Origin: Escherichia coli | GTDB lineage: Bacteria > Pseudomonadota > Gammaproteobacteria > Enterobacterales > Enterobacteriaceae | Direction: 5' to 3' (one strand) | NCBI RefSeq assembly: GCF_048403405.1 | Contig: NZ_CP183129.1 | Length of the DNA: 64,000 nt | Part shown: positions 1-64,000 of the stretch, one piece after another | Position numbering within the stretch: position 1 is the stretch's first letter | Layout: each line of letters begins with the position of its first letter | Position numbers and translations under genes: made by a program | The notes under the pieces: model-generated | The model's database searches: none | What the model saw: the letters and a program-made list of their open reading frames with translations, nothing else | Told to the model about the DNA's origin: nothing

Positions 1-1556
1 CCTGCGCCCGCGTCGCCATTAACCTTTCCTCGCCGCCGAAGCAAATCTCGGCGCTGACCACTCTGAGCCACCAGCAGGAGGCGGAAATTCGCCAGCTTGA
101 GCGCGAGCTTCGCATCGGGCTGCGTACCAACACCTCACGGATGACCGAGGTGCTGGTGCAGTACGATGAAACGCTGACGGCGCTGGATGAACTGGAAGCG
201 GCCTGGCATCAGCAGCAGGCGCTGGTCCGGGAGATTATCGCGCTGCGCCAGCAGTTGCTGGGCGTGGCAGAAGACGATGCGGCGTCGTTGCCGGACGCAG
301 ATGCCGCGGAGGATACGCCGCCAGAGTCAGAGTCAGAGTCAGAGTCAGAGTCAGAGTCAGAGTCAGAGTCAGAACAGGATAATACCGGTGCCGTACCGGC
401 TGATGAGGCCGACAGAGAACAGCCGGAAGAGACCGCTGAAACAGTTTCCCCGGTACAGCGGCTGGCCCAGCTCACTGCCGAACTGGACGCCCTGCATAAC
501 GACCGGTTGCTGGTCTCCCCGCACGTCGATAAAAAACAGATTGCGGCGGTGATTGCCGAATGGACCGGCGTGCCGCTCAACCGCCTGTCGCAGAATGAAA
601 TGTCGGTCATCACCGACCTGCCGAAATTGCTGGGCGACACCATCAAAGGCCAAGACCTGGCGATTGCCAGCCTGCATAAGCATCTACTGACCGCACGCGC
701 CGACCTGCGTCTTCCGGGACGCCCGCTCGGTGCGTTCCTGCTGGCTGGCCCCAGCGGTGTGGGTAAAACCGAAACCGTCCTGCAACTGGCAGAGCTGCTC
801 TACGGCGGTCGCCAGTACCTGACCACCATCAATATGTCCGAATTCCAGGAGAAACACACCGTCTCGCGGCTGATTGGTTCGCCTCCGGGCTACGTTGGCT
901 ACGGTGAAGGCGGCGTACTGACCGAAGCGATTCGCCAGAAACCCTACTCGGTAGTACTGCTCGATGAAGTGGAAAAAGCGCACCCGGATGTGCTCAACCT
1001 GTTCTACCAGTCGTTCGATAAGGGCGAAATGGCAGACGGTGAAGGCCGCCTGATTGACTGCAAAAATATCGTCTTCTTCCTGACGTCCAACCTCGGCTAC
1101 CAGGTAATAGTCGAGCACGCCGATGACCCGGAAACCATGCAGGAAGAACTGTATCCGGTGCTGGCCGACTTCTTCAAACCTGCCCTGCTGGCGCGTATGG
1201 AAGTGGTGCCGTATCTGCCGCTGTCGAAAGAGACGCTCGCCACCATTATCGCCGGAAAACTGGCCCGTCTGGATAACGTGCTGCGCAGTCGCTTTGGTGC
1301 AGAAGTGGTCATTGAACCGGAAGTGACGGACGAAATCATGAGCCGCGTCACCCGCGCGGAAAACGGCGCGAGGATGCTGGAATCGGTCATCGATGGCGAC
1401 ATGCTACCGCCGCTCTCGCTGCTGCTGTTGCAGAAAATGGCGGCTAACACGGCGATTGCCCGGATTCGGTTGTCGGCGGTGGACGACGCATTTACGGCAG
1501 ACGTGGAAGATGCTCAGAACGACGAGTCCGTCACAAAGGATGAAACGGTTTTATGA
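1..1556 (+). CDS. clpV: T6SS AAA+ ATPase ClpV/TssH, C-terminal ~518 codons (5' end lies outside the window)
   Basis: Reading frame is open from position 3 to the TGA at 1554-1556. Translation carries the second AAA+ module (Walker A LLAGPSGVGKTE, Walker B VVLLDEVEKAHPDV) and a Clp-type C-terminal domain. Confidence 0.85.
   Translation, partial: CARVAINLSSPPKQISALTTLSHQQEAEIRQLERELRIGLRTNTSRMTEVLVQYDETLTALDELEAAWHQQQALVREIIALRQQLLGVAEDDAASLPDADAAEDTPPESESESESESESESESEQDNTGAVPADEADREQPEETAETVSPVQRLAQLTAELDALHNDRLLVSPHVDKKQIAAVIAEWTGVPLNRLSQNEMSVITDLPKLLGDTIKGQDLAIASLHKHLLTARADLRLPGRPLGAFLLAGPSGVGKTETVLQLAELLYGGRQYLTTINMSEFQEKHTVSRLIGSPPGYVGYGEGGVLTEAIRQKPYSVVLLDEVEKAHPDVLNLFYQSFDKGEMADGEGRLIDCKNIVFFLTSNLGYQVIVEHADDPETMQEELYPVLADFFKPALLARMEVVPYLPLSKETLATIIAGKLARLDNVLRSRFGAEVVIEPEVTDEIMSRVTRAENGARMLESVIDGDMLPPLSLLLLQKMAANTAIARIRLSAVDDAFTADVEDAQNDESVTKDETVL
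324..371 (+). repeat. Perfect hexanucleotide tandem repeat (GAGTCA)x8 inside clpV, encoding (Glu-Ser)8
   Basis: Eight identical GAGTCA units read directly from the sequence, in frame with clpV and followed by GAA CAG. Confidence 0.95.
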
Positions 1557-2296
1557 GCAGGTTGCGCGTTTTCCGGCAGACAGGATGGTTTATCGCGGGC
1601 CTGATGACGGGCTTACCCGCCACTGCCGCGCCCGCAGAAACATCGTCAATGGCCGGTGTGGCGGTCGCCGTCGCCACCACGACCCCGCCGGATGCGACAG
1701 CCACGTCACAGGCCATGCAGTCCTGTCGGCGGGAGTCCGCGGCGCTGGAGCGGCTTGACTGCTATGACCGCCTGCTGGCACCGCTGTCCCCGTCAGGGTT
1801 TGACGGGGCGCTGGTCAAAGCCGGTTTTGTGGGCGAGGCCTGGACCCGCGCCACAGAGCAGGAAAAACGTCGCGAGGGCAACACCACAGAACTGCTGGTG
1901 ACGCAGGTGCCGGGGGAGCGCCCGACGGTGGTGATAACCACCCCGGCTATCGGCCATGTTCCGCCGCGCCCGGTGCTGATGTTCAGTTGCGTGGACAATA
2001 TCACCCGGATGCAGGTGGCGCTGATGCACCCTCTGGATGTCCATGATATCGCCGTCACTCTGAATGCCGACAGCCGGGCATTGCGTAGCCACTGGTTTGT
2101 GCGCGAGAACGGCACCCTGCTGGAGTCCAGCCGGGGGCTGTCCGGGATTGATGAAATTAAGCAACTGTTCGGCGCAAAAACGCTGACAGTGGATACCGGC
2201 GCAGATAACGCCGCAGGAAAGCTGACCTTTAACATTGACGGGCTGGCAAGGGCGATTGCCCCCCTGCGCGTTGCCTGCCACTGGGCGGGAGAATAA
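1553..2296 (+). CDS. T6SS-associated VasI-family protein (secreted/periplasmic, N-terminal signal peptide)
   Basis: ATG at 1553 overlaps the clpV stop (ATGA). N-terminal hydrophobic signal-like segment, then an Ala/Thr/Pro-rich tract. Position between clpV and tssA matches vasI in vas-type clusters. Family assignment is from recalled architecture, not a search. Confidence 0.55.
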   Translation: MSRLRVFRQTGWFIAGLMTGLPATAAPAETSSMAGVAVAVATTTPPDATATSQAMQSCRRESAALERLDCYDRLLAPLSPSGFDGALVKAGFVGEAWTRATEQEKRREGNTTELLVTQVPGERPTVVITTPAIGHVPPRPVLMFSCVDNITRMQVALMHPLDVHDIAVTLNADSRALRSHWFVRENGTLLESSRGLSGIDEIKQLFGAKTLTVDTGADNAAGKLTFNIDGLARAIAPLRVACHWAGE

Positions 2297-2300
2297 AAAT

Positions 2301-3713
2301 ATGGCAATGGACTTACGCGATCCGAATGTCTGGATAACGCACCTGCTGGAAAACCTGCCGGAAGAAAAACTGGCATCGGCGCTGAAAGATGACAACCCGG
2401 ACTGGGAGTATATCGACGGCGAAATCGTCAAACTGGGATCTCTGGCCCACAGTCAACTGGATATCCCGGAACTCCAGCGCCGGGGGCTGGTCATTCTGGC
2501 TTCGGAGAGTAAGGACTTTCGTCTGCTGGCGCATCTGCTGAGAACCCTGCAACACGCCGGTGATCCTCATCTCGCATTGCGCCTGCTGGCGCTGTATGTG
2601 GAGCATTACTGGTCGGTGGCTGCGCCGCAGAATATGGCACATAAAAAACGCTTTGCCAGCCAGGTCATTAAACGCTTCGAAACAGGTATTGAAGGCTTTT
2701 CACAGAACGCCGCCACAGCGCAGCGCGACGCGCTGTCAGGGGAACTGGCGAAACTGGCGCAGTGCTGGCAGTCACATAACGCCCCGGAACTGGCACTGGC
2801 TACCGATGATCTTTTTGCCCTGTACCAGCGTGCGTTTAATCGTGCGGCACCGGCTCCTGCCCCCACTCCGGCGGCCTCCGATAGTTCACGACAGACCACC
2901 GCCACGTCTGAAAGCGGCGTGACGCAACCCAGTGCTCCGGCTCCCCAAATCGCCATCGACAGTCACGACGACAAAGCCTGGCGCGACACGCTGTTAAAAG
3001 TGGCGGCTATTTTATGTGAACGCCAGCCGGACTCGCCGCAGGGCTATCGCCTGCGCCGCCATGCCCTGTGGCAATCCATCACCAGTACACCCCAGGCGGA
3101 AAGCGATGGACGTACCCCATTGGCTGCGGTCTCTGCCGATATGGTGGCGGATTACCAGTCCCGGCTTGCCAGCGCGGATATGGCGCTGTGGCAGCAGGTT
3201 GAGAAAAGCGTATTGCTGGCTCCTTACTGGCTGGACGGTCACTGTCTTTCTGCACAGACGGCACTGCGTCTGGGTTACAAACAGGTGGCAGACACCATCC
3301 GCGATGAGGTCATCCGCTTCCTTGAGCGTCTGCCCCAGCTTACCGGGCTGCTGTTTAATGACCGCACACCGTTTCTCAGTGAGCAGACGAAACAATGGCT
3401 GGCAGCTTCGCCCGACGGCAAAGTTGCACCGGTTGCGCAAATCGGTGAGGAATCGCAGGCAGCCAGAGCCTGTTTTGCTGGGCAGGGTCTGGAGGCGGCG
3501 CTGCGATATCTGGACATGCTACCCGAAGGCGATCCCCGCAATCAGTTTCACCGCCAGTACCTTGCCGCACAGTTGACGGAGGAGGCGGGGCTGATACAGC
3601 TTGCGCAGCAACAGTACCGGATGTTGTTGATGATAGGGAGTCAGATGATGGTGTCTGACTGGGAGCCATCATTACTTACGCAGCTTGAACAAAAATTCAC
3701 GGCAGAACAATAA
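2301..3713 (+). CDS. tssA: T6SS protein TssA (VasJ-like, ImpA_N-type N-terminal domain)
   Basis: ATG at 2301 just after the vasI-like stop (the tracked ORF starts further upstream at 2235). About 470 aa, lying between vasI and tssM as vasJ does. Confidence 0.7.
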   Translation: MAMDLRDPNVWITHLLENLPEEKLASALKDDNPDWEYIDGEIVKLGSLAHSQLDIPELQRRGLVILASESKDFRLLAHLLRTLQHAGDPHLALRLLALYVEHYWSVAAPQNMAHKKRFASQVIKRFETGIEGFSQNAATAQRDALSGELAKLAQCWQSHNAPELALATDDLFALYQRAFNRAAPAPAPTPAASDSSRQTTATSESGVTQPSAPAPQIAIDSHDDKAWRDTLLKVAAILCERQPDSPQGYRLRRHALWQSITSTPQAESDGRTPLAAVSADMVADYQSRLASADMALWQQVEKSVLLAPYWLDGHCLSAQTALRLGYKQVADTIRDEVIRFLERLPQLTGLLFNDRTPFLSEQTKQWLAASPDGKVAPVAQIGEESQAARACFAGQGLEAALRYLDMLPEGDPRNQFHRQYLAAQLTEEAGLIQLAQQQYRMLLMIGSQMMVSDWEPSLLTQLEQKFTAEQ

Positions 3714-3731
3714 AAGAGAACAGGAGTTTTT

Positions 3732-6700
3732 GTGTTCAGATTACCAACACCCCGACTACTCAGCGGACTCAAATCAGCCCTACGCCCGGCGATGCCCCGG
3801 TTTAAAGTCTCCGCTTTCTGGCTGCTGATACTGGCGTGGATTTTTCTGCTGGTATGGATCTGGTGGAAAGGCCCGACGTGGACGCTGTATGAAGAACAGT
3901 GGCTCAAACCACTGGCGAACCGCTGGCTGGCAACGGCGGCATGGGGGATTATCGCCCTAGTGTGGCTTACCGTCCGGATGATGAAGCGCCTGCAACAGCT
4001 TGAAAAAATGCAAAAGCAGCAGCGCGAGGAGGCCATTGATCCGCTCAGTGTGGAGCTGAACGCCCAGCAGCGTTACCTTGACCGCTGGCTGCTGCGCCTG
4101 CAACGCCATCTCGACAACCGCCGTTTCCTGTGGCAGTTGCCGTGGTATATGGTCATCGGCCCGGCGGGCAGTGGCAAAACGACACTGCTGCGCGAGGGTT
4201 TTCCGTCCGACATTATTTATGCCCCGGAGGGCGCACGCGGCGCAGAACAACGCCTGTACCTCACGCCCCATGTCGGTAAACAGGCGGTGATCTTTGATAT
4301 CGACGGCACACTCTGCGCTCCCGCTGATGCGGATATCCTGCATCGCCGTCTGTGGGAACATGCCCTCGGCTGGCTGAAAGAAAAGCGCGCGCGCCAGCCG
4401 CTGAACGGGATTATTCTGACACTCGATTTACCCGATCTGCTTACCGCAGACAAACGCCGCCGCGAACATCTGTTACAGACGCTGCGCAGCCGCTTGCAGG
4501 ATATACGCCAGCATCTTCACTGCCAGTTACCGGTTTACGTGGTACTCACCCGGCTTGATTTATTGCAGGGTTTTGCCGCCCTGTTCCAGTCACTGAACAG
4601 ACAGGATCGCGATGCAATTCTAGGGGTCACGTTCACCCGCCGCGCCCATGAAAATGATGACTGGCGAACAGAGTTGAATGCTTTCTGGCAGACATGGGTG
4701 GATCGAATGAACCTAGCGTTGCCGGATCTGATGGTCGCTCAGACTCACACCCGCGCGTCTTTATTTAGTTTTTCCCGCCAGATGCAGGGAAGCCGTGAAC
4801 CACTGGTGTCACTGCTTGAGGGTCTGCTTGACGGCGAAAATATGAACGTGATGCTGCGTGGCGTCTATCTCACCTCTTCGCTTCAGCGCGGACAGATGGA
4901 TGATATTTTCACCCAGTCTGCCGCCCGCCAATACCGGCTGGGCAATAACCCACTGGCGTCCTGGCCTCTGGTGGACACCGCACCCTATTTCACCCGTAGC
5001 CTGTTCCCGCAGGCATTACTCGCAGAGCCTAATCTGGCAACAGAAAGCCGCACCTGGCTGATGCGTTCCCGTCGCCGCCTGACGGTTTTCTCTACCACAG
5101 GAGGCGTGGCGGCACTGCTGCTCATCACCGGCTGGCATCACTATTACAACGGTAACTATCAGTCCGGCATCACCGTGCTTAAGCAGGCAAAAGCCTTTAT
5201 GGATGTACCGCCTCCGCTGGGGGAAGATGATTACGGCAACCTGCAACTGCCGCTGCTGAACCCGGTACGCGATGCCACGCTGGCCTATGGCGACTGGGGC
5301 GACCGCAGCCGTCTGGCCGATATGGGACTGTACCAGGGACGGCGTATCGGGCCTTATGTGGAACAAACCTATCTGCAACTGCTGGAGCAGCGTTACCTGC
5401 CTTCGCTGTTTAACGGGCTGGTCAAAGCGATGAACGCCGCGCCGCCGGAGAGTGAGGAAAAACTCGCCGTGCTGCGTGTGATGCGAATGCTGGAGGACAA
5501 AAGCGGACGCAATAATGAGGTGGTGAAGCAGTATATGGCAAAACGCTGGAGCGAAAAATTCCACGGCCAGCGCGATATCCAGGCACAACTGATGTCCCAT
5601 CTTGACTACGCGCTGGCTCATACTGACTGGCATGCAGAGCGTCAGGCGGGCGACGGTGATGCCATCAGCCGCTGGACGCCATATGACAAGCCTGTTGCGA
5701 CAGCACAGAAAGAACTGAGCAAACTGCCTGTCTACCAGCGAGTTTACCAGAGCCTGAAAACGCGGGCGCTGGGCGTTCTTCCTGCCGACCTCAATCTGCG
5801 TGACCAGGTAGGGCCAACTTTTGACCAGGTATTTACATCTGCCGATGATAACAAACTGGTTGTTCCACAGTTTCTTACCCGTTACGGCCTGCAAAGCTAT
5901 TTTGTAAAACAGCGCGATGAACTGGTTGAACTGACGGCGATGGATTCCTGGGTACTCAACCTCACCCGCAGCGTGAAATACAGTGACGCCGACCGCGCGG
6001 AAATCCAGCGCCAGTTGACCGAGCAGTATATCAGCGACTACACCGCCACCTGGCGGGCCGGGATGGACAATCTGAATATCCGCAATTTTGAGTCCATCGG
6101 ACAACTGACCGGGGCGCTGGAGCAGGTTATCAGCGGCGACCAGCCTTTGCAGCGGGCGCTGACCGTGCTGCGTGACAACACACAGCCAGGCGTCTTTTCT
6201 GAAAAACTCTCTGCCAAAGAGCGGGATGAGACCCTGGCAGAGCCGGATTACCAGTTACTCACCCGCCTCGGGCATGAATTCGCCCCGGAAAACAGTACCC
6301 TGACAGTACAGAAAGACAAAGAAAGCACGATGCAGGCCGTATACCAGCAGCTCACCGAGTTACACCGCTACCTGCTGGCAATCCAGAACGCGCCTGTACC
6401 AGGGAAATCGGCGCTGAAAGCCGTGCAGTTAAGGCTTGATCAGAACAGCAGCGATCCAATATTCGCCACCCGCCAGATGGCAAAAACACTGCCTGCTCCG
6501 CTCAACCGCTGGGTAGGCAGGCTGGCTGACCAGGCCTGGCATGTGGTGATGGTGGAAGCCGTTCACTATATGGAAGTGGACTGGCGCGACAGCGTGGTGA
6601 AACCGTTTAACGAGCAACTGGCAAATAACTATCCGTTTAATCCACATTCTGCACAGGATGCCTCACTGGATGCCTTCGAACGATTCTTTAAACCAGATGG

Positions 6701-7256
6701 CATACTGGATACCTTCTACCAGCAGAACCTAAAGCTGTTTATCGACAATGACCTGAGTCTGGAGGATGGCGATAACAACGTCATTATTCGCGAAGATATT
6801 ATTGCGCAACTGGAAACCGCGCAGAAAATCCGTGACATATTCTTCAGCAAACAGAACGGTCTGGGAACATCCTTTGCCGTGGAAACGGTATCGCTTTCCG
6901 GCAACAAACGCCGCAGCGTACTGAACCTTGACGGTCAGTTAGTCGATTACAGCCAGGGCCGTAACTATACCGCCCATCTGGTCTGGCCTAACAATATGCG
7001 CGAAGGCAACGAAAGCAAACTGACGCTGGTTGGTGCCCGCGGCGGCGCACCGCGCAGTATCAGCTTCAGCGGGCCGTGGGCTCAGTTCCGCCTGTTCGGG
7101 GCCGGACAGCTGACCGGAGTACAGGATGGCAACTTTACCGTGCGCTTTAGTGTGGACGGTGGCGCAATGACCTACCGCGTGCATACCGACACGGAAGATA
7201 ACCCGTTCAGCGGTGGGTTATTCAGCCAGTTTGGCCTGTCAGACACACTGTACTGA
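3732..7256 (+). CDS. tssM: T6SS membrane-complex protein TssM (IcmF/VasK family)
   Basis: GTG start at 3732 preceded by AGGAG at 3722-3726. 1174 aa with N-terminal transmembrane segments and a Walker A motif (GPAGSGKTT). Confidence 0.9.
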   Translation: MFRLPTPRLLSGLKSALRPAMPRFKVSAFWLLILAWIFLLVWIWWKGPTWTLYEEQWLKPLANRWLATAAWGIIALVWLTVRMMKRLQQLEKMQKQQREEAIDPLSVELNAQQRYLDRWLLRLQRHLDNRRFLWQLPWYMVIGPAGSGKTTLLREGFPSDIIYAPEGARGAEQRLYLTPHVGKQAVIFDIDGTLCAPADADILHRRLWEHALGWLKEKRARQPLNGIILTLDLPDLLTADKRRREHLLQTLRSRLQDIRQHLHCQLPVYVVLTRLDLLQGFAALFQSLNRQDRDAILGVTFTRRAHENDDWRTELNAFWQTWVDRMNLALPDLMVAQTHTRASLFSFSRQMQGSREPLVSLLEGLLDGENMNVMLRGVYLTSSLQRGQMDDIFTQSAARQYRLGNNPLASWPLVDTAPYFTRSLFPQALLAEPNLATESRTWLMRSRRRLTVFSTTGGVAALLLITGWHHYYNGNYQSGITVLKQAKAFMDVPPPLGEDDYGNLQLPLLNPVRDATLAYGDWGDRSRLADMGLYQGRRIGPYVEQTYLQLLEQRYLPSLFNGLVKAMNAAPPESEEKLAVLRVMRMLEDKSGRNNEVVKQYMAKRWSEKFHGQRDIQAQLMSHLDYALAHTDWHAERQAGDGDAISRWTPYDKPVATAQKELSKLPVYQRVYQSLKTRALGVLPADLNLRDQVGPTFDQVFTSADDNKLVVPQFLTRYGLQSYFVKQRDELVELTAMDSWVLNLTRSVKYSDADRAEIQRQLTEQYISDYTATWRAGMDNLNIRNFESIGQLTGALEQVISGDQPLQRALTVLRDNTQPGVFSEKLSAKERDETLAEPDYQLLTRLGHEFAPENSTLTVQKDKESTMQAVYQQLTELHRYLLAIQNAPVPGKSALKAVQLRLDQNSSDPIFATRQMAKTLPAPLNRWVGRLADQAWHVVMVEAVHYMEVDWRDSVVKPFNEQLANNYPFNPHSAQDASLDAFERFFKPDGILDTFYQQNLKLFIDNDLSLEDGDNNVIIREDIIAQLETAQKIRDIFFSKQNGLGTSFAVETVSLSGNKRRSVLNLDGQLVDYSQGRNYTAHLVWPNNMREGNESKLTLVGARGGAPRSISFSGPWAQFRLFGAGQLTGVQDGNFTVRFSVDGGAMTYRVHTDTEDNPFSGGLFSQFGLSDTLY

Positions 7257-7266
7257 GGAGGCAGGG

Positions 7267-8619
7267 ATGAATAGTAACGGACTGACACAAACTATCGTTA
7301 CCGGCAGTGACCCGCGCGGGCTGCCGGAATTCAGCGCCATCCGCGAGGAAATAAACAAAGCCAGCCATCCGTCACAGCCTGAGCTGAACTGGAAACTGGT
7401 GGAGTCGCTGGCGCTGGCGATTTTTAAAGCCAACGGTGTGGATTTACACACCGCCACCTACTATACGCTTGCCCGGACACGGACACAGGGACTGGCGGGA
7501 TTCTGCGAAGGTGCGGAACTGCTGGCGGCAATGGTAAGCCACGACTGGGATAAATTCTGGCCGCAGGGCGGTCCGGCGCGTACTGAAATGCTGGACTGGT
7601 TTAACTCCCGAACCGGCAATATTCTGCGTCAGCAAATCTCCTTTGCGGAACCCGATCTGCCACTGATCTACCGCACAGAGCGGGCATTGCAGCTTATCTG
7701 CGACAAGCTTCAGCAGGTGGAGCTGAAGCGCGTTCCGCGCGTGGAGAATCTGCTCTATTTTATGCAGAACACGCGTAAGCGGCTTGAACCCCAGCCGAAG
7801 AGTAACGTTGAAAACGCCGTACAGACCACGGTTAGAACACTGATTTATGCCCCGGAAACAACGGCTTCCTCCACGCCAGAAGCGGTAGTGCCTCCCCTGC
7901 CCGACCTGCCTGAGATGAAAGTAGAAGTGCGCAGTCTGTCAGAGAATCCCCCACAGGCCAGTGTGATGAAGCAAGGCAGTACGGTAAGAGGGTTTATCAC
8001 GGGGATCGCCTGTTCAGTGGCTGTCGCCTCAGCATTGTGGTGGTGGCAGGTCTATCCGGTGCAACAGCAACTGTTACAGGTTAACGACACCGCGCAGGGC
8101 GCAGCAACGGTGTGGATGGCCTCACCTGAACTAGAAAACTATGAGCGCAGGCTACAACAGCTTCTTGGCGTCTCCCCGGTACAACCGCTGGAAACCGGGA
8201 TGCAGATGATGCGTGTTGCCGACAGTCGCTGGCCGGAAAGCCTGCAGCAGCAGCAGGCCTCGACACATTGGAATGAAGCACTCAAAACCCGCGCACAGAG
8301 TAGCCCGCAGTTGCGTGGCTGGTTGCAGACCCGTCAGGACTTACATGCTTTTGCAGATCTCGTGATGCGGCGCGAGAAAGAGGGACTAACCCTTTCCTAT
8401 ATCAAAAATGTCATCTGGCAGGCGGAGCGGGGACTGGGGCAGGAAACACCCGTTGAGTCTCTGTTGACGCAGTACCAGGATGCCCGTGCGCAGAAGCAGA
8501 ATATAGATGCGCTGGAAAAACAAATTAATGAGCGACTCGAAGGCGTGTTAATCCGCTGGCTGCTGCTGAAGAATAACGTCATGCCAGAGGCGGCAACCGG
8601 GACCACGGCCGAAAAATAA
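7267..8619 (+). CDS. VasL-like T6SS accessory protein (ImpA_N-related N-terminus, one central transmembrane helix)
   Basis: ATG at 7267 after GAGGAGG, 10 bp after the tssM stop. Predicted TM segment ITGIACSVAVASALWWW. Position after tssM corresponds to vasL. Confidence 0.6.
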   Translation: MNSNGLTQTIVTGSDPRGLPEFSAIREEINKASHPSQPELNWKLVESLALAIFKANGVDLHTATYYTLARTRTQGLAGFCEGAELLAAMVSHDWDKFWPQGGPARTEMLDWFNSRTGNILRQQISFAEPDLPLIYRTERALQLICDKLQQVELKRVPRVENLLYFMQNTRKRLEPQPKSNVENAVQTTVRTLIYAPETTASSTPEAVVPPLPDLPEMKVEVRSLSENPPQASVMKQGSTVRGFITGIACSVAVASALWWWQVYPVQQQLLQVNDTAQGAATVWMASPELENYERRLQQLLGVSPVQPLETGMQMMRVADSRWPESLQQQQASTHWNEALKTRAQSSPQLRGWLQTRQDLHAFADLVMRREKEGLTLSYIKNVIWQAERGLGQETPVESLLTQYQDARAQKQNIDALEKQINERLEGVLIRWLLLKNNVMPEAATGTTAEK

Positions 8620-8642
8620 TTATTTAATTAAAGGAGATTATC

Positions 8643-9125
8643 ATGGCAAATATGAGTTATTTATCTTTGAGTGGAGAGACACAAGGGCTGATTTCAGCAG
8701 GTTGCTCAACGCTTGATTCTGTCGGAAACAAAGCACAGCCAGAACATAAAGATCAGATCATGGTTTATGCGTTAATGCATTCCATCTCAAGAAGTCAAAA
8801 TGTCAATCATCATGAATTAATTATCACCAAACCGGTTGATAAATCCTCACCATTGCTGGCAAAAGCACTTAGTGACAATGAAAAAATGGTAACATGTGAA
8901 TTTATACTCTACCGAACCAGTAAAGCGGGTATTTACCAGCCTTATTATAAAATAAACCTGTCAAAAGCCCGAATATCAAGTATTGATTTTGTCACACCGC
9001 ATGCTGTCCTGGAAAAAGAACTGGAGCCACAGGAGAGAATTGCCTTTATTTATGAAGATATTTCCTGGGAGCATACGTTAGCCGGTACGAATGCAATGAG
9101 TAAATGGCAGGATCGTGTACAGTAA
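8643..9125 (+). CDS. hcp: Hcp-family T6SS tube protein (divergent, encoded in AT-rich DNA)
   Basis: 160 aa, AAGGAG RBS at 8631-8636. Length and motif pattern (SSPLL-KA, Y-I-L-A-I, IAF-YE-ISW) resemble Hcp. Confidence 0.75.
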   Translation: MANMSYLSLSGETQGLISAGCSTLDSVGNKAQPEHKDQIMVYALMHSISRSQNVNHHELIITKPVDKSSPLLAKALSDNEKMVTCEFILYRTSKAGIYQPYYKINLSKARISSIDFVTPHAVLEKELEPQERIAFIYEDISWEHTLAGTNAMSKWQDRVQ

Positions 9126-9168
9126 TTTACTGTAATAACATAATAAATTACTATTGCGGAGAGATATA

Positions 9169-10083
9169 ATGGCTGGTTTAAGGAATAATAACAACACACA
9201 GAATGCACAGTGGGCTGATTATGTGGGTGACATTCTTCGGGGGGCTCAACCGATAAACCAGCTAGTACCTCAGCACCCTTATCTTAACGACGTCCCACTC
9301 ATTGATGAATTAAGGCGTCAGAACACTCATCATGTTATTCTCTTGACACTTGATGTTGCAAAAAAAATACTCAGCTCAATAACATCATTTGATTACATTC
9401 ATTTTATCACTACACATCCTTCAGGTATAAAAGATACACTCGCTTGGTTAGTTAACGCGGGTAAATTAATGACTGAGTTTGATGGAAATGGGAAAATTAT
9501 ATTTAACTTTAATACCTTAAAGTATACAAAAGCAAGTTACTTTGAAATACTTGGAGAGAAATATATAAAAATTACAACATCCAGCCCCTGGCTTTTAGAA
9601 AAGCTCGGTAAATATATTTTCTCTTCACGAGCGCCTCAAGTTCTGGAACTCGCTATTGGCTGGCGAGGAGCTTTATCTGAATCAATAAAAGGAGTTAAGT
9701 TCTGTATCTGGTTTTCAGTAGCCTGGAGAACCATAGAATTTATTATGAGTTCAGAGCGAGATCTGGTTAATTTTCTTGGTGATTTTTCAATGGATGTGGC
9801 CAAAGCAGTGATTGCAGGCGGTGTTGCAACTGCTATTGGAAGCCTGGCTTCTTTTGCCTGTCTTAGTTTTGGCCTTCCAGTAATTCTTGTAGGAGGAGCA
9901 ATTTTACTTACAGGGATAGTGTGTACAGTTGTTTTAAATGAAATCGATGCTCAATACCATTTATCAGAAAAATTAAAAGATGCAATTAGAGATGGACTAA
10001 AACGGCAACAGGAACTTGATAAATGGAAAAGGGAAAACATGACTCCATTTATGTATGTTCTTAACACTTCCCCCGTGATATGA
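9169..10083 (+). CDS. Hypothetical protein; candidate Hcp-linked T6SS effector with C-terminal glycine-zipper hydrophobic helices
   Basis: ATG at 9169 with GGAG 7 nt upstream (tracked ORF begins at a TTG at 9154). AT-rich codon usage matching hcp. C-terminal segment VAKAVIAGGVATAIGSLASFACLSFGLPVILVGGAILLTGIVCTVVL. Function is inferred from context only. Confidence 0.55.
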   Translation: MAGLRNNNNTQNAQWADYVGDILRGAQPINQLVPQHPYLNDVPLIDELRRQNTHHVILLTLDVAKKILSSITSFDYIHFITTHPSGIKDTLAWLVNAGKLMTEFDGNGKIIFNFNTLKYTKASYFEILGEKYIKITTSSPWLLEKLGKYIFSSRAPQVLELAIGWRGALSESIKGVKFCIWFSVAWRTIEFIMSSERDLVNFLGDFSMDVAKAVIAGGVATAIGSLASFACLSFGLPVILVGGAILLTGIVCTVVLNEIDAQYHLSEKLKDAIRDGLKRQQELDKWKRENMTPFMYVLNTSPVI

Positions 10084-10247
10084 GGATTAACTATGCGTTT
10101 ACATGTTAAATTGAAAGAGTTTTTTTCGATGTTTTTTATAGCCATATTATTTTTCCCTGCATTCAATGCTTCTTTATTTTTTACCGGAATTAGGTGATGC
10201 TGCCAACTTACTGATTTAGTGTATGATGGTGTTTTTGAGGTGCTCCA

Positions 10248-10523
10248 GTGGCTTCTGTTTCTATCAGCTGTCCCTCCTGTTCAGCTACTGACGGGGTGGT
10301 GCGTAACGGCAAAAGCACCGCCGGACATCAGCGCTATCTCTGCTCTCACTGCCGTAAAACATGGCAACTGCAGTTCACTTACACCGCTTCTCAACCCGGT
10401 ACGCACCAGAAAATCATTGATATGGCCATGAATGGCGTTGGATGCCGGGCAACCGCCCGCATTATGGGCGTTGGCCTCAACACGATTTTCCGCCATTTAA
10501 AAAACTCAGGCCGCAGTCGGTAA
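10248..10523 (+). CDS. insA: IS1 InsA (transposition inhibitor / N-terminal part of transposase)
   Basis: 91-aa ORF beginning [43 protein letters not shown], inside IS1. Confidence 0.9.
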
Positions 10524-10945
10524 CCTCGCGCATACAGCCGGGCAGTGACGTCATCGTCTGCGCGGAAATGGACGAACAGTGGGGATACGTCGGGGCTAAA
10601 TCGCGCCAGCGCTGGCTGTTTTACGCGTATGACAGGCTCCGGAAGACGGTTGTTGCGCACGTATTCGGTGAACGCACTCTGGCCACACTGGAGCGTCTTC
10701 TAAGCCTGCTGTCGGCCTTTGAGGTCGTGGTATGGATGACGGATGGCTGGCCGCTGTATGAATCCCGCCTGAAGGGAAAGCTGCACGTAATCAGCAAGCG
10801 TTACACTCAGCGAATTGAGCGGCATAACCTGAATCTGAGACAACATCTGGCAAGGCTGGGACGGAAGTCACTGTCGTTCTCAAAATCGGTGGAGCTGCAT
10901 GACAAGGTCATCGGGCATTATCTGAACATAAAACACTATCAGTAA
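10442..10945 (+). CDS. insB: IS1 InsB reading frame (expressed as InsAB' transposase by -1 frameshifting)
   Basis: -1 frame ORF overlapping the end of insA, translation typical of IS1 InsB ([21 protein letters not shown]...). Confidence 0.88.
10496..10505 (+). promoter_or_regulatory. IS1 programmed -1 ribosomal frameshift site TTTAAAAAAC
   Basis: A6C motif lies in the insA/insB overlap; the IS1 frameshift mechanism is established knowledge. Confidence 0.8.
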
Positions 10946-11484
10946 GTTGGAGTCATTACCCGGAATTAAACCTCTATATTCAATAATAAAAGGCTCCACG
11001 GAAATATTTTATGATTGGAGAATGTTGATTCTATGCTTCGGTTTCATATCGTTTTCCTTGTTAAATATTCATGTAATTTTACTAACAATAATAAAATCAT
11101 TCTTAATAAAAAAAACAAAGGTAATCAATTTCGCCACAGACATAACAATACAGCTAACTCTTATATTTTTACTAATAGCTATCGTAATAGCACCTTTAAT
11201 AGCTCCTTTTGTCACAGGATATGTCAATGCTAATTGTCACCCCTGCGGTAATAACACGGGGATTTTCCCAGGAGCAATCTATATTAAAAATGGCATAAAA
11301 TGTAATAATGAACATATTTCTCGCAAGGAAGATTAAGCAGTTAAATAATTAAATATTCTAAAACAAACAGTTTTTAACGCCGGATTCCATGTCCTTTCTT
11401 GCACTGTCTTTGTCAGGAACAATTTCTTATGCAAAGAATTTTGTATTATTGCCGCCAGAAATTCCTGGCGGCAGATATAATTTA

Positions 11485-12270
11485 TTATTGATAGCGGTTA
11501 ACCAAATCTTTTACCATCGCTTTATAGGTCTTTTGCTTAAGTTGTATGATTTGCTGCTCTGTCATATCAGTCGTACTGGCTTCATTCTTGCCGGGAAATG
11601 GTGGAAGCACTTTATATTCATAATTCACCGGCGACCAGGCAGCCCACTCACCTGTAGCTACATCCACCAGCGTGAATCGCACCAGATAGCGCAGTGAGAT
11701 TGTGTTAGTCAGTTTTTCATTTTTATAATCGGACCATACTGTTGATTTCAGTGCAGTGTCATATTTTCCTGTCTGCAACGTATCCTGGTAAACAATAATC
11801 GCTTTCTGATGGCCTTTTGCCGCCACAAAACGTAATGCCTGCATCCAGTTCATATTTTCAGCACTGGCAACATCCTCGTTCTCATTTTTATCTTTGTTTT
11901 TGTTACAAGTCAGAGGCTTTTGTCTGTCCGGGATACCAGAGAATGTGGAAACAGTATAATATTTTCGCATCTCCTCCTGCATAATGGTTTCCGGTGCGCG
12001 ACTGCCAGACTGGACAAGTATTACGGGAGAATTGAGAGGCACACGAAACTCATCTCCTTCAAGCGCAGCCTGAATATCCTCCTCGGATACAGCCAGAGTG
12101 GTTTCATTACCGAATAAATCTTTGTCTGTCAGTTGCGGGGGAATGTTTTTATTAATATTACTTTGTGTAACTTGAACTTTTTTCTTTTTTTCATCAATAG
12201 AAGATTGAGAGGCACATCCTGCAAGCAGCGAGAATAATACACATATGCAACAAACCTTTTTTGAATTCAT
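11485..12270 (-). CDS. yafT: Lipoprotein YafT
   Basis: 261 aa with lipobox LLAGC after a signal peptide; lies next to aspV as yafT does in K-12. Confidence 0.8.
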
Positions 12271-12536
12271 AATCGGACACTCCCTCGCCTGTCATAATGA
12301 TTAGAATATTTAGCACTGATAACGGACTCTAATTATATACCCCACTTAAATAATAACAAACAAAATCAACATGAAATATACATTCATTTAATCAATATAA
12401 AATTATTCACTAAAAATATATTTAAGTTGAATGGTTCGATATCATTATTGAATTTTAATAAATGAGACAACAAGCGAGAGTTACGCACTTACGCCAGAGT
12501 AAAATCATTGAACAGAGAAATATCGTGATTTAAATG

Positions 12537-12569
12537 CAAAAAAACCGCAAAATTAAAAATTTTGCGGTT
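12537..12569 (-). terminator. Rho-independent terminator downstream of aspV
   Basis: Palindrome AACCGCAAAATT/AATTTTGCGGTT followed on the minus strand by a T-run. Confidence 0.6.
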
Positions 12570-12596
12570 CTCTGAACTCATTTTCATGAGTGAATT

Positions 12597-12673
12597 TGGC
12601 GGAACGGACGGGACTCGAACCCGCGACCCCCTGCGTGACAGGCAGGTATTCTAACCGACTGAACTACCGCTCC
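12597..12673 (-). tRNA. aspV: tRNA-Asp (GTC)
   Basis: Reverse complement reads GGAGCGGTAGTTCAGTCGGTTAGAATACCTGCCTGTCACGCAGGGGGTCGCGGGTTCGAGTCCCGTCCGTTCCGCCA. Confidence 0.97.
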
Positions 12674-12696
12674 GCGTTGTGTTCCGTTGGGAACGA

Positions 12697-12731
12697 GGCG
12701 AATATTACGGATTGCCTCACCCTTCGTCAAC
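12697..12731 (-). promoter_or_regulatory. Putative aspV promoter (TTGACG, 17-nt spacer, TAATAT)
   Basis: On the minus strand, -35 at 12725-12730 and -10 at 12703-12708, followed by a GC-rich discriminator before the tRNA 5' end. Confidence 0.5.
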
Positions 12732-12805
12732 GGTTTTTCTCATCTTTTGAATCGTTTGCTGCAAAAATCGCCCAAGTCGCTATTTTTAGCGCCTTTTACA
12801 GGTAT

Positions 12806-13537
12806 TTATGCCCGCCAGAGGCAGCTTCCGCCCTTTTTCTGCACCAGATCGAGACGGGCTTCATGTGCCGCAAGCTCTTCATCTGTCGCAAAAACAACGC
12901 GTAACTTACTTGCCTGACGCACAATGCGCTGAATTGTTGTTTCACCTTGTTGCTGTTGTGTCTCTCCTTCCATCGCAAAAGCCATCGACGTTTGACCACC
13001 AGTCATCGCCAGATAAACTTCCGCAAGGATCTGGGCATCGAGTAATGCCCCGTGCAACGTTCGTTTACTGTTATCTATTTCGTAGCGGGCACATAACGCA
13101 TCGAGGCTGTTGCGCTTACCGGGAAACATTCTCCTCGCCACCGCAAGGCTATCGGTGACCTTACAGAAGGTATTGGTCTTCGGAATATCGCGCTTAAGCA
13201 ACGAAAACTCGTAGTCCATAAAGCCGATATCGAACGCTGCGTTATGGATCACCAACTCCGCGCCGCGAATATAGTCCATGAACTCATCGGCTACTTCGGC
13301 AAACGTGGGCTTATCGAGCAAAAATTCATCGGCAATACCATGTACGCCAAAGGCTTCCGGATCCACCAGCCGATCGGGTTTGAGATAAACATGGAAGTTA
13401 TTGCCCGTCAGGCGACGGTTCACCACTTCAACGGCACCAATCTCAATGATCTTGTGGCCTTCATAGTGCGCGCCAATCTGGTTCATACCGGTGGTTTCGG
13501 TATCGAGAACGATCTGGCGTGTAATTGCAGTGCTCAT
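12806..13537 (-). CDS. dnaQ: DNA polymerase III epsilon subunit (3'-5' proofreading exonuclease)
   Basis: Translation [20 protein letters not shown]...GGSCLWRA, 243 aa. Confidence 0.97.
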
Positions 13538-13601
13538 AGCGGTCATTTATGTCAGACTTATCGTTTTACAGTTCGATTCAATTACAGGAAGTCTACCAGA
13601 G

Positions 13602-14069
13602 ATGCTTAAACAGGTAGAAATTTTCACCGATGGTTCGTGTCTGGGTAATCCAGGACCTGGGGGTTACGGCGCTATTTTACGCTATCGCGGACGCGAGAAA
13701 ACCTTTAGCGCAGGCTACACCCGCACCACCAACAACCGTATGGAGTTGATGGCCGCTATTGTCGCGCTGGAGGCGTTAAAAGAACATTGCGAAGTCATTT
13801 TGAGTACCGACAGCCAGTATGTCCGCCAGGGTATCACCCAGTGGATCCATAACTGGAAAAAACGTGGCTGGAAAACCGCAGACAAAAAACCAGTAAAAAA
13901 TGTCGATCTCTGGCAACGTCTTGATGCTGCGCTGGGGCAGCATCAAATCAAATGGGAATGGGTTAAAGGCCATGCCGGTCATCCAGAAAACGAACGTTGC
14001 GATGAACTGGCTCGTGCCGCAGCGATGAATCCCACACTGGAAGATACGGGCTATCAAGTCGAAGTTTAA
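13602..14069 (+). CDS. rnhA: Ribonuclease HI
   Basis: Translation [23 protein letters not shown]...TGYQVEV, 155 aa; divergent from dnaQ. Confidence 0.97.
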
Positions 14070-14791
14070 GCCTGTGGTTTACGACATTGCCGGGTGGCTC
14101 CAACCGCCTGGCGAATTCGTGGCTTGTTTTTACTCTGTTTCATCGGATTTAGCGTTAAAGGAATAGTCCGTTTCCGGGCGACAATAAGTTGTAAGCAACC
14201 AAGCGCAGGAATATGCGCATTCAATAGTTTTCCACCGTGTTTGTTCCACGGGAGAACGTGGAAACGGCTGGCGTGTAGCACTTCAAAATTCAACAAAGAG
14301 AGCCAGTCCAGCTGCCGCATCAGAGTAAACATCCGGCTATTATAGGGCGAGGTTTTGCGCAATACCGGCACAAGTTTTCGTAATCCCATTAAACTGATGG
14401 GATTGAAGCCACTAATCACCAGCCAGCCATCATCAATCAATACCCGATCGGCTTCACGCAATAAACGATGCGGATCGGTGCACCATGGCAATGTATGTGC
14501 CAGTAGACAAACATCAACGGATTTATCGGCAAAAGGAAGATGAAGTGGGTCCGCCTGCACCTGGACGGGCAGTCCTTGCGCAGAAACATTCACTTGATGA
14601 GAAACCGCGCACGCTTCGCAATTGATTTCTGCGCTTAAATTGCCAATCTTAAGCAGATGAAAACCATACATTTTAGTGAACCACGGGTTGAGCTGGCGCT
14701 CCAGCGCCTTGCGATAAAGCTCTCCCCAGGGCAAATCGCCCCAGCAATCAGGAGCCACGACAGTTTGAGGGACTCTTGCCGGTTTCATCAC
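14066..14791 (-). CDS. yafS: SAM-dependent methyltransferase YafS
   Basis: ~240-aa ORF at the position of yafS; first codon may be one Met downstream. Confidence 0.8.
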
Positions 14792-14818
14792 AACCTTCCG
14801 TTTCGCACTGAGAGGTAA

Positions 14819-15577
<759 letters not shown>

Positions 15578-15648
15578 TAAAACTTTCTTGTCATCGGCTC
15601 CGTTCGCCGTTATGATCGGTCGTCTTTTAAGCAACTATTGACACACAC

Positions 15649-17007
15649 ATGAAGGCAAAAGCGATATTACTCGCCTCTGTCCTGCTCGTGGGTTGCCAGA
15701 GTACCGGCAACGTTCAACAGCACGCACAGAGCCTTTCTGCAGCTGGTCAAGGGGAAGCAGCAAAGTTTACAAGTCAGGCACGATGGATGGACGATGGGAC
15801 GTCTATCGCGCCAGATGGTGACTTGTGGGCTTTCATTGGCGACGAGCTAAAGATGGGAATTCCGGAAAATGACCGGATTCGCGAACAGAAACAGAAATAT
15901 TTACGCAATAAGAGCTATCTCCACGATGTAACTTTACGGGCAGAGCCGTATATGTACTGGATAGCCGGGCAAGTTAAAAAACGTAACATGCCTATGGAAC
16001 TGGTACTACTACCCATAGTGGAGAGCGCTTTTGATCCTCACGCAACGTCTGGCGCCAATGCCGCAGGCATCTGGCAGATCATTCCGAGCACGGGGCGCAA
16101 TTATGGTTTGAAACAGACCCGCAATTATGACGCGCGTCGCGATGTTGTTGCTTCAACAACTGCCGCGCTGAACATGATGCAGCGTCTGAACAAAATGTTT
16201 GACGGCGACTGGCTTCTGACCGTAGCGGCTTATAACAGCGGCGAAGGTCGGGTCATGAAGGCAATTAAAACGAACAAAGCGCGTGGGAAATCCACGGACT
16301 TCTGGTCGTTACCGTTGCCGCAAGAAACGAAGCAGTACGTGCCTAAAATGCTGGCATTGAGTGATATTCTCAAAAACAGCAAGCGTTATGGCGTACGTCT
16401 GCCAACGACCGATGAAAGCCGTGCTCTGGCGCGTGTGCACCTGAGCAGCCCGGTTGAAATGGCGAAGGTTGCAGATATGGCGGGGATTTCCGTCAGCAAG
16501 CTGAAGACATTCAACGCTGGCGTGAAAGGCTCCACGCTGGGCGCAAGTGGTCCGCAGTACGTGATGGTGCCAAAGAAGCATGCAGATCAACTGCGTGAAT
16601 CTCTGGCTTCGGGCGAAATTGCTGCTGTACAGTCGACGCTGGTTGCCGACAATACGCCGCTTAACAGCCGTGTTTACACCGTACGCTCTGGCGACACGCT
16701 TTCAAGCATCGCTTCACGTCTCGGCGTAAGCACCAAAGATTTGCAGCAGTGGAACAAACTGCGCGGCTCTAAGCTGAAACCAGGCCAAAGTCTGACGATT
16801 GGCGCAGGTAGTAGCGCACAGCGGTTGGCAAACAACAGCGATAGCATTACTTATCGTGTGCGCAAAGGCGATTCGCTTTCAAGCATTGCTAAACGCCACG
16901 GCGTGAACATCAAAGATGTGATGCGCTGGAACAGCGATACTGCGAATCTGCAACCAGGCGATAAGCTGACGTTGTTTGTGAAAAACAACAACATGCCAGA
17001 TTCCTGA
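15649..17007 (+). CDS. mltD: Membrane-bound lytic murein transglycosylase D
   Basis: 452 aa, lipoprotein signal (LLVGC), transglycosylase domain and C-terminal LysM repeats. Confidence 0.93.
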   Translation: MKAKAILLASVLLVGCQSTGNVQQHAQSLSAAGQGEAAKFTSQARWMDDGTSIAPDGDLWAFIGDELKMGIPENDRIREQKQKYLRNKSYLHDVTLRAEPYMYWIAGQVKKRNMPMELVLLPIVESAFDPHATSGANAAGIWQIIPSTGRNYGLKQTRNYDARRDVVASTTAALNMMQRLNKMFDGDWLLTVAAYNSGEGRVMKAIKTNKARGKSTDFWSLPLPQETKQYVPKMLALSDILKNSKRYGVRLPTTDESRALARVHLSSPVEMAKVADMAGISVSKLKTFNAGVKGSTLGASGPQYVMVPKKHADQLRESLASGEIAAVQSTLVADNTPLNSRVYTVRSGDTLSSIASRLGVSTKDLQQWNKLRGSKLKPGQSLTIGAGSSAQRLANNSDSITYRVRKGDSLSSIAKRHGVNIKDVMRWNSDTANLQPGDKLTLFVKNNNMPDS

Positions 17008-17024
17008 CAAACCAGATAATGAAA

Positions 17025-17053
17025 GGCACCGATTCCCCCGGTGCCATTTTTTA
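17025..17053 (+). terminator. Rho-independent terminator after mltD
   Basis: Hairpin GGCACCGATTCCCCCGGTGCC followed by ATTTTTTATTT. Confidence 0.65.
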
Positions 17054-17054
17054 T

Positions 17055-17825
17055 TTATGCTGCTTTATGTGCTTCTACCATGATGATATCACTGGTGAAA
17101 GAGCCATCATTCTGCAAGGCAAAATACGTTTTCACCTCTGTCGATGCGCTCTGTTGGTAAATGCGAATAGCGTCTACTAACGCTTCTGGCGTACGCATTC
17201 TCGCGACCCATGAAGAAAATTCCAGCGGTAACTTATCTGTAATTAAATTATCAACTATCAGATTGGCTTCATTGATTAACGTCAACCACTCACCGCTGGC
17301 GTAGTTTCGTACGTGAGAGGTATCGCGTAATGCTTCTACCGTCTGTAACCAGATGTCGCGCACTGGATGACCCGGAGACATTACGTCCATCACAATCAGC
17401 CTACCGCCGGGTTTCAATACCCGATTCACTTCACGCAGTGCTGCACCAACATCATGCCAGTGATGGGCAGAATAACGGCTGATAACAATATCAAATGCGT
17501 TATCGGCAAATGGCAGACTTTCGACATAACCCTGGCGGGTGGTGATATTTTTCAGTTGCCGGGCTTCGGCAGCTTGTGCCACGACATCCAGCATGTGGGC
17601 AGATAAGTCATACGCCACCACCGCGCTCACGTTCTGCGCAGCGACAAAGCTGGCATGCCCTGCTCCGCAGCCCATATCAAGTACACTTGCATCAGGATAA
17701 TCAGCCAGACGCACCGCCAGGCGCTGTAAATCCCGTCCGGATGCATGTACGGTACTAGTCAGATATTCGCTAGCTTGAGAGCTAAACTGCTTTTCTACGT
17801 GGTCATGGTGGGATTGTGTTGTCAT
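17055..17825 (-). CDS. yafE: SAM-dependent methyltransferase (UbiE/COQ5-like) YafE
   Basis: Methyltransferase motif LDMGCGAGH; true start may be internal to the tracked ORF. Confidence 0.7.
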   Translation of the reverse strand: MTTQSHHDHVEKQFSSQASEYLTSTVHASGRDLQRLAVRLADYPDASVLDMGCGAGHASFVAAQNVSAVVAYDLSAHMLDVVAQAAEARQLKNITTRQGYVESLPFADNAFDIVISRYSAHHWHDVGAALREVNRVLKPGGRLIVMDVMSPGHPVRDIWLQTVEALRDTSHVRNYASGEWLTLINEANLIVDNLITDKLPLEFSSWVARMRTPEALVDAIRIYQQSASTEVKTYFALQNDGSFTSDIIMVEAHKAA

Positions 17826-17902
17826 TGCGCTGTCCTTTTGTTGTTTGAGTATAAAAGGGCAGCGCCAAACGTTGGTCTGCCCTGTGGCAGACCTGACATA
17901 CC

Positions 17903-18754
<852 letters not shown>

Positions 18755-18943
18755 CTACTGTTATAGGGATTTTAGCTCACTCTTTCAACGAGCAATTGTA
18801 TATTGTTATGTAAGCAAGTGCTTACACCGGTCAGAATTTTGCTCATTATCGAGAACATTAAATCGGATGACATATCACGCATCCTGATGGTTTAATGACA
18901 AATAAATTCAAAATATCTCTTCTATTTTGCAATAGGAGCAAAA

Positions 18944-19858
18944 ATGAAAGCCACGTCGGAAGAACTCGCCATTTTTGTTTCGGTCGTCGAAAGCGGCAGC
19001 TTTAGCCGGGCAGCGGAACAATTAGGGCAAGCAAACTCAGCGGTAAGCCGGGCGGTGAAAAAGCTGGAGATGAAACTTGGCGTTAGCCTGCTTAATCGGA
19101 CCACGCGACAACTTAGCCTGACGGAAGAAGGCGAGCGTTATTTTCGTCGCGTACAGTCAATTTTGCAGGAGATGGCAGCGGCAGAATCAGAAATTATGGA
19201 GACGCGTAATACACCGCGTGGACTGTTACGGATCGATGCCGCAACTCCAGTGGTGCTGCACTTTCTGATGCCGTTGATTAAGCCTTTTCGTGAACGCTAT
19301 CCGGAAGTCACTTTATCACTAGTCTCCTCCGAAACGATTATTAATTTGATCGAAAGAAAAGTGGATGTCGCGATACGCGCCGGTACGTTAACGGATTCCA
19401 GCTTACGTGCCAGGCCGTTATTTAACAGTTATCGAAAAATTATAGCCTCCCCCGATTATATTTCCCGCTATGGGAAGCCAGAAACGATCAACGATTTAAA
19501 GCAACATGTTTGCCTGGGATTCACTGAACCCGCTTCCCTCAATACCTGGCCGATAGCCTGTAGCGATGGACAATTACATGAGGTGAAGTACGGTTTGTCA
19601 TCCAATAGTGGGGAAACACTGAAACAGCTTTGCCTGAGTGGCAACGGGATTGCGTGTTTGTCCGACTACATGATCGACAGAGAAATCGCTCGCGGAGAAT
19701 TGGTGGAGTTAATGGCAGATAAAGTGTTGCCAGTGGAAATGCCATTCAGTGCAGTCTATTACAGCGACCGTGCGGTAAGTACGCGCATCCGGGCTTTTAT
19801 CGATTTCCTTAGCGAGCATGTAAAAACAGCTCCCGGAGGAGCTGTCAGAGAGGCTTAA
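18944..19858 (+). CDS. yafC: LysR-family transcriptional regulator YafC
   Basis: 304 aa with N-terminal helix-turn-helix ([23 protein letters not shown]). Confidence 0.88.
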
Positions 19859-20658
19859 TCCCATTCAGGAGCCAGACCTTCCGGGCTAACCAGGCGGTCG
19901 TTGCAATCCAGTGCGGCGATCGCTTTTTTATCTTCGGCATCAAGCTGTAAATTTTGTGCCTTAAGATTACTCTCCAGGTTTTCACGTTTAGTAGAAGAAG
20001 GAATTACGGAGCAACCTTCCCCCATAGCCCACGCCAGAATCACTTGAGCCGGAGTCGCATTGTGTTTAGTTGCGATACGAGCAATAACCTCATCTTTCAG
20101 GGCCTTCCCATAAGCCAGCGTCATATAGGAAGTAATATGGATGCCGTGCTGTTTAGCCCAAGCGACCACTTTACGGTTTTGCAGATAAGGAGAGAGTTCA
20201 ATCTGGTTAGTAGCGATGTTTTCAGCGCCAACAGCAGCAATCGCTTTTTCCATCAATGGGATCGTGAAGTTGGAAATACCGATCTCACGCGTCAGCCCTT
20301 GTTTTTTCGCTTCCAGCAGCGCCTGCATAAACTCTTCAACAGAGACTTCATCGTTTGGTGACGGCCAGTGGATTAGCGTCAGATCTACATAATCGGTACG
20401 CAATTTTTGCAGGCTTTCTTTCAGGCTTGGGATCAATTTAGCTTTGTTGAGATTTTCAATCCAGATTTTAGTGGTGATGTAGAGTTCATGACGCGGCACG
20501 CCACTTTCTGCAATCGCCTGACCTACTGCGGCTTCGTTATCATAGATTTGTGCGGTATCAATTGCGCGATAACCAAGTTCTAGCGCCGTTTTCACAGATG
20601 AAATAACAACGTCGTCTTTCAGACGGAAAGTACCTAAACCAAATGCAGGGATAGCCAT
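19855..20658 (-). CDS. dkgB: 2,5-diketo-D-gluconate reductase B (aldo-keto reductase)
   Basis: 267 aa aldo-keto reductase fold; stop codon overlaps the yafC stop. Confidence 0.9.
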
Positions 20659-20780
20659 AATATGCCTCTTTTAATGCTATTTTCGTTAACTGAGGTGATT
20701 ATGGGCTTTAGAATGTTGCGGAAAAAGGGCGTAAAACGCAGAGGATTTTTGCGATTTAAGCAATAATAGAAATATAGACG

Positions 20781-20808
20781 AAAAAAAACCTCGAGCGTTA
20801 ACTCGAGG
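20781..20808 (-). terminator. Rho-independent terminator at the end of the rrnH operon
   Basis: Hairpin CCTCGAGCGTTAACTCGAGG followed on the minus strand by T8. Confidence 0.7.
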
Positions 20809-20820
20809 CTTCTTAATAAG

Positions 20821-20897
20821 TGGCGGAACGGACGGGACTCGAACCCGCGACCCCCTGCGTGACAGGCAGGTATTCTAACCGACTGAACTACCGCTCC
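20821..20897 (-). tRNA. aspU: tRNA-Asp (GTC), distal tRNA of rrnH
   Basis: Same sequence as aspV, located just downstream of the 5S gene. Confidence 0.97.
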
Positions 20898-20949
20898 ACC
20901 GAATTCTTTTACAACCACCGGTTTTATGACCGGCTTACTGCTTAATTTG

Positions 20950-21069
20950 ATGCCTGGCAGTTCCCTACTCTCGCATGGGGAGACCCCACACTACCATCGG
21001 CGCTACGGCGTTTCACTTCTGAGTTCGGCATGGGGTCAGGTGGGACCACCGCGCTAAGGCCGCCAGGCA
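20950..21069 (-). rRNA. rrfH: 5S ribosomal RNA
   Basis: Reverse complement matches E. coli 5S rRNA (TGCCTGGCGGCC...GGGAACTGCCAGGCAT). Confidence 0.95.
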
Positions 21070-21163
21070 AATTCTGTTTTATTAACCCGCTTACCGCCGG
21101 TTAATTTAATCTGTATCAGGCTGAAAATCTTTCTCTCATCCGCCAAAACATCTTCGGCGTTGT

Positions 21164-24065
<2,902 letters not shown>

Positions 24066-24248
24066 TCACAACCCGAAGATGTTTCTTTCGATTCATCATC
24101 GTGTTGCGAAAATTTGAGAGACTCACGAACAACTTTCGTTGTTCAGTGTTTCAATTTTCAGCTTGATCCAGATTTTTAAAGAGCAAAACTTCGCAGTGAA
24201 CCTTTGCAGGTACACTCTGAAGTATTTTTTATTTAATCACTACAGAGA

Positions 24249-24324
24249 TGGTGGAGCTATGCGGGATCGAACCGCAGACCTCCTGCGTGCAAAGCAGGCG
24301 CTCTCCCAGCTGAGCTATAGCCCC
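24249..24324 (-). tRNA. alaV: tRNA-Ala (TGC), spacer tRNA
   Basis: Reverse complement reads GGGGCTATAGCTCAGCTGGGAGAGCGCCTGCTTTGCACGCAGGAGGTCTGCGGTTCGATCCCGCATAGCTCCACCA. Confidence 0.97.
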
Positions 24325-24366
24325 ATAACATGTAGTTAAAACCTCTTCAAATTTGCGGTGCAAATT

Positions 24367-24443
<77 letters not shown>

Positions 24444-24511
24444 GTAGAGGTTTTACTGCTCATTTTCATCAGACAATCTGTGTGAGCACTGCAAAGCACA
24501 GTTCTTTAAGG

Positions 24512-26053
<1,542 letters not shown>

Positions 26054-26229
26054 AAAAGTTTGATGCTCAAAGAATTAAACTTCGTAATGAATTACGTGTT
26101 CACTCTTGAGACTTGGTATTCATTTTTCGTCTTGCGACGTTAAGAATCCGTATCTTCGAGTGCCCACACAGATTGTCTGATAAATTGTTAAAGAGCAGTT
26201 GCGACGCGGCTTTCAGCTCACTGTCGCGA

Positions 26230-26266
26230 GGTGGCGTATATTACGCTTTCCTCTTTCAGAGTCAAC
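26230..26266 (-). promoter_or_regulatory. rrnH P2 promoter (TTGACT, 16-nt spacer, TAATAT)
   Basis: On the minus strand, -35 at 26260-26265 and -10 at 26238-26243. Confidence 0.7.
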
Positions 26267-26339
26267 CCTGAATTTCAGGATTTTTCTCTTCAACCGAACC
26301 AGCTGTTTGTGTGAAGTGATTCACATCCGCCGTGTCGAT

Positions 26340-26376
26340 GGAGGCGCATTATAGGGAGTCGGCTCAGGAAGACAAG
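26340..26376 (-). promoter_or_regulatory. rrnH P1 promoter (TTGTCT, 16-nt spacer, TATAAT) with AT-rich upstream region
   Basis: Minus strand reads CTTGTCTTCCTGAGCCGACTCCCTATAATGCGCCTCC; AT-rich sequence at 26377-26418 fits an UP element. Confidence 0.7.
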
Positions 26377-26418
26377 CGGAAAAATGCATTTTTATTTCAA
26401 CCGCTCATCTTTTAATCA

Positions 26419-26991
26419 TTACGCCGGTTTTTGCTGCTTTTTTATCGCTTGCGGCAGGTCTGCCAGGCTATTTAACACCCAATCCGCCGCGTTTTCAGCT
26501 TCAGGCGTAACAGGTTTACCCGTACGCACCAGCACTTTTGTTCCCACGTTCGCCGCAGCCGCTGCCTGCATATCTTCTAATTTATCGCCCACCATATAAG
26601 AAGCGGCCATATCAATATGCAAATAATCGCGTGCCGATAAAAGCATCCCCGGATGTGGTTTGCGGCAGTCGCAGACCTGGCGAAACTCTTCAACACTACC
26701 CTGCGGATGATGCGGGCAATAATAGATACCATCCAGATCGACATCGCGGTCCGCCAGCGACCAGTCCATCCACTCGGTCAGCGTTTCAAACTGTGCTTCA
26801 GTAAATTTACCGCGAGCAATGCCAGACTGGTTGGTTACTACCACCAGCGCAAAGCCCATTTTTTTTAGCTCGCGCATGGCGTCAATAACACCGTCGATAA
26901 ATTCAAAGTTGTCGATCTCATGGACATAGCCGTGATCGACATTAATGGTGCCATCACGGTCAAGAAAAATTGCGGGTACGCTCTTCGCCAC
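26419..26991 (-). CDS. gmhB: D-glycero-beta-D-manno-heptose-1,7-bisphosphate 7-phosphatase
   Basis: 190 aa HAD-family phosphatase with DxDGT-type motif (FLDRDGTIN). Confidence 0.92.
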
Positions 26992-27080
26992 CTTTTATAG
27001 CTCCTTAATAAGGCATGTGACGCTAGTATCGCATGTTTCGACCAGCAAGAAAGTGCTCTTCGCATAAACCTGATTGATTT

Positions 27081-27104
27081 AGACGTCTGGATGCCTTAAC
27101 ATCC
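27081..27104 (+). promoter_or_regulatory. Tandem MetJ boxes upstream of metN
   Basis: AGACGTCT followed by GGATGCCT and TAACATCC, about 75 bp upstream of the metN ATG. Confidence 0.5.
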
Positions 27105-27178
27105 ATTTCATTGACGGCGTTGCCCGTTCCAGGCATTCGAAATGCCACGACTAACTTAATGACGATAATAAATAATCA

Positions 27179-28210
27179 ATGATAAAACTTTCGAATATCA
27201 CCAAAGTGTTCCACCAGGGCACCCGCACCATCCAGGCGTTGAACAACGTCAGCCTGCATGTGCCAGCTGGACAAATTTATGGCGTTATCGGTGCCTCAGG
27301 CGCGGGTAAGAGTACGCTTATACGTTGTGTAAACCTGCTGGAGCGCCCAACCGAGGGTAGCGTGCTGGTCGATGGCCAAGAACTGACCACGCTGTCAGAA
27401 TCCGAGTTGACCAAAGCTCGCCGCCAGATTGGTATGATTTTCCAGCATTTTAACCTGCTCTCTTCGCGTACTGTTTTTGGCAACGTGGCTCTGCCGCTGG
27501 AGCTGGACAACACACCGAAAGATGAGATCAAACGTCGCGTGACGGAATTGCTGTCATTGGTTGGTCTTGGCGATAAACATGATAGCTACCCGTCGAATCT
27601 TTCCGGTGGGCAGAAACAGCGTGTGGCGATTGCCCGTGCGTTAGCCAGCAATCCCAAAGTATTGCTGTGTGATGAGGCCACCAGCGCGCTGGATCCGGCA
27701 ACGACACGTTCTATTCTCGAACTGCTGAAAGACATCAACCGCCGTCTGGGTTTGACGATTCTGTTGATCACCCACGAAATGGACGTTGTGAAGCGTATTT
27801 GTGATTGCGTGGCGGTCATCAGCAATGGCGAACTGATCGAGCAGGACACGGTAAGTGAAGTGTTCTCGCATCCGAAAACGCCGCTGGCGCAGAAGTTTAT
27901 TCAGTCGACCTTGCATCTGGATATCCCGGAAGATTACCAGGAACGTCTGCAAGCGGAGCCATTCACTGACTGCGTGCCGATGTTACGTCTGGAGTTTACC
28001 GGTCAATCGGTCGATGCCCCACTGCTTTCTGAAACCGCACGTCGTTTCAACGTCAACAACAACATTATTAGCGCGCAGATGGATTACGCCGGTGGCGTTA
28101 AGTTCGGCATCATGCTGACTGAAATGCACGGCACACAACAAGATACGCAAGCCGCCATTGCCTGGCTGCAGGAACACCATGTAAAAGTAGAGGTACTGGG
28201 TTATGTCTGA
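27179..28210 (+). CDS. metN: Methionine ABC transporter ATP-binding protein
   Basis: 343 aa with Walker [10 protein letters not shown] and ABC signature LSGGQKQR. Confidence 0.95.
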
Positions 28211-28856
28211 GCCGATGATGTGGCTGCTGGTTCGTGGCGTATGGGAAACGCTGGCAATGACCTTCGTATCCGGTTTTTTTGGATTTGTGATTGGTCTGCC
28301 GGTTGGCGTCCTGCTTTATGTCACGCGTCCGGGGCAAATTATTGCTAACGCGAAGCTGTATCGTACCGTTTCTGCGATTGTGAACATTTTCCGTTCCATC
28401 CCGTTCATTATCTTGCTGGTATGGATGATTCCGTTTACCCGCGTTATTGTTGGTACATCGATTGGTTTGCAGGCAGCGATTGTTCCGTTAACCGTTGGTG
28501 CAGCACCGTTTATTGCCCGTATGGTCGAGAACGCTCTGCTGGAGATCCCAACCGGGCTAATTGAAGCTTCCCGCGCAATGGGTGCCACACCGATGCAGAT
28601 CGTCCGTAAAGTGCTGTTGCCAGAAGCACTGCCGGGTCTGGTGAATGCTGCGACTATCACCCTGATTACCCTGGTCGGTTATTCCGCGATGGGTGGTGCA
28701 GTCGGTGCCGGTGGTTTAGGTCAGATTGGCTATCAGTATGGCTACATCGGCTACAACGCGACGGTGATGAATACGGTACTGGTATTGCTGGTCATTCTGG
28801 TTTATTTAATTCAGTTCGCAGGCGACCGCATCGTCCGGGCTGTCACTCGCAAGTAA
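28203..28856 (+). CDS. metI: Methionine ABC transporter permease
   Basis: 217-aa polytopic membrane protein overlapping the metN stop. Confidence 0.95.
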
Positions 28857-28895
28857 CGTTCAACACAACATAAATAATTGAAGAAGGAATAAGGT

Positions 28896-29711
28896 ATGGC
28901 GTTCAAATTCAAAACCTTTGCGGCAGTGGGAGCCCTGATTGGATCACTGGCACTGGTAGGCTGCGGTCAGGATGAAAAAGATCCAAACCACATTAAAGTC
29001 GGCGTGATTGTTGGTGCCGAACAGCAGGTTGCAGAAGTCGCGCAGAAAGTTGCGAAAGACAAATATGGCCTGGACGTTGAGCTGGTAACCTTCAACGACT
29101 ATGTTCTGCCAAACGAAGCATTGAGCAAAGGCGATATCGACGCCAACGCCTTCCAGCATAAACCGTACCTTGATCAGCAACTGAAAGATCGTGGCTACAA
29201 ACTGGTCGCAGTAGGCAACACTTTTGTTTATCCGATTGCAGGTTACTCCAAGAAAATCAAATCACTGGATGAACTGCAGGATGGTTCGCAGGTTGCCGTG
29301 CCAAACGACCCAACTAACCTTGGTCGTTCACTGCTGCTGCTGCAAAAAGTGGGCTTGATCAAACTGAAAGATGGCGTTGGCCTGCTGCCGACCGTTCTTG
29401 ATGTTGTTGAGAACCCCAAAAATCTGAAAATTGTTGAGCTGGAAGCACCGCAGCTGCCGCGTTCTCTGGACGACGCGCAAATCGCTCTGGCAGTTATCAA
29501 TACCACCTATGCCAGCCAGATTGGCCTGACTCCGGCGAAAGACGGTATCTTTGTCGAAGATAAAGAGTCCCCGTACGTAAACCTGATCGTAACGCGTGAA
29601 GATAACAAAGACGCCGAGAACGTGAAGAAATTCGTCCAGGCTTATCAGTCTGACGAAGTTTACGAAGCAGCAAACAAAGTGTTTAACGGCGGCGCTGTTA
29701 AAGGCTGGTAA
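28896..29711 (+). CDS. metQ: Methionine ABC transporter substrate-binding lipoprotein
   Basis: 271 aa with lipobox LVGC; third gene of the operon. Confidence 0.95.
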   Translation: MAFKFKTFAAVGALIGSLALVGCGQDEKDPNHIKVGVIVGAEQQVAEVAQKVAKDKYGLDVELVTFNDYVLPNEALSKGDIDANAFQHKPYLDQQLKDRGYKLVAVGNTFVYPIAGYSKKIKSLDELQDGSQVAVPNDPTNLGRSLLLLQKVGLIKLKDGVGLLPTVLDVVENPKNLKIVELEAPQLPRSLDDAQIALAVINTTYASQIGLTPAKDGIFVEDKESPYVNLIVTREDNKDAENVKKFVQAYQSDEVYEAANKVFNGGAVKGW

Positions 29712-29748
29712 TTTTTAGGCTGTTTCCACAATTTGTAATATCATTCAG

Positions 29749-29775
29749 GACGGGCGCTTGCCCGTCTTGTCATTT
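29749..29775 (+). terminator. Rho-independent terminator after metQ
   Basis: Hairpin GACGGGCGCTTGCCCGTC followed by TTGTCATTT. Confidence 0.65.
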
Positions 29776-29828
29776 CTACAAGCTCCTGATTCAATATTGA
29801 CGTTTTGATCATACATTGAGGAAATACT

Positions 29829-30233
29829 ATGCGTGCTTTACCGATCTGTTTAGTAGCACTCATGCTAAGCGGCTGTTCCATGTTAAGCAGATCCCCTGTC
29901 GAACCCGTTCAAAGCACTGCACCCCAGCCGAAAGCGGAGCCTGCAAAACCGAAAGCGCCGCGCGCCACGCCGGTCCGAATTTATACCAATGCAGAAGAAT
30001 TAGTCGGCAAACCGTTCCGCGATCTCGGTGAAGTCAGTGGCGACTCTTGCCAGGCCTCTAATCAGGACTCTCCGCCGAGCATTCCAACCGCGCGTAAGCG
30101 GATGCAAATCAACGCCTCGAAAATGAAAGCCAATGCGGTATTACTGCATAGCTGCGAAGTCACCAGCGGTACGCCAGGCTGCTATCGTCAGGCTGTATGT
30201 ATCGGTTCTGCGCTTAACATTACGGCGAAATGA
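29829..30233 (+). CDS. rcsF: Outer-membrane lipoprotein RcsF (Rcs phosphorelay sensor)
   Basis: 134 aa with lipobox LSGC and conserved C-terminal cysteines. Confidence 0.92.
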   Translation: MRALPICLVALMLSGCSMLSRSPVEPVQSTAPQPKAEPAKPKAPRATPVRIYTNAEELVGKPFRDLGEVSGDSCQASNQDSPPSIPTARKRMQINASKMKANAVLLHSCEVTSGTPGCYRQAVCIGSALNITAK

Positions 30234-30937
30234 GCAGTTTCCAGTTCGAGCAAATAGGCGTTATTCGCTCGCCCTATAAAGAAAAATTCGCCGTTCCGCG
30301 CCAGCCAGGTCTGGTAAAAAGCGCCAACGGCGAACTGCATCTCATTGCTCCCTACAACCAGGCCGACGCCGTTCGCGGCCTGGAAGCGTTCAGCCATTTA
30401 TGGATCCTTTTCGTCTTTCATCAAACGATGGAAGGCGGCTGGCGTCCGACTGTGCGTCCACCGCGCCTCGGCGGTAATACCAGAATGGGTGTTTTCGCTA
30501 CGCGCTCCACTTTCCGCCCTAACCCGATTGGTATGTCGCTGGTAGAGCTGAAAGAGGTTGTTTGCCATAAAGACAGCGTGATTCTGAAGCTCGGCAGTCT
30601 GGATCTGGTAGATGGGACGCCGGTGGTGGATATCAAACCGTATCTCCCCTTTGCCGAATCGCTTCCCGATGCCAGTGCCAGCTATGCGCAAAGTGCGCCA
30701 GCTGCAGAGATGGCGGTGAGTTTTACCGCAGAGGTCGAAAAGCAGCTTTTGACGCTGGAGAAGCGTTATCCGCAGTTAACGCTGTTTATCCGCGAAGTAC
30801 TGGCGCAGGACCCGCGCCCGGCCTATCGTAAAGGTGAGGAAACGGGCAAAACCTATGCCGTCTGGCTGCATGATTTTAACGTTCGCTGGCGCGTCACCGA
30901 CGCAGGTTTTGAAGTCTTTGCGCTGGAACCGCGTTAA
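30230..30937 (+). CDS. tsaA: tRNA (adenine37-N6)-methyltransferase TsaA (YaeB)
   Basis: 235 aa, overlaps the rcsF stop by 4 bp. Confidence 0.9.
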   Translation: MSSFQFEQIGVIRSPYKEKFAVPRQPGLVKSANGELHLIAPYNQADAVRGLEAFSHLWILFVFHQTMEGGWRPTVRPPRLGGNTRMGVFATRSTFRPNPIGMSLVELKEVVCHKDSVILKLGSLDLVDGTPVVDIKPYLPFAESLPDASASYAQSAPAAEMAVSFTAEVEKQLLTLEKRYPQLTLFIREVLAQDPRPAYRKGEETGKTYAVWLHDFNVRWRVTDAGFEVFALEPR

Positions 30938-31047
30938 ATTCACGCCCTTCTCTTTTGACATTTCTTTTGCACTGGTAAACTAAATCACTTTTTTTGTCCC
31001 AGGCTCACCTTGAGCCTGTTCTACCTTCCAACTGGAACCGTAACAAC

Positions 31048-32766
31048 ATGCGTACTAGCCAATACCTGCTCTCCACTCTCAAGGAGACACCTGCCGACGC
31101 CGAGGTGATCAGCCATCAGCTGATGCTGCGCGCCGGGATGATCCGCAAGCTGGCCTCCGGGTTATATACCTGGCTGCCGACCGGCGTGCGCGTTCTGAAA
31201 AAAGTCGAAAACATCGTGCGTGAAGAGATGAACAACGCCGGTGCGATCGAGGTGTCGATGCCGGTGGTTCAGCCAGCCGATTTGTGGCAAGAGAGTGGTC
31301 GTTGGGAACAGTACGGTCCGGAACTGCTGCGTTTTGTTGACCGTGGCGAGCGTCCGTTCGTACTCGGCCCAACTCATGAAGAAGTTATTACAGACCTGAT
31401 TCGTAACGAGCTGAGCTCTTACAAACAGCTGCCGCTGAACTTCTATCAGATCCAGACCAAGTTCCGCGACGAAGTGCGTCCGCGTTTCGGCGTCATGCGT
31501 TCCCGCGAATTCCTGATGAAAGATGCTTACTCTTTCCATACTTCTCAGGAATCCCTGCAGGAAACCTACGATGCAATGTATGCGGCCTACAGCAAAATCT
31601 TCAGCCGCATGGGGCTGGATTTCCGCGCCGTACAGGCCGACACCGGTTCTATCGGCGGTAGCGCCTCTCACGAATTCCAGGTGCTGGCGCAGAGCGGTGA
31701 AGACGATGTGGTCTTCTCCGACACCTCTGACTATGCAGCGAACATTGAGCTGGCAGAAGCTATCGCGCCGAAAGAACCGCGCGCTGCTGCTACCCAGGAA
31801 ATGACGCTGGTTGATACGCCGAACGCGAAGACCATCGCGGAACTGGTTGAACAGTTCAATCTGCCGATTGAGAAAACGGTTAAGACTCTGCTGGTTAAAG
31901 CGGTTGAAGGCAGTAGCTTCCCGCTGGTTGCGCTGCTGGTGCGCGGTGACCACGAGCTGAACGAAGTTAAAGCAGAAAAACTGCCGCAGGTTGCAAGCCC
32001 GCTGACTTTCGCGACCGAAGAAGAAATTCGTGCCGTGGTTAAAGCCGGTCCGGGTTCACTGGGTCCGGTAAACATGCCGATTCCGGTGGTGATTGACCGT
32101 ACCGTTGCAGCGATGAGTGATTTCGCTGCTGGTGCTAACATCGATGGTAAACACTACTTCGGTATCAACTGGGATCGCGATGTCGCTACCCCGGAAATTG
32201 CTGATATCCGTAACGTGGTGGCGGGCGATCCAAGCCCGGATGGCCAGGGTACACTGCTGATCAAACGTGGTATCGAAGTTGGTCACATCTTCCAGCTGGG
32301 TACCAAGTACTCCGAAGCACTGAAAGCCTCCGTACAGGGTGAAGATGGCCGTAATCAAATCCTGACGATGGGTTGCTACGGTATCGGAGTAACGCGTGTA
32401 GTAGCTGCGGCGATTGAGCAGAACTACGACGAACGCGGCATCGTATGGCCTGACGCTATCGCGCCGTTCCAGGTGGCGATTCTGCCGATGAACATGCACA
32501 AATCCTTCCGCGTACAGGAGCTTGCTGAGAAACTGTACAGCGAACTGCGCGCGCAGGGTATCGAAGTGCTGCTGGATGACCGCAAAGAGCGTCCGGGCGT
32601 GATGTTTGCTGATATGGAACTGATCGGTATTCCGCACACTATTGTGCTGGGCGACCGTAACCTCGACAACGACGATATCGAATATAAATATCGTCGTAAC
32701 GGCGAGAAACAGTTAATTAAGACTGGTGACATCGTCGATTATCTGGTGAAACAGATTAAAGGCTGA
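31048..32766 (+). CDS. proS: Prolyl-tRNA synthetase
   Basis: 572 aa from [20 protein letters not shown] (the tracked ORF extends 18 codons further upstream). Confidence 0.96.
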
Positions 32767-32775
32767 TGCCAGAAA

Positions 32776-32802
32776 GGGTCCTGAATTTCAGGGCCCTTTT
32801 TT
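32776..32802 (+). terminator. Rho-independent terminator after proS
   Basis: Hairpin GGGTCCTGAATTTCAGGGCCC followed by TTTTTT. Confidence 0.75.
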
Positions 32803-32818
32803 ACATGGATTGTATAAA

Positions 32819-33643
32819 ATGGATAAACCAAAGGCGCATTGCTGCCTGCTTCTCCCCTGCTTTCTTTTCCTTTCGGCCTGTACCGTAGATATCAGCCAGC
32901 CAGACTCATCAGCCACAGCGGTAGATGCCGGGGCGAAAACATGGGCAGTCCAATTCCAGCATCAAAGCTCTTTCACCGAACAATCAATAAAAGAAATAAC
33001 GGAACCTGATCTCAAACCCGGCGATTTGCTGTTCTCCTCAAGCCTTGGGGTAACCTCATTTGGAATCCGCGTCTTCAGCACTTCCTCTGTGAGTCACGTT
33101 GCAATCTATCTGGGTGAAAATAACGTTGCAGAAGCGACAGGCGCTGGCGTCCAGATTGTTTCCCTCAAAAAAGCGATGAAGCATAGCGATAAGCTTTTCG
33201 TCTTACGAGTCCCGGATCTTACCCCGCAACAAGCCACAGAAATCACCGCGTTCGCCAACAAAATTAAAGATAGCGGTTATAACTATCGCGGCATTGTCGA
33301 ATTTATTCCCTTTATGGTGACTCGCCAGATGTGCTCACTGAATCCGTTCTCCGAGGATTTTCGTCAACAGTGCGTCAGCGGCCTGGCGAAAGCGCAGTTA
33401 AGCAGTGTGGGCGAAGGAGACAAAAAGTCGTGGTTTTGTTCGGAGTTTGTCACTGATGCATTTGCCAAAGCCGGGCATCCGCTTACCCTGGCGCAGTCGG
33501 GCTGGATTAGTCCTGCCGACCTGATGCATATGCGTACTGGTGATGTCTCTGCGTTTAAGCCAGAAACGCAGTTACAGTATGTTGGGCACCTGAAGCCAGG
33601 GATTTATATCAAGGCGGGTCGCTTTGTTGGGCTGACTCAGTGA
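32819..33643 (+). CDS. yaeF: NlpC/P60-family lipoprotein YaeF
   Basis: ~274 aa with signal peptide and lipobox (LSAC). Confidence 0.85.
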   Translation: MDKPKAHCCLLLPCFLFLSACTVDISQPDSSATAVDAGAKTWAVQFQHQSSFTEQSIKEITEPDLKPGDLLFSSSLGVTSFGIRVFSTSSVSHVAIYLGENNVAEATGAGVQIVSLKKAMKHSDKLFVLRVPDLTPQQATEITAFANKIKDSGYNYRGIVEFIPFMVTRQMCSLNPFSEDFRQQCVSGLAKAQLSSVGEGDKKSWFCSEFVTDAFAKAGHPLTLAQSGWISPADLMHMRTGDVSAFKPETQLQYVGHLKPGIYIKAGRFVGLTQ

Positions 33644-33645
33644 TG

Positions 33646-33669
33646 AAAGCCGGAGAATGCTCCGGCTTT
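33646..33669. terminator. Bidirectional hairpin terminator between convergent yaeF and nlpE
   Basis: Perfect palindrome AAAGCCGGAG-AATG-CTCCGGCTTT. Confidence 0.7.
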
Positions 33670-33672
33670 CAA

Positions 33673-34383
33673 TTACTGCCCCAAACTACTGCAATCCTGG
33701 TTTGGGTAAAATTTCCCTGCCGTATCGGGTGCTAATACTTTGGTTGGCGCACCGGTATCCGGATTAGCCTCAAGCGTAAAGTGACCTTCTACTGACAGTA
33801 ACATCGGTTTTTCACTATGACCGCGCGCAGTCAGGTAGCCACGCTCCAGCTCTGCGTTATTCGCTACCATGAAACGTTTTCCGGTCGCGCAATCAGTGAA
33901 GGTCGCCGCATCAGCCATATAAAAATACATGCCCCGCAGGGTCATCGGCGTCATGGGTAAACTGGATTGCGCCGGTTCCAGCGTATAGTTGAACTGCGAT
34001 TCAATCGGATTACCTTCACGATCGAGCATCTCCAGCGCATCTCCTTTCGCCCGATAATATGACTTTTCACCTTTGCTGTCGGTTAATACCAGCTTGTCAG
34101 CGGTTCGCGCCCATGTACCGTAGGAAGCGAAAGAGGAAGGCTCTTCACGCGCACCAAGATAGCGCTCATTCATCACCCAGGTTCCGTCTTTTTCGAGGAA
34201 CAGAGAGGTTTCGATCCCTTCGCAATCAGCACACGGCAGCACGCCGCGCCAACTTTGCGGCATCGGTTTCAGTTCGGCAGCCTGCGCCGGAGAAAGCGTG
34301 TCGACTTCGGCCCGATTATTACATCCCATCAGAGTAAAGAGGCTGATTACAGCCATCGCTGTCACTATCGCTTTTTTCACCAT
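33673..34383 (-). CDS. nlpE: Envelope stress sensor lipoprotein NlpE (CutF)
   Basis: 236 aa with lipobox LMGC and CxxC motif. Confidence 0.92.
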   Translation of the reverse strand: MVKKAIVTAMAVISLFTLMGCNNRAEVDTLSPAQAAELKPMPQSWRGVLPCADCEGIETSLFLEKDGTWVMNERYLGAREEPSSFASYGTWARTADKLVLTDSKGEKSYYRAKGDALEMLDREGNPIESQFNYTLEPAQSSLPMTPMTLRGMYFYMADAATFTDCATGKRFMVANNAELERGYLTARGHSEKPMLLSVEGHFTLEANPDTGAPTKVLAPDTAGKFYPNQDCSSLGQ

Positions 34384-34396
34384 CCATTCCTTCTTT

Positions 34397-34819
34397 TTAT
34401 TCCCGACCGCTGCGCACTTTGCCGCGCATCGCCTTCACGCTTGATTTTTGTGCTTTCGATGCCAGCCTGCGCTCTTTTGATGCGCGGGTGGGCCGCGTGG
34501 GTCGTCGGGCTTTTTGTTCTGTTGTTAAATCTTTAATCACTGCCACCAGCCGGGCCAGCGCCGCTTCGCGGTTGAGCTCCTGATTGCGGTATTCCTGTGC
34601 CTTAATGACAATCACGCCATCACTGCTGATCAAATGATGGCTGGCGGCGAGCAGACGCTCTTTGTAATACTCTGGCAGGCTGGACGCCCGAATGTCAAAA
34701 CGCAGATGAATAGCCGTTGAGGTCTTATTAACATGCTGCCCGCCCGCGCCCTGCGCACGAATGGCGGTGATCTCAAGCTCACCATCGGGGATAGCAACAT
34801 GTCGGGAAATCACAATCAT
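34397..34819 (-). CDS. arfB: Peptidyl-tRNA hydrolase ArfB (YaeJ), ribosome rescue factor
   Basis: 140 aa with GGQ motif ([10 protein letters not shown]) and basic C-terminal tail. Confidence 0.93.
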
Positions 34820-35361
34820 GAAGGTTGTTGCCAGACGGTTAAGTTCACTTCCAGATTATTCTTATCATCCGATAACCAGATCACGCCATCCTGAATCGTT
34901 GCCTGCAGCGTCATGGTACGATCGGCAAAGGCGCTCACTTTCGCCAGCTGCTCGTCGTCCAGATACCAGACGGAAAGATTGGCAAACTGCGCACATTTGC
35001 TCTGATTTTGCTGCCACCAGATTTGCGCCGCCCGACTATTATAGGTAAACAGCGCCACTTCTGCGGCCTGGGTGCAGGCTTTCTTAATTCGTCGCTCATC
35101 CGGCAGCCCCAGCTCAATCCACAAATCAATGCCCAAATGATCGTTACGCCGCCACGCTTCCGGCTCATCATCGGCACACAAACCACGGGTAAATTGCAGA
35201 CGTTCATCAGCATATTTCAGCCACGCCAGCAGGCGCAGCATCATACGCTCCTGGGTTTCTGAAGGATGGCGCGCCAGCGTCAGAGAGGCATCGAGAAACT
35301 GGTTGCGGTCGAGATCGGCCACATTAACCGTCGCTTTATAAATTGTCGCTTTAAGCGCCAT
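34816..35361 (-). CDS. yaeQ: YaeQ family protein
   Basis: 181-aa ORF at the position of yaeQ. Confidence 0.85.
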
Positions 35362-35526
35362 AAGAAAACTCCTTTCGAATCAGGAGGCCATTGTAACGGA
35401 ATACGTGCAGTTGCGGCGCTGATATTGCAGAAATGAGTGTGGTATAGTCACCTTGCGAAACAGAGTTTATCTTCGTAGGCTTAGACTTGCATCCACGGTT
35501 AAGTCAGAGTGCTGACAGGAGGGCAT

Positions 35527-35727
35527 GTGGAAAAATATTGTGAGTTAATACGCAAGCGGTACGCGGAAATCGCCAGCGGAGACTTAGGATACGTTCCGGA
35601 CGCGCTGGGCTGCGTTTTGAAAGTGCTGAATGAAATGGCTGCCGACGACGCCCTTTCTGAGGCTGTCAGGGAAAAAGCAGCATACGCTGCGGCAAACTTA
35701 CTGGTGAGCGATTATGTCAATGAATGA
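35527..35727 (+). CDS. yaeP: YaeP (UPF0253) small protein
   Basis: 66 aa from a GTG start ([19 protein letters not shown]...); the tracked ORF begins 6 codons earlier at 35509. Confidence 0.7.
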
Positions 35728-35974
35728 TACGTATCAACCAATCAATTGTGATGATTACGATAATCTTGAGCTCGCCTGCCAGCATCATTTAATGCTGACA
35801 CTCGAGCTGAAAGATGGCGAAAAATTGCAGGCGAAGGCCAGCGATTTAGTCTCCCGCAAAAATGTGGAGTATCTGGTCGTCGAGGCCGCTGGTGCAACCC
35901 GCGAGCTGCGTCTGGATAAAATTACCAGCTTTAGCCACCCGGAAATCGGTACGGTGGTGGTGAGCGAGTCCTGA
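35714..35974 (+). CDS. rof: Rho-binding antiterminator Rof (YaeO)
   Basis: 86 aa, [25 protein letters not shown]... Confidence 0.9.
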
Positions 35975-36022
35975 TTGACTTTCGCCGGATGCGACGTTTG
36001 AAGCGTTTTATCCGGCTTTCAC

Positions 36023-37320
36023 TTAACTAAGCGTTTTCTGCCAGACAAAACTGACGCCATTCTCACCTTCAGCCACACCTTCTTGCGTCACAAATACCCC
36101 TGCCGCCGCAATCAACGTTTCGCCATAAAACAGCAGTGGCGTGGTGTCACGTAGCCACGGCGGCACACCCAGCTCTTGCCAGATTTTCTTCAGCTTACGT
36201 CCGCCGTTGCGCCCGATAATATGCAGCAATCCTGGCGCTTTGAAACGCACGCTGACCGCTTCGTCTGCACGCGGAGGGCGAATATCGCCTCCCGCAGTAA
36301 GCTGTACACTTCCCAGTCCCGCCGGTAATTCCAGCGGTTGTAGCCACGTCTGCCACGGCACAATGGTTTCGCTTTGCCCGGCAACGGATTTAATCCACCA
36401 CAGTTGCGACTGATAGCGGCGGATTTCAAACGCGCCCAGACGTAAACAGGGGGAAGCATCTTCCCGCGCCAGCGCCACTTCCTGCCAGATCCGCACCAGC
36501 GCGTCGCGGGAAGGCATCGGTGCATTCTGCCCTGCCAGCCAGCGGCGGATAATTGCCGCGCGACGGGCATCACTCATCGCCAGCATTGGCGCAATCTGCA
36601 GCGTCCCCTGCGGCGTTTGGCAGTGCGCTAAATCATCTGCCAGCAATTCATCCAGCAGGCTCTCTTGTTCAGCACAAAGTGCGGCGCTGCGGGCCGTTGC
36701 GTCGGCAAAATGCGGCCAACGCTGCTGCAATAACGGCACTACGCGCAGGCGCAGAAAGTTACGATCGTATGAGTCGTCCTGATTACTTTCGTCTTCAATC
36801 CAGCGTAAACCATGCGCCAATGCCCACTGCTCCAGTTCCCCCGCGTGCGGGCGAGCAACGGGCGGATAAGCCGTGTTCCGGCAAACTCCGAAACTTCCGC
36901 CATAGCCGAAAGCCCGGCAGGGCCGCTACCGCGTTTTAGCGCCAGCAGAAAGGTTTCACATTGATCGTCGAGATGTTGCGCGGTGACCAGCACTTCGCCG
37001 GGCAATAGGGTACGGGCAAATGCCTGATAACGCGCCTGCCGCGCCTGGGCCTCAATCCCCAGCCCCTCTTGCGCAAGTTGTACGCGTTCGACCACCAGCG
37101 GCACCTGCCACTGTTGGCAGATGTTCTCGCAATGCCTAACCCAGGCATCGGCATTGGCACTTAAACCGTGATGCACATGGATAGCGCGTAGAGTGACGCC
37201 CGGATTTTCCGTCCGCCACTGCACCAACTGATGCAGCAAAACGGTGGAGTCAAGCCCGCCGCTAAAGGCCACCAGAATCTGGCGTGAGGTGAGAAGTTGT
37301 CTATTGAGCGTGAGTGTCAT
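36023..37320 (-). pseudogene. tilS: tRNA(Ile)-lysidine synthetase TilS, reading frame broken by an apparent 1-bp deletion in a homopolymer (C5 on plus strand at 36838-36842)
   Basis: The N-terminal half (36739-37320, with the SGGLDS PP-loop) and C-terminal half (36023-36820) are in different frames. One extra G in the minus-strand run would join ...LLARTRG to [17 protein letters not shown]... Confidence 0.8.
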
Positions 37321-37384
37321 GATGGTGCGATTTTACAGTAGCAATGCCCGGCACGTTACCGGGCAAATGCGGCGATGACAAGCC

Positions 37385-37774
37385 TTACTGCTCATACAGT
37401 TCCAACGGCAGCCCGTCCGGATCGTTAAAGAACGTGAAGCGTTTTTGCGTGTATGGATCGACACGGATGGCTTCACACTTCACGTTATGGCTTTCAAGGT
37501 GCGCCACTGCCGCATCGATATCATCAACGCTAAAAGCCAGATGACGCAGGCCGCAAGCTTCCGGTCGGCTGGGGCGCTCCGGCGGGAACGGAAATGAGAA
37601 AAGCTCAATCACATATTGCCCATTAAGCGCCAAATCCCCTTTCCACGAGTCGCGCGCTTCGCGATAGACTTCGCTTTGCAGCGTGAAACCAAGAATATCG
37701 CAGTAAAACGCTTTGCTCACCGCATAATCCGTCGCAATAATCGCAATATGGTGAACCTGTTTTAAACCCAGCAT
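37385..37774 (-). CDS. yaeR: Glyoxalase/VOC-family protein YaeR
   Basis: 129 aa from MLGLKQVHHIAIIATDY (the tracked ORF has a 9-codon upstream extension). Confidence 0.85.
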   Translation of the reverse strand: MLGLKQVHHIAIIATDYAVSKAFYCDILGFTLQSEVYREARDSWKGDLALNGQYVIELFSFPFPPERPSRPEACGLRHLAFSVDDIDAAVAHLESHNVKCEAIRVDPYTQKRFTFFNDPDGLPLELYEQ

Positions 37775-37830
37775 AACGTCTCCTTTATTTGTTAACAGCA
37801 CGTTACTCGCCCGGAAGCCGCTCTGGCAAG

Positions 37831-39972
37831 TTATCCCGCCATTTTTAGGACTCGTACGCGGTAAACGCCGTCTTCGTCCTGTTTCGCGCCGTGAATATCC
37901 GTTTCAAAACCGGGGTAATGTTGCCCTACGGAACAAAGCATCAGTAGAAAATCGAGTACTGTGCGGCTCTCTTTGGTCAGCATTTCTCCTGGCATCAGCA
38001 GCGGTACGCCCGGTGGATAAGGCAGGATCATATTTGCCGACACCCTACCAACCAGTTGTTCCAGCGCAATGGTTTCTACTTCGCCTTTAATCTGCCTCTG
38101 CCATGCCTGATGTGGCGTCATGATCATCTCCGGCAAGGTATCGAATGCCCGCAACATCAAACCGGGAAGATCGTGTTTACGAATCAGCTTATGGATCCCT
38201 TGCGCCAGATCCTGAATGCGCATATTGCGGTAGAAATCGGGATCTTCTGCATAGAGATCGGGTAGCATATTTTTGATCCGCAGGTTGAGATCGTAAGAGC
38301 GCTTAAATTCCGTCAACCCACGCAATAATCCCATTGCTTTGGTTTTATCGATTCCAATACTAAAGAGAAACAGCAGGTTATAAGGACCGGTTTTCTCTAC
38401 TACGATCCCTCGTTCGTCGAGGAATTTTGCTACCAGCGCCGCCGGGATCCCCTCCTCGCTCATATTGCCCTGCTCGTCCATCCCCGGTGTCAAAATAGTG
38501 ACTTTAACCGGATCGAGAAACATATGATCGGCATCCGCATCGTTAAAGCCGTGCCACTGTTCGCCAGGCGCAACGGGCCAGCATTCGGCTTCATCCACCT
38601 GCGGCGGTTGCCAGATATCGAAAAACCAACCGTCAGACTCTTCCCGCAGCCGCTGGACCTCTTTGCGAAAATGCAGCGCCCGCTCCACCGAACGGTTAAT
38701 CAGCCGTTTGCCCGGATTACCACGCAGCATCGCCGCCGCCGTCTCAACCGAAGCAACAATGGGATAACTGGGCGAGGTGGTGGTATGCATCATAAAGGCT
38801 TCGTTAAACGCCTCTTCGTCATACTCGCCTTTAATGTGGATCAGCGAAGCCTGCGATAACGCCGCCAGCATTTTGTGGGTCGACTGCGTTTCGAAGATCA
38901 CTTTTCCCGCAACACGCTCGCCGCTCATACCACTTTTACCCTGGTAGATCGGATGAAAATGGGTGTACGGCACCCAGGCAGAATCGAAGTGAATCGACGG
39001 GACATCCAGCGTCTGTTTGATCCAGTCGGTGTTGTAGAGCAAGCCATCATAGGTGGAGTTGGTGATCACCGCATGAACCGGCCATTGAGCTTGCGTGGTA
39101 GCAGCGACTTTCTCTTCGATGCTGTCGCGAGTAAATTCACGGCGCGGGATCCCACCAAGAATCCCCAACGCATTACGCGTCGGTTTCAGCCAGACTGGCA
39201 CTACATCGTTCATCATCAACAGATGCGCCAGCGATTTATGACAATTGCGGTCGATCAACAGCGTACTGCCGGACGGCGCGGCGTACATACCCACAATTTT
39301 GTTAGACGTCGATGTTCCGTTGGTAACGATATAACTCTGTTCCGCGCCAAAAGTCCGCGCGATGTACTCTTCCGCTTCCAGGTGTGGCCCGGTGTGGTCG
39401 AGCAACGAACCAAGCTCGGTAACCGAAATAGAGACATCAGCCTTAAGAGTATTCCCGCCGAAAAAATCATAAAACAGACAGCCAACCGGGCTTTTTTGAT
39501 ATGCGGTGCCGCCCATATGACCCGGCGTACAAAAGGTGTACTTCCGCTCTTTGACGTAGGTAAACAAGGCTTTCGTGAACGGCGGTGTAATGTTATCAAG
39601 ATATTCGTCGGTGTACTGACGCATACGAATGGCGATATCTTCTGCCTGCCCCAGCGCATATTCAAAAAACCAGAGCGCCATCCGCATATCCTGCACGCTG
39701 ACATCCATCGTCGAGTGGGTGTTGATGAAGGCATAAAGCGGGAGATATTCATTAAGCTGATTGATATCGCTACATAAATCGAGACTGTACTCATCCCAGT
39801 CAAAAATCACGCCGCAAATTCGAGGGTTATGTTCAATAAATTTCAGCAAATCAACGCTGTTTTGTGGCCAGATAATCTGAAAGCCTTGCGCCACCAGCGC
39901 CGACTCCAGTTCTTTGATGGGCTCATCTTTATAAAAGACGCCATGCGGTCCCATAATGGCAATGATGTTCAT
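37831..39972 (-). CDS. ldcC: Lysine decarboxylase, constitutive
   Basis: 713-aa PLP-dependent decarboxylase (Orn/Lys/Arg family); located next to accA. Confidence 0.93.
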   Translation of the reverse strand: MNIIAIMGPHGVFYKDEPIKELESALVAQGFQIIWPQNSVDLLKFIEHNPRICGVIFDWDEYSLDLCSDINQLNEYLPLYAFINTHSTMDVSVQDMRMALWFFEYALGQAEDIAIRMRQYTDEYLDNITPPFTKALFTYVKERKYTFCTPGHMGGTAYQKSPVGCLFYDFFGGNTLKADVSISVTELGSLLDHTGPHLEAEEYIARTFGAEQSYIVTNGTSTSNKIVGMYAAPSGSTLLIDRNCHKSLAHLLMMNDVVPVWLKPTRNALGILGGIPRREFTRDSIEEKVAATTQAQWPVHAVITNSTYDGLLYNTDWIKQTLDVPSIHFDSAWVPYTHFHPIYQGKSGMSGERVAGKVIFETQSTHKMLAALSQASLIHIKGEYDEEAFNEAFMMHTTTSPSYPIVASVETAAAMLRGNPGKRLINRSVERALHFRKEVQRLREESDGWFFDIWQPPQVDEAECWPVAPGEQWHGFNDADADHMFLDPVKVTILTPGMDEQGNMSEEGIPAALVAKFLDERGIVVEKTGPYNLLFLFSIGIDKTKAMGLLRGLTEFKRSYDLNLRIKNMLPDLYAEDPDFYRNMRIQDLAQGIHKLIRKHDLPGLMLRAFDTLPEMIMTPHQAWQRQIKGEVETIALEQLVGRVSANMILPYPPGVPLLMPGEMLTKESRTVLDFLLMLCSVGQHYPGFETDIHGAKQDEDGVYRVRVLKMAG

Positions 39973-40027
39973 GTGTTCCTCCTGGAAAATCCTTCCTTAA
40001 TCATAGCCTGCTCAAACCGTGGCGATA

Positions 40028-40062
40028 AAAAAGGGCCACCGAAGTGACCCTTTTCAGAACAT
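40028..40062 (-). terminator. Putative rho-independent terminator after accA
   Basis: Minus strand reads GGGTCACTTCGGTGGCCC followed by TTTTTT. Confidence 0.55.
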
Positions 40063-40069
40063 TTGCGAA

Positions 40070-41029
40070 TTACGCGTAACCGTAGCTCATCAGGCGCTGA
40101 TAACGACGATTTTTTAAATCTTCAGTGCTTAACACGTCGAGATCGGCCAGATCCGCCAGCAGCTGCGCTTTCAGAGACGCCGCCATCGCTTCCGGGTTAC
40201 GGTGAGCACCACCCAGCGGTTCCGGGATGATGGAGTCGATCAGTTTCAGCTCTTTCAGACGCGGAGCGATGATACCCATCGCTTCAGCCGCCAGCGGCGC
40301 TTTGTCGGCGCTCTTCCACAGAATGGACGCACAACCTTCCGGCGAGATAACGGAATAGGTGCTGTATTGCAGCATATTCACTTTATCGCCCACGCCAATC
40401 GCCAGCGCACCGCCAGAACCACCTTCACCGATAACCGTACAAACTACCGGTACGCTAAGGCGAGACATTTCACGCAGGTTGCGTGCAATGGCTTCAGACT
40501 GACCGCGCTCTTCTGCGCCCACGCCCGGATAAGCCCCCGGGGTGTCGATAAAGGTGATGATTGGCATCTTAAAGCGTTCAGCCATTTGCATCAGACGCAG
40601 TGCTTTGCGGTAACCTTCTGGCGCTGGCATACCAAAGTTACGGCGAATTTTTTCTTTGGTTTCACGACCTTTTTGATGACCAATGATCATCACCGGACGA
40701 CCATCGAGACGGGCGATACCACCGACGATAGCTTTATCGTCTGCATACGCGCGGTCGCCAGCCAGTTCGTCAAATTCATCAAATGCCAGGCGAACGTAAT
40801 CCAGGGTATAAGGACGCTGTGGATGGCGTGCCAGTTGCGCAATCTGCCATGCACCGAGATCGGCGAAGATTTTACGTGTCAGTTCTACGCTTTTTTCACG
40901 CAGACGATGCACTTCTTCATCGATGTTAATATCCAGTTTCTCATCCTGACGGCTAACCGCAGTCAGAGAATCGATTTTCGCTTCCAGCTCTGCAATCGGC
41001 TGTTCAAAATCAAGGAAATTCAGACTCAT
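40070..41029 (-). CDS. accA: Acetyl-CoA carboxylase carboxyltransferase alpha subunit
   Basis: 319 aa, [22 protein letters not shown]... Confidence 0.96.
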
Positions 41030-41041
41030 AGTATTCCTGTA

Positions 41042-44000
41042 TTAGTCAAACTCCAGTTCCACCTGCTCCGAACCAATGAGGCCACGGAGATCGTTTAATA
41101 AACGATCGCTCGGAGAGACACGCCACGTCGCGCCAAAACGCAACCGCGCGCGTGCATCCGCCCTCTGATAGTAGAGATGTACTGGAATTGTCCCAGAGCG
41201 GTGGGGTTCCAGAGACTGACGGAGTCGGTTTAAAAGCTGGTCATCAATTTGCCTGTCCGTCAGCGAGATAGCAAGCCCGCGAGCATATTTTTCCCGGGCT
41301 TCGTCAATATCCATCACTTCGCGAGCGGTCATTTTAAGCCCACCGCTGAAGTCATCAAAGCTGACCTGTCCGCTGACGATAAGTATGCGGTCTTTTTCCA
41401 GCAATTGCTGGTATTTATCCAGGGCGTCAGTAAACAACATCACTTCCAGCCGCCCGGAACGGTCATCCAGCGTGCAGATACCGATACGATTGCCGCGCTT
41501 GGTGACCATAACCCGCGCGGCAACAACGAGCCCCGCAGCCGTGATGACTTTACCACGTTCTGTCGGGTGCATGTCTTTCAGCCTTACGCCTCCGACATAA
41601 CGCTCAATCTCTTTTAAATACTGATTGATAGGGTGTCCCGTCAGGTACAGACCTAACGTTTCACGTTCCCCATCTAATACCACCTGCTCCGGCCACGGTT
41701 GGCAGCTGGCGTAGGATTGTTCAATTTGTTCCGGCTCTTCGGCCAGCACACCGAACATATCGGCCTGACCGATAGCTTCCGCTTTCGCGTGTTGATCTGC
41801 CGCTTTTAACGCATCGCCCAGCGAGTTCATCAGCGCCGCGCGGTGTGGCCCAAGACGGTCAAACGCCCCGGACATGATCAGTTTTTCCAGCACCCGCCGG
41901 TTTAACTTTTTGGTGTCGGTTCGGGCGCAGAGATCAAACAGTTCGCGGAAGTAGCCGCCTTTATTACGGGCTTCGATGATGGCCTCAATCGGACCTTCAC
42001 CGACCCCTTTGATCGCGCCAATACCATACACGATTTCGCCGTCGTCGTTGACGTGGAAATGGTAAAGACCGGAGTTTATATCTGGTGGCAGGATTTTCAG
42101 CCCCATCCGCCAGCACTCATCCACCAGGCCCACCACCTTCTCGGTGTTGTCCATATCGGCGGTCATTACCGCCGCCATAAACTCCGCCGGATAGTGCGCT
42201 TTCAGCCATAACGTTTGATATGACACCAAAGCATAGGCCGCAGAGTGCGATTTGTTAAATCCGTAACCAGCGAATTTTTCCACCAGGTCGAAGATTTTCA
42301 TCGCCAGTTCAGCGTTGATTCCGTTCTTTTCTGCACCTTCAGCAAATACAGAACGCTGCTTAGCCATCTCTTCCGGCTTTTTCTTACCCATCGCACGACG
42401 CAGCATATCCGCGCCACCGAGGGTATAACCAGAAAGCACCTGGGCAATCTGCATGACCTGTTCCTGATACAGGATGATGCCGTAGGTTGGCTCCAGTACC
42501 GGTTTCAGGCTTTCATGCTGCCACTGCACGTCCGGATAGGAGATCTCTTCGCGACCATGTTTACGGTCGATAAAGTTATCCACCATCCCTGACTGCAACG
42601 GACCAGGGCGGAACAGTGCCACCAGTGCGATCATATCTTCGAAGCAGTCAGGTTGCAGACGCTTGATCAGGTCTTTCATGCCGCGCGATTCAAGCTGGAA
42701 TACCGCCGTGGTTTCCGAGCGTTGCAGCATATCGAAGCTTTTCTTATCATCCAGCGGGATCGCGGCGATATCCAGAGGCGGCTCGCCATTCTTCGCCCGC
42801 CGCTTGTTGATCATCTCCAGCGCCCAGTTGATGATGGTGAGCGTACGCAAACCGAGGAAGTCGAACTTCACCAGCCCGGCGTATTCAACGTCGCTTTTAT
42901 CAAACTGGGTGACCGGATGTTTGCCCTCTTCATCGCAATAAAGCGGCGCAAAATCAGTAATTTTGGTCGGCGCGATAACCACCCCACCGGCGTGCTTACC
43001 GGCGTTACGGGTGACCCCTTCCAGTTTGCGCGCCATGTCGATCAGCGCCTTAACTTCTTCATCCGCTTCGTAGATTTCCGGCAGCTGCGGCTCGGCTTCA
43101 AACGCTTTTGCCAGCGTCATCCCCGGATCGGGCGGGATCAGTTTCGAGATACGATCGACAAAGCCGTACGGATGCCCCAGAACGCGGCCTACGTCGCGGA
43201 TCACCGCTTTCGCCGCCATCGTACCGAAGGTGATAATCTGCGATACCGCATCACGACCGTACATGTCTGCCACGTGTTCGATAACCTGATCGCGTTTCTC
43301 CATACAGAAGTCAACGTCAAAGTCAGGCATGGAGACACGTTCCGGGTTAAGGAAACGTTCGAACAGCAGGTCAAATTCCAGCGGATCGAGATCGGTGATT
43401 TTTAACGCGTAGGCCACCAGTGACCCTGCACCAGAACCACGGCCTGGCCCTACCGGTACACCGTTATCTTTCGACCACTGGATAAATTCCATAACGATGA
43501 GGAAGTAACCCGGGAAGCCCATCTGGTTGATAACCTGAAGTTCAGTATCCAGACGTTCGTCATACTCCGGGCGGCGCTTAACACGTTCTTCCTCGTCAGG
43601 GAATAAAAATGCCAGACGCTCTTCCAGGCCCTCTTTTGCACGCTTGACCAGATAATCTTCGGTACTCATGTCCCCGGTCGGGAATTGCGGCAAGAAGTAT
43701 TCACCCAGACGCACGGTTACGTTACAACGTTTGGCTATCTCAACGGTGTTGGCAAGGGCTTCGGGAATGTCGGCAAAAAGCTCGCACATCTCCTCTTCGC
43801 TACGCATATATTGCTGCGGCGAATAGTTACGCGGGCGTTTAGGATCGTCGAGGGTAAAGCCGTCGTGGATCGCGACGCGGATTTCGTGTGCGTCAAAGTC
43901 GCTGCTGTCGATAAAGCGCACGTCGTTGGTCGCCACGACGGGCAAACCGCGCGCTTCCGCCAGTTCCACCGCAGCGTGCAGATAGCTTTCTTCGTCCGGC

Positions 44001-44524
44001 CTTCCGGTGCGGATCAGCTCGAGAAAATAGCGATCCGGGAAGTGTTCTTCATAAAACGCGACACACTCATCTACCAGCGCGCTGTTACCACGCAAAAGAC
44101 TGCGTCCGACGTCGCCCATGCGCCCGCCGGAAAGGAGGATCAGCCCTTCGTTTAATTCGATAAGCCAGTCGCGATCGATGATCGGCCCGGCAGCACCGTA
44201 CCCGCGCTGATACGCTTTTGAGATCAGCAACGTCAGATTCTGATAGCCGGTATTGTTCGCCGCCAGCACCGTCAGGTGGGTTAACTCATCACCCAGCAGG
44301 TCGCACTGGACATTAAAATCTGCCCCGACGATAGGCTTAATCCCTGCGCCATGTCCCGCTCCGTAGAACTTCACCAGACCGCAAAGGTTGGTGAAATCGG
44401 TGATCGCCAGTGCTGGCATCCCTAACGCCGCCGCCTTTTTTACCAGCGGCGCGGTTTTGGCCAGGCCATCGATCATCGAGTAGTCGCTGTGCACCCGCAG
44501 GTGTACGAAACGTGGTTCAGACAT
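41042..44524 (-). CDS. dnaE: DNA polymerase III alpha subunit
   Basis: 1160 aa, [23 protein letters not shown]... (PHP domain N-terminus). Confidence 0.97.
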
Positions 44525-44560
44525 CTTCAGATTCCGGTTTACTTAATCTCGACACAAGAA

Positions 44561-45157
44561 TCAGGACGCAAGTCCCAGTGCGCGTTTGACAGGCCCAAAG
44601 CTGCGCCGATGGTGTTCGGTCGCGCCGTGTTCAGCCAGTTTTTCCAGATGAAAAGCGGTTGGATACCCTTTGTGTTGGGCAAAACCATATTGCGGGAAAA
44701 CAATATCCAGCGCCGCCATTTCGGCGTCGCGCGTCACTTTCGCCAGGATAGACGCAGCACTGATTTCTGGTACGCGGCTATCGCCTTTCACCACTGCCAT
44801 CGAAGGCATCGGTAATTTCGGGCAGCGGTTACCATCAATCAACACATATTCCGGCGCAATATGCAGCCCAGCGACGGCACGCTGCATCGCCAGCATGGTC
44901 GCATGTAAAATATTCAGTTCGTCGATTTCGTGAGGTTCCGCTCGGCCCAGACTCCAGCTCAACGCTTTCTCTTTGATCTCTTCACAGAGCGCCAGACGGC
45001 GTTTTTCGCTCAGCTTTTTGGAATCATTCAGCCCGGCAATCGGGCGCGACGGGTCAAGGATCACCGCAGCGGTGACGACCGCGCCAACTAACGGCCCGCG
45101 TCCGACTTCATCCACACCCGCAACCAGCTGCGTGTGCGGATAAACAAATTCGATCAT
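44561..45157 (-). CDS. rnhB: Ribonuclease HII
   Basis: 198 aa, [28 protein letters not shown]... Confidence 0.95.
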
Positions 45158-46302
45158 TGTGCTAACTCCAGAACGGCTTGTGCCGCCTGCTCATCGGCAT
45201 TGCAGCGGATCTGCTGATGCAGTTCACGGAAGGTGTCGTGCATCGCGTGGCTGGTTTTCCCGTTCGCCAACAGCGGTAACAGCGCCGCAGCCAGTTTTTG
45301 CGGCTCACACTCTTCCTGCAATAACTCTTTGACTAACTCTCTGCCCGCCAGCAAATTGGGTAGAGAGACATAATCAGTTTTCACCAGTCGCTTCGCCAGC
45401 CAGAAGGTAAAAGGCTTCATGCGATATCCCACTACCATCGGGCATTTCGCCAGCATGCACTCCAGTGCTGCCGTCCCCGACGCCAGTAGTGCCGCATCAC
45501 TGGCGACCATCGCCTCACGGCCCATCCCATCCAGCATATGAACCGACAGGTCTGGCGCAACTTCAGCTTTGATGCGTTCAAACTGCTCGCGGCGTTTGGC
45601 ATTCACCAGCGGCACCACGATTTCGAGATCCGGATATGTCTGGCGCAAAAGCTGGGCCGTTTTCAGAAAATCGGCGCTAAGCATTTCGACTTCCGCACCA
45701 CGGCTGCCCGGCAACAATGCCAGACAGTGGGCATCGTGAGGGATCCCCAGCACATCACGGGCACCATTTTTATCTGGATCTAATGGCATGGCATCAGCCA
45801 TGGTATGACCGATAAAGCGGCACGGTACGTTGTATTTGTCATAAAACGCTTTTTCGAAAGGCAGAAATGCGAGCACCAGATCGGTGGCTCTGCCTATTTT
45901 GAAAACGCGTTTCTGTCGCCACGCCCAGACGGATGGACTGACGTAATGAATGGTTTTGATACCCTGCTTTTTGAGGTTACCTTCAAGAGTAATATTGAAG
46001 TCAGGCGCATCAATACCGACAAAAACATCTGGCTTCAGTTCGCCAAAACGCTTTGTCAGATCGGCACGAATATGCAGTAAGCGACGCAGACGCCCGAGCA
46101 CTTCAACAATGCCCATCACCGCCAGTTCTTCCATTTCGTACCAGGCTTCGCAGCCTTCAGCCTGCATTCGTGGCCCGGCAACACCAACAAAGCGGGCGTT
46201 GGGCACACGTTCTTTCAGAGCGCGGATTAAACCGGCCCCCAGGATATCGCCGGAGGTTTCTCCGGCGACCAGGGCAATCGTTAATGGACGCTGTTCAGTC
46301 AT
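45154..46302 (-). CDS. lpxB: Lipid-A-disaccharide synthase
   Basis: 382-aa ORF overlapping the rnhB start. Confidence 0.95.
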
Positions 46303-47090
46303 TAACGAATCAGACCGCGCGTTGAGCGTGCAAAGAAATCGGTAAAGGCTTTCACTTCCGGATATGTTTCCGCCAGTTCAGCAATTTCCGGTTTCACTTC
46401 ATCGAGCGTTTTACCGCTACGATAAATCAGCTTATACGCATTGCGGATAGCGGTAATCGCCTCACGGCTGAATCCGCGGCGCTTCAGCCCTTCGATATTG
46501 ACACCGAACGGCGTTGCATGGTTACCCTGCGCAATGACATAAGGAGGGACGTCCTGCGCCACACCGGAGCAGCCGCCAACCATCACATGCGCACCAATGA
46601 TGCAGAACTGATGGACTGCGGTCATGCCGCCGATGATCGCGAAGTCGTCAACCGATACGTGACCCGCCAGCGTTGCGTTGTTGGCGAGAATACAGCGGTT
46701 ACCTACCGTACAATCGTGCGCAATATGCGCGTTGATCATCAGTAAGTTGTCGCTGCCCACCTTCGTCAATCCACCGCCCTGGACTGTGCCACGATGAATG
46801 GTGACGCTTTCGCGAATGCGGTTACGATCGCCGATTTCCACGCGGGTCGGTTCGCCAGCATATTTCAGATCCTGGTTAACTTCGCCGATGGAGGCGAACT
46901 GATAAATCTCATTATCGCGGCCAATTTTAGTATGACCATTCACGACAACGTGAGATTTCAGTACGGTACCCTCACCAATTTCGACATGGGGTCCAACGAT
47001 ACAAAAAGGACCAATGTGAGCGTTCGCGCCAATCGACGCGCCCTCTTCCACAATGGCGGTTGGATGCACAAAGGCGGATTTATCAATCAC
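46302..47090 (-). CDS. lpxA: UDP-N-acetylglucosamine acyltransferase
   Basis: 262 aa with left-handed beta-helix hexapeptide repeats. Confidence 0.95.
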
Positions 47091-47093
47091 GTA

Positions 47094-47549
47094 TCAGGCC
47101 TCCCGGCTACGAGCACACATCATCGTTGCTTCGCAAACTACTTTACCGTCGACCAGAGCAACCCCTTTAAAACGGGTCAGGCCGCGGCGCGTTTTTTCGA
47201 AAGTGACTTCCATGATCATTTGATCGCCAGGCACGACCGGGCGCTTGAAGCGCGCTTCGTCAATACCAGCGAAGTAGTACAGCTCACCCGGTTCCAGTTT
47301 TCCTACGCTTTTAAACGCCAGAATACCTGTTGCCTGTGCCATTGCTTCCAGAATCAGCACTCCCGGGAAAATCGGTTTTCCAGGGAAATGGCCCTGGAAG
47401 AATGGCTCATTGACAGAGACATTTTTTACTGCGCGCAGAAAACGACCTTCTTCAAAATCCAGCACGCGATCCACCAGTAAGAACGGGAAACGGTGCGGCA
47501 GAAGTTCTAAAATCTCTTCAATCTGCAGAGTATGAGTGTTAGTAGTCAA
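47094..47549 (-). CDS. fabZ: 3-hydroxyacyl-ACP dehydratase FabZ
   Basis: 151 aa from a TTG start at 47549 ([23 protein letters not shown]...); the tracked ORF is extended upstream. Confidence 0.9.
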
Positions 47550-47653
47550 GATACTCTTCCTGTCAAAATATAAGAAACGACAATAATAACACGGCCTGCC
47601 GCAATCGTAAGAATGAGACAGGCCGTAAAGTTTGGCGAACAAAAGATGGAACG

Positions 47654-48679
47654 TTAGTCTTGTTGATTAACCTTGCGCTCAAGCGATTTCAGACGCTTGC
47701 TCATGTCATCAATGTTCATCACCAGTGCAGCGGTTTTGCGCCAGACTTTGTTGGGTTGCAGCGGAATGCCTGAGGAATAGACGCCTGGTTCAGTGATGGG
47801 ACGCATCACCATACCCATGCCCGTAACCGTCACTTTGTCGCATATTTCCATATGCCCGTTGATTACGCTGGCTCCGCCGATCATGCAGTAACGACCAATT
47901 TTCAGGCTGCCCGCCATAATGACGCCACCGGCAACCGCCGTATTGTCGCCAATCACGACGTTATGTGCAATCTGGCACTGGTTATCAATGATCACGCCAT
48001 TGCCAATAACAGTGTCATCCAGCGCGCCGCGATCGATGGTTGTGCAGGCACCGATCTCCACGCGATCGCCAATAATTACGCGACCAATCTGTGGGATCTT
48101 CACCCAGTTACCACGATCGTTGGCATAACCAAAGCCGTCTGCGCCTACCACTGTTCCGGACTGGATCAGGCAATTCTGACCGATCTGGATCTCATGGTAA
48201 ATGGTTACGTTCGCCCAAAGACGCGAACCTGCACCGATTTTGCTGTTTTTACCTACGAAGCAACCGGCACCGATAATCACGTTATCGCCCAGTTCAACGC
48301 CGGACTCAATCACCGCGTTAGCGCCAATCGATACGTTGTTACCCAGCTTCGCCGTCGCGTCGATCACCGCACTGGGTGCAATGTTCTGCGCAGGCTGCGG
48401 CGTGGTATCTAAAATTTGCGCCATGCGCGCGTAAGTCAGGTAGGGATTCTTCACTACCAGTGCGGCACTTTTCGCGAAAGGAAGATCGTCCTGGGTCATG
48501 ACAACCGCGGACGCCTGGCACAAGCCTAAATGCTCACGGTATTTTGGGTTAACCATGAACGTGATGTGACCTGTTTGTGCAGATTGCATGGACGCAACGC
48601 CGGTGATGACGATATCGCCATCACCGTGTAGTTCTGCATCCAACTGCTGCGCTAAATCAGCCAGTCGAATTGAAGGCAT
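47654..48679 (-). CDS. lpxD: UDP-3-O-(3-hydroxymyristoyl)glucosamine N-acyltransferase
   Basis: 341 aa with hexapeptide repeats. Confidence 0.95.
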
Positions 48680-48682
48680 TAC

Positions 48683-64000: not shown

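What the first reader, a model, noticed from the sequence alone, without database searches (positions are those of the whole stretch)
1..8619. Vibrio vas-like T6SS core block lacking the sigma-54 activator between clpV and vasI
Gene order clpV, vasI-like, tssA, tssM, vasL-like mirrors V. cholerae vasG-(vasH)-vasI-vasJ-vasK-vasL. Here the clpV stop and the vasI-like start overlap (ATGA at 1553-1556), leaving no room for a vasH-type enhancer-binding protein. Regulation of this cluster is therefore likely different from the Vibrio paradigm, and clpV/vasI appear translationally coupled.
Basis: partly seen in the sequence, partly recalled or inferred. Interest (0 to 1): 0.45.

Follow-up and report, generated by a model that had tools for sequence, protein, structure and literature searches.

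The report
E. coli T6SS-2 cluster lacking vasH
This is the distal half of the well-known type VI secretion cluster (T6SS-2) that about half of E. coli strains carry next to the aspV tRNA gene; it does lack the Vibrio-type sigma-54 activator gene, but that is the normal, already-mapped state of this cluster and not a new feature.

Summary
Window 1-9125 encodes tssH/clpV (3' half), vasI, tssA, tssM, a VasL/TagA-like protein and hcp. The clpV stop and the vasI start share ATGA at 1553-1556.

The DNA is 100% identical to E. coli MS 69-1. At least 80% of the block is present in 2489 of 5426 complete E. coli genomes. It lies in the aspV tRNA island, which the literature calls E. coli T6SS-2 (EHEC Z0243-Z0275, EAEC 042 Ec042-0210-0226).

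The complete cluster in MS 69-1 contains no enhancer-binding protein in any frame, and no sigma-54 promoter motif in its intergenic regions. Published work shows that H-NS silences this cluster in EHEC.

Comparing 83 related loci adds context:
- Distant clusters keep a full sigma-54 activator between clpV and vasI.
- Hafnia and Enterobacter soli keep a low-scoring copy.
- Yersinia, Serratia, Photorhabdus, Proteus and Morganella keep a 265-aa remnant with the VasH N-domain and HTH but no AAA+ domain.
- The E. coli-like lineage branches from within that remnant group and has lost the gene cleanly.

Interest is low for the window. The remnant regulator elsewhere is a modest lead.

The parts
1..1556 (+). 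tssH/clpV, 3' part (C-terminal 517 codons; the 5' part lies before the window start)
   Evidence: TIGR03345 match to profile positions 407-851. 100% identical to tssH WP_000614411.1 of MS 69-1.
1553..1556 (+). ATGA overlap of the clpV stop (TGA 1554-1556) and the vasI start (ATG 1553-1555)
   Evidence: Read directly. The same -4 overlap occurs in 24 of 33 E. coli-like loci. Class B loci have ATGA at both ends of their short vasH.
1553..2296 (+). vasI (tagO), accessory T6SS protein with an N-terminal hydrophobic leader
   Evidence: TIGR03360, 256 bits against a cut-off of 124. Pfam VasI PF11319, E 1.6e-52.
2301..3713 (+). tssA (vasJ type)
   Evidence: TIGR03362, 498 bits against a cut-off of 230, full-length match.
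3732..7256 (+). tssM (icmF/vasK). RefSeq starts it at 3822 (a CTG). A GTG at 3732 has AGGAG 5 nt upstream.
   Evidence: TIGR03348, 947 bits against a cut-off of 388. Sequence read. RefSeq coordinates.
7267..8619 (+). VasL/TagA-like protein (ImpA_N + VasL domains). The longest ORF starts at GTG 7213.
   Evidence: Pfam ImpA_N 12-113 (E 3e-19) and VasL PF12486 292-434 (E 6.6e-22). Annotated 'VasL domain-containing protein' in MS 69-1.
GC drops to about 39% here.
   Evidence: TIGR03344, 204 bits against a cut-off of 59. Composition.
12597..12673 (-). tRNA-Asp (aspV), the chromosomal anchor of the island
   Evidence: ARAGORN and Rfam. dnaQ, rnhA, yafS and gloB follow, as in MS 69-1.

Best explanation
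Window 1-9125 is the distal part of the single long operon of the E. coli T6SS-2 cluster in the aspV island. The operon runs tssB-tssC-tssE-F-G-tagH-tssJ-K-L-tssH-vasI-tssA-tssM-vasL/tagA-hcp.

It encodes the sheath-recycling ATPase, an exported accessory protein, the cap/priming protein TssA, the membrane-complex subunit TssM, a TagA-type sheath-stopper homologue and a tube protein.

The genes are packed with overlaps or gaps of at most about 25 nt. They are probably co-transcribed from the AT-rich divergent hcp1|tssB region about 12 kb upstream of the window, and partly translationally coupled.

The cluster carries no regulator of its own. The vasH enhancer-binding protein gene, which sits between clpV and vasI in the ancestral arrangement that Vibrio retains, has been lost. 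The loss was most likely stepwise: first the AAA+ domain went, leaving the 265-aa remnant that Yersinia, Proteus and Photorhabdus still keep. Then the remnant was removed between two ATGA junctions.

Expression is therefore sigma-54-independent and under host-chromosome control, with H-NS silencing demonstrated in EHEC.

Status of each step:
- Shown here: gene identities, the junction, absence of vasH, distribution among loci, the tree.
- From the literature: H-NS repression, the T6SS-2 name, the V. cholerae gene order.
- Inferred: co-transcription, translational coupling, the order of loss events, a sigma-70 promoter.
For: - Family assignments above curated cut-offs.
- 100% identity to MS 69-1 and presence in 2489 of 5426 E. 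coli genomes.
- Full cluster annotation without a regulator.
- No VasH-like sequence in six frames.
- Sigma-54 motif count of 25 against 32.9 expected, none intergenic. An EBP-bearing control locus, L082, has TGGCACAGTCCCTGCC 78 nt upstream of hcp.
- The control region is 31-34% GC.
- H-NS repression of the aspV cluster in EHEC (PMC5363993). T6SS-2 naming (PMC12981562, PMC10711316).
- 80 related loci fall into three junction classes. Three distant loci all have clpV-Sigma54_activat-vasI.
- The short protein is homologous to the VasH N-domain (hhalign 99.1%, E 4.6e-19) and carries HTH_8.
- In the TssM tree the E. coli-like clade (bootstrap 100) is nested inside the short-vasH group: the joint clade has bootstrap 94 and the sister relation 96.
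- ATGA sits at both ends of the short gene.
Against: - No transcript data for this strain, so the promoter and operon structure are inferred. Sigma-70 consensus hits in the control region are not above chance.
- The tree is a single-protein neighbour-joining tree. Some internal nodes within class B are weak (42-65).
- T6SS clusters move horizontally, so the direction and number of losses are a parsimony argument.
- The locus sample was restricted by one peptide pattern. It contains no Vibrio or Aeromonas, so class frequencies are not population estimates.
- A chromosomal EBP acting on a degenerate sigma-54 promoter cannot be formally excluded.
Confidence: 0.85

Rival explanations
1. The cluster is still sigma-54 controlled. 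One of E. coli's chromosomal enhancer-binding proteins acts in trans on a divergent sigma-54 promoter, so only the gene location has changed and not the regulatory logic.
For: The review table (PMC10482370) lists RpoN among factors affecting a Klebsiella pneumoniae T6SS. Sites with 2 mismatches to the consensus exist within coding regions of the cluster.
Against: Motif matches are below the chance expectation (25 against 32.9). None lies in the 700-bp hcp1|tssB intergenic region or upstream of hcp2. The only experimentally shown regulator in the literature read here is H-NS.
Confidence: 0.07
2. vasH was never present in this lineage. The clpV-vasI junction is ancestral, and Vibrio-type clusters gained the activator by insertion.
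For: 48 of the 80 loci retrieved lack any gene between clpV and vasI.
Against: The three most distant VasI-bearing loci and the earliest-branching enterobacterial clade all carry a full-length EBP at exactly this position. The E. coli-like clade is nested among clusters that keep a homologous remnant. Independent insertion of homologous genes at the same junction is much less parsimonious.
Confidence: 0.05
3. The missing regulator is a sign that this copy is a decaying, non-functional T6SS.
For: PMC12981562 describes degeneration of T6SS-2 in EHEC through repeat indels in tssM and clpV. PMC10711316 describes loss of the system in ST410 and ST131. An IS1 has inserted 1 kb downstream, at 10193-10960.
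Against: All six ORFs in the window are intact with full-length family matches. The same vasH-less arrangement is conserved from E. coli to Rahnella and Buttiauxella. EHEC and aEPEC versions secrete Hcp. IS1 hits only ykfM.
Confidence: 0.05

Closest known systems
E. coli T6SS-2 (aspV-island cluster: EHEC EDL933 Z0243-Z0275; EAEC 042 Ec042-0210-0226; also UTI89, 536, APEC O1, RS218, LF82)
   Same: Same chromosomal site (aspV tRNA-Asp, dnaQ side), same gene order and same proteins. 100% identical to MS 69-1. At least 80% of the block is present in 2489 complete genomes.
   Different: Nothing of substance. This strain has 8.7 copies of the hexanucleotide repeat in clpV and an IS1 in ykfM downstream.
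Vibrio cholerae vas large cluster VCA0107-VCA0123
   Same: Collinear gene order: tssB/C, E, F, G, FHA, J, K, L, clpV, vasI, tssA (VCA0119), tssM (vasK), VasL (VCA0121).
   Different: V. cholerae has vasH (VCA0117, a sigma-54 EBP) between clpV and VCA0118, and it drives the hcp operons. E. coli has none, no sigma-54 promoter motifs, and hcp/vgrG/rhs inside the cluster.
Clusters of Yersinia (including Y. pestis), Serratia, Photorhabdus/Xenorhabdus, Proteus, Providencia and Morganella with a 260-269-aa 'Fis family regulator' between clpV and vasI
   Same: Nearest phylogenetic neighbours of the E. coli-like clusters (TssM 49-59% identical). Same order of flanking genes. ATGA-type coupling at the junctions.
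   Different: They keep a VasH remnant (N-domain + HTH_8, no AAA+). E. coli has nothing at that position.
TagA (EAEC Sci-1) / VCA0121 TagA of V. cholerae
   Same: The product of 7267-8619 has the ImpA_N + VasL domain pair and sits directly after tssM, as VCA0121 does. TagA is listed as a post-translational T6SS factor in PMC10482370.
   Different: Function was not tested here. Sequence relation to EAEC TagA was not measured.

Membership tests
Proteobacterial T6SS core apparatus | TssH, TssA, TssM and Hcp/TssD homologues above curated family cut-offs | tested here: met
   TssA 498 against 230, TssM 947 against 388, Hcp 204 against 59. TssH scores 540 bits on the C-terminal half only, because the window start cuts the gene; it is full-length tssH in the identical MS 69-1 locus.
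Proteobacterial T6SS core apparatus | Remaining core genes (tssB, C, E, F, G, J, K, L, vgrG) in the same cluster | tested here: met
   All are annotated upstream in MS 69-1, which is 100% identical over the shared 10.2 kb. They lie outside the window.
E. coli T6SS-2 | Inserted at the aspV tRNA-Asp locus | tested here: met
   tRNA-Asp at 12597-12673 (-), followed by dnaQ, rnhA, yafS and gloB. The literature places T6SS-2 of EHEC and EAEC at aspV.
E. coli T6SS-2 | Characteristic content: FHA/tagH, vasI, two tssA-family genes, two hcp, vgrG-rhs | tested here: met
   MS 69-1 annotation. Matches the description of the ST410 T6SS-2 locus in PMC10711316.
E. coli T6SS-2 | Near-identity to reference T6SS-2 loci of other E. 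coli | tested here: met
   In 2489 genomes one place covers at least 80% of window 1-10400. The 15 best-scoring records are 99.1-100% identical over 98% of it. The identity bands printed are counted per record and include many partial matches.
Vibrio-type vasH-regulated T6SS | Sigma-54 enhancer-binding protein gene between clpV and vasI | tested here: not met
   4-nt overlap at 1553-1556. No Sigma54_activat or VasH-like sequence in six frames of the window or the full cluster.
Vibrio-type vasH-regulated T6SS | Sigma-54 (-24/-12) promoter upstream of hcp or other operons | tested here: not met
   None in intergenic regions at up to 2 mismatches, and the count is below chance. A positive control site was found upstream of hcp in EBP-bearing L082.
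TagA/VasL family | N-terminal ImpA_N domain plus C-terminal VasL domain, encoded after tssM | tested here: met
   Pfam ImpA_N E 3e-19 and VasL E 6.6e-22.
TagA/VasL family | Membrane anchoring, and the sheath stop-and-hold activity | not testable with these tools
   Only a weak EccD-like transmembrane hint at residues 210-260 (E 0.14). The activity needs microscopy.

The most novel reading that the evidence does not exclude
The clpV-vasI junction across Gammaproteobacteria records the stepwise dismantling of a cluster-encoded sigma-54 activator:
- a full EBP in distant clusters;
- a low-scoring EBP with an altered Walker B and no GAFTGA-like loop in Hafnia and Enterobacter soli;
- an AAA+-deleted 265-aa protein (VasH N-domain + Fis-type HTH) in Yersinia, Serratia, Photorhabdus, Proteus and Morganella;
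- clean deletion in the E. coli-like lineage.

The 265-aa proteins are annotated only as 'Fis family transcriptional regulator'. They would be an uncharacterised class of sigma-54-independent T6SS regulators, either repressors or sigma-70 activators that occupy former enhancer sites. E. coli T6SS-2 would be the end point, where control passed wholly to H-NS and host factors.
Probability: 0.45. Interest if true: 0.4.

Novelty: already known. Interest (0 to 1): 0.15.

Why it matters
For the window itself it matters little. It confirms that a routine annotation (E. coli T6SS-2 at aspV) is right, and that this widespread system has no dedicated activator. That fits its reported silence in vitro and its de-repression in hns mutants.

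The comparative by-product is more useful. It explains why E. coli differs from the Vibrio paradigm: gene loss rather than a different origin. It also points to a conserved, unstudied 265-aa VasH remnant in Yersinia pestis, Proteus mirabilis, Photorhabdus and Morganella. That remnant could be tested directly as a T6SS regulator.

Tried and rejected
- The 74-sequence VasI alignment A1 was too diverse to yield a search pattern. The 15-sequence A2 worked, but its single pattern (SCx[DE][NK]ITR[MLI]Q) retrieved only Enterobacterales, Pasteurellaceae and Gilliamella. No Vibrio or Aeromonas locus was obtained.
- The listing of cluster members on 10 distant VasI representatives named only one organism. 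I used the look-up of encoding contigs instead.
It detected just the two class C loci and was superseded by Pfam and NCBIfam results.
- BLASTP of the short proteins against full EBPs gave only weak collinear hits. Profile-profile comparison was needed.
- Sigma-70 promoter and terminator consensus scans were not above shuffled expectation and were not used as evidence.
- Long antisense ORFs inside tssM, tssA and clpV (for example 5016-6104 on the minus strand) were treated as by-products of high GC. They have no family support and no annotation in RefSeq.
- Rfam found no RNA family in 1-12500 other than tRNA-Asp.
- The Bernard et al. 2011 paper on sigma-54 and T6SS is not held. A literature search for ykfM with T6SS found nothing.
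- I first took the loss of GAFTGA as specific to Hafnia and E. soli. The outgroup EBPs also vary (GAHSAA in L082, GAFEGA in L084, GAFTGA in L083). The 'degenerate' label therefore rests mainly on threefold lower family scores and the Walker B change.
Full report
**1. What is in the window**

ORF listing and direct reading show a tight same-strand gene series. NCBIfam assigns the genes as follows:
- 3-1553: the C-terminal half of TssH/ClpV (TIGR03345, profile positions 407-851; the gene is cut by the window start).
- 1553-2296: VasI (256 bits, cut-off 124).
- 2301-3713: TssA of the VasJ type (498 against 230).
- 3732-7256: TssM (947 against 388).
- 7213-8619: a protein that matches only the N-terminal part of the TssA models.
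- 8643-9125: Hcp (204 against 59).

Pfam shows the fifth protein has ImpA_N plus the VasL domain PF12486. This is the VasL/TagA architecture. Pfam also confirms VasI.

The sequence ggttttATGAgcagg at 1547-1561 puts the clpV TGA at 1554-1556 and the vasI ATG at 1553-1555.

**2. Where it comes from**

Megablast against 5426 complete E. coli genomes gives 100% identity over 1-10192 to strain MS 69-1. At least 80% coverage is found in 2489 genomes.

The window continues with a tRNA-Asp at 12597-12673, then dnaQ, rnhA, yafS and gloB, an rRNA operon, and the dnaE to glnD region. This is the aspV island. The window is collinear with MS 69-1 except for an IS1 inserted at 10193-10960.

The literature names the aspV-associated cluster E. 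coli T6SS-2:
- EHEC EDL933 Z0243-Z0275 (PMC5363993; PMC12981562).
- EAEC 042 Ec042-0210-0226, which is more than 95% identical in UMN026, 536, UTI89, APEC O1, S88, ED1a and 55989 (PMC2808357).
- The ST410 and ST131 loci (PMC10711316).

**3. The rest of the cluster, and the search for an activator**

In MS 69-1 the cluster reads as follows. On one strand, rhs, vgrG and hcp. On the other, tssB, a 74-aa ORF, tssC, tssE, tssF, tssG, tagH, tssJ, tssK, tssL, tssH, vasI, tssA, tssM, VasL, hcp, a hypothetical gene and ykfM. No regulator is annotated.

I searched all six frames of this 48-kb locus and of the window. The queries were five full-length VasH-type EBPs, 30 truncated homologues, and HMMs built from both sets. 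Nothing was found: the best tblastn E was 0.007 on unrelated short stretches, and the best HMM E was 2.4.

**4. Regulation**

- The sigma-54 promoter consensus TGGCAC-N5-TTGCW at up to 2 mismatches occurs 25 times in the 48-kb locus, against 32.9 expected.
- None of these sites lies in the 700-bp hcp1|tssB intergenic region or before hcp2. The nearest one is inside hcp1.
- As a control, the EBP-bearing Alkalispirillum locus L082 has TGGCACAGTCCCTGCC 78 nt upstream of its hcp.
- The hcp1|tssB region is 31-34% GC against 50-60% for the flanking genes. This is typical of H-NS targets (inference).
- H-NS repression of this cluster was shown in EHEC (PMC5363993).
- In V. cholerae, VasH with RpoN activates the hcp-bearing auxiliary clusters (PMC10482370; PMC3166118).

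The claim that regulation differs from the Vibrio paradigm is therefore supported.

Gene spacing within the window is 4-nt overlap, 4 nt, 18 nt (if tssM starts at GTG 3732), 10 nt and 23 nt. No terminator-like site exceeds chance. Co-transcription and some translational coupling are reasonable but inferred.

**5. Is the missing vasH unusual? Comparison with related loci**

A genome-collection scan anchored on VasI returned 80 loci. I mapped ClpV, VasI, TssA, TssM, VasL and Hcp on each by tblastn and measured the clpV-vasI junction. Three classes appear.

- *Class A, 48 loci: no gene between clpV and vasI.*
  - 33 are E. coli-like: Escherichia, Citrobacter, Lelliottia, Buttiauxella, Trabulsiella, Rahnella and others. 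24 of them have the same ATGA overlap.
  - 15 belong to Pasteurellaceae, Budviciaceae, Gilliamella and Phytobacter massiliensis.
- *Class B, 30 loci: a 260-269-aa ORF fills the gap.* These are Yersinia (including Y. pestis), Serratia, Photorhabdus, Xenorhabdus, Proteus, Providencia, Morganella, Edaphovirga and a second Trabulsiella cluster.
- *Class C, 2 loci: a 479-506-aa ORF.* These are Enterobacter soli and Hafnia paralvei.

Three much more distant VasI homologues were fetched with their neighbours. All show clpV, a 522-523-aa protein with Sigma54_activat, then vasI, followed by tssM; tssA is called between vasI and tssM in two of the three (not in L083).

**6. What the class B and class C proteins are**

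- Pfam finds Sigma54_activat in all five long proteins. Hafnia scores only 58.8 bits, and the best of the five has E 2.8e-65.
- Against NCBIfam EBP models, the Hafnia and E. soli proteins score about 90-118 bits, where the outgroup proteins score about 300.
- Their sequences read LLLENID where the others have LFLDEI (Walker B). They read NVSGSA or NVAESA where the others have GAFTGA-like loops.
- The class B proteins have no AAA+ domain. 11 of 20 have HTH_8 at the C-terminus at E<=0.001, and 18 of 20 at E<=0.1.
- Their last 50-65 residues (about 35 in the weaker matches) align to the extreme C-terminus of AtoC, PgtA and PrdR.
- They are thus VasH with the sigma-54 interaction module removed. 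Public databases call them only 'Fis family transcriptional regulator' or 'helix-turn-helix domain-containing protein'. I found no paper discussing them.

**7. Direction of change**

I built a neighbour-joining tree of TssM with 78 sequences, 1128 columns and 100 bootstraps, rooted on the three distant loci.
- Hafnia plus E. soli are sister to all the rest (bootstrap 100).
- Next comes a vasH-less clade of Pasteurellaceae, Budviciaceae and Gilliamella (79).
- The remaining clade (94) contains all class B loci and the E. coli-like class A loci.
- The E. coli-like clade (100) is sister to the Edaphovirga, Enterobacillus and Trabulsiella-b subgroup of class B (96). It therefore arose from within clusters that carry the short gene.

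In class B both junctions (clpV/short-vasH and short-vasH/vasI) are ATGA overlaps. The E. coli-like loci have a single ATGA. Removing exactly one ORF would leave this pattern.

The most parsimonious history is: full EBP, then loss of the AAA+ module, then loss of the remnant in the E. coli-like lineage, with an independent loss in the Pasteurellaceae/Budviciaceae clade.

Caveats:
- The tree uses one protein and a distance method.
- Some nodes inside class B are weak (42-65).
- These clusters transfer horizontally.
- The sample contains no Vibrio or Aeromonas.

**8. Comparison with what is known, and verdict**

The block is a member of E. coli T6SS-2 by location, content and near-identity. It is collinear with the V. 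cholerae vas cluster (PMC3166118). It fails both defining features of a vasH-regulated system, the EBP gene and the sigma-54 promoters.

I found no explicit statement in the papers held that T6SS-2 lacks vasH. Even so, the absence is evident from every published map and annotation.

Novelty is 'already known' and interest is low (0.15). The only lead with some novelty lies outside the window: the AAA+-less VasH remnant in Yersinia, Proteus, Photorhabdus and Morganella clusters, and the reductive series that ends in E. coli.

Noticed in passing
window 322-373 (inside tssH/clpV): A perfect hexanucleotide repeat, (CAGAGT) x 8.7, encodes a Ser-Glu run in an acidic linker of ClpV. In other E. coli genomes the same 411-nt stretch spans 369 to 555 nt, always differing by multiples of 6 where the match covers the stretch end to end, so it is an in-frame VNTR. 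Four of the five sampled records with the longest arrays (471-555 nt span) are annotated 'AAA family ATPase' instead of TssH. PMC12981562 already mentions repeat indels in clpV of EHEC.
   Followed up: partly
window 10193-10960: A complete 768-bp IS1 with a 9-bp target duplication (CCGGAATTA at 10184-10192 and 10961-9) is inserted in ykfM. It is absent from the otherwise identical MS 69-1 locus.
   Followed up: yes
window 9169-10083 and 10093 onward (ykfM): The low-GC (37-40%) 304-aa ORF directly after hcp has no Pfam or NCBIfam family and a hydrophobic C-terminal half. The small membrane protein YkfM follows. The position after hcp suggests an effector/immunity pair. No literature links ykfM to T6SS.
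   Followed up: no
window 3732-3824: RefSeq starts tssM at a CTG (3822). An in-frame GTG at 3732 lies 5 nt after an AGGAG and only 18 nt after the tssA stop, which would add 30 residues. PMC12981562 reports that changes at the tssM 5' end alter its translation in EHEC.
   Followed up: partly
L033-L078 class B loci, e.g. L045 8133-8930 (Yersinia pestis), L058 8118-8906 (Proteus mirabilis): A 260-269-aa protein between clpV and vasI has a VasH N-terminal domain plus a Fis-type HTH and no sigma-54 AAA+ module. It is annotated only as a Fis family regulator and is apparently uncharacterised.
   Followed up: partly
L079 7502-8941 (Enterobacter soli), L080 7364-8884 (Hafnia paralvei): Full-length VasH homologues whose AAA+ domain scores three times lower than typical EBPs. 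Walker B reads ENID instead of DEI, and there is no GAFTGA-like loop. They may be inactive as sigma-54 activators.
   Followed up: partly
L002 (MAG 'Bacillota bacterium'), L003 (MAG 'Collinsella sp.'): Short contigs filed under Gram-positive MAGs carry T6SS-2 genes whose encoded proteins are 86-99% identical to E. coli. They are almost certainly mis-binned E. coli contigs.
   Followed up: no
L018/L034, L019/L035, L025/L033 (Trabulsiella); L012/L015 (Citrobacter youngae); L051/L070 (Budvicia): Several genomes carry two vasI-type clusters. In Trabulsiella one is class A (no vasH) and the other is class B (short vasH), so both states coexist in one cell.
   Followed up: no
window 11485-12270 (-): A 261-aa ORF with a lipoprotein-like N-terminus lies in AT-rich DNA between ykfM and aspV. 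It is annotated hypothetical in MS 69-1.
   Followed up: no
L001 23419-23643: A 74-aa hypothetical ORF is annotated between tssB and tssC in the E. coli T6SS-2 cluster.
   Followed up: no

What the first reader, a model, noticed from the sequence alone, without database searches (positions are those of the whole stretch)
324..371. Perfect (GAGTCA)8 microsatellite encoding a (Glu-Ser)8 linker inside clpV
Eight identical hexanucleotide units are unusual within an enterobacterial coding sequence. Being a multiple of three, slipped-strand gain or loss of units would change the length of an acidic flexible linker in ClpV without breaking the frame. This is a plausible contingency or strain-typing locus.
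Basis: seen in the sequence. Interest (0 to 1): 0.5.

Follow-up and report, generated by a model that had tools for sequence, protein, structure and literature searches.

The report
Known E. coli typing repeat in ClpV
The eight-copy GAGTCA repeat is real and varies from 0 to about 40 copies between E. coli strains, but it is already used as a strain-typing marker and sits in a floppy, dispensable-looking loop of the type VI secretion ATPase ClpV, so it is ordinary rather than new.

Summary
Window 324-371 is a perfect (GAGTCA)8 array, in frame with tssH/clpV, and encodes (Glu-Ser)8.

It is a genuine, highly polymorphic repeat (VNTR). Across complete E. coli genomes the array runs from 0 or 1 to 40 units. 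Every change seen is a whole 6-bp unit. Copy number differs even between genomes whose 353-nt flanks are identical (8 to 23 units).

It is also already known. Primers published for the 10-locus generic E. coli MLVA scheme (GECM-10, Løbersli 2012) match window 31-49 and 535-556 exactly. The amplicon is 526 bp, which equals 478 + 8x6, the published offset for locus CVN016. Published CVN016 alleles (ST38 10-20, ST405 up to 47) match what the genomes show.

In the protein, the repeat lies in the middle of a 55-residue acidic loop (residues 511-565) that AlphaFold2 predicts to be disordered. The loop sits in the coiled-coil middle domain. Most ClpV homologues lack this insertion, and ClpB does not align to it.

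The best explanation is replication slippage of a 6-bp unit in a length-tolerant loop, with little effect on function. The strain-typing reading is supported. The "contingency locus" reading is not, because these changes cannot switch the gene on or off. Whether loop length affects ClpV activity is untested.

The parts
324..371 (+). Perfect (GAGTCA)8 array = (Glu-Ser)8, residues 524-539 of the 933-aa TssH
   Evidence: residue numbering from L005 1606-4404
1..1556 (+). 3' part of tssH/clpV (C-terminal 518 codons; the gene starts upstream of the window)
   Evidence: translation; TIGR03345 1118.6 bits against cutoff 884.95; Pfam AAA_lid_9, AAA_2 and ClpB_D2-small; RefSeq annotation of strain 4621
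285..449 (+). Coding region of the disordered acidic loop (residues 511-565) that holds the repeat; a lineage-specific insertion in the middle domain
   Evidence: AF2 gives no secondary structure for 511-565 and pLDDT below 50 for 512-560. Alignment occupancy is 4-18% in 80 ClpV homologues. ClpB structures align to 178-500 and 570-892 only
39..284 (+). Middle-domain coiled-coil helices before the loop (residues 429-454 and 460-510)
   Evidence: AF2 secondary structure; alignment to the ClpB M-domain region
450..497 (+). Return helix of the middle domain after the loop (residues 566-581)
31..49 (+). Exact site of published MLVA primer CGCCGCCGAAGCAAATCTC
   Evidence: primer table in PMC8143711 and PMC8261245
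535..556 (-). Exact site of published MLVA primer GCAATCACCGCCGCAATCTGTT; amplicon 31-556 = 526 bp = 478 + 8x6
   Evidence: offset formula in PMC8143711

Best explanation
The array is a hypermutable, in-frame hexanucleotide VNTR in the E. coli aspV-island T6SS gene tssH/clpV. It is the locus typed as CVN016 in the GECM-10 MLVA scheme. It probably grew from a single GAGTCA followed by GAA (P-E-S-E-Q). During replication the nascent and template strands misalign by whole 6-bp units (inferred). Loops of this size are poorly recognised by MutS-dependent mismatch repair (background knowledge), so units are gained and lost at a high rate once the array passes a few copies. Every change adds or removes one Glu-Ser pair in a disordered acidic loop in the coiled-coil middle domain, away from the two ATPase modules and from the sheath-binding N-domain. 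The protein therefore tolerates any length, and copy number drifts almost neutrally. That makes it a good epidemiological marker rather than a switch. Shown here: the polymorphism, its unit-wise nature, the primer identity and the loop location. Inferred: the slippage mechanism, the escape from mismatch repair and the near-neutrality.
For: Polymorphism. The locus is found in 2736 of 5426 complete E. coli genomes. Match spans differ from the query only by multiples of 6 bp in all 106 full-length rows listed. I read 17 alleles base by base: 0 (GAGGCA), 1, 2, 3, 4, 5, 8, 11, 13, 14, 15, 18, 23 and 40 units. All are in register and pure apart from occasional synonymous GAATCA units, and the flanks do not change in length apart from one 21-bp deletion upstream, seen in two of the fetched alleles (L010, L011). 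Among genomes with 100% identical flanks the counts are 8, 14, 15, 16, 18, 19 and 23 units. In the 99.8% group they run from 14 to 40. Short arrays look stable: 15 genomes in the spread sample all have 2 units and 9 all have 1. Known marker. The published primers match at 31-49 and 535-556 with no mismatches, and 526 bp = 478 + 48, the CVN016 offset. Published CVN016 alleles are 10-20 for ST38, 10-47 for ST405 and 0 for ST131. A roughly 475-bp product with no repeats is reported for ST131. In the genomes, a record named 'strain ST38' has 15 units, and strain ECONIH2, which has no GAGTCA unit (its ST was not checked), gives a 484-bp in-silico product. Tolerant site. AF2 (mean pLDDT 90) places (ES)8 in a 55-residue coil with pLDDT below 50, between helix 460-510 and helix 566-581. 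80 ClpV homologues mostly lack these columns, and the few with long inserts there carry unrelated low-complexity sequence. ClpB structures skip 501-569. The 3-unit orthologue Z0254 is a working ClpV in EHEC (PMC5363993). The 14-40-unit alleles fetched (L001-L004) and all others listed are annotated as intact CDSs, none flagged as a pseudogene.
Against: Neutrality is inferred, not measured. No functional comparison of alleles exists in the searchable literature. Very long arrays are concentrated in particular lineages (the near-identical-flank groups), which could reflect either history or selection. Mutation within a clone was not observed directly here; the genome data compare strains, not sibling colonies. 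Two secondary papers label this primer pair 'CVN017' while giving the matching 478-bp offset to CVN016, so the locus name rests on offset and population behaviour, not on the original paper, which I could not read.
Confidence: 0.85

Rival explanations
1. Functional tuning. The length of the Glu-Ser loop modulates ClpV activity, for example the mobility of the middle domain, the rate of sheath disassembly, or a partner or kinase interaction on the serines. Copy-number change would then be an adaptive, heritable rheostat for T6SS firing.
For: In ClpB/Hsp104 the middle domain is a regulatory element (background knowledge; 'hyperactive' ClpB middle-domain mutants appear among the PDB hits). The arrays stay pure and very long (up to 40 here, 47 published) in successful clinical lineages. 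The loop is retained as an acidic insertion in all E. coli alleles read.
Against: The loop is absent from most ClpV homologues and is not conserved in sequence where it is present. It is predicted to be disordered. Copy number varies widely among genomes with identical flanks, with no preferred length. A 3-unit allele is functional. No T6SS kinase or Fha gene was seen in the part of the cluster examined. Purity of the array is what ongoing slippage alone would produce.
Confidence: 0.08
2. Classical contingency (phase-variation) locus. Slippage switches ClpV, and hence the T6SS, on and off.
For: It is a simple-sequence repeat inside a coding region of a virulence- and competition-associated system.
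Against: The unit is 6 bp. All 106 listed alleles differ by multiples of 6, and all 17 alleles read are in frame across the repeat. The two pseudogenised tssH copies met (L010 with an internal stop, L014 truncated) are not explained by the repeat.
Confidence: 0.02
3. Assembly or sequencing artefact, or a chance low-complexity run.
For: None beyond the general difficulty of assembling repeats.
Against: The chance expectation is about 4e-21. The identical 8-unit allele is present in five independent complete genomes (H88-H92). The locus is typed by PCR and capillary electrophoresis in many laboratories.
Confidence: 0.01

Closest known systems
GECM-10 MLVA locus CVN016 (Løbersli, Haugum & Lindstedt 2012; used in PMC3407997, PMC3877011, PMC5217547, PMC3519732)
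   Same: It has a 6-bp repeat unit. The published primer pair matches the window exactly. The amplicon fits the 478 + 6n formula. The locus is present in only part of the species, about half of complete genomes here, and published studies report null alleles. The copy-number ranges by lineage match the published ones.
   Different: Nothing biological differs; this is the same locus. The one loose end is naming: two secondary papers print this primer pair under 'CVN017'. No open paper states that the locus lies in tssH.
Other in-frame coding VNTRs used for E. coli typing (CVN014, CVN015, and the O157-specific 6-bp loci)
   Same: They are hexanucleotide units, hypervariable, in frame, and used as epidemiological markers.
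   Different: They lie in different genes. This one lies in a cytoplasmic AAA+ ATPase of a secretion machine.
Middle (M) domain of ClpB/Hsp104 disaggregases
   Same: The position in the fold is the same: a coiled coil inserted after the D1 small subdomain, with a long helix followed by a turn and return helices.
   Different: ClpB has no disordered acidic loop at the turn. In ClpB the M-domain docks Hsp70/DnaK, a function not attributed to ClpV (background knowledge). Here the return part is a single helix.
Phase-variable simple-sequence contingency loci (e.g. Haemophilus or Neisseria tetranucleotide and homopolymer tracts)
   Same: The mutational mechanism is the same: slipped-strand mispairing in a simple-sequence repeat.
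   Different: There the unit length is not a multiple of three, or the tract sits in a promoter, so expression toggles. Here the frame is always kept.

Membership tests
TssH/ClpV (T6SS sheath-recycling AAA+ ATPase) | Scores above the curated cutoff of the equivalog model TIGR03345 | tested here: met
   1118.6 bits (8-unit allele) and 1121.9 bits (18-unit allele) against cutoff 884.95
TssH/ClpV (T6SS sheath-recycling AAA+ ATPase) | Two AAA+ modules plus a ClpV-type N-domain | tested here: met
   Pfam AAA, AAA_lid_9, AAA_2 and ClpB_D2-small. The N-terminus matches the V. cholerae ClpV N-domain structure 3zri at E 2.9e-33
TssH/ClpV (T6SS sheath-recycling AAA+ ATPase) | Encoded within a T6SS gene cluster | tested here: met
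   tssJ-tssK-tssL(icmH)-tssH-vasI-tssA-tssM-vasL-hcp at the aspV tRNA
TssH/ClpV (T6SS sheath-recycling AAA+ ATPase) | Disassembles contracted TssBC sheaths | not testable with these tools
   Only indirect: deletion of the EHEC orthologue Z0254 abolishes KatN secretion (PMC5363993)
MLVA locus CVN016 (GECM-10) | Published primer pair flanks the repeat | tested here: met
   Exact matches at 31-49 (+) and 535-556 (-). The pair is conserved in 15 of 17 other alleles with 0-1 mismatches per primer
MLVA locus CVN016 (GECM-10) | Amplicon size = 478 + 6 x copies | tested here: met
   526 = 478 + 48
MLVA locus CVN016 (GECM-10) | Copy number varies between strains, with the published lineage pattern | tested here: met
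   0-40 units in genomes. Published values are ST38 10-20, ST405 10-47, ST131 0. 'Strain ST38' has 15 units. The STs of the 28-40-unit genomes were not determined
MLVA locus CVN016 (GECM-10) | Locus name as given in the original description | tested here: inconclusive
   The primer tables in PMC8143711 and PMC8261245 call this pair CVN017, but the 478 offset, the 475-bp null product and the fact that CVN017 was never amplified from ESBL E. coli all point to CVN016. The original paper is not in the library
Contingency (phase-variable) locus | Repeat change switches expression by frameshift or promoter spacing | tested here: not met
   The unit is 6 bp and every allele read or listed is in frame
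Contingency (phase-variable) locus | High-frequency reversible change within a clonal population | not testable with these tools
   This needs read-level or colony-level data

The most novel reading that the evidence does not exclude
The Glu-Ser loop length acts as a rheostat for ClpV. By changing the reach, charge or mobility of the middle-domain tip, copy number would alter how fast contracted sheaths are recycled. E. coli lineages would then carry a rapidly evolving, heritable setting for T6SS firing rate, and MLVA allele CVN016 would be a readout of it.
Probability: 0.06. Interest if true: 0.55.

Novelty: already known. Interest (0 to 1): 0.15.

Why it matters
As a marker it already matters: this is one of the more discriminating loci in a published generic E. 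coli MLVA scheme. The work here adds context rather than discovery. First, the marker lies in the T6SS ATPase gene tssH, inside a disordered insertion of the middle domain that tolerates 0 to at least 80 extra residues. Second, long alleles break the automatic naming of the gene: RefSeq calls them 'AAA family ATPase', which could make T6SS gene surveys undercount tssH in ST38-like and related lineages. Third, the natural allele series would be a ready-made test of whether middle-domain loop length matters for ClpV.

Tried and rejected
1. CVN014, the most variable 6-bp MLVA locus. I first suspected the repeat might be CVN014. Its published primers are different, and it is present in all isolates, whereas this locus is in about half of genomes. 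Rejected.

2. O157-specific MLVA loci. O157:H7 carries only 3-4 units here, so the locus is uninformative in that serotype. Not pursued.

3. Literature linking ClpV with VNTR or tandem repeats. The search found only an unrelated Vibrio paper. 'CVN016' together with 'type VI secretion' returned nothing. A molecular-dynamics paper on Enterobacter ClpV had nothing on this loop.

4. Antisense or alternative-frame ORFs over the repeat. ORFs 187-552 (+) and 209-646 (-) would read (Val-Arg)n and (Asp-Ser)n. I treated them as shadow ORFs of a GC-rich gene, and nothing supports them.

5. Frame error in my own script. The first translation was out of frame (anchor off by one). Only the DNA counts from that call are used.

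6. Scans of genome contigs and metagenome contigs for the repeat in other species. Not run: the cost was judged out of proportion to what it would add.

Full report
**Observation.**

Window 324-371 is exactly (GAGTCA)8.
- Tandem Repeats Finder gives 322-373, period 6, 8.7 copies, 100% matches, score 104. No other array in the 64 kb scores above 43.
- The chance expectation of such a run is about 4e-21.
- The array is in frame with an ORF that enters the window from upstream and stops at 1556. It reads ...EDTPP-ESESESESESESESES-EQDNT....

**The gene.**

The window is from E. coli. The closest complete genome fetched is strain 4621 (NZ_CP103479.1). It is collinear with the window at 99.97-99.997% identity over the first 50 kb, apart from two IS differences.

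The ORF is tssH/clpV.
- The 933-aa product scores 1118.6 bits on TIGR03345 (cutoff 884.95).
- It has the Pfam AAA, AAA_lid_9, AAA_2 and ClpB_D2-small domains.
- Its N-terminus matches the V. cholerae ClpV N-domain structure 3zri.
- It lies in the cluster tssJ-tssK-tssL-tssH-vasI-tssA-tssM-vasL-hcp next to tRNA-Asp (aspV) and dnaQ.
- The EHEC orthologue Z0254 is an experimentally functional ClpV (PMC5363993).

**Polymorphism.**

A 401-nt query centred on the repeat hits 2736 of 5426 complete E. coli genomes. In all 106 listed rows that cover the query, the length of the match differs from 401 only by multiples of 6.

I fetched 17 alleles and read them base by base.
- They have 0 (GAGGCA instead of GAGTCA), 1, 2, 3 (O157:H7), 4, 5, 8, 11, 13, 14, 15, 18, 23 and 40 units.
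- All are in the same register, with unchanged flanks apart from one 21-bp deletion upstream, seen in two of the fetched alleles (L010, L011).
- The only impurities are synonymous GAATCA units.
- The simplest ancestral state is a single GAGTCA followed by GAA.

Copy number varies even where the flanks do not.
- Among the 32 best hits with 100% identical flanks, counts are 8 (five genomes), 14, 15, 16, 18, 19 and 23.
- Among the 28 hits at 99.8% identity, counts run from 14 to 40.
- Short arrays look fixed: in the rank-spread sample, 15 genomes have 2 units and 9 have 1.
- This fits length-dependent slippage.

**Already known.**

Primer tables for the generic E. coli MLVA scheme (GECM-10) list GCAATCACCGCCGCAATCTGTT and CGCCGCCGAAGCAAATCTC (PMC8143711 and PMC8261245). 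Both match the window perfectly, at 535-556 (-) and 31-49 (+). The amplicon is 526 bp, which equals 478 + 8x6. The value 478 is the offset the same paper gives for CVN016.

Those two papers print the pair under the name CVN017, whose stated offset is 202. Four independent lines point to CVN016 instead:
- A Swedish study reports a 475-bp CVN016 product without repeats in ST131. The in-silico product from strain ECONIH2, which has no GAGTCA unit (its ST was not checked), is 484 bp.
- CVN017 was never amplified from any ESBL E. coli, whereas CVN016 was. This locus is present in half of all genomes.
- Published CVN016 alleles are 10-20 in ST38 and up to 44-47 in ST405. These are the ranges I see in the two near-identical-flank groups, one of which contains a record named 'strain ST38' with 15 units.
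- CVN016 is described as one of the most diverse loci, with Nei index 0.70.

I could not read the original 2012 paper, so the label carries a small residual doubt. The identity of the locus with a GECM-10 marker does not.

**Where it sits in the protein.**

The (ES)8 stretch is residues 524-539 of the 933-aa TssH.
- ClpB structures align to residues 178-500 and 570-892 and skip the stretch between them.
- I aligned 80 diverse ClpV representatives from a search of 1.84 billion proteins. Columns 510-549 of the E. coli protein are occupied in only 4-18% of sequences.
- The distance between the conserved anchors P428 and V591 is 163 residues here, against a median of 111.5.
- The few other long inserts at this site are unrelated low-complexity, mostly acidic sequence.
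- AlphaFold2 on this alignment gives a confident model (mean pLDDT 90, pTM 0.77). It shows middle-domain helices 429-454 and 460-510, then no secondary structure from 511 to 565 (pLDDT below 50 for 512-560), then a return helix 566-581 before the second ATPase module.

The repeat is therefore the centre of a disordered acidic loop in the coiled-coil middle domain.

**Mechanism.**

Shown: unit-wise length change, in-frame conservation, location in a non-conserved disordered loop, and use as a typing marker.

Inferred:
- Changes arise by slipped-strand mispairing.
- Six-nucleotide loops are poorly corrected by MutS-dependent repair (established E. coli knowledge, not tested here).
- The loop tolerates any length, so copy number drifts nearly neutrally.

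The contingency reading fails on its defining feature, because no frameshift is possible. A rheostat function of loop length is not excluded, but nothing here supports it.

**Annotation side effect.**

RefSeq names the 8-unit allele 'tssH', but nearly all alleles with 14 or more units are named 'AAA family ATPase'. In the 18-unit protein, however, the alignment splits into two stretches at the repeat. This probably defeats the coverage rule used for equivalog naming.

**Verdict.**

This is a real feature, correctly read at the sequence level, and it is already known as an MLVA typing locus. Interest is low. The only open question is whether loop length has any effect on ClpV function.

Noticed in passing
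window 10193-10960: A complete 768-bp IS1 copy (left end GGTGATGCTGCCAACTTACTGAT, right end ...GAGTCATTACC) with an 8-9-bp target duplication (CGGAATTA at 10185-10192 and 10961-10968). It is inserted in the ykfM-like gene just downstream of the T6SS hcp. The otherwise near-identical strain 4621 lacks it.
   Followed up: partly
L018 11769-12476 (strain 4621), corresponding to window ~12540: Strain 4621 has about 709 extra bases at L018 11769-12476, a gap that contains the annotated IS200C transposase gene (11872-12330). It lies next to tRNA-Asp (aspV), and the window lacks it. The window is therefore from a different, closely related strain.
   Followed up: partly
tssH in RefSeq records H61-H120 (e.g. 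L001 2606-5467): PGAP names tssH alleles with 14 or more Glu-Ser units 'AAA family ATPase' instead of TssH. This could bias gene-name-based T6SS surveys.
   Followed up: partly
window ~9169-10083 (by collinearity with L018): The gene after hcp is annotated in strain 4621 as a pseudogene with an internal stop. I did not check whether the window carries the same stop.
   Followed up: no
L010 (DETEC-C31) and L014 (EC556): Two of the 17 fetched tssH alleles are annotated pseudogenes (one with an internal stop, one missing the C-terminus). Neither defect is caused by the repeat, which suggests occasional decay of this T6SS in some strains.
   Followed up: no
window 324-371: Each GAGTCA unit contains a GANTC (HinfI / CcrM-type methylase) site, so long alleles carry dozens of tandem sites. 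No known relevance in E. coli.
   Followed up: no
window ~20.8-26 kb: A complete rRNA operon (16S, tRNA-Ile, tRNA-Ala, 23S, 5S, tRNA-Asp) lies on the minus strand, followed by gmhB, metNIQ, rcsF, proS ... dnaE, lpxDAB, bamA. This is ordinary core-genome context, seen in the strain 4621 annotation.
   Followed up: no
row H60 (strain MS 21-1): A 34-nt stretch of the query (window 168-201) matches 100% a feature annotated 'CRISPR' in another E. coli genome. This could be a spacer against this tssH region or a mis-annotation. Not examined.
   Followed up: no

What the first reader, a model, noticed from the sequence alone, without database searches (positions are those of the whole stretch)
1553..2296. 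VasI-like protein with an Ala/Thr/Pro-rich low-complexity tract after its signal peptide
The segment AAPAETSSMAGVAVAVATTTPPDATATSQA follows a hydrophobic N-terminus and resembles a flexible or possibly O-glycosylation-like linker, atypical for a small T6SS accessory protein. It may tether the folded domain to the envelope.
Basis: seen in the sequence. Interest (0 to 1): 0.3.

Follow-up and report, generated by a model that had tools for sequence, protein, structure and literature searches.

The report
Flexible spacer in E. coli VasI
The flagged stretch is a real but ordinary disordered spacer between the export signal and the folded domain of VasI/TagO, a known accessory protein of the E. coli type VI secretion system, and nothing suggests it is a membrane tether or a glycosylation site.

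Summary
The ORF at 1553-2296 (+) is real. It is identical to the RefSeq E. coli vasI/tagO gene of the T6SS-2 cluster (tssH-vasI-tssA-tssM-vasL-hcp next to yafT/dnaQ). The tract is at residues 25-54 (nt 1625-1714), and 26 of its 30 residues are A/T/P/S/V (1 of 5000 shuffles reaches this).

Only residues about 26/29-45 form a spacer:
- AlphaFold gives pLDDT below 50 there.
- Close homologues are 39% identical there, against 84% in the domain.
- The spacer is mostly absent in distant family members (median 9 residues, against 25 in the enterobacterial clade).
- A natural in-frame 36-nt deletion of its core sits in an intact T6SS cluster.

Residues 47-54 already belong to a conserved helix that leads to the invariant C58-x11-C70 pair.

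The start at 1553 is the only tenable one: it is the first start in the ORF, has an ATGA overlap with tssH, Met33 is not conserved, and signal-like N-termini occur family-wide.

The protein has no lipobox and has two A-x-A cleavage sites, so nothing would remain to tether it. Glycosylation is unsupported.

Verdict: a known protein with an ordinary, clade-specific, length-variable disordered spacer. Low interest. By-product: the VasI β-domain resembles Bartonella IalB.

The parts
1..1556 (+). 3' part of tssH/clpV. Its stop TGA (1554-1556) overlaps the vasI ATG.
1536..1540 (+). AAGGA Shine-Dalgarno-like motif, 12 nt upstream of the ATG. In other alleles it is GAGGA or GAAGA.
   Evidence: read from sequence; five alleles compared
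1553..2296 (+). vasI/tagO CDS, 247 aa, identical to RefSeq WP_000088867.1.
1553..1636 (+). Predicted Sec signal peptide, residues 1-25 or 1-28. n-region MSRLRVFRQ, h-region TGWFIAGLMTGL, candidate cleavage sites ATA25|A and APA28|E.
   Evidence: cleavage is inferred, not shown
1625..1714 (+).
1628..1690 (+). The actual disordered, clade-specific spacer, residues 26-46. It has no K/R and is 73% G+C. Second codon positions are 76% G+C (49% in the rest of the gene), as Ala/Thr/Pro/Ser codons all carry C there.
1649..1675 (+). Hydrophobic, β-branched core of the spacer, MAGVAVAVA (residues 33-41). It is the most hydrophobic 9-mer of the N-terminal 70 residues (KD 2.37). Met33 is an alternative start used by some gene callers (cluster P0013, 215 aa).
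1655..1690 (+). 36 nt (12 codons) missing in the natural variant P0035/L007. The segment is bounded by GCCGG direct repeats.
1691..1777 (+). Conserved helix-turn-helix (helices 46-58 and 64-75) carrying invariant C58, R67, C70 and D72.
1835..2293 (+). High-confidence helix plus β-sandwich domain (residues 95-247, pLDDT 85-98) with invariant C146, W181, G195, C242 and W244. The fold is IalB-like.
2301..3713 (+). tssA (VasJ-type), starting 4 nt after the vasI stop.

Best explanation
The gene is vasI/tagO of the E. coli T6SS-2 cluster. Translation starts at 1553, coupled to the tssH stop.

Inferred steps:
- The product is exported by Sec using residues 1-25/28 as a cleavable signal peptide.
- Residues about 26/29-45 remain as a free, intrinsically disordered N-terminal tail that is rich in Ala/Thr/Pro/Ser/Val and has no basic residue.
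- The folded protein starts at about D47 with a two-helix hairpin, probably stapled by C58-C70. An IalB-like β-sandwich follows, probably stapled by C146-C242.

The tract is a passive, clade-specific spacer. It tolerates substitutions and in-frame indels, and it keeps the first basic residues (R59, R60) about 30 residues away from the signal peptide, which suits Sec export. It is not needed for the fold and most likely not for function.

VasI itself is most likely a periplasmic accessory factor that improves productive delivery by the T6SS rather than tube secretion as such. This rests on the V. cholerae orthologue's phenotype.
For: Identity and context:
- Searches identify VasI in a tssH-vasI-tssA-tssM-vasL-hcp cluster.
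- 2836 of 5426 complete E. coli genomes carry the gene. All 37 full-length rows sampled down the ranking span exactly 744 nt.

Start codon:
- 1553 is the first possible start in the ORF.
- The ATGA overlap is conserved in five alleles of 90-100% identity.
- Codons 26-46 have pN/pS 0.34, so they are translated in this frame.
- Met33 is kept in only 17% of close homologues.

Export:
- The family-wide N-terminal hydrophobic stretch has median KD9 2.42 and KD12 2.09, like exported controls.
- 129 of 139 homologues have a -3/-1 site.
- Four Cys are invariant across 139 sequences down to 23% identity.
- VCA0118 is described as predicted to be exported (PMC3166118, PMC2492809).

Disorder and dispensability:
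- pLDDT is below 50 for residues 22-45 in E. coli and 53-59 for the longer Salmonella tract.
- Identity is 39% in the tract against 84% in the domain in close homologues. Distant homologues show 64% gaps and 4% identity there.
- Spacer length ranges 8-36 in the close clade and has a median of 9 in distant members.
- The 12-codon deletion variant sits in an intact syntenic cluster.

No basic residue occurs in 26-57, against 6 in 58-100.

VasI role:
- The ΔVCA0118 mutant secretes Hcp and VgrG-1 normally but is defective in killing amoebae and E. coli (PMC3166118).
- VasI abundance stays stable after translation arrest, like non-secreted components (PMC6565705).
Against: - The hydrophobic stretch of this E. 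coli allele is marginal (KD12 1.38). It is 6th lowest of 139 homologues and below all six exported controls. No trained signal-peptide predictor was available, so export and cleavage are inferred.
- Within E. coli the tract length is invariant and pN/pS is below 1. In 25 of 64 close homologues the spacer is exactly 25 residues, with a semi-conserved Gly35 (63%) and hydrophobic core. Some length or sequence constraint therefore cannot be excluded.
Confidence: 0.72

Rival explanations
1. Tether. The N-terminal hydrophobic segment is not cleaved and acts as an inner-membrane signal anchor. The roughly 20-residue tract then lets the folded domain reach the periplasmic part of the T6SS membrane complex.
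For: The h-region is weak and atypical for a cleaved signal. About 10 of 139 family members have a lipobox-like motif (for example LSAC in P0260, ATGC in P0215, LVGC in P0103). In those members a spacer would be a true tether, which suggests the family works close to a membrane. PMC2492809 predicted a transmembrane segment for VCA0118.
Against: The hydrophobic run is only about 11 residues and contains Gly and Thr, which is too short for a stable membrane helix. Two A-x-A sites follow it directly. 129 of 139 homologues have such sites. There is no Cys before C58, so no lipid anchor in this protein.
Confidence: 0.1
2. Docking arm. After cleavage, the β-prone hydrophobic core GVAVAVATTT of the free N-terminal tail binds a periplasmic partner (TssJ, the TssM periplasmic domain or VasL) by strand addition. 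From general knowledge, the disordered N-terminus of TolB binds TolA this way.
For: Spacer length is constant in all sampled E. coli and in 25 of 64 close homologues. Gly35 is 63% conserved and followed by V/A/I-rich residues across Escherichia, Citrobacter and Salmonella. pN/pS is 0.34.
Against: The core is absent in 95-100% of distant family members. It is deleted in a lineage whose T6SS cluster is intact. AlphaFold gives it no structure. No partner was tested.
Confidence: 0.1
3. The tract is not translated, or only partly. The true start is Met33 (215-aa product, as some gene callers report) or Met55.
For: Cluster P0013 (229 member sequences) starts at Met33. The family HMMs begin at residues 54-58.
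Against: No Shine-Dalgarno-like sequence lies before either ATG (read). Met33 is not conserved (17% in close homologues). A product starting there would lack an export signal, although the family has signal-like N-termini and four invariant Cys. The ATGA coupling at 1553 is conserved, and the frame shows purifying selection across codons 26-46. RefSeq uses 1553.
Confidence: 0.05
4. O-glycosylated linker. Ser/Thr of the tract carry glycans, as in the Ala/Ser/Pro-rich regions targeted by general O-glycosylation systems of Neisseria, Burkholderia or Acinetobacter (general knowledge).
For: The composition (9 Ser/Thr in 30 residues) and a disordered position just after the signal peptide resemble such targets.
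Against: No oligosaccharyltransferase-like gene appears among the annotated genes of the cluster or of the first 50 kb of the window. From general knowledge, E. coli is not known to have a general O-glycosylation pathway. The Ser/Thr positions are not conserved.
Confidence: 0.03

Closest known systems
VasI / TagO family (Pfam PF11319, formerly DUF3121; NCBIfam TIGR03360; prototype V. cholerae VCA0118)
   Same: It scores well above both curated cut-offs. It has the same gene neighbourhood as in V. cholerae (clpV ... vasI-vasJ/tssA-vasK/tssM-vasL). All nine family-invariant residues are present. Its N-terminal export signal is like the rest of the family's.
   Different: The spacer between signal and domain is about 25 residues in the Escherichia/Citrobacter/Salmonella clade, against a median of 9 in distant members. 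VCA0118 is 227 aa, against 247 here.
Disordered linkers of envelope lipoproteins such as RcsF and LpoB (general knowledge; RcsF is encoded in this same window)
   Same: A disordered stretch directly after the export signal, rich in small residues and Pro.
   Different: Those linkers hang from a lipid-modified Cys and act as true tethers. E. coli VasI has no lipobox, so after cleavage nothing anchors the tract. A minority of VasI homologues elsewhere do have lipobox-like motifs.
TolB N-terminal disordered segment that binds TolA by strand addition (general knowledge)
   Same: A short free N-terminal tail left after signal-peptidase cleavage on a periplasmic protein, with β-branched hydrophobic residues.
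   Different: There is no evidence of a partner here. The VasI tail is not conserved across the family and is naturally deleted in one lineage.
Bartonella henselae invasion-associated protein B, IalB (PDB 3dtd)
   Different: There is no detectable sequence similarity (9-16% identity, no Pfam IalB hit at E up to 1). VasI has an extra N-terminal helical hairpin and the spacer. This concerns the domain, not the flagged tract.

Membership tests
VasI/TagO (PF11319, TIGR03360) | Profile score above the curated cut-off | tested here: met
   Pfam 178.6 bits against 26.5; TIGR03360 equivalog 256.3 bits against 124.2
VasI/TagO (PF11319, TIGR03360) | Encoded inside a T6SS cluster next to tssH, tssA, tssM and vasL | tested here: met
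   same order in the variant locus L007
VasI/TagO (PF11319, TIGR03360) | Family-invariant residues (C-x11-C-[FY]-D motif, second Cys pair, W181, G195, W244) | tested here: met
   C58 R67 C70 D72 C146 W181 G195 C242 W244 are invariant in 139 sequences
VasI/TagO (PF11319, TIGR03360) | Needed for T6SS-dependent killing but not for Hcp secretion | not testable with these tools
   Known only for V. cholerae VCA0118 (PMC3166118)
Sec signal peptide cleaved by signal peptidase I | Basic n-region | tested here: met
   R3, R5 and R8 precede the hydrophobic stretch; 123 of 139 homologues have K/R there
Sec signal peptide cleaved by signal peptidase I | Hydrophobic h-region | tested here: inconclusive
   KD9 1.90 and KD12 1.38, below six exported controls (KD9 2.20-3.23, KD12 2.06-2.97) and overlapping cytoplasmic proteins. 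The family median is 2.42 / 2.09.
Sec signal peptide cleaved by signal peptidase I | Small residues at -3 and -1, no Pro at +1 | tested here: met
   ATA25|A and APA28|E; 129 of 139 homologues have such a site
Sec signal peptide cleaved by signal peptidase I | Call by a trained predictor, or an experimentally determined mature N-terminus | not testable with these tools
   No SignalP-type tool or proteomic data available
Bacterial lipoprotein (signal peptidase II) | Lipobox ending in Cys at the end of the signal peptide | tested here: not met
   The first Cys is C58. About 10 of 139 homologues from other taxa have a lipobox-like motif.
Tat signal peptide | Twin-arginine motif S/T-R-R-x-F-L-K | tested here: not met
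   The sequence reads S-R-L-R-V-F-R, with no consecutive Arg pair
Intrinsically disordered linker | No predicted structure | tested here: met
   pLDDT below 50 for residues 22-45; 53-59 for the longer Salmonella tract
Intrinsically disordered linker | Low sequence conservation with length variation | tested here: met
Target of a general O-glycosylation system | O-oligosaccharyltransferase encoded in the genome | not tested
   None among the annotated genes of the cluster or of the first 50 kb of the window. The whole genome was not searched.
IalB-like fold | Structural superposition on IalB | tested here: met
   [not shown]
IalB-like fold | Sequence membership in the Pfam IalB family | tested here: not met
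   Only PF11319 matched at E up to 1

The most novel reading that the evidence does not exclude
The enterobacterial VasI spacer may not be inert. Its length is fixed at 25 residues in E. coli and many relatives. Its β-prone core GVAVAVATTT could dock by strand addition onto a periplasmic part of the T6SS membrane complex, much as TolB's tail docks on TolA. That would position an IalB-like domain that makes firing productive, and would explain why VasI is needed for killing but not for Hcp release.
Probability: 0.07. Interest if true: 0.45.

Novelty: already known. Interest (0 to 1): 0.12.

Why it matters
It matters little for the tract itself. Short disordered, Ala/Thr/Pro/Ser-rich spacers after export signals are common in envelope proteins. 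This one behaves as a tolerant, clade-specific spacer on a gene that RefSeq already annotates identically.

The work does give some modest practical value:
- It fixes the correct start codon. Some gene callers report a 215-aa form that starts inside the tract.
- It shows that this E. coli allele has an unusually weak signal peptide.
- It gives a boundary (about D47) for construct design.
- It records that the poorly understood VasI domain has an IalB-like fold with two probable disulfides, which points to a periplasmic role.

Tried and rejected
- PDB sequence search found nothing at E up to 1.
- The afdb50 fold library was unavailable.
- A literature search for 'T6SS-2 / Escherichia coli / aspV' returned nothing. 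DUF3121/PF11319/TIGR03360 gave only the 2011 V. cholerae paper and an unrelated machine-learning paper. No paper in the library links VasI with IalB.
- TRF found no tandem repeat in the tract, so repeat slippage of a unit does not explain it. The one natural deletion lies between 5-nt GCCGG repeats.
- The long antisense ORFs (1762-2376 and 1793-2431, minus strand) and the +2-frame ORF 1393-1758 have no Pfam match. They are taken as by-products of the 64% G+C coding sequence.
- My first crude signal-peptide heuristic picked the tract's own hydrophobic core as the h-region. I rejected a 41-residue signal peptide cleaved at AVA41|T. The segment between the two hydrophobic patches contains Glu29 and Pro residues, and Salmonella homologues have a canonical signal ending at the position aligned with A28.
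- Gene coordinates from strain 4621 (locus L002) could not be applied to the window, because an IS1 is present and an IS200 is absent. Control proteins were therefore taken from L002 itself.
Full report
**Observation.**
- The window holds an ORF at 1553..2296 on the + strand encoding 247 residues.
- It is 33% Ala, 20% Thr and 10% each of Pro, Ser and Val. 26 of its 30 residues belong to A/T/P/S/V, a density reached by 1 of 5000 shuffles of the protein.
- Its Shannon entropy is the lowest in the protein, but 454 of 5000 shuffles reach that value. Tandem Repeats Finder finds no repeat there. It is therefore a compositional bias, not a repeat.
- The DNA of the tract is 73% G+C in a 64% G+C gene, while the window as a whole is 52%. 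The bias falls on second codon positions, which are 76% G+C in the tract and 49% in the rest of the gene, as Ala/Thr/Pro/Ser codons all carry C there.

**What the gene is.**
- The protein matches Pfam VasI (PF11319, E=1.3e-52, residues 58-244). It also matches the NCBIfam equivalog TIGR03360 (256 bits against a cut-off of 124, residues 54-244).
- The window is E. coli chromosome. The same 744-nt CDS is annotated vasI (WP_000088867.1) in a tssB...tssH-vasI-tssA-tssM-vasL-hcp cluster beside yafT, tRNA-Asp and dnaQ. The literature calls this cluster T6SS-2 and the gene tagO (PMC10562709).
- 2836 of 5426 complete E. coli genomes carry it. All 37 full-length rows sampled down the ranking, from 100% to 89.7% identity, span exactly 744 nt.
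- No solved structure shares detectable sequence with it.

**Start codon.**
- 1553 is the first possible start in the ORF.
- Its ATG overlaps the tssH stop (ATGA). An AAGGA lies 12 nt upstream. Both the overlap and a purine-rich motif are kept in five alleles of 90-100% identity.
- Across those alleles, codons 26-46 show pN/pS 0.34, against 0.11 for the domain. The tract is therefore read in this frame.
- Some database entries start at Met33 (cluster P0013, 215 aa). Met33 is kept in only 17% of close homologues, has no Shine-Dalgarno-like sequence, and would give a protein without an export signal.

**Export signal.**
- Residues 1-21 have three Arg followed by TGWFIAGLMTGL. Two signal-peptidase-I-type sites follow, ATA25|A and APA28|E. 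The second aligns with the SFA|Q site of Salmonella homologues.
- There is no Cys before C58, so no lipobox, and no twin-arginine motif.
- In this allele the hydrophobic stretch is weak. Its 12-residue Kyte-Doolittle mean is 1.38, against 2.06-2.97 for six known exported proteins encoded nearby. It is the 6th lowest of 139 homologues.
- At family level the evidence is clear:
  - the median is 2.09;
  - 123 of 139 homologues have K/R before the stretch;
  - 129 of 139 have a -3/-1 site after it;
  - four Cys are invariant down to 23% identity, which fits an oxidising compartment.
- VCA0118 was likewise described as predicted to be exported (PMC3166118, PMC2492809).
- Export and cleavage remain inferences. 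No trained predictor was available.

**Anatomy of the tract.**
- AlphaFold2 with a 139-sequence alignment gives pLDDT below 50 for residues 22-45. It then predicts helices 46-58 and 64-75, a second floppy loop at 79-90, a helix at 95-105, and a β-domain with pLDDT 85-98.
In close homologues, identity over residues 47-57 is 65% with no gaps.
- The true spacer is about 26/29-45. There, close homologues (61% or more identical overall) are 39% identical with 15% gaps, against 84% identity in the domain. Distant homologues are 64% gaps and 4% identical, and the core residues 33-38 (MAGVAV) are missing in 85-100% of them.
- Spacer length, measured from the column of L21 to the column of D47, has a median of 25 (range 8-36) in the close clade and 9 (range 0-44) in distant members.
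- Among 78 full-length representatives of 50%-identity clusters, the first invariant Cys sits at a median position of 39. The E. coli value of 58 is in the top 8%.
- The longest close variant (Salmonella P0108, 253 aa) also has no confident structure there. pLDDT is 53-59, and only the first helix is extended.

**Dispensability.**
- A variant (P0035, 235 aa; similarly P0033 and P0038) lacks 12 codons of the tract core.
- The 36-nt gap lies between GCCGG direct repeats.
- The gene sits on a 545-kb scaffold in a fully intact, syntenic cluster from tssF to hcp, next to yafT and dnaQ.
- The core can therefore be lost without decay of the system.

**Constraint that remains.**
- Length is invariant in the sampled E. 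coli, and 25 of 64 close homologues have exactly 25 spacer residues.
- Gly35 is 63% conserved and followed by V/A/I-rich residues.
- pN/pS is below 1.
- This keeps a small probability for a functional arm. It also fits recent common ancestry with weak purifying selection.

**Mechanism.**
The best-supported reading is a Sec-exported periplasmic VasI whose spacer is a passive, flexible N-terminal tail.
- The tail has no basic residue in 26-57, while residues 58-100 have six. This matches the known preference of Sec substrates for non-basic early mature regions (general knowledge).
- A tether is unlikely, because nothing would anchor the tail after cleavage.
- About 10 of 139 homologues from other taxa do have lipobox-like motifs. 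The tether idea may hold for those members.
- Glycosylation has no support.

For VasI as a whole:
- Its level stays stable after translation arrest, like non-secreted components (PMC6565705).
- I therefore take VasI to be a periplasmic accessory factor that makes firing productive. This is inference.

**By-product.**
- No paper in the searched library links VasI and IalB.
- This rests on a predicted model and on no sequence similarity.

**Verdict.**
- The tether and glycosylation ideas are not supported, and the tract is about a third shorter than quoted.
- The protein is already annotated, and the feature is an ordinary clade-specific spacer. Interest is low.

Noticed in passing
window 322-373 (inside tssH): A perfect hexanucleotide repeat (CAGAGT) x 8.7 encodes a (Ser-Glu)n run in TssH/ClpV. 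The annotated tssH length differs between E. coli strains in multiples of three (2802, 2733, 2760, 2763 and 2766 nt). This may reflect copy-number variation of the repeat.
   Followed up: partly
[not shown]
   Followed up: partly
window 1553-1627 (VasI residues 1-25): The signal-peptide hydrophobic core of this E. coli allele is unusually weak: KD12 1.38, 6th lowest of 139 homologues, below six exported control proteins. Synonymous diversity in these 25 codons is also very low among five alleles (pS 0.022, against 0.15-0.27 elsewhere in the gene; small counts).
   Followed up: partly
window 1769-1822 (VasI residues 73-90): A second low-confidence loop (pLDDT below 50 for residues 79-90) exists in two distinct allelic forms within E. 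coli...RLLAPLSPSGFDGALVKA... and ...RILAPEQAGFGGAALVKA.... Residues 47-100 have the highest pN/pS of the post-signal-peptide segments (0.50), higher than the flagged tract; only the 25-codon signal-peptide segment is higher (1.59), on small counts.
   Followed up: no
window about 10192-10956: An IS1 element (InsA at 10248-10523, IS1 transposase at 10442-10945) is inserted downstream of hcp relative to strain 4621. That strain instead carries an IS200C near tRNA-Asp which the window lacks.
   Followed up: partly
window 9154-10083: The 309-aa ORF just after hcp is intact here, but its counterpart in strain 4621 is annotated as a pseudogene with an internal stop. It has no Pfam match. It could be a T6SS cargo or immunity candidate.
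   Followed up: no
database homologues P0014, P0017, P0018, P0050, P0080: Many E. coli entries are fusions of the VasI N-terminus with IcmF_C (PF06744) or VasL (PF12486) domains, or truncated VasI forms. This indicates recurrent internal deletions of T6SS-2. PMC10562709 describes a tagO-tssH deletion between CCGGCACCTG direct repeats.
   Followed up: no
homologues P0095, P0103, P0148, P0215, P0260: A minority of VasI family members (about 10 of 139) carry lipobox-like motifs (for example LSAC, ATGC, LVGC, VASC). They may be lipoproteins, unlike the E. coli protein.
   Followed up: no
window 1762-2431, minus strand: Two long antisense ORFs (204 and 212 aa) overlap vasI. They have no Pfam match and are taken as by-products of the G+C-rich coding strand.
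   Followed up: yes

What the first reader, a model, noticed from the sequence alone, without database searches (positions are those of the whole stretch)
2301..8619. Two ImpA_N-type proteins flank tssM, one soluble and one membrane-anchored
The TssA-like protein (2301-3713) and the VasL-like protein (7267-8619, with a central TM helix) both show ImpA_N-like N-termini. TssA paralogues with a membrane anchor have been proposed to stabilise the distal end of the sheath, so the pairing suggests division of labour between a cap and an anchor protein.
Basis: partly seen in the sequence, partly recalled or inferred. Interest (0 to 1): 0.35.

Follow-up and report, generated by a model that had tools for sequence, protein, structure and literature searches.

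The report
E. coli T6SS TssA cap, TagA anchor

Summary
The window is Escherichia coli chromosome, covering the aspV-linked type VI secretion cluster. It is 100% identical to several sequenced strains, and at least 80% of the stretch is found in 2754 of 5426 complete E. coli genomes.

- **TssA (2301-3713):** a soluble long TssA with ImpA_N and VasJ domains. TIGR03362 scores 498 bits, and the solved Aeromonas hydrophila TssA matches at E=1e-79.

It is supported here by homology, but nothing was tested on this protein. The finding is already known and of low interest.

One question remains open: which side of the membrane holds the VasL domain. The sequence favours N-in/C-out.

The parts
1..1556 (+). 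3' part of tssH/clpV (the gene starts upstream of the window)
   Evidence: TIGR03345 VI_ClpV1 508 bits, matching model positions 461-851. The identical strain MS 69-1 has the full 2802-nt tssH.
1553..2296 (+). vasI (T6SS-associated protein)
   Evidence: PF11319 VasI 178.6 bits; TIGR03360 256 bits.
2301..3713 (+). tssA, long form (470 aa), soluble
   Evidence: TIGR03362 498.4 bits (cut-off 230). PDB 6g7b A. hydrophila TssA E=1e-79; 6riu V. cholerae TssA E=5e-62. WEP motif at residues 454-456. No hydrophobic segment.
2379..2636 (+). ImpA_N region of TssA (aa 27-112)
   Evidence: PF06812 31.3 bits, E=2.5e-7, gathering cut-off 26.9.
2967..3695 (+). VasJ region of TssA (aa 223-465: Nt2 plus C-terminal oligomerisation domain)
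   Evidence: PF16989 236.1 bits. 6g7c Nt2-CTD of A. hydrophila TssA E=8.7e-62.
3822..7256 (+). tssM (inner-membrane core subunit). The longest ORF starts at GTG 3732; the RefSeq start is 3822.
   Evidence: TIGR03348 946.8 bits; the alignment begins at residue 32 of the 3732-start version, which favours 3822. Hydrophobic helices at residues 1-19, 36-54 and 420-438.
7267..8619 (+). tagA/vasL (450 aa): ImpA_N, linker, hydrophobic helix, VasL domain
   Evidence: PF06812 72.1 bits and PF12486 78.5 bits. 28% identity, E=1e-51, end to end with the ImpA_N+VasL ORF of the EAEC 042 Sci-1 cluster, taken to be TagA.
7297..7809 (+). TssA-Nt1-like N-terminal domain of TagA (aa 11-181; Pfam ImpA_N core aa 12-113)
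7810..7980 (+). predicted disordered linker of TagA (aa 182-238), Pro/Ser/Thr-rich
   Evidence: pLDDT below 50 over 186-238, no secondary structure. Poorly conserved in the family alignment.
7990..8052 (+). hydrophobic helix of TagA (aa 242-262, GFITGIACSVAVASALWWWQV), putative membrane anchor
   Evidence: KD19 1.56; Eisenberg <H> 0.68, muH 0.10. Conserved position in 49 of 50 homologues. K+R bias 2.92 on the N-terminal side against 1.28 on the C-terminal side. Part of AF2 helix 239-273.
8140..8568 (+). VasL domain of TagA (aa 292-434), all-helical, function unknown
8643..9125 (+). hcp (tube protein), 23 nt downstream of tagA
   Evidence: TIGR03344 204.5 bits; PF05638 83.7 bits.

Best explanation
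This is the distal part of the aspV-linked type VI secretion cluster of E. coli. Its gene order is clpV-vasI-tssA-tssM-tagA(vasL)-hcp.

TssA (470 aa) is a soluble long-form TssA. Its C-terminal VasJ region forms a ring. The ring first sits on the membrane complex and baseplate, then rides on the distal end of the growing sheath-tube and promotes polymerisation.

The VasL protein (450 aa) is the TagA/TsmA partner. It has the same N-terminal (Nt1/ImpA_N) fold, a flexible linker, one hydrophobic helix that ties it to the inner membrane, and a helical VasL domain. [quoted passage not shown] It stops polymerisation and holds the sheath extended until it fires. TssM, encoded between the two genes, also binds TssA and takes part in this control.

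Shown here: domain content, fold, homology, hydrophobic helix, synteny, and co-occurrence with long TssA. Inferred from characterised homologues: localisation, the TssA-TagA contact, and the stop-and-hold activity.
For: Domains and equivalog scores. TssA matches the solved A. hydrophila TssA at 1e-79 and the V. cholerae TssA at 5e-62, and it carries the WEP motif (motif described in PMC6232143).

The VasL protein aligns end to end with the EAEC 042 ORF taken to be TagA (E=1e-51), with the hydrophobic helix in register. That ORF has the same Pfam pair. The hydrophobic helix is conserved across the family and is TM-type, not amphipathic.

A long TssA (ImpA_N+VasJ) co-occurs with the VasL protein in every locus that has enough context: the window, L003 Moellerella, L007 Hafnia, L005 Providencia, L008, L009 Erwinia and EAEC 042.

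Genes are co-oriented with short gaps of 10 to 108 nt.

Published function of the homologues: PMC6745524, PMC7545191, PMC6450956, PMC7896307.
Against: - Nothing was measured on this protein pair.
- Identity to the characterised EAEC TagA is only 28%. The V. cholerae TagA sequence could not be compared directly.
- The hydrophobic helix of this particular protein is borderline on Kyte-Doolittle (1.56).
- PMC7545191 reports that sheath termination does not strictly depend on the distal TssA-TagA contact, and that TagA also inhibits initiation. The simple anchor picture is therefore incomplete.
- The function of the VasL domain is unknown.
Confidence: 0.85

Rival explanations
1. TagA here is a true bitopic inner-membrane protein (N-in/C-out). 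Its VasL domain lies in the periplasm, where it contacts the cell wall or the periplasmic part of TssM. Only the N-terminal domain meets TssA and the sheath.
For: There is a single, uniformly hydrophobic helix of about 21 residues with a very low hydrophobic moment. K+R is enriched on its N-terminal side in 40 of 50 homologues, 2.92 against 1.28. AF2 shows a long continuous helix 239-273 between the linker and the VasL domain. PMC6745524 describes a 'transmembrane region' for this class.
Against: The literature calls EAEC TagA 'membrane-associated' (PMC6450956). From my memory of Santin et al. 2018 (not held), it is described as cytosolic and tightly bound to the membrane. [quoted passage not shown] No topology predictor or experiment was available here.
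Confidence: 0.2
2. The main role of the VasL protein is to regulate initiation. Together with TssM it acts as an inhibitor or promiscuous chaperone that titrates TssA and baseplate parts. Distal anchoring is secondary.
For: In V. cholerae, overproduced TagA blocks sheath assembly (PMC6745524). Deleting tagA partly restores assembly in a tssA mutant, and TagA binds Hcp, VgrG, TssE/F and TssL/M (PMC7545191). The gene lies directly after tssM.
Against: The same papers, and PMC6450956, show distal-end foci, over-long bent sheaths and loss of the waiting phase in tagA mutants. The two roles are not exclusive.
Confidence: 0.25
3. The hydrophobic segment is not a membrane anchor. It is a buried or oligomerisation helix of a soluble protein.
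For: KD19 of 1.56 is just under the classical threshold in this protein. V. cholerae TagA forms hexameric foci (PMC6745524).
Against: 42 of 50 homologues exceed 1.6, with values up to 2.6. The segment matches a TssM TM helix on the same crude scale. Homologues localise to the membrane in vivo.
Confidence: 0.07
4. The second ImpA_N protein is a redundant TssA duplicate that can itself cap the sheath.
For: It shares the N-terminal fold.
Against: Similarity ends at about residue 181. There is no VasJ/Nt2/CTD ring-forming region and no WEP motif. TIGR03362 scores only 83 bits against a cut-off of 230.
Confidence: 0.03

Closest known systems
TagA of enteroaggregative E. coli 042 Sci-1 (the ImpA_N+VasL ORF at L011 11071-12438; EC042_4550 from memory), characterised by Santin et al. 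2018
   Same: Same length (450 against 455 aa). Same order of ImpA_N, linker, hydrophobic helix and VasL domain. Alignable end to end at 28% identity, E=1e-51, with the hydrophobic helix in register. Encoded in a T6SS cluster together with a long TssA.
   Different: Different T6SS lineage and gene order. In Sci-1, tagA lies several kb downstream of tssE, after unrelated genes, and does not abut tssM. The partner TssA differs too: 470 aa of the Aeromonas/Vibrio type here, against the 532-aa EAEC type with a C-terminal extension. Sequence divergence is 72%.
V. cholerae TssA (VCA0119/VasJ) and TagA (VCA0121/VasL), the two ImpA_N proteins of that cluster
   Same: V. cholerae has the same pair of ImpA_N proteins. 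From memory of the locus tags, it also has the same local order vasI-vasJ-vasK-vasL. The window's TssA matches the solved V. cholerae TssA (6riu) at E=5e-62. The window's VasL protein matches the Pfam VasL family over the whole model. Published roles are class A cap and class B membrane stopper/anchor (PMC6745524, PMC7545191).
   Different: The E. coli cluster lacks the sigma-54 activator vasH between clpV and vasI (it is present in Hafnia L007). V. cholerae TagA is only 19.3% identical to EAEC TagA.
Aeromonas hydrophila TssA (AHA1844; TssA2^A sub-clade; PDB 6g7b, 6g7c)
   Same: This is the best solved relative of the window's TssA: E=1e-79 over residues 9-368 and 8.7e-62 over 213-464. It has the same three-domain plan and the same WEP motif.
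   Different: Different genus. The five-fold (decameric) symmetry reported for the Aeromonas CTD cannot be checked for the E. coli protein with these tools.
Short TssA (P. aeruginosa TssA1, B. cenocepacia TssA; class C/TsaB) with TagB/TagJ partners
   Different: No VasJ or VasL region. These proteins act at the baseplate and are not paired with a TagA anchor (PMC7896307). The window's system is not of this kind.

Membership tests
Long TssA (class A / TsaC; TssA2^A sub-clade) | N-terminal ImpA_N (PF06812) region | tested here: met
   31.3 bits, E=2.5e-7, cut-off 26.9. Residues 9-368 align to A. hydrophila TssA Nt1-Nt2 at E=1e-79.
Long TssA (class A / TsaC; TssA2^A sub-clade) | C-terminal VasJ region (Nt2 + CTD) with the conserved WEP motif | tested here: met
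   PF16989 236.1 bits. 6g7c E=8.7e-62. WEP at 454-456 (motif defined in PMC6232143).
Long TssA (class A / TsaC; TssA2^A sub-clade) | Reaches the NCBIfam equivalog cut-off for TssA | tested here: met
   TIGR03362 498.4 bits against 230.1.
Long TssA (class A / TsaC; TssA2^A sub-clade) | Soluble, with no membrane segment | tested here: met
   Best KD19 window 0.92; best simple-sum dG +8.95.
Long TssA (class A / TsaC; TssA2^A sub-clade) | Forms a ring oligomer that tracks the distal sheath end | not testable with these tools
   Known for homologues only (PMC6745524, PMC6232143).
TagA / TsmA (class B ImpA_N proteins) | N-terminal ImpA_N / TssA Nt1 fold | tested here: met
TagA / TsmA (class B ImpA_N proteins) | Hydrophobic/transmembrane region after the ImpA_N domain | tested here: met
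   Residues 242-262: KD19 1.56, Eisenberg <H> 0.68, muH 0.10. Conserved in 49 of 50 homologues. Whether it spans the membrane was not tested.
TagA / TsmA (class B ImpA_N proteins) | C-terminal VasL domain (PF12486) | tested here: met
   78.5 bits, E=6.6e-22, model positions 1-146 of 147.
TagA / TsmA (class B ImpA_N proteins) | Full-length similarity to an experimentally characterised TagA | tested here: met
   EAEC 042 ORF taken to be TagA: 28% identity over 449 columns, E=1e-51. V. cholerae TagA was not compared because the sequence is not held.
TagA / TsmA (class B ImpA_N proteins) | Encoded in a T6SS cluster together with a long TssA | tested here: met
   True for the window and for 6 related loci with enough context. 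This is the general pattern described in PMC7896307.
TagA / TsmA (class B ImpA_N proteins) | Localises to the membrane, binds TssA, and stops and holds the sheath | not testable with these tools
   Shown for the EAEC and V. cholerae proteins only.

The most novel reading that the evidence does not exclude
The hydrophobic helix is a genuine N-in/C-out transmembrane span, so the conserved VasL domain is periplasmic. TagA would then be a trans-membrane clamp that couples the cytoplasmic distal sheath end to something in the envelope, such as the periplasmic domain of TssM or the cell wall. The literature instead describes a cytosolic protein stuck to the membrane. The new reading would also give the uncharacterised VasL domain a function.
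Probability: 0.2. Interest if true: 0.4.

Novelty: already known. Interest (0 to 1): 0.08.

Why it matters
It matters little beyond correct annotation. RefSeq names the gene only 'VasL domain-containing protein', and it can be named tagA. The pairing of a long TssA with a TagA anchor predicts a 'slow', long-residence T6SS (PMC7896307). That is relevant to how this very common E. coli T6SS-1 behaves in gut competition. The membrane topology and function of the VasL domain are still unresolved, and this widespread E. coli protein would be a convenient model for settling them.

Tried and rejected
- **Direct BLASTP of TssA against the VasL protein** was not significant (E=0.29).
- **Family profile against the single TssA sequence** was weak (E=0.027, probability 1.8%). 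A TssA alignment built from neighbouring genes of distant VasL homologues was needed to show the homology.
- **The afdb50 library** was not available. No structural comparison with predicted V. cholerae or EAEC TagA models was therefore possible.
- **Santin et al. 2018**, the primary TagA paper, is not held. Its content is cited only through other papers or marked as memory.
- **L009** was tested as a possible E. coli Sci-1 locus. It gave no match in E. coli and turned out to be Erwinia typographi. EAEC 042 was then fetched directly by accession.
- **A paper search for VasL in E. coli** found nothing on this cluster. The one hit I opened was a mislabelled effector.
- **A search for ykfM with T6SS** found nothing.
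- **The redundant-duplicate idea**, that the second ImpA_N protein is a spare TssA, was also rejected (see rivals).

Full report
**What is there.** ORF listing and translation show co-oriented genes on the + strand:
- 1-1556: 3' part of clpV/tssH
- 1553-2296: vasI
- 2301-3713: 470 aa, ATG preceded by GGGAGAA
- 3732/3822-7256: tssM
- 7267-8619: 450 aa, ATG preceded by GAGGAGG
- 8643-9125: hcp

The stretch 2301-8619 is 100% identical to several E. coli chromosomes, for example TUM14771 and MS 69-1. At least 80% of it is found in 2754 of 5426 complete E. coli genomes. They lie inside a complete T6SS cluster (tssB, C, E, F, G, tagH, tssJ, K, L, H, vasI, tssA, tssM, vasL, hcp) that ends at tRNA-Asp (aspV). 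The T6SS core has 55-61% G+C against about 43% for the cargo region downstream.

**Checking the observation.** Pfam scores for protein 1 are ImpA_N 31.3 bits (cut-off 26.9) and T6SS_VasJ 236.1 bits. For protein 2 they are ImpA_N 72.1 bits and VasL 78.5 bits. In NCBIfam, protein 1 reaches the TssA equivalog TIGR03362 at 498 bits (cut-off 230). Protein 2 touches the same model only over its N-terminal 200 residues (83 bits).

The two proteins are too diverged for BLASTP (E=0.29). I collected 49 full-length homologues of protein 2 (23-76% identity to it) from the representative library. I also collected four TssA sequences from the neighbourhoods of those homologues. Profile against profile gives 98% probability and E=1.6e-13 over 160 columns. 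This aligns VasL residues 11-181 with TssA residues 24-190. The similarity stops there.

An AlphaFold2 model of protein 2 has mean pLDDT 83. Its parts are:
- a very confident helical N-domain (10-175, pLDDT above 95)
- a disordered linker (182-238)
- a long helix (239-273)
- an all-helical C-domain (276-435, pLDDT about 90)

**The hydrophobic segment.** Residues 242-262 (GFITGIACSVAVASALWWWQV) give a Kyte-Doolittle 19-residue maximum of 1.56, just below the classical 1.6. TssA peaks at 0.92. In the family alignment, 49 of 50 proteins have their most hydrophobic window at this aligned position, and 42 of 50 reach 1.6 or more, up to 2.6. On the Eisenberg scale the segment is TM-type (<H> 0.68) with almost no amphipathic moment (0.10). 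No family member falls in the 'surface-seeking' region. On a crude Hessa-type sum, with scale values recalled from memory, it scores 2.2, comparable to a TssM transmembrane helix at 1.73. Lys+Arg are enriched on the N-terminal side (2.92 against 1.28 per 15 residues; 40 of 50 sequences). For a single span this predicts N-in/C-out. So 'membrane-anchored' is well supported as a sequence feature. Whether the helix actually spans the bilayer was not tested.

**What the two proteins are.** Protein 1 matches solved long TssA proteins:
- Aeromonas hydrophila TssA Nt1-Nt2 (6g7b), E=1e-79
- A. hydrophila TssA Nt2-CTD (6g7c), E=8.7e-62
- V. cholerae TssA (6riu), E=5e-62
- more distantly, EAEC TssA (6rju, 4yo3)

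It carries the WEP motif (454-456) that Dix et al. describe at the CTD dimer interface of this clade (PMC6232143).

For protein 2, I fetched the EAEC 042 Sci-1 cluster. I translated its only ImpA_N+VasL ORF, L011 11071-12438. It is 455 codons with no stops and has the same Pfam pair. I take this ORF to be the TagA characterised by Santin et al.; the locus tag EC042_4550 is from memory. The window's protein aligns with it end to end at 28% identity, E=1e-51, with the hydrophobic helices in register.

**Synteny elsewhere.** Distant homologues of protein 2 come from Moellerella, Hafnia, Erwinia and Providencia. They occur in two arrangements:
- The window's order, clpV-(vasH)-vasI-tssA-tssM-vasL-hcp/vgrG, in L003 and L007.
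- The Sci-1 order, tssM-tssA-tssF-tssG-tssJ-tssE-...-vasL, in L005, L008, L009 and EAEC 042.

In every locus with enough context, the VasL protein co-occurs with a TssA of the ImpA_N+VasJ type. Flanking tssM is therefore a property of one lineage. The pairing itself is general, as already reported for T6SS phylogenetic groups 1 and 2 (PMC7896307).

**How it most likely works.** The mechanism is taken from characterised homologues and is inferred for this locus. All TssA-like proteins share ImpA_N, and their role is set by the C-terminus. [quoted passage not shown] Class B (ImpA_N plus a hydrophobic region and a VasL domain; EAEC TagA, V. cholerae VCA0121) sits at the membrane. It appears at the distal end when the sheath reaches the opposite side, prevents over-polymerisation and bending, and keeps the sheath extended (PMC6745524). 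In EAEC, TssM and TagA both recruit TssA to the envelope, and a tagA deletion gives sliding, over-long sheaths without a waiting phase (PMC6450956). In V. cholerae, TssA, TssM and TagA jointly control initiation and termination, and TagA binds many T6SS parts (PMC7545191).

**What remains open.** The VasL domain has no known function and no informative structural relative. From sequence alone, the helix looks like a bitopic N-in/C-out anchor, which would put the VasL domain in the periplasm. The literature I could read calls TagA 'membrane-associated' or speaks of a 'transmembrane region'. [quoted passage not shown] I give the periplasmic reading about 0.2.

**Novelty and verdict.**
- The feature is already known: a textbook TssA/TagA pair in a cluster present in about half of complete E. 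coli genomes and annotated as such in RefSeq.
- Interest is low.

Noticed in passing
window 10193-10967: An IS1 element (insA 10248-10523, insB 10442-10945) is inserted into the ykfM-like gene with a target duplication of about 8 bp (CGGAATTA). ykfM is intact in the otherwise identical strain MS 69-1 (L001 27793-28260). The remnant ORF is at 10947-11336.
   Followed up: partly
window 9169-10083 (+): A 304-aa protein directly after hcp has no Pfam, NCBIfam or PDB match. Its C-terminal ~90 residues are very hydrophobic and Gly-rich. It sits in a low-GC (43%) cargo region between the T6SS core and aspV. It is a candidate Hcp-linked membrane-targeting effector, with the downstream small membrane protein YkfM as possible immunity. 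That gene is the one broken by IS1 in this strain. No literature links ykfM to T6SS.
   Followed up: partly
L011 11071-12438 (E. coli 042, NC_017626.1 4884070-4885437): RefSeq annotates the tagA region of EAEC 042 as three incomplete pseudogene fragments (ImpA_N, 'POTRA', VasL). Yet the stretch translates as one uninterrupted 455-codon ORF with both Pfam domains. This looks like an annotation artefact.
   Followed up: partly
window 3732-3822: The longest tssM ORF starts at GTG 3732, but RefSeq uses 3822. The TIGR03348 alignment begins at residue 32 of the long version, which favours 3822. That leaves a 108-nt gap after tssA.
   Followed up: partly
protein hits P0079, P0003, P0102: Some E. coli relatives of the VasL protein are recorded as N-terminally truncated forms lacking ImpA_N (362 aa; 46 member sequences on 83 contigs). 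Others appear as fusions carrying TssF or Hcp domains (629 and 618 aa). These are probably frameshifts or gene-calling artefacts, or decay of tagA in some lineages.
   Followed up: no
L007 3824-5257 (Hafnia-like contig): tssA is called as two ORFs, ImpA_N (141 aa) and VasJ (288 aa), separated by about 140 nt. This is either a split TssA or a frameshift.
   Followed up: no
L009 1494-10398 (Erwinia typographi): One Sci-1-type cluster encodes three ImpA_N proteins: a long TssA (527 aa), an extra 371-aa protein with ImpA_N only, and the VasL protein (465 aa).
   Followed up: no
window 12597-12673, 20821-26053, 58856-58965, 59804-59890 (all - strand): tRNA-Asp (aspV) marks the end of the island. 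Further along are a complete rrn operon with tRNA-Ile, tRNA-Ala and a second tRNA-Asp, and Rfam matches to CssrA and t44 sRNAs. This is ordinary E. coli core genome.
   Followed up: no

Follow-up and report, generated by a model that had tools for sequence, protein, structure and literature searches.

At the cargo end of its aspV-linked T6SS cluster, Escherichia coli most probably carries three genes: hcp, an effector gene of the Tme family, and a Tmi-type immunity gene, ykfM. In the strain analyzed here (GCF_048403405.1, NZ_CP183129.1), the toxin gene is intact while an IS1 element has split the immunity gene. The window, that is the whole stretch of DNA under analysis, spans 64,000 nucleotides, and most of the T6SS core falls outside it. 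We give a probability of about 0.8 to this explanation as a whole, namely a T6SS-exported Tme toxin paired with YkfM immunity, the latter interrupted by IS1. A 2020 publication already described the toxin family, how it acts and the family of its immunity proteins; the IS1-broken immunity gene beside an intact toxin gene is the only unusual thing at this locus.

Table 1 Features of the hcp–tme–ykfM tract and its flanks, in window positions
Feature	Position	Strand	Basis or remark
vasL-like (ImpA_N/VasL)	7267..8619	+	VasL domain protein, 450 aa, annotated in relatives; TssA-type N-terminal match; GC 0.56
hcp (tssD), T6SS tube protein, 160 aa, AT-rich	8643..9125	+	TIGR03344; GC 0.391
Conserved "handle": hcp 3' end, intergenic region, first ~43 tme codons	8952..9296	+	blastn
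tme, Tme-family membrane-disrupting T6SS effector, 304 aa (predicted)	9169..10083	+	intact in window; homology and family signature
Tme domain, literature limits (residues 122–277)	9532..9999	+	coordinates given for E. coli proteins 97–100% identical
DxxK motif, D209-V-A-K212	9793..9804	+	alignment conservation
Hydrophobic helical hairpin (predicted), ~residues 213–259, closed by invariant D260	9805..9948	+	hydropathy, AF2
ykfM (tmi) 5' fragment, codons 1–33 + 1 nt, encodes TM1	10093..10192	+	starts 9 bp past tme stop
Target-site duplication, left copy CGGAATTA	10185..10192	.	8 bp
IS1, 768 bp, insA/insB, GC 0.534	10193..10960	+	terminal repeats, ORFs; IS1 annotated in relatives
Target-site duplication, right copy CGGAATTA	10961..10968	.	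8 bp
ykfM (tmi) 3' fragment, codons 34–155 + stop (TM2, TM3, Cys-containing C-terminal tail)	10969..11336	+	tblastn
Terminator-like GC-rich hairpin	11449..11474	+	between convergent ykfM and yafT; 10-bp stem, 7 GC pairs; consensus match only
yafT lipoprotein gene	11485..12270	-	AT-rich; conserved right-hand neighbor of cassette; PF25851:YafT at same position in Salmonella and L016
tRNA-Asp (aspV)	12597..12673	-	ARAGORN; insertion landmark of island

Identification of the effector rests on homology to a protein that is already tabulated. The 304-aa product of tme is 97% identical, over 300 aa, to E. coli WP_022645204.1, which Fridman et al. (2020, PMC7046647) list as a Tme protein in their Supplementary Data 5 (domain 122–277, E=4.65e-37); its neighbors there are Hcp, 43 bp upstream, and, downstream, a 3-TM protein (YkfM). 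A core at about residues 120–290 is common to 169 family representatives; it coincides with the Tme domain and is the region retained in distant homologs. Searches of NCBIfam, Pfam and the PDB with the 304-aa protein returned nothing significant. The effector is still a hypothetical protein in RefSeq, and both Pfam and NCBIfam lack a model for it. The first-pass annotation, made from this DNA alone, had proposed an hcp-linked effector–immunity pair, and homology, domain fusions and conserved neighborhoods all bear this out. Its expectation that the toxin system would be uncharacterized did not survive, as the pair belongs to the Tme/Tmi family, whose Vibrio members have been tested experimentally, and the E. 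coli protein itself stands in the table of that paper.

The published definition of Tme consists of a DxxK motif, a TM helix and a conserved D (PMC7046647). The DxxK of the E. coli protein, the TM helix that follows it and the flanking D260 match this definition. D209 and D260 show no variation in an alignment of 38 diverse members, and K212 is conserved in at least 90% of them; among 12 long relatives the equivalents D324/K327 and D369 are invariant. Kyte-Doolittle windows of 19 residues with values above 1.6 begin at residues 213–243, a stretch that holds six small-xxx-small motifs, and the published table places a Phobius TM helix at 234–256 (PMC7046647). The AlphaFold2 model built from the 38-sequence alignment (pLDDT 62, pTM 0.38) is moderately confident only for four long C-terminal helices; those at 199–234 and 238–263 have pLDDT values of 70–83. 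A Foldseek search of this model against the PDB gave no structural neighbor (the best matches, to pentameric channels and KpsE at E=0.15 and TM <0.2, are meaningless). The PDB search also paired the hydrophobic hairpin with AhlB, an alpha-pore-forming toxin, but without significance (E=0.91); we treat this match as an analogy and not as evidence.

What this domain does is known from Vibrio parahaemolyticus. Tme1/Tmi1 and Tme2/Tmi2 (Fridman et al. 2020, Nat Commun 11:1085; PMC7046647) have the same C-terminal domain, with DxxK, TM segment and conserved D, and, like the E. coli pair, they are T6SS-associated and followed by a multi-TM immunity gene, DUF1240-like in Vibrio and probably so in E. 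coli. Tme1 and Tme2 are secreted by the T6SS, are toxic in the periplasm and depolarize their targets, and only the cognate Tmi rescues (PMC7046647). The E. coli protein is a distant relative of the marine and PAAR-fused members (22–30% identity). The Vibrio pairs have been tested experimentally, whereas the E. coli pair is known from sequence and has its immunity gene interrupted here; the literature searched holds no experiment on the E. coli Tme/YkfM pair. VasX, Tse4, Ssp6, Ssp4 and Tke5 would be expected to act in the same way, hitting the inner membrane from the periplasm and depolarizing it, with a membrane-embedded protein as immunity, but they have no detectable sequence or fold relationship to Tme. 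The Tme authors likewise describe the motif and secondary structure as distinct (PMC7046647).

A reading of the 304-aa protein as a non-toxic T6SS part, be it a structural or an accessory membrane component, would be very hard to credit. The gene does lie inside the cluster, co-oriented and tightly spaced with core genes, and its product has membrane-spanning segments. But the protein matches no core-component model, and the searches identified it neither as a structural T6SS component nor as a housekeeping protein. Furthermore, tme is found in orphan islets far from any T6SS core, the Tme core occurs as a C-terminal extension of PAAR, and tme is a pseudogene in strain 4621, where the core genes on either side are annotated intact.

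The immunity gene has to be reassembled from two pieces. Joining 10093–10192 to 10969–11336 gives 155 codons that are identical to ykfM of strain 4621 at the protein level, and by tblastn the 3' fragment is 100% identical to YkfM residues 32–155. YkfM has three hydrophobic segments, at about 10–33, 51–81 and 85–121, and its published Phobius topology is i12-32o52-75i96-119o (PMC7046647). All intact YkfM homologs retain the N-terminal helix. [quoted passage not shown] Like DUF1240 (PF06836)/Tmi proteins, YkfM is encoded immediately downstream of tme, is about 150 aa long with three TM helices, and carries the tail Y..C...G.F.G..Y.K....C (in YkfM the conserved C-terminal motif reads Y..C...GIF.G..Y.K....C, common to DUF1240 proteins).

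Unlike DUF1240 members, YkfM falls below every Pfam threshold: a direct Pfam scan of YkfM and seven homologs gave no DUF1240 (PF06836) match. The probable link to Tmi/DUF1240 is transitive. YkfM is 49% identical (E=3e-46) to the DUF1240 protein encoded downstream in Salmonella, and that relative aligns with DUF1240 across the full model at E=0.075, the best family member reaching E=8.2e-5. By hhalign, the YkfM profile and the DUF1240-neighbor profile match at 99.9% (E=9.7e-34), and in 9 of the 11 loci sampled the gene that directly follows tme is a DUF1240 gene. A precomputed DUF1240 label on protein P0178 was not reproduced on direct scan, and the Salmonella/Rahnella neighbor comparison was used instead. 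Literature searches for ykfM or yafU together with T6SS found no paper connecting them.

The element that splits ykfM is the only IS1 copy in the window. Its terminal repeats are perfect (left GGTGATGCTGCC..., right ...GGAGTCATTACC), and it has all the features that define IS1. It sits after nucleotide 100 of ykfM, at codon 34. The IS1/ykfM junction occurs in none of 5,426 complete E. coli genomes. Full-length tme DNA occurs in 2,561 of them. A Shigella origin, suspected from the IS1, was ruled out, since the backbone matches E. coli strains at 100% identity. The insertion, of which the first-pass annotation makes no mention, also corrects the layout of the AT-rich tract. Three AT-rich frames had been described between 8620 and 11336; the genes are indeed AT-rich, but the 768-bp GC-rich IS1 splits the third, so that three intact frames are not present. 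The ORF listed at 10947–11336 starts inside the IS1 end, and the true gene is the two-part one reassembled above.

With ykfM split and tme intact, the strain is predicted to have lost self-protection. The truncated gene could nevertheless still protect, through ORF 10947–11336 expressed by IS1 read-through or from an outward promoter. This ORF is in frame, running from a TTG inside the IS1 end through five IS1-derived residues into YkfM residues ~33–155, and it still encodes TM2, TM3 and the conserved tail with its Cys; the left end of IS1 contains a promoter-like match (10200–10227), and in other toxin systems tiny amounts of immunity protein can suffice (colicin Ia, PMC10761095). We nonetheless consider residual protection unlikely. 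Judging from the published Phobius topology, a 3-TM protein deprived of TM1 should enter the membrane inverted or not at all, and the N-terminal helix is the very part kept in every intact homolog. The TTG start has no obvious ribosome-binding site and is weak, and a promoter scan of the tract was no better than background (11 found, 11.1 expected), with no sign of an internal promoter.

A mechanism for the pair can now be proposed. Tme would leave the cell through the T6SS, probably together with the neighboring Hcp, and would arrive in the periplasm of a neighboring Gram-negative cell. Hydropathy and analogy suggest that its C-terminal hairpin (~213–259, framed by DxxK and D260) then inserts into the inner membrane, upon which the membrane potential would be dissipated and the target cell permeabilized. 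YkfM is predicted to be a 3-TM inner-membrane protein with a conserved Cys-containing tail in the periplasm, and would neutralize incoming Tme in sister cells. Secretion via the T6SS, periplasmic toxicity, depolarization and cognate immunity are taken in this model from the Vibrio homologs (PMC7046647). The IS1 split after codon 33 would take TM1 away from YkfM and leave tme intact, from which we infer a loss of immunity in the window strain. Such a strain would either keep the cluster silent or pay a cost under attack by its own kin. Should the system be active, an intact toxin beside a broken immunity gene would be unstable; the cluster may therefore be silent or defective here.

The role of Hcp as carrier is proposed from its adjacency to tme. 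The hcp gene had been called divergent, which holds for its composition only: its sequence is that of a canonical TssD over the full length (TIGR03344, score 204.5 bits with the cut-off at 58.9, E=1e-60; residues 1–157 on model positions 1–166 of 167), and its nearest solved structure in a PDB sequence search is P. aeruginosa Hcp3 (3he1, E=2e-23). Identity with the APEC "hcp2B" and its known downstream pair was ruled out, as the hcp2B-vgrG2-DUF2169-XmtU/XmtV operon is a different locus.

Tme might instead be loaded on the VgrG/PAAR spike, directly or via an adaptor, the adjacency of hcp reflecting a shared recombination unit and not a physical partnership. With 304 aa and 34 kDa, Tme is large compared with typical Hcp-lumen cargo. 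The homologous toxin core is covalently fused to a T6SS delivery domain in 5 of the 12 long relatives (PAAR in four, best E=1.5e-17; DUF4280 in one). Tme1 uses an N-terminal RIX domain, whereas E. coli Tme has a different N-terminal motif and is encoded directly after hcp, and several family members have no hcp nearby. We hold loading on the spike to be doubtful, if a serious contender. Among the ORFs of the AT-rich tract there is none for VgrG, PAAR or an adaptor; the 3' end of hcp and the 5' end of tme move as one; and hcp adjoins tme in 6 of 8 loci bearing the N-terminal motif, W.DY.GD.LRG..PINQL.PQHPY, the locus in the window and orphan hcp-tme-tmi islets without vgrG or PAAR included. None of the three loci lacking the motif has an adjoining hcp (6/8 vs 0/3), a difference that, with a Fisher p of ~0.06 and loci that are not phylogenetically independent, is a lead and not a result.

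Returning to the Hcp-linked pair, comparison of loci shows where homology to other cassette types ends. By blastn against a type-2 locus (L016), similarity is unbroken from tssM to 9296 and is then lost. In Salmonella, copies of 8952–9042 and 9163–9293 are duplicated ahead of a second, decayed cassette. Judging from these alignments, toxin/immunity cassettes appear to be exchanged across the handle, which is made up of the 3' end of hcp plus the ~43 initial codons of the toxin gene. In this the locus resembles Rhs/CdiA-CT orphan arrays, in which a conserved upstream handle is followed by a variable toxin body and its cognate immunity; likewise, there are tandem decayed cassettes with immunity genes kept (Salmonella) and orphan immunity after toxin loss (K-12 and 4621). 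The difference is that the constant part is a large core in Rhs/CdiA but the hcp 3' end with ~43 toxin codons here, and that Tme is itself the cargo instead of being attached as a C-terminal extension.

More speculatively, the ~345-bp unit at 8952–9296 may be more than a passive scar. Its N-terminal peptide could be an undescribed loading signal that couples polymorphic Tme proteins to the neighboring Hcp, the unit also serving as the swap handle for Enterobacteriaceae cassettes at the aspV T6SS; as a corollary, K-12 ykfM would be a live orphan immunity against a toxin that about half of natural E. coli possess. This idea is tentative, and we think it rather likely to fail. If it is true, the Tme N-terminal peptide would be the Hcp-cargo counterpart of the MIX, FIX and RIX markers.

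How the cassette reached the core can be addressed from base composition. The abrupt drop in GC content after the vasL stop (8619) noted at first sight was confirmed: values fall from 0.56 (tssM 0.563, vasL 0.560) to 0.39, 0.38 and 0.30 in hcp (0.391), the 304-aa ORF (0.378) and the small membrane gene (fragments 0.27 and 0.31). GC3 falls likewise, from ~0.63–0.65 in the GC-rich core genes to 0.27–0.34 in the AT-rich genes. Composition is thus stepped at the vasL/hcp junction and not uniform. The described order and spacing were also found, with a 43-bp gap between hcp and the 304-codon ORF and a 9-bp gap before the ATG at 10093. The vasL-like gene, the last GC-rich core gene, marks the boundary; on the other side, the AT-rich tract runs on past 11336, through yafT, to tRNA-Asp. 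The proposal that the cassette was acquired separately from the core holds in part. Orphan islets with only hcp, tme and tmi, and neither vgrG nor PAAR, do exist away from the T6SS core, but the same GC step occurs at the same vasL/hcp junction in Salmonella and a third genus, which makes the junction an old one and speaks against a recent graft in this genome.

Related strains carry the pair in different states. Of 11 E. coli genomes inspected, 10 have both genes annotated as intact. The near-identical strain 4621 has the reverse defect of the window strain, with a toxin stop (W186*) and intact ykfM. A trio of near-identical strains accordingly has both genes intact (MS 69-1), the toxin dead (4621) or the immunity dead (window), and forms a ready-made natural test of self-intoxication and of the decay of effector–immunity loci. 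Between E. coli and Salmonella, identity falls from 0.84 in TssM through 0.74 in Hcp and 0.62 in Tme to 0.47 in Tmi, a gradient that we would call an arms-race pattern.

The laboratory strain K-12 can be read as carrying a relic Tme/Tmi pair. Its pseudogene yafU corresponds to Tme residues 193–304 (96% identity), and its ykfM is intact (92% identity). The 9-bp spacing and the yafT-aspV-dnaQ flank are the same as in the window, but a deletion beside an ISAs1/H-repeat remnant has removed the T6SS core, hcp and the initial ~190 codons of tme from K-12. K-12 thus keeps ykfM and has lost tme, the reverse of the window, where tme is intact and ykfM broken. The keeping of an orphan immunity, in K-12 as in 4621, is typical of effector–immunity loci.

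K-12 also provides the grounds for a different view, that the pair is mainly an anti-host effector directed at eukaryotic membranes or a general envelope-stress module, with a housekeeping protective role for YkfM. In K-12, which has no T6SS, ykfM::Tn5 changes killing by nalidixic acid, mitomycin C and SDS (PMC2824699), and links between host-cell phenotypes and T6SS Hcp proteins have been described for APEC and K1 strains. The effects seen in K-12 are modest, however, and a single transposon screen is their source. A dedicated, fast co-diverging membrane immunity gene that always lies directly downstream of tme points the other way, and the Tme family is antibacterial by experiment (PMC7046647). 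Taken together, these points make such a role quite improbable.

Since the toxin family, its action and the immunity family came out in 2020 with this E. coli protein tabulated, the antibacterial Tme/YkfM reading adds little as discovery; its value lies in annotation and experiment design. If K-12 yafU/ykfM is a relic pair, common laboratory hosts may already be immune in toxicity assays. A 2023 survey of ETEC T6SS reported zero cargo effectors; one strain discussed there carries an intact tme/ykfM pair.

The protein encoded directly after hcp, labelled 'hypothetical protein' in RefSeq, has no match in Pfam, NCBIfam or PDB. A word-indexed search returned only 19 clusters (Escherichia, Salmonella, Rahnella and metagenomes), and HMMER, run exhaustively over 1.84 billion representatives, gave 169 relatives at E<=1e-3, to which a core at residues ~120-290 is common. 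Certain relatives reach 400-840 aa and carry this core at the C-terminus. Among 12 long relatives, PAAR (best E=1.5e-17) occupies the N-terminus in four, and one carries the PAAR-like DUF4280; specialised T6SS spike toxins are built in this way. Two aspartates, D209 and D260, are invariant across 38 aligned sequences, and conservation of K212 is at least 90%; D209/K212 and D260 flank the sole strongly hydrophobic stretch of the protein (residues ~213-259).

These residues match the definition of the Tme family published in 2020 (PMC7046647): a DxxK motif, a TM helix and a D. Supplementary Data 5 of that study lists E. coli proteins of 302/304 aa by accession (including WP_000908051.1, WP_000908052.1 and WP_022645204.1). 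The table places Tme at 122-277 (E about 1e-36); a TIGR03344 Hcp is encoded 43 bp before these proteins, and a 3-TM protein of 155/159 aa follows after 9-14 bp. Given the family signature and 97% identity to WP_022645204.1, the window protein is a catalogued Tme member. The first-pass annotation had proposed an effector-immunity pair beside hcp, and the Tme signature, the PAAR fusions and a conserved DUF1240 pairing bear this out. It had also called the toxin system uncharacterised, which falls: the 2020 study describes both the family and how it acts, with an E. coli member in the table. E. coli Tme is effectively invisible to annotation; no model for it exists in Pfam or NCBIfam. A 2023 survey of ETEC T6SS reported 'no cargo effectors', yet ETEC-2264, discussed therein, has an intact tme-ykfM pair.

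Features of the tssM-yafT region (positions in the window)
Feature	Position	Strand	GC	Remarks
tssM	3732-7256		0.563	
vasL-like gene	ends 8619		0.560	
hcp	8643-9125		0.391	
tme	9169-10083	+	0.378	304 codons
ykfM			~0.30	third gene
IS1	10193-10960		0.534	768 bp; both terminal repeats; insA/insB
yafT	11485-12270	-	0.415	lipoprotein gene; PF25851:YafT

The window is E. coli chromosome (12700-18700 is 100% identical to several clinical strains), and the genes treated here are bounded on the left by the end of the T6SS cluster and on the right by yafT, tRNA-Asp (aspV), dnaQ and rnhA. The sliding GC profile steps down precisely at the vasL stop, from 0.55-0.58 to 0.36-0.40, and GC3 drops from ~0.63-0.65 to 0.27-0.34 across the vasL/hcp step; the gaps are 23 bp (vasL-hcp), 43 bp (hcp-tme) and 9 bp (tme to the next ATG). 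The AT-rich shift and gene order described earlier are therefore real. The hcp gene had been termed divergent, which is right for its composition and wrong for its sequence: its product is a canonical Hcp/TssD of full length (204.5 bits to TIGR03344, whose cut-off is 58.9), with Hcp3 3he1 as the closest solved structure. The T6SS core (1-8619) has a GC of 0.55-0.67, compared with ~0.50 in the backbone from 12700 and a window mean of 0.516. Relative to the flanking backbone the core is itself foreign in composition, in the direction opposite to the cargo tract, and the island is thus mosaic, with a GC-rich part and an AT-rich part. GC also dips briefly to 0.31-0.34 at 12200-12600, just upstream of yafT/aspV, and at ~15.2-15.6 kb (15000-15800) in the backbone. 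The mechanical ORF starts of vasL (7213-7266) and tssM (3732-3791) lie 18-20 codons upstream of the starts that RefSeq gives for the 450-aa and 1154-aa products, respectively, of relatives, and the lengthened vasL ORF overlaps the end of tssM; the shorter annotated starts are probably correct.

Three AT-rich frames had been read in 8620-11336. Two of them, hcp and the 304-codon ORF, stand; the third is ykfM, interrupted by a GC-rich IS1 that the first-pass annotation leaves out. The element entered after nucleotide 100 of the gene and is flanked by an 8-bp target duplication, CGGAATTA. With IS1 and one copy of the duplication taken out, the gene has 155 codons and is the same as strain 4621's ykfM. 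The ORF at 10947-11336 holds only the 3' part of ykfM and starts inside the IS1 end. The ykfM::IS1 junction was found in none of 5,426 complete E. coli genomes.

Reconstructed YkfM is 92% identical to K-12 YkfM and has three hydrophobic segments. A direct scan gave no DUF1240 match. YkfM is 49% identical (E=3e-46) to the product of the gene after tme in Salmonella, which itself matches PF06836/DUF1240 over the whole model at E=0.075 (a related neighbour, E=8.2e-5). Profile-profile comparison of the YkfM family with the DUF1240 neighbours gave 99.9% (E=9.7e-34), and the C-terminal tail Y..C...G.F.G..Y.K....C is common to both. The predicted YkfM fits the published description of Tmi immunity proteins, '3-6 TM helices, DUF1240 or DUF1240-like' (PMC7046647). 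Across the family, the gene directly after tme has a DUF1240 Pfam call in 9 of 11 sampled loci; the other two have small ORFs without a Pfam call, one being YkfM.

In Rahnella and one metagenome contig, three-gene hcp-tme-tmi islets are embedded in unrelated metabolic genes, so the cassette is independently mobile. Salmonella shows the order tssM-vasL-hcp-tme-tmi-...-yafT-dnaQ with the GC step at the same vasL/hcp junction, and the arrangement and step recur in a third genus (locus L016; dnaQ 82% identical in nucleotides). Acquisition separate from the core, as first proposed, thus holds only in part: orphan islets exist, but the shared junction is old, and the E. coli arrangement is not a recent graft. 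Protein identity between E. coli and Salmonella declines from DnaQ/RnhA (0.92-0.93) through TssM (0.84), VasL (0.76), Hcp (0.74) and Tme (0.62) to Tmi (0.47); the fastest-evolving part is the cargo pair. The right-hand neighbour of the cassette is always yafT, which is only 48% identical to its Salmonella counterpart, a divergence on par with that of the immunity gene.

A second cassette type encodes a toxin of ~330 aa (representatives P0016, P0018, P0019 and P0022) whose body is 33-36% identical and whose first ~45 residues are nearly identical. Window DNA aligns unbroken with the type-2 locus L016 from tssM to 9296, 128 nt into tme, where homology is lost. In Salmonella (contig L007, 7486-9010) the first pair is followed by a decayed type-2 toxin (orf169 and orf43), which has a DUF1240 gene of its own and is preceded by duplicate copies of the hcp 3' end and tme 5' end. 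With a conserved handle, swapped bodies and this tandem cassette, the locus behaves like a polymorphic-toxin array, in which the hcp-3'/tme-5' segment would act as the handle of cassette exchange. The motif W.DY.GD.LRG..PINQL.PQHPY (Tme residues 1-43; 9169-9296; columns 1-80 of the 38-sequence alignment) is nearly identical between the cassette types and absent from distant Tme members. It could be a loading signal or a mere recombination handle; according to a negative search in the 2023 ETEC study it is not RIX. The gene hcp is adjacent in 6 of 8 loci with the motif and 0 of 3 without, a difference that is not significant, and the link is statistically not secure. We favour a model in which Tme would travel with the adjacent Hcp; loading on the VgrG/PAAR spike instead is a serious, though less likely, alternative.

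Of 5,426 complete E. coli genomes, 2,561 contain tme DNA over its full length and ~430 others a 3' remnant only; both tme and ykfM are annotated intact in 10 of 11 inspected genomes. In K-12 MG1655 (L002 3258-4085, corresponding to window 9727-11336) the yafU 'pseudogene' corresponds to the final 112 codons of tme (Tme residues 193-304, at 96% identity), ykfM is intact, and the deletion junction lies at ~9727 beside an ISAs1/H-repeat remnant (yafF). This deletion removed the T6SS core and hcp together with the 5' two-thirds of tme. No report tying yafU or ykfM to T6SS was found in the literature searched. K-12 transposon phenotypes are the sole support for an anti-host or housekeeping role of the pair. 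The orphan islets contradict a structural role of Tme in the T6SS, as do the PAAR fusions and the natural pseudogene. Over 4,555 bp, 3 SNPs separate strain 4621 (L003 3532-4446) from the window; 9725 G>A (TGG>TAG) is among them and creates tme W186* in strain 4621, where ykfM is intact. The window has the opposite defect, intact tme with ykfM::IS1, and in MS 69-1 (L004) tme is 100% identical to that of the window and ykfM is intact. Taken together, the three strains provide a natural series of alleles of this effector-immunity pair. The K-12 yafU/ykfM relic, the reciprocal decay in near-identical strains, and the hcp-3'/tme-5' handle with its N-terminal motif are modest items that may be new.

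Vibrio Tme proteins are secreted by T6SS and toxic from the periplasm only; they dissipate the membrane potential and make cells permeable, and nothing but the cognate Tmi neutralises them (PMC7046647). By analogy, the helical hairpin at 213-259 would insert into the target inner membrane; the AF2 model places long helices in this region (pLDDT 70-83), in a model that is poor overall. YkfM would lie N-in with its Cys-containing tail in the periplasm, after the published Phobius topology, and loss of TM1 through IS1 would abolish its protection; that truncated ykfM retains function is possible but unlikely. If protection is lost, the window strain would be sensitive to Tme of its relatives, unless the cluster is silent, and H-NS silencing has been reported for an E. 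coli T6SS2 (PMC5874247).

Among the relatives of Tme, P0010 (295 aa, from the eukaryotic set 'eukprot') looks like a fusion of Hcp and Tme, but contaminating E. coli DNA with a faulty gene model is the most likely source. P0080 (275 aa), with a YYDWR motif, looks like the 5' part of tme joined by deletion to a tmi-like membrane part.

Follow-up and report, generated by a model that had tools for sequence, protein, structure and literature searches.

A predicted Tme-family type VI secretion effector in an hcp-tme-tmi cassette of Escherichia coli, with its presumed immunity gene ykfM split by IS1

Type VI membrane-disrupting effectors (Tme) were described as a family by Fridman et al. (2020 Nat Commun 11:1085; PMC7046647). 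The family is defined by its C-terminal domain, which has an almost invariant DxxK motif, a predicted transmembrane (TM) helix and a flanking aspartate; members occur with N-terminal PAAR, MIX, VgrG or ImpA fusions, and the genes downstream encode multi-TM "Tmi" immunity proteins centred on DUF1240 (PMC7046647). The same study found Tme1 and Tme2 to be toxic only when sent to the periplasm, where they caused no lysis; DiOC2(3) depolarisation was comparable to that obtained with VasX and CCCP, propidium iodide was taken up by E. coli, and rescue was by the cognate Tmi only (PMC7046647). Its Supplementary Data 5 also lists an E. coli protein, WP_000908072.1, with a Tme domain at 122–277 (E = 1.74e-37), an upstream Hcp (WP_000002621.1) and a downstream 155-aa protein with three TM segments (WP_001236628.1), the last of which is YkfM. 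Experimental work on this E. coli protein was not found in the literature searched, and a literature search for the accession found nothing.

Here, we analyzed a 64,000-nucleotide stretch of E. coli DNA, referred to as the window, in which the + strand gene at 9169–10083 encodes a 34 kDa protein with 100% identity to WP_000908072.1 of E. coli MS 69-1. The annotation of the protein is "hypothetical protein". Its 304 codons contain no internal stop; the mechanically called open reading frame starts at TTG 9154, while ATG 9169 is the RefSeq start of the identical gene and has a GGAGAG ribosome-binding site 5–10 nt 5' of it. The frame is a genuine gene. A preliminary description had proposed a membrane-targeting T6SS effector, possibly of an undescribed family. 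The first proposal agrees with the hcp-effector-immunity cassette in which the gene lies, with homologs fused to PAAR, DUF4280 and MIX, and with the listing of the accession as a Tme, and the searches gave no confident homolog among non-toxic adaptors or structural proteins. The second had been overtaken by the 2020 paper, which describes the family and has the exact accession in its dataset. Membership requires an RPS-BLAST match to a Tme1-based profile with E ≤ 1e-8 across 80 aa or more, and the published table value combined with the 100% identity places the protein within this limit; its link to the tested Tme1 and Tme2 rests on this published PSSM result together with the motif and context tests below. 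By sequence, the protein is thus a member of the Tme family and not of a new one. Taken as a whole, the locus very probably encodes a Tme-family antibacterial toxin, the cargo in an hcp-tme-tmi cassette that closes the E. coli T6SS cluster on its aspV/yafT side.

The genes are ordered tssH', vasI, tssA, tssM, vasL, hcp, effector and ykfM, followed by the convergent yafT, tRNA-Asp (aspV), dnaQ and rnhA (Table 1). A truncation of tssH at the window start was considered and rejected, as the frame is open from base 3. The TssH/ClpV frame (+) contains an acidic (Glu-Ser)8 repeat, ESESESESESESESES, in a low-complexity linker at window ~320–370. In MS 69-1, the first genes of the cluster form a unit of their own, hcp(172 aa)-vgrG-rhs, which makes the 160-aa Hcp a second Hcp; it is only 29% identical to the 172-aa core Hcp. 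Gaps of 43 nt (hcp-effector) and 9 nt (effector-ykfM) separate the three genes, whose GC contents are 39% (hcp), 38% (effector) and 31% (ykfM) compared to 56% for tssM and vasL (window 8643–11336 vs 3732–8619). This composition suggests that hcp-tme-ykfM is a compact cassette that was gained independently of the core cluster. The window contains two identical tRNA-Asp(GTC) genes (12597–12673 and 20821–20897 (- strand)), and the T6SS island ends at the first of them, aspV, a classic site of island integration. A scan for promoters and terminators gave no sites above those of shuffled sequence. Between the convergent ykfM and yafT lies a 10-bp GC-rich stem-loop (11449–11474) that is plausible as a bidirectional terminator.

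Table 1 Features of the predicted hcp-tme-ykfM cassette and its surroundings, in window coordinates.
Feature	Position	Strand	Remarks
tssM, intact	3822–7256	+	
VasL/ImpA_N-domain T6SS accessory gene, intact	7267–8619	+	RefSeq annotation of identical MS 69-1 sequence; TssA-like N-terminus; no internal stops
Second, divergent Hcp, 160 aa	8643–9125	+	TIGR03344, E = 1e-60; 43 nt upstream of effector
Predicted Tme-family effector gene	9169–10083	+	304 aa; = WP_000908072.1; full-length form of K-12 pseudogene yafU
Tme domain as published, residues 122–277	9532–9999	+	Supplementary table, PMC7046647
DxxK motif D209-V-A-K212	9793–9804	+	D in 56/59, K in 57/59 homologs; defining motif in PMC7046647
Predicted hydrophobic, small-residue-rich helical hairpin	9796–9939	+	Residues 210–257; turn G235-L-P237; hydropathy, AF2
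Flanking aspartate D260 (LNEID)	9946–9948	+	D in 58/59 homologs
ykfM 5' fragment	10093–10192	+	Codons 1–33, TM1 only; alignment with intact MS 69-1 ykfM
IS1, 768 bp, in ykfM	10193–10960	+	Inverted-repeat ends at 10193 and 10960; InsA/InsB ORFs
ykfM 3' fragment	10961–11336	+	Residues 32–155: TM2, TM3, C-terminal Cys-x-Cys region
yafT	11485–12270	-	Lipoprotein gene; right-hand island border
tRNA-Asp (aspV)	12597–12673		Beyond yafT

The effector gave no family match in Pfam and NCBIfam. A scan of 1.84 billion representatives recovered 169 related clusters with a conserved core at about residues 120–285, and in an alignment of 59 sequences the nearly invariant positions were G129, G164, G175, D209, K212 and D260. 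The three defining elements of the family are therefore present in order, namely D209 with K212, a hydrophobic segment (210–257) and D260. Ten longer homologs were inspected for additional domains, and PAAR was found in four and DUF4280 in one; one 769-aa homolog bears the N-terminal 375 residues of the MIX effector VPA1263. Fusions to PAAR, DUF4280 and MIX are the hallmark of a polymorphic T6SS toxin domain. Together with the Hcp gene that precedes the effector by 43 nt where a T6SS cluster ends, they match the C-terminal-domain and T6SS setting of the published family. Homology to the PAAR-fused relatives begins at about residue 45, upstream of the published domain boundary, which suggests that the E. 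coli protein is little more than a toxin module and needs a carrier. Stand-alone and PAAR-fused homologs have in common a short motif of the Y-(L/V)-x-G type ("YLTG", "YLRG") in alignment columns ~179–190, just after the PAAR/linker region of the fusions; the corresponding part of the effector is DYVGDILRG (residues 17–25, window 9217–9243). The motif may serve in loading or may be where the toxin module starts. Two further relatives are probably contamination, mis-called fusions or chimeric assemblies: a 295-aa "eukprot" protein that carries an Hcp Pfam domain and matches the toxin with 87% identity over 79% of its length, and a 402-aa protein with ABC-transporter domains and 96% identity over 66%.

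The neighborhood was compared for six relatives with 33–63% identity, from Salmonella, a metagenome, Rahnella, Kluyvera, Xenorhabdus and Photorhabdus. All six have a gene of PF06836 (DUF1240) directly downstream of the effector, and four have an Hcp gene beside it, either directly upstream in the same orientation (Salmonella and the metagenomic relative) or nearby on the opposite strand (Rahnella and Photorhabdus). Two are fully syntenic with E. coli (tssM-vasL-hcp-tme-DUF1240-yafT), and some are located far from any T6SS gene, e.g. those of Kluyvera and Xenorhabdus. Additional DUF1240 genes follow the cognate one in Salmonella (a second copy; locus L007, 5926–8010) and in Photorhabdus (three in tandem; locus L009, 5860–7140), and look like orphan immunity gene arrays.

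The preliminary description had rested on consecutive hydrophobic helices rich in small residues, with GxxxG/AxxxG-like spacing and a charged tail. The quoted string, VAKAVIAGGVATAIGSLASFACLSFGLPVILVGGAILLTGIVCTVVL, corresponds to residues 210–256 of the effector. Kyte-Doolittle 19-residue means exceed 1.3 across 206–263, with a peak of 2.7, giving one continuous hydrophobic block. An AF2 model places helices at 199–234 and 238–263 (pLDDT 77–95), and P237 lies mid-block; the proline and the two modelled helices together suggest that the block forms a helical hairpin. The helices are hence recovered by both hydropathy and modelling, and a direct reading of the sequence likewise agrees with the charged tail (16 of 39 residues at 258–296). 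The spacing held only in part. AxxxG is present (A213-G217 and A220-G224) and GxxxG is absent. Six small-xxx-small pairs occur in the segment; 20,000 shuffles of its residues averaged 6.3 pairs, with 68% of the shuffles reaching at least six, and its single small-xxx-G-xxx-small instance was equalled or exceeded in 53%. The zipper periodicity is thus no more than composition gives, which leaves the implied specific glycine zipper without a basis. On comparison with the motif and Pfam features of the class, the glycine-zipper membrane toxins (Tse4/Ssp6-like) were accordingly set aside, as no repeat beyond composition and no Gly-zipper Pfam match were found. What appears informative in the alignment is the richness of TM1 in small residues, and not their periodicity, as this richness is conserved in the family: positions 216–225 are small in 59–81% of the 59 homologs, except 219, 221 and 223 (20–47%). 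In the remainder of the block, G249 is glycine in 47 of 59 homologs and small (G/A/S) in 97%, and L256 is leucine in 53 of 59.

The AF2 model as a whole is of only moderate confidence (pLDDT 77, pTM 0.47), with pLDDT 87–95 over 164–290, and predicts four long helices around the hydrophobic hairpin as well as a beta hairpin at 120–137. PDB sequences were searched with the effector alone and with a profile of the 59 aligned sequences, and nothing significant was returned. A match to AhlB (E = 0.91) was rejected as compositional, since it spans the hydrophobic stretch only, and no significant sequence or structural similarity to the ClyA/AhlB-type alpha-pore-forming fold was found. The colicin-type pore-forming domain (colicin A/E1/Ia; VasX-like; a bundle of about ten helices), which had been put forward as a comparison, gave no match in the PDB sequence searches or with Foldseek, and no solved fold matches. 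In AFDB50, Foldseek found only members of the family itself, unannotated and bearing the names "yafU", "ImpA domain-containing" or "PAAR domain-containing", which is consistent with the Tme assignment and adds no information on mechanism. As modelled, the fold lends no support to a colicin-like or a ClyA-like toxin, and a defined pore and a more general disruption are both possible.

For the E. coli protein, we infer by analogy that it is toxic, secreted and dependent on Hcp. The bare toxin module would be loaded onto the T6SS, most probably via the dedicated divergent Hcp encoded 43 nt upstream, and fired into the periplasm of neighboring Gram-negative cells. There, the hairpin at 210–257, bracketed by the DxxK motif and D260 at the interface, would insert into the inner membrane from the periplasmic side, and by analogy with Tme1 and Tme2 the membrane potential would be dissipated and the membrane made permeable. 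Sister cells would be protected by YkfM, an inner-membrane protein with three predicted TM segments.

The route of loading could also be read otherwise. The 160-aa Hcp is the presumed carrier or chaperone on the strength of genetic linkage, and delivery could instead occur by the VgrG/PAAR spike, possibly via the VasL/ImpA_N protein or another adaptor. A protein of 304 aa (34 kDa) is large for the Hcp lumen, related domains are borne by PAAR and MIX, which are spike-linked routes, and some UniProt relatives are labelled "ImpA domain-containing". We nevertheless regard spike delivery as somewhat doubtful, as a dedicated divergent second Hcp lies directly upstream in E. coli, Salmonella and the metagenomic relative, and in Rahnella and Photorhabdus the effector gene has an Hcp gene beside it even where no T6SS cluster surrounds it.

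The only other record of the proposed immunity gene ykfM comes from a Tn5 screen for hyperlethality to nalidixic acid. No literature linking ykfM or yafU to type VI secretion was found in the library searched, where "yafU" alone gave only unrelated results. Intact YkfM has 155 aa and three hydrophobic segments; searched against Pfam, it gave no DUF1240 match and only a spurious 10-residue conotoxin match. It shares 49% identity with the DUF1240 (PF06836) protein at the syntenic Salmonella position (E = 3e-46), and hhalign linked it to the more distant DUF1240 neighbors (probability 85%, E = 6.5e-6), with which it has three TM segments and a C-terminal C...Y...C motif in common. YkfM thereby corresponds to the Tmi pattern of three to six TM segments, a DUF1240 or DUF1240-like sequence and a position directly downstream, in a gene that is split by IS1 in the window. 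We presume from these similarities that ykfM is a diverged DUF1240/Tmi-type immunity gene, located 9 nt 3' of the effector.

IS1 lies between 8-bp target duplications (CGGAATTA; 10185–10192 and 10961–10968), and removal of the element with one duplication copy restores the intact 155-aa ykfM frame. The 5' fragment translates as MRLH...TGIR*, its frame ending just inside IS1, and the 3' fragment is 100% identical to YkfM residues 32–155 (tblastn). A search of 5,426 complete E. coli genomes did not recover the junction, and apart from IS1 the flanks match MS 69-1 (100% identity for window 1–10192, 99.98% for 10956–22968), from which we conclude that the insertion is very recent. The source strain is therefore probably without full immunity. 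Such a loss would be tolerable, since from within the cytoplasm Tme toxins do no harm; killing requires delivery by an active T6SS, so that lost immunity is lethal only where siblings attack one another. The split gene would be costly if the system fires among kin, and the T6SS or the toxin may be silent in this strain. A frame following IS1 (TTG 10947, 129 aa) still encodes TM2, TM3 and the Cys region of YkfM and could be functional; the strain may thus have a silent T6SS, suffer sibling intoxication or be protected by this 129-aa product.

A second reading is that the gene is a true Tme toxin gene that is functionally dead or silent in this strain, either for want of expression of the cluster or because the toxin stays unloaded, with a decaying cassette in which the IS1 hit on ykfM was neutral. 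It draws on the interruption of ykfM while all else is 100% identical to MS 69-1 over 10.2 kb, and on ~400 complete genomes with cassette remnants only. Against it, the reading frames of the toxin, hcp, vasL, tssM, tssA and vasI are all intact despite the split, the insertion is so recent, being absent from the 5,426 genomes, that selection may not yet have acted, and the 129-aa frame could still function. We consider a dead or silent cassette unlikely.

The distribution of the cassette extends to K-12. The K-12 pseudogene yafU corresponds to residues 193–304 of the effector, i.e. its C-terminal 112 aa (96% identity), and in MG1655 it adjoins intact ykfM and yafT (locus L002, 4258–5085; cf. 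window 9745–11336). A yafU remnant beside an intact ykfM indicates that K-12 lost the T6SS and most of the toxin and retained the immunity gene. Among the 5,426 complete E. coli genomes, ykfM is present in 3016 and the N-terminal part of the toxin in 2611; about 400 have ykfM without this part, the K-12-like orphan immunity state. As a tentative and perhaps the less probable proposal, the orphan ykfM of K-12 and these ~400 genomes would be working immunity against the Tme of about half of E. coli, and the window would at the same time represent a natural immunity-minus lineage, where the C-terminal two thirds of YkfM are enough for protection or, alternatively, siblings are intoxicated. If so, two long-uncharacterised K-12 loci, ykfM and yafU, would gain a T6SS function, and orphan ykfM would shield standard laboratory hosts too. 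As K-12 hosts carry the presumed immunity gene, it could mask toxicity in heterologous tests. The ykfM::IS1 allele is a natural knockout of the immunity gene and could be used to probe cassette activity among kin. For annotation, "Tme-family T6SS effector / Tmi immunity" is gained for what is now "hypothetical protein", "YkfM" and "yafU pseudogene"; as a discovery, the locus carries little weight, the family, motif, immunity partners and exact accession having been published in 2020.

That the protein is instead a resident inner-membrane protein, be it a T6SS accessory or anchoring component or something unrelated, and not a secreted toxin, is highly improbable: the strongly hydrophobic 48-residue segment, UniProt/AFDB relatives named "Inner membrane protein yafU" or "Membrane protein", the position within the T6SS cluster beside accessory genes and the dispensability of the supposed immunity gene would all suit it, whereas the domain is a C-terminal passenger of PAAR, DUF4280 and MIX-effector proteins, an arrangement typical for polymorphic toxins and untypical for structural components, the next gene is always a variable one of the multi-TM DUF1240 type, sometimes in tandem arrays as seen for immunity genes, the effector is missing from about half of E. 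coli with stubs in its place, and the tested Tme members are secreted toxins.

Viewed as a Tme effector, the protein resembles Tme1/Tmi1 and Tme2/Tmi2 of Vibrio parahaemolyticus in the DxxK, TM segment and flanking D of its C-terminal Tme domain, in its T6SS-linked neighborhood and in the multi-TM DUF1240-type gene directly after it. In contrast to Tme1 and Tme2, the E. coli clade is found within the main T6SS cluster, behind a dedicated second Hcp; unlike other Tme members, the E. coli effector has no N-terminal delivery domains, and its conservation with PAAR-fused relatives starts from about residue 45, which differs from the published Tme boundary. With the colicin-type pore formers and VasX of V. 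cholerae, it would share killing from the periplasmic side with loss of the inner-membrane potential (both presumed here), a hydrophobic helical hairpin and membrane-embedded immunity proteins. The glycine-zipper T6SS effectors Tse4 of P. aeruginosa and Ssp6 of Serratia are likewise small membrane-acting cargo with small-residue-rich helices. Judged by their description, they differ from the E. coli effector, which has no GxxxG or GxxxGxxxG repeat and no Pfam Gly-zipper match. The K-12 yafU/ykfM locus, finally, is the converse of the one studied here: in the window the toxin is complete and ykfM is broken, whereas K-12 has lost the T6SS cluster and lacks two thirds of the toxin at the N-terminal end.

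Follow-up and report, generated by a model that had tools for sequence, protein, structure and literature searches.

An IS1 insertion interrupts ykfM, a predicted Tmi-type immunity gene next to the T6SS effector gene tme in Escherichia coli

[quoted passage not shown] 2020, PMC7046647). Periplasmic forms of both effectors are toxic, whereas cytoplasmic Tme1 is harmless and cytoplasmic Tme2 slows growth; in depolarisation and propidium-iodide assays both resemble VasX (PMC7046647). Other T6SS effectors that depolarise the inner membrane from the periplasm and are countered by membrane-protein immunity include Tke5 of P. putida, Ssp4/Ssp6 of Serratia and VasX of V. cholerae; their titles and abstracts present them as separate families, and no sequence relationship to Tme was found here.

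In the survey that named the family, a Tme was recognised by a DxxK motif, a predicted transmembrane (TM) helix and a flanking Asp, with an adjacent T6SS gene in a genome encoding a T6SS; a Tmi immunity protein, drawn from the DUF1240-like proteins, was recognised by a gene on the same strand at most 50 bp downstream of the Tme gene, 3-6 predicted TM helices and the lack of a signal peptide (Fridman et al. 2020, PMC7046647). Supplementary Data 5 of that study already catalogues an E. coli pair, tme-ykfM, as a membrane-disrupting Tme effector and its downstream partner: WP_000908072.1 has a Tme domain at residues 122-277 (E=1.7e-37 with the published PSSM), the Hcp WP_000002621.1 is encoded upstream, and WP_001236628.1, with 3 TM helices, is encoded downstream at a distance of 9 bp (PMC7046647). 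In the literature searched, no paper mentioning ykfM ties it to T6SS immunity, nothing was found that joins yafU with type VI secretion, and no experiments on the E. coli Tme protein were found.

Here we present an analysis of a 64,000-nt stretch of E. coli DNA (contig NZ_CP183129.1; "the window" below) in which the downstream partner is split by an insertion sequence. The explanation that we consider probable as a whole is that IS1 broke a Tmi-type immunity gene, ykfM, which is paired with an Hcp-linked Tme and is the last gene of the aspV T6SS cluster.

The aspV-linked cluster runs in the order tssH-vasI-tssA-tssM-vasL-hcp, with tme at its end. In the window, tssM (3732-7256, + strand) encodes the T6SS membrane-complex subunit, has the same operon direction and is 100% identical to the annotated tssM of E. 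coli MS 69-1 (NZ_CP146675.1). It is followed by a VasL-domain or TssA-like gene (7267-8619, +), recognised from NCBIfam TssA-family matches and the RefSeq annotation in MS 69-1, and by hcp (8643-9125, +), which encodes the 160-aa TssD tube protein (TIGR03344, E=1e-60; WP_000002621.1 in MS 69-1) directly upstream of tme (9169-10083, +). The tme gene is intact and encodes a 304-aa Tme-family effector, its DNA being identical to that for WP_000908072.1 in MS 69-1; indeed tme and every T6SS gene that the window contains are intact and match that strain base for base. The window covers just the distal third of the cluster, and from MS 69-1 we infer that the T6SS apparatus of the present strain is probably intact. 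Beyond ykfM lies the lipoprotein gene yafT (11485-12270, - strand; identified by its ORF and by the RefSeq annotation of identical DNA), which is convergent with ykfM; ykfM is thus last in the T6SS transcription unit, and an IS1 within it has no downstream gene on which to exert polarity.

The E. coli Tme shares with its Vibrio counterparts the DxxK motif, the predicted TM helix and the flanking Asp, and its gene adjoins a T6SS gene, hcp, which lies directly upstream. The protein consists of a conserved N-terminal region of ~45 aa and a C-terminal part with D209-V-A-K212, a hydrophobic Gly-rich stretch (~213-256) and D260; D209, K212 and D260 are invariant in an alignment of 10 homologs whose identity goes down to 35%. 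Neither Pfam nor NCBIfam yielded a match to WP_000908072.1. Unlike the Vibrio tme genes, E. coli tme stands directly after hcp in the main cluster and not at an orphan locus, and, unlike that of Vibrio Tme1, its conserved ~45-residue N-terminal region is not a RIX domain. Identification of this region as RIX was considered and rejected, RIX being restricted to Vibrionaceae and Moritellaceae; a paper on the ETEC T6SS mentions Tme1 solely because the RIX profile derives from it, and no cargo effectors were found there.

As in the Vibrio pairs, the gene directly downstream of tme codes for a small 3-TM DUF1240-like protein. The gap between tme and ykfM is 9 bp on the same strand, and the Shine-Dalgarno sequence of ykfM, GAGGA, overlaps the tme stop codon, which suggests translational coupling. 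A prior sequence-only reading of the window had proposed that deletion of a 768-bp IS1 and one of two identical 8-bp repeats joins 33 codons starting at the ATG at 10093 in frame to an ORF ending at 11336, that a stop-free frame of this length was unlikely by chance, and that the product was a polytopic membrane protein. The present analysis bears out all of these. Positions 10093-10192 and 10969-11336, once joined, make up 468 nt, or 155 codons plus stop; given the base composition of the ORF itself (29.7% GC), the chance of 155 stop-free codons is ~6e-6. The restored ORF matches annotated intact ykfM at 468/468 nt (100% identity), and its protein is the 155-aa ykfM product of MS 69-1, WP_001236628.1. 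Kyte-Doolittle analysis of the restored protein finds three hydrophobic segments (~10-33, 51-81 and 85-121), and the published Phobius topology for WP_001236628.1 gives 3 TM helices (i12-32 o 52-75 i 96-119 o) with a periplasmic C-terminal tail (Fridman et al. 2020, PMC7046647).

The two fragments divide this protein unequally. The 5' fragment of ykfM (tmi) (10093-10192, +) comprises codons 1-33 and the first base of codon 34, encodes TM1 and runs on to a TGA within IS1 (10195-10197), so that a 34-aa peptide is predicted. The 3' fragment (10969-11336, +) comprises the remainder of codon 34 through codon 155 and the stop, and encodes the last two helices, TM2 and TM3, as well as the C-terminal tail, where the family-conserved residues C126 and C145 are located. 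It also contains an A8 homopolymer (11108-11115, +; codons ~80-83), the site of an A8-to-A7 frameshift in other genomes.

The interrupting element is a complete 768-bp IS1 at 10193-10960 (+), identified from its sequence and from matching DNA in RefSeq, where it is called an IS1-like / IS1A family transposase with programmed frameshift. Its terminal inverted repeats, GGTGATGCTGCCAACTTACTGAT and GGTAATGACTCCAACTTACTGAT, are imperfect, matching at 19/23 positions. Both insA (10248-10523, 91 aa) and the insB frame (10442-10945, 167 aa) are intact, as is the A6C slippery motif TTAAAAAAC at 10497 (IS1 position 305), the site of insA/insB' -1 frameshifting; it is the single IS1 copy in the window. 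The element is flanked by 8-bp target-site duplications, CGGAATTA, at 10185-10192 and 10961-10968, and CGGAATTA occurs once in the empty sites of MS 69-1 and of strain 4621. A literal reading makes the direct repeat 9 bp long (CCGGAATTA, at 10184-10192 and at 10960-10968), since the terminal C of IS1 equals the base preceding the left repeat. A 9-bp duplication of CCGGAATTA is indistinguishable by sequence from an 8-bp duplication around a full-length IS1, and the 8-bp version was kept as the simpler. A functional-looking IS1 has inserted itself into ykfM at codon 34, immediately past the first TM helix. The copy agrees throughout with the description of the IS1 family (768 bp, duplications of 8-9 bp, AT-rich targets), its target having 29.7% GC, and compared with other gene inactivations by IS1 nothing is unusual except the identity of the interrupted gene.

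With IS1 and one repeat removed, the window is collinear with MS 69-1 over 63,224 nt across the insertion point, and the two differ by one SNP and one single-base indel in those 63,224 nt. The indel, a one-base deletion in a homopolymer (~36838-36842), frameshifts the essential gene tilS. The presence of IS1 raised the thought of a Shigella origin for the window, which was rejected in view of this near-identity with E. coli MS 69-1 and of the single IS1 copy.

Uninterrupted ykfM is present in 2,997 of 5,426 complete E. coli genomes. A 160-nt query spanning the IS1/ykfM junction had no full-length match in any of the 5,426, and because of this absence we regard the insertion as recent and strain-specific; it is a very recent event in a clone otherwise almost identical to MS 69-1. 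The ORF is continuous across the insertion point and annotated in relatives free of IS1, and it is conserved in Escherichia, in Salmonella and, more distantly, in Rahnella, with dN/dS of 0.17-0.41, consistent with purifying selection. These uninterrupted alleles uphold the original proposal of a real, recently disrupted gene.

A near-identical relative and a private junction are also what one would see if the insertion were foreign to the natural strain, either an artefact of assembly or the result of IS1 hopping while an MS 69-1-like isolate was passaged in the laboratory, and the frameshift in an essential gene suggests a sequencing error in the assembly. We consider this origin highly improbable, since a complete IS1 within a perfect 8-bp duplication of a sequence that is single in the empty site is the hallmark of genuine transposition and not of mis-assembly. 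An origin in the host and one in culture look alike by sequence, and the nature of the allele is the same in either case.

In contrast to the Vibrio system, YkfM has diverged too far for a direct match to Pfam DUF1240 (PF06836): hmmscan found no significant match of YkfM to it, and a search of NCBIfam found nothing significant. A match to Toxin_14 (E=0.04, 10 residues) was dismissed as a coincidence of Cys pattern. A YkfM-family profile was searched against 1.8 billion representatives, and among the 16 proteins in the resulting alignment of YkfM with its relatives, DUF1240 matches were obtained for seven at E<=0.001 and for 13 at E<=0.1. The Salmonella orthologue (49% identity, BLASTP E=2e-45) carries PF06836, as does a relative, P0031, with 68% identity to YkfM. 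By these homologies YkfM would count as DUF1240-like, though only transitively, in the sense used by Fridman et al. 2020.

Comparison of cassettes supports the same assignment. The order Hcp-Tme-DUF1240 is common to E. coli, Salmonella and two further loci (L017 and L018), and in Rahnella the Tme-DUF1240 pair adjoins a convergent hcp; in all five divergent cassettes Tme is followed by a DUF1240-like 3-TM protein. Furthermore, the Tme C-terminus and the immunity protein change together behind a conserved N-terminus, as in L018, where Hcp retains 95.6% identity yet Tme has 37% and Tmi 32%. On the basis of homology, synteny and the published supplementary table, the proposal that ykfM is the cognate immunity gene is supported, and we treat it as a predicted Tmi-type immunity gene of Tme.

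Orphan immunity genes are commonly retained after effector loss in T6SS effector-immunity modules. K-12 has such a configuration: its ykfM (b4586), an ortholog with 92% aa identity in the same place between the T6SS-side remnant and yafT, is intact (159 aa) and orphaned, with tme truncated beside an ISAs1 remnant and the T6SS cluster absent. In strain 4621, tme has a nonsense mutation and ykfM is intact. Configurations of this kind are expected of effector-immunity modules.

K-12 also provides an argument for a different function. A K-12 ykfM::Tn5 mutant shows a hyperlethal response to nalidixic acid, mitomycin C and peroxide, in a background with neither a T6SS nor a functional tme, and stress lethality is the only K-12 ykfM phenotype in the literature searched; this could reflect another or an additional role of YkfM. 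Taken to its end, the argument would make YkfM a small inner-membrane stress-tolerance protein whose gene happens to adjoin the T6SS cluster, and the IS1 event a neutral one that struck an AT-rich gene the cell can do without. The lack of a direct Pfam or NCBIfam match would suit that account, as would the ykfM frameshifts described below, which lie beside intact tme in the loci inspected. Against it are the coupling suggested by the 9-bp spacing and by the Shine-Dalgarno sequence over the tme stop, the DUF1240-like 3-TM protein after Tme in every divergent cassette, the co-variation of partner and toxin C-terminus next to a nearly constant Hcp, and the usual retention of orphan immunity genes, of which K-12 would be a case. 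The Vibrio DUF1240-like proteins, moreover, protect specifically against their cognate Tme (PMC7046647). We therefore judge a stress-tolerance protein unconnected with immunity to be an unlikely explanation of the locus.

The IS1 allele is probably null or strongly hypomorphic, since the 5' part encodes a 34-aa peptide and the 3' part lacks a promoter-like site at the junction, a properly spaced ribosome-binding site and TM1. Some features of the junction would favour residual function, with the C-terminal two-thirds of YkfM still made by read-through out of IS1 or the T6SS operon or from a promoter created by IS1, immunity retained and the insertion silent. IS1 and ykfM are co-oriented, and the ykfM frame is open back into the IS1 end; the first in-frame ATG of the 3' fragment (M52, at 11022) has a GGAG close by; and the conserved C126, G131, Y138, K140 and C145 all lie within the part that is kept. 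IS1 insertions are also reportedly able to create hybrid promoters, a finding ascribed to Prentki et al. in 1986. A promoter scan of the + strand from the IS1 promoter region to 11410, however, returned no sigma-70-like site. The GGAG is just 1 nt upstream of the M52 ATG, too near for efficient initiation; the loss of TM1 makes membrane insertion and topology uncertain; and an exact look-up in a large protein collection recorded neither predicted truncated product (104 aa from M52, 129 aa from a TTG in IS1). Retained immunity through such a fragment is very unlikely in our assessment. A candidate hybrid promoter made up of TTGGAG at 10947 and TATATT at 10975 was examined by eye and discarded, the two elements being 22 nt apart, which is too far.

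What a null allele would mean for the cell depends on how Tme acts, for which the family suggests a pathway. Tme would ride on the T6SS tube or spike, probably by way of the neighbouring Hcp and its own conserved N-terminal stretch of ~45 residues, and would be injected into the periplasm of neighbours. There its C-terminal DxxK-TM-D domain would insert into the inner membrane, dissipating membrane potential and permeabilising the membrane. YkfM, with three TM helices, a predicted periplasmic tail and a conserved Cys pair, would neutralise the cognate Tme in the membrane or periplasm. A cell with the IS1 allele would presumably not be poisoned from within, Tme1 and Tme2 being toxic from the periplasm; it would be vulnerable, each time the T6SS fires, to Tme from sisters or from relatives with the same allele. 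The expectation in the sequence-only reading that the strain is sensitive to its own effector should accordingly be taken to mean sensitivity to what sister cells deliver through the T6SS.

That reading had allowed two escapes from sensitivity, an outward promoter in IS1 and silence of the upstream module. For the former the promoter scan gave no sequence support. The latter is supported indirectly by data on EHEC, whose aspV T6SS cluster has a mean RPKM of 5.7, compared with 198 for the genome as a whole, and loses its repression when hns is mutated; the EHEC cluster was likened to the present one by its locus and gene content as published. The mutation is probably tolerated because the cluster is normally silenced by H-NS, a view suggested by the harm that Tme1 does from the periplasm only, taken together with the in vitro silencing of the EHEC aspV cluster by H-NS. 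Were the aspV T6SS de-repressed, the strain should be killed through Tme by its own kin or by MS 69-1-like relatives. A second copy of the immunity gene was sought with tblastn, and no ykfM/DUF1240 paralogue was found elsewhere in the 64-kb window.

The gene pair was already catalogued, and the insertion is an ordinary IS event with a clear explanation, in which a T6SS specialist will find nothing surprising. The analysis does connect a K-12 y-gene, annotated just as "protein YkfM", with the Tmi (DUF1240-like) family, and its status as an orphan immunity gene would explain why K-12 keeps ykfM beside a tme remnant. It also portrays the effector-immunity module as evolutionarily labile in E. coli, with recurrent decay of either partner: by IS1 in the present strain, by an A-tract frameshift in 45 complete genomes, by a nonsense mutation in tme in strain 4621 and by truncation of tme in K-12.

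In the 45 complete genomes with the A-tract frameshift, ykfM has gone from A8 to A7, and tme is intact beside it in CFSAN061763 and in 4/6 sampled loci. Recurrent loss of ykfM beside intact tme can be read as a sign that immunity can be dispensed with and that the pair is accordingly no active effector-immunity system in those lineages. One may also speculate, and we think it unlikely, that loss of YkfM with Tme kept is a recurrent and possibly switchable state of E. coli, reached through the slippage-prone A8 tract or, as here, through IS1. If immunity underwent phase variation or were lost again and again, the aspV T6SS might serve to kill siblings or to police subpopulations; alternatively, Tme of E. 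coli may have been turned towards targets that are non-kin or eukaryotic, which would make immunity dispensable. In many short-read assemblies, contigs end exactly at the A8 tract of ykfM, which would fit length heterogeneity within the culture.

An IS1 element of 768 bp, recognized by its terminal inverted repeats, insA/insB and the A6C motif, interrupts ykfM at 10193-10960. The inverted repeats (GGTGATGCTGCCAACTTACTGAT and GGTAATGACTCCAACTTACTGAT) match at 19 of 23 positions in a scripted reconstruction of the locus; insA (10248-10523, 91 aa) and the insB frame (10442-10945) are both intact, with the slippery motif at 10497. Direct repeats of CGGAATTA flank the element (10185-10192 on the left, 10961-10968 on the right). 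Since the base preceding the left repeat is the same as the C with which IS1 ends, a literal reading makes the repeat 9 bp long (CCGGAATTA); a full-length IS1 with a duplication of 8 bp is the simpler interpretation. The 768-bp element and identical 8-bp repeats described in the sequence-only reading were borne out both by reading of the sequence and by the scripted rebuild.

That reading had also claimed that excision joins a membrane-protein frame, which was confirmed: 10093-10192 joined to 10969-11336 gives 468 nt, or 155 codons plus a stop, encoding three strongly hydrophobic segments (~10-33, 51-81 and 85-121). The restored ORF is 29.7% GC, versus 51.6% for the window, and the earlier argument that so long an open frame is improbable by chance holds, with a probability of ~6e-6 for 155 stop-free codons computed with the ORF's own composition. 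The restored sequence is identical, at 468/468 nt, to the annotated intact ykfM of E. coli strain 4621, and the intact gene is annotated in E. coli MS 69-1 as ykfM (WP_001236628.1, 155 aa). The proposed search for an uninterrupted allele in related genomes found one in 2,997 of 5,426 complete E. coli genomes. With dN/dS values of 0.17-0.41, versus 0.05-0.09 for hcp, ykfM is constrained yet fast-evolving. Residue 122 of YkfM is Cys in the MS 69-1 type (NANCHPCG) and Tyr in nearly all other alleles (NANYHPCG); Cys122 is a third cysteine near the conserved C126/C145 pair.

The empty insertion site is preserved in MS 69-1, where window positions 1-10192 and 10969-34000 match at 100% to adjoining coordinates (4145669-4155860 and 4155861-4178892, respectively). 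After removal of IS1 and one repeat, the whole window aligns collinearly with MS 69-1 along 63,224 nt, the only differences being one mismatch and one single-base indel. Moreover, a 160-nt query spanning the left IS1/ykfM junction had no full-length match in the 5,426 complete E. coli genomes, which marks the insertion as young and confined to this strain. The proposal that a real gene had recently been disrupted is upheld by the annotated intact alleles elsewhere and by the absence of the junction from those genomes.

The sole SNP relative to MS 69-1 in 63 kb, at 13019, lies in dnaQ (12806-13546, minus strand). Position 176 of the DnaQ ORF is Glu in the window, in K-12 and in other strains, and Asp in the MS 69-1 complete genome; the window therefore has the common allele of the proofreading subunit. 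The indel, at ~36838-36842, is one C fewer than the C6 run of MS 69-1 and lies inside tilS (minus strand, about 36023-37320), where it cuts the 436-codon frame of this essential tRNA lysidine synthetase gene in two. The missing C most likely stems from a homopolymer error in sequencing or assembling the window's source, and an error of this kind cannot produce an IS1 with a target duplication.

The window covers the distal part of a T6SS cluster only. Upstream of ykfM and on the same strand lie a partial tssH, vasI and tssA, followed by tssM (3732-7256), a VasL-domain gene (7267-8619), hcp (8643-9125; TIGR03344, E=1e-60) and the 304-aa predicted effector ORF, tme (9169-10083). The gap between tme and ykfM is 9 bp, and the ykfM Shine-Dalgarno sequence, GAGGA, overlaps the tme stop codon. 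Downstream are yafT, then tRNA-Asp (aspV) and dnaQ; since yafT is convergent, the T6SS unit ends with ykfM and there is no downstream gene on which IS1 could exert polarity.

Neither Tme nor YkfM gave a significant match in Pfam or NCBIfam scans. Nevertheless, the pair has been tabulated. Fridman et al. (2020, PMC7046647), the only mention of DUF1240 in the literature searched, described a family of T6SS membrane-disrupting effectors, Tme, whose C-terminal domain has a near-invariant DxxK, a predicted TM helix and a flanking Asp, and proposed DUF1240 and DUF1240-like proteins (Tmi) as the immunity family. Competition assays with two Vibrio pairs demonstrated that delivery depends on the T6SS and that Tmi confers immunity; the Vibrio toxins caused loss of membrane potential and propidium-iodide uptake, with rescue specific to the cognate Tmi. 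Supplementary Data 5 of that work lists WP_000908072.1 of MS 69-1 (304 aa, Tme domain at 122-277, E=1.7e-37), with Hcp WP_000002621.1 upstream and WP_001236628.1 (155 aa, 3 TMH) 9 bp downstream. Because the DNA is identical to that of MS 69-1, these are the proteins encoded here, in the intact form of ykfM.

Our own comparisons point the same way. An alignment of ten homologs, the most distant at 35% identity, shows D209 and K212 of the DxxK motif, together with D260, to be invariant, and these residues flank a hydrophobic, glycine-rich stretch at 213-256. Homologs of Tme are few; outside E. coli they come from Salmonella (63%) and Rahnella (39%), plus a handful of metagenomic sequences (33-36%). 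At every readable locus (Salmonella, Rahnella and the further loci L017 and L018, with divergent cassettes), the next gene encodes a 147-160-aa membrane protein matching Pfam DUF1240; hcp lies directly upstream of the tme homolog in Salmonella, L017 and L018, and is convergent and just downstream in Rahnella. YkfM is 49% identical to the Salmonella DUF1240 protein (E=2e-45). A YkfM-family profile recovered only 34 relatives among 1.8 billion representative proteins. When YkfM and 15 mostly full-length profile matches were compared with DUF1240, 7 of the 16 matched at E<=0.001 and 13 at E<=0.1, which makes YkfM DUF1240-like transitively, as Fridman et al. (2020) use the term. The family-wide conserved residues C126, G131, Y138, K140 and C145 are all in the C-terminal tail, which is periplasmic in the published Phobius topology (PMC7046647). 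The suggestion that ykfM is the cognate immunity gene of the upstream effector is accordingly favored by the published listing, the DUF1240-like relatives and synteny, which make that role probable. The Tme/YkfM system is an already catalogued Tme/Tmi member, and gene disruption by IS1 is routine.

The 5' fragment of ykfM now stops at a TGA inside IS1, for a predicted peptide of 34 aa that is essentially TM1, and the 3' fragment has lost TM1 and retains TM2, TM3 and the conserved tail. It had been suggested that the downstream fragment might be expressed from an IS1-derived outward promoter; a promoter scan of the right IS1 junction gave this no backing, finding no sigma-70-like site. The first in-frame ATG (M52, 11022) has GGAG only 1 nt upstream. 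Expression of the 3' fragment is doubtful on these three grounds: promoter, GGAG spacing and missing TM1. We infer that the IS1 allele is probably null or strongly hypomorphic.

The tme gene is intact in the window, and the strain had been expected to be sensitive to its own effector. This expectation would hold for delivery by other cells, but not for poisoning from within. Of the two characterized Tme proteins, Tme1 is toxic only from the periplasm and has no effect from the cytoplasm, and Tme2 slows growth from the cytoplasm and is far more harmful in the periplasm (Fridman et al. 2020, PMC7046647). By analogy, the producer should escape poisoning from within, and would be expected to be sensitive to Tme that sister cells or close relatives inject upon T6SS firing. 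The aspV-associated T6SS cluster of EHEC had a mean RPKM of 5.7 in vitro, versus 198 genome-wide, and was de-repressed in an hns mutant (Wan et al. 2017). Should the cluster in this strain be silenced likewise, losing immunity would be close to neutral under most conditions.

The toxin-intact, immunity-broken state is not unique to this strain. The ykfM gene has an A8 tract at 11108-11115, for which a widespread E. coli allele, A7, is a frameshift; in strain CFSAN061763 the A7 ykfM is flagged 'frameshifted' by RefSeq and tme is intact. Of 6 sampled loci, 4 encode the full 304 aa of Tme. Exact matches in complete genomes number 254 records for the A8 81-mer and 45 for the A7 80-mer; in K-12-type alleles the tract is interrupted (ATCAAAAAAAC). 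A large collection has at least 1,000 contigs with the frameshift product, 52 with the exact 155-aa intact YkfM and 263 with the exact Tme. Dozens of short-read assemblies encode a partial YkfM of 70-76 aa starting at the A tract (P0104-P0116; window ~11100-11336), on contigs of ~10.0 kb, which is how far the rrn operon lies from the tract; the contigs therefore break at the tract. These breaks may reflect within-culture A7/A8 heterogeneity, a phase-variation-like slippage, or an assembler effect. That immunity is switchable or repeatedly lost while the toxin is retained seems to us quite improbable. Recurrent ykfM decay is not explicit in the literature searched and has modest annotation value.

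The reverse state, orphan immunity, occurs as well. In K-12 (L003, 4635-4991), only the C-terminal part of tme is left, beside an ISAs1 transposase remnant, and in strain 4621 (L002, 11077-11991) a Trp codon within tme is replaced by a stop; ykfM is intact in both. None of the ykfM papers listed in the literature searched is about T6SS, and the identity of the K-12 gene of that name as a probable Tmi-type orphan immunity gene, of modest annotation value, is not explicit there.

In sequence comparisons, the cassette varies as a polymorphic toxin module would. The Hcp of L018 is 95.6% identical to that of the window, its Tme 37% overall (80% over the N-terminal 45 residues, 30% over the C-terminal toxin) and its Tmi 32% identical to YkfM. 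The N-terminal ~45 residues of Tme (9169-9303; MAGLRxNxKTQNAQWxDYVGDILRGxQPINQLVPQHPYL) are 67-80% identical in the enterobacterial cassettes (Salmonella L007, L017 and L018), with toxin domains down to 30-55%; the Rahnella figure is 38%. The pattern is consistent with a determinant of delivery or loading for the adjoining Hcp. A RIX domain was rejected, RIX being confined to Vibrionaceae and Moritellaceae. A conserved, non-RIX N-terminus of ~45 residues in enterobacterial Hcp-linked Tme is not explicit in the literature searched and is of modest annotation value. Finally, in Salmonella (L007, 9586-11010) the first Tme-DUF1240 pair is followed downstream by the degraded remains of another Tme-like ORF, in pieces of 169 and 43 aa, which shares the N-terminal ~68 residues. 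A second DUF1240 gene comes next; its protein and the partner of the Tme in L017 share 93% identity, and the locus looks like a small effector-immunity cassette array with an orphan immunity gene.

Follow-up and report, generated by a model that had tools for sequence, protein, structure and literature searches.

The window, by which we mean the whole 64-kb stretch of Escherichia coli DNA analysed here, contains a T6SS gene module at the end of the aspV-linked T6SS-1 cluster. The genes run in the order tssH, vasI, tssA, tssM, a gene with a vasL domain, hcp, and then a gene annotated as coding for a 304-residue 'hypothetical protein'. The hcp (tssD) gene, for the T6SS tube protein, occupies positions 8643 to 9125 on the + strand and ends 43 bp upstream of the gene for the 304-residue protein (9169 to 10083, + strand; WP_000908072.1), which is intact and whose product is a predicted membrane-disrupting T6SS effector of the Tme family (see below). 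Nine base pairs past the effector gene begins ykfM, also on the + strand, which is split after nucleotide 100 of 468 by a complete IS1 of 768 bp (10193 to 10960, + strand). The 5' fragment of ykfM, 100 nt long (33 codons and one nucleotide), lies at 10093 to 10192, and the 3' fragment, from codon 34 to the stop, at 10969 to 11336. Next downstream is yafT, an intact and convergent lipoprotein gene (11485 to 12270, - strand), followed by a tRNA-Asp gene (aspV) and by dnaQ. The window has two identical tRNA-Asp genes of 77 nt, aspV itself, beside yafT (12597 to 12673), and another distal to the rrn operon (20821 to 20897); the two cross-match when the window is compared with itself.

Anatomy and coding capacity of the IS1 element

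The element is bounded by imperfect terminal inverted repeats of 23 bp, IRL (GGTGATGCTGCCAACTTACTGAT; 10193 to 10215, + strand) and IRR (GGTAATGACTCCAACTTACTGAT on the - strand; 10938 to 10960), which are 83% complementary to each other. A length of about 768 bp and repeats of about 23 bp starting with GGT(G/A)ATG are features of the IS1 family, and 10193 to 10960 has both. When the 64-kb window was searched with a degenerate IS1-end pattern, allowing up to three mismatches, two sites were returned, IRL and IRR, against an expectation of 0 in 100 shuffles. BLAST of the IS1 against the window found a single copy, and neither BLAST nor the end pattern revealed further IS1 copies or fragments within the 64 kb.

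Between the repeats, insA (10248 to 10523, + strand; GTG start, 91 aa) and the insB reading frame (10442 to 10945, + strand; a 167-aa ORF) are both open; as in other members of the family, the two are consecutive and partly overlapping, with insB in the -1 phase. InsA, the product of the upstream frame, represses IS1, and the transposase, the DDE protein InsAB', arises by a rare -1 ribosomal slip on an A6C motif, which fuses insA to the insB frame; InsAB' acts on both 23-bp terminal repeats of the element. A programmed -1 frameshift (slippery) site of this kind, TTTAAAAAAC, lies at 10496 to 10505 on the + strand (IS1 positions 304 to 313), with the A6C motif at 10499 to 10505, in the overlap of insA and insB. 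A conceptual -1 shift on the motif yields an uninterrupted InsAB' of 232 aa (10248 to 10945), the same length as that obtained from the K-12 copies IS1A to IS1E. This protein has the zinc ribbon, helix-turn-helix and IS1-type DDE transposase domains of the family (Pfam Zn_ribbon_InsA, HTH_Tnp_IS1 and DDE_Tnp_IS1; E-values of 1.4e-19 for PF03811, 6.4e-28 for PF12759 and 4.7e-75 for PF03400), and scores 246.5 bits against NCBIfam NF033558, for which the cut-off is 100. In addition, a promoter-like site (CTGCCA, a 16-nt spacer and TATGAT; 10200 to 10227, + strand), which is a consensus match only, overlaps IRL, the known location of the insA promoter. Thus, the complete IS1 described in an earlier note on this DNA is found at exactly 10193 to 10960, with both repeats, both genes and the slippery site intact, and the disabling mutations that the note had named as evidence against itself are absent from insA, from insB and from the frameshift site.

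The target-site duplications reported in the same note are also present, in that CGGAATTA stands on both sides of the element, at 10185 to 10192 and at 10961 to 10968. The length of the duplication depends on where the IS1 is taken to end. A 9-bp string, CCGGAATTA, occurs twice, at 10184 to 10192 and at 10960 to 10968, and the canonical IRR (…CATTACC) ends with the first C of the right copy; since this C belongs to IRR, the duplication that goes with a full 768-bp IS1 has 8 bp (CGGAATTA) and not 9 bp, provided that the canonical end is kept. The sequence is also compatible with an element of 767 bp and a 9-bp duplication, the last C then being counted as target. Short target duplications of IS1 usually have 9 bp, those of 8 bp being occasional and less typical; an 8-bp duplication is also found at another IS1 insertion in E. 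coli, a few hundred bases from this one.

Relatives and distribution of the isoform

The element was compared, base by base over 768 bp, with the six copies annotated in MG1655 (IS1A to IS1F) and with the classical IS1R of plasmid R100 (NC_002134.1, 21225 to 21992). It differs from IS1B and IS1C at 23 positions, from IS1D at 25, from IS1A and IS1E at 28 and from IS1F at 56, and is therefore identical to none of the K-12 types (IS1A/E, IS1B/C, IS1D, IS1F). The earlier note had expected many differences from the K-12 copies, and had named identity to a standard one as evidence against its view; such identity is absent, even the nearest copies being 23 differences away. The note had, however, placed the differences in the central part of the element, whereas in IS1A to IS1E, which have 768 bp and the same architecture, the substitutions fall almost all in IS positions 487 to 750, that is, in the 3' third. 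The InsA proteins of IS1B, IS1C and IS1D are identical to that of the window element, and the InsAB' proteins of IS1A to IS1E differ from its InsAB' at seven to eight residues. Within IRR, at IS position 750, the window element has a G and IS1A to IS1E have an A.

The R100 copy has the same length, ends and organisation as the window element and is 97.3% identical to it overall, with no differences in positions 1 to 486 (which include IRL, insA and the frameshift site) and 21 substitutions in positions 487 to 768; its InsB differs by six amino acids, at InsAB' residues 145 to 162. IS1F has the reverse pattern, with 47 differences in positions 1 to 486 and nine in positions 487 to 768. No other K-12 copy is as close to the window element in the 3' third, and the two share an 18-residue stretch of InsB; at InsAB' residues 145 to 162, where the window protein has the six changes relative to K-12 (IS1A to IS1E) and R100 IS1, it matches IS1F. 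The insB of IS1F, unlike that of the window copy, is interrupted by a stop codon, and IS1F carries a pseudogene annotation. Because of the identity to R100 in positions 1 to 486 and the reverse pattern of IS1F in positions 487 to 768, the element is a mosaic, with an R100-type left two-thirds and a right third from a lineage nearer to IS1F. Mosaic IS1 copies were reportedly described by Lawrence, Ochman and Hartl in 1992.

This isoform is in wide circulation. In 1690 of the matching E. coli records the best copy is at least 99% identical, and copies identical over the whole 768 bp are found on many E. coli chromosomes and plasmids, in contexts as unrelated as the interior of air/eaeX, the interior of a DUF4942 gene and a site beside IS10. 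The plasmids with identical copies come from E. coli, Klebsiella, Enterobacter, Citrobacter and Vibrio cholerae. There are 95 contigs that encode exactly this InsAB' and 276 that encode exactly this InsB. On the chromosome of E. coli MS 69-1, a query made of the IS1 and its flanks matched 10 places, about nine of them IS1-related, of one isoform or another, besides the ykfM locus. The exact protein carries the generic NCBI name 'IS1 family transposase', in contrast to IS1A-, IS1B- and IS1F-like copies, which get specific names, and in the literature search isoform names turned up in plasmid annotation papers only. With IS1 among the best-known insertion sequences and the exact isoform in thousands of public records, we regard the window IS1 as an already known element, a widespread mosaic isoform, which is itself of little import. 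The earlier proposal of a distinct isoform holds in relation to the K-12 copies, but the isoform is common elsewhere and hence not new. The occurrence of identical copies in many different contexts is the best available evidence on mobility, and because of it we consider that the isoform transposes and is almost certainly still able to do so.

The insertion site and the predicted effector-immunity pair

When positions 10193 to 10968 (776 bp) are deleted, the remaining sequence matches an uninterrupted site at 100% over 2038 bp, in one piece, in E. coli MS 69-1, TUM1226 and OX030728. The left 10192 bp of the window have no differences from MS 69-1 (NZ_CP146675.1), and in the right 53 kb there are one substitution and an indel of a single base. 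As both flanks are collinear with that genome, no deletion or inversion accompanied the insertion; the earlier idea that an IS1 here could drive such rearrangements was a generic one, and none is seen at the locus. The ykfM::IS1 junction is absent from 5426 complete E. coli genomes, queried with the IS1 and its 500-bp flanks, and also from metagenome contigs, searched with the exact 40 nt of the left junction. Where a complete genome seemed to cover the full query, the match was made up of three or four pieces and came from other IS1 insertions nearby. The G+C content is 32 to 37% in the flanks, against 53% in the IS1; IS1 prefers AT-rich targets, and the flanks fit this preference. With a target duplication and with an empty site in a genome near-identical over 63 kb, what had been taken for a simple and relatively recent transposition is best described as a private, very recent and simple one. 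The insertion could thus be used as a marker for this strain, in a lineage close to MS 69-1.

Over 63 kb, a single substitution separates the window from MS 69-1; it lies at position 13019, in dnaQ (- strand), where codon 173 specifies E in the window and D in MS 69-1. In tilS (- strand, about 36023 to 37320), a C-run at about 36838 is one base shorter than in MS 69-1, which shifts the frame of this essential gene after about 160 codons; this is probably a homopolymer sequencing error in the window assembly, and single-base details of the sequence are therefore to be taken with some caution.

Other IS1 copies have also entered this part of the chromosome. In 38 complete genomes, an IS1 lies within the 1768-bp query region (the IS1 and its 500-bp flanks). 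In other E. coli genomes, independent insertions of other isoforms were seen at the ykfM stop, in the ykfM-yafT spacer and at the 3' end of yafT (L006 2367-3134, L007 2385-3152 and L008 2559-3326), with the duplications GGAAGATT, AATAATTAA and CGCTTTATA, respectively. This suggests that the stretch from ykfM to yafT is an AT-rich hotspot for IS1.

The effector gene and the interrupted ykfM resemble a known kind of effector-immunity pair. Tme was defined as a family of membrane-disrupting T6SS effectors by Fridman and co-workers, who proposed DUF1240 and DUF1240-like proteins as the corresponding immunity family, Tmi (Fridman et al., 2020; PMC7046647). In their Supplementary Data 5, WP_000908072.1 of MS 69-1 is listed as a Tme protein (residues 122 to 277, E of 1.74e-37 by RPS-BLAST), with Hcp 43 bp upstream and WP_001236628.1, a protein of 155 aa with three helices, 9 bp downstream; the first predicted transmembrane helix of the latter, YkfM, comprises residues 12 to 32 (PMC7046647). 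The effector gene of the window is 100% identical, at the DNA level, to the MS 69-1 gene carrying WP_000908072.1, and the published RPS-BLAST result, obtained on an identical protein, thus places a Tme domain in the window effector. A gene for a small transmembrane DUF1240-like protein with three predicted helices follows after the 9-bp gap, and there is linkage to T6SS components, with hcp 43 bp upstream and tssH, vasI, tssA, tssM and vasL before it.

The 304-aa protein gave no significant hit in Pfam or NCBIfam, and its homologues are only unnamed proteins from Escherichia, Salmonella and Rahnella. YkfM alone also gave no significant direct hit in Pfam or NCBIfam and scored under the Pfam threshold for DUF1240; because of this, its link to DUF1240 is confined to profile-profile similarity and synteny. 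A profile of YkfM aligned with DUF1240 proteins at 97.9% probability (E of 5.3e-13), and YkfM is 49% identical to a Salmonella protein encoded in the same position. Moreover, Salmonella and Rahnella have the same conserved trio, made up of Hcp, a protein of about 305 aa and a DUF1240 protein; there, the effector homologue lies beside hcp and is directly followed by a protein of 149 to 160 aa flagged as DUF1240. In one Salmonella enterica contig (L011 4926-7010), the effector gene is followed by a pair of DUF1240-type genes that flank two small ORFs, an arrangement that may be an immunity-gene array. The literature search found no experiments on E. coli Tme/YkfM and no direct mention of ykfM or yafU as T6SS genes, nor did the available part of a review of the Salmonella T6SS mention the effector/ykfM pair. 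Together, the 304-aa protein is predicted to be a Tme effector and YkfM its Tmi-like immunity protein. The remark in the earlier note that the IS1 lies next to a toxin module is accordingly right in that the module adjoins it, but the element sits inside the module, in its predicted immunity gene.

Excision of the insertion restores an ORF of 155 aa, which is the ykfM annotated in MS 69-1 (WP_001236628.1). As it now stands, the 5' stub, which covers the first predicted transmembrane helix, is an ORF of 34 aa with its stop inside IRL. Another ORF, of 129 aa (10947 to 11336), starts at a TTG at 10947, inside IRR and one base past the insB stop codon, and reads into the 3' fragment of ykfM, covering YkfM residues 34 to 155. 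No outward-facing promoter-like site was detected at the right end of the IS1, and no second copy of ykfM within the 64-kb window. The insertion most likely inactivates ykfM, the predicted immunity gene (tmi), and leaves the effector gene intact. Residual function of a shortened YkfM seems unlikely, because the first helix is lost and no outward promoter was detected.

Alternative readings and comparison with known systems

Our preferred reading, to which we assign a probability of roughly 0.88, is that an intact IS1 of a widespread mosaic isoform, almost certainly competent for transposition, has very recently inserted into ykfM and has most likely inactivated a predicted immunity gene. A simple transposition into an AT-rich target, in which the 8 bp of CGGAATTA were duplicated, would have brought the element to nucleotide 100 of the 468 of ykfM, a gene for a small, three-helix, DUF1240-like membrane protein; the predicted immunity gene would be lost in this way and the Tme effector kept. 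The structure and intactness of the IS1, the existence of copies identical to it, the empty site and the disruption of ykfM are direct observations, to which the ability to transpose and the effector and immunity roles are added as predictions.

Four other accounts have to be weighed against this reading. The IS1 might be an artefact of assembly, a repeat put in the wrong place, and the same assembly does have the probable homopolymer error that shifts the frame of the essential tilS; an artefact would not, however, be expected to come with an exact 8-bp duplication and with no base missing from either IS end, and removal of the element leaves a perfect empty site, so that we give this account hardly any credence. 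We think just as little of an old insertion, fixed in the lineage. No support for it was found: there are IS1 copies near ykfM in 38 other complete genomes, but these lie at other positions, belong to other isoforms and have duplications of their own; the nearest genomes, with the site empty, have virtually no other differences over 63 kb, and the junction is absent from metagenome contigs. It is also quite improbable that the IS1 looks intact but is dead or crippled, its transposition being abolished by the IS1F-like substitutions in InsB or by the change in IRR. IS1F, which among the K-12 copies comes nearest to it in the 3' third, does have a stop in insB and a pseudogene annotation, and the six amino-acid differences from the experimentally studied IS1 of K-12 and R100 are clustered, at InsAB' residues 145 to 162. 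The insB of the window, however, has no stop codon, and the ability to transpose, which we infer from copies elsewhere, is supported by the same 768 bp at many different sites, on chromosomes and on plasmids and in several genera, a distribution that calls for recent transposition of exactly this sequence; the fresh duplication and the empty site in a near-clonal genome also argue against a dead copy.

The fourth account concerns function and holds that the insertion has no effect, a shortened YkfM still being made from the 129-aa ORF by read-through transcription and reinitiation. Such an ORF is indeed present, in frame with the 3' part of ykfM, and its product would keep the second and third helices together with a conserved C-terminal motif, which contains Cys and aligns with DUF1240 proteins. 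The product would, however, lack the first transmembrane helix (residues 12 to 32), which should upset its membrane topology, and the right end of the IS1 has no outward promoter-like site from which it could be expressed. Moreover, coupled reinitiation is expected to be weak, because an inserted IS1 is strongly polar and InsAB' is rarely translated. We consider that an effect-free insertion is unlikely, and keep as the preferred reading that of a probable loss of the predicted immunity gene.

A wider proposal can be put forward only tentatively, and we are inclined to doubt it: the strain may be a natural case of 'toxin without antidote', with IS1 as a recurrent agent of decay of the module and the yafU/ykfM remnant of K-12 as an end state. 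If this were true, T6SS-1 would be silent in the niche of the strain, sister cells would intoxicate each other, or immunity would be supplied otherwise. Independently of this proposal, a tmi-null cell would be expected to be sensitive to its kin, provided that T6SS-1 and Tme are active, and the existence of the mutant points either to a T6SS-1 that is silent under the relevant conditions or to a cost that is tolerated. As a natural knock-out of a predicted T6SS immunity gene the strain is of only modest interest, but its ykfM::IS1 allele makes it a natural mutant in which to ask whether YkfM protects against the E. coli T6SS-1 effector of the Tme family.

The pair in the window resembles Tme/Tmi of Vibrio parahaemolyticus in that a gene for a small multi-helix DUF1240-like protein comes directly past the Tme gene, with linkage to hcp and a T6SS cluster. 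T6SS-dependent secretion, toxicity in the periplasm and protection by the immunity protein were established for Tme1/Tmi1 and Tme2/Tmi2 of that species only (Fridman et al., 2020; PMC7046647). In contrast, the E. coli pair is predicted from sequence, and its immunity gene is, in the window, broken by an IS1.

A parallel case is seen at another locus of K-12, where IS1E (L004 1429-2196) interrupts yrhA, directly downstream of yhhZ, a gene annotated as coding for a putative endonuclease. The product of yhhZ is an Hcp-linked toxin, and there too an IS1 lies in the gene that follows a toxin gene.

The closest comparison is with K-12, where the aspV-yafT-ykfM-yafU remnant occupies the same locus as the module of the window. 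The K-12 YkfM is intact and 92% identical to the protein reconstructed from the window, and the pseudogene yafU (ykfM-yafU, L015 1758-2585) matches the last 112 residues of the effector with 96% identity. The K-12 ykfM has the look of an orphan immunity gene that stayed behind when the T6SS-1 cluster was lost. Thus, in K-12 the T6SS and the greater part of the effector are gone and ykfM remains, whereas the window presents the opposite situation, in which the effector and the visible part of the T6SS are intact and ykfM is broken.
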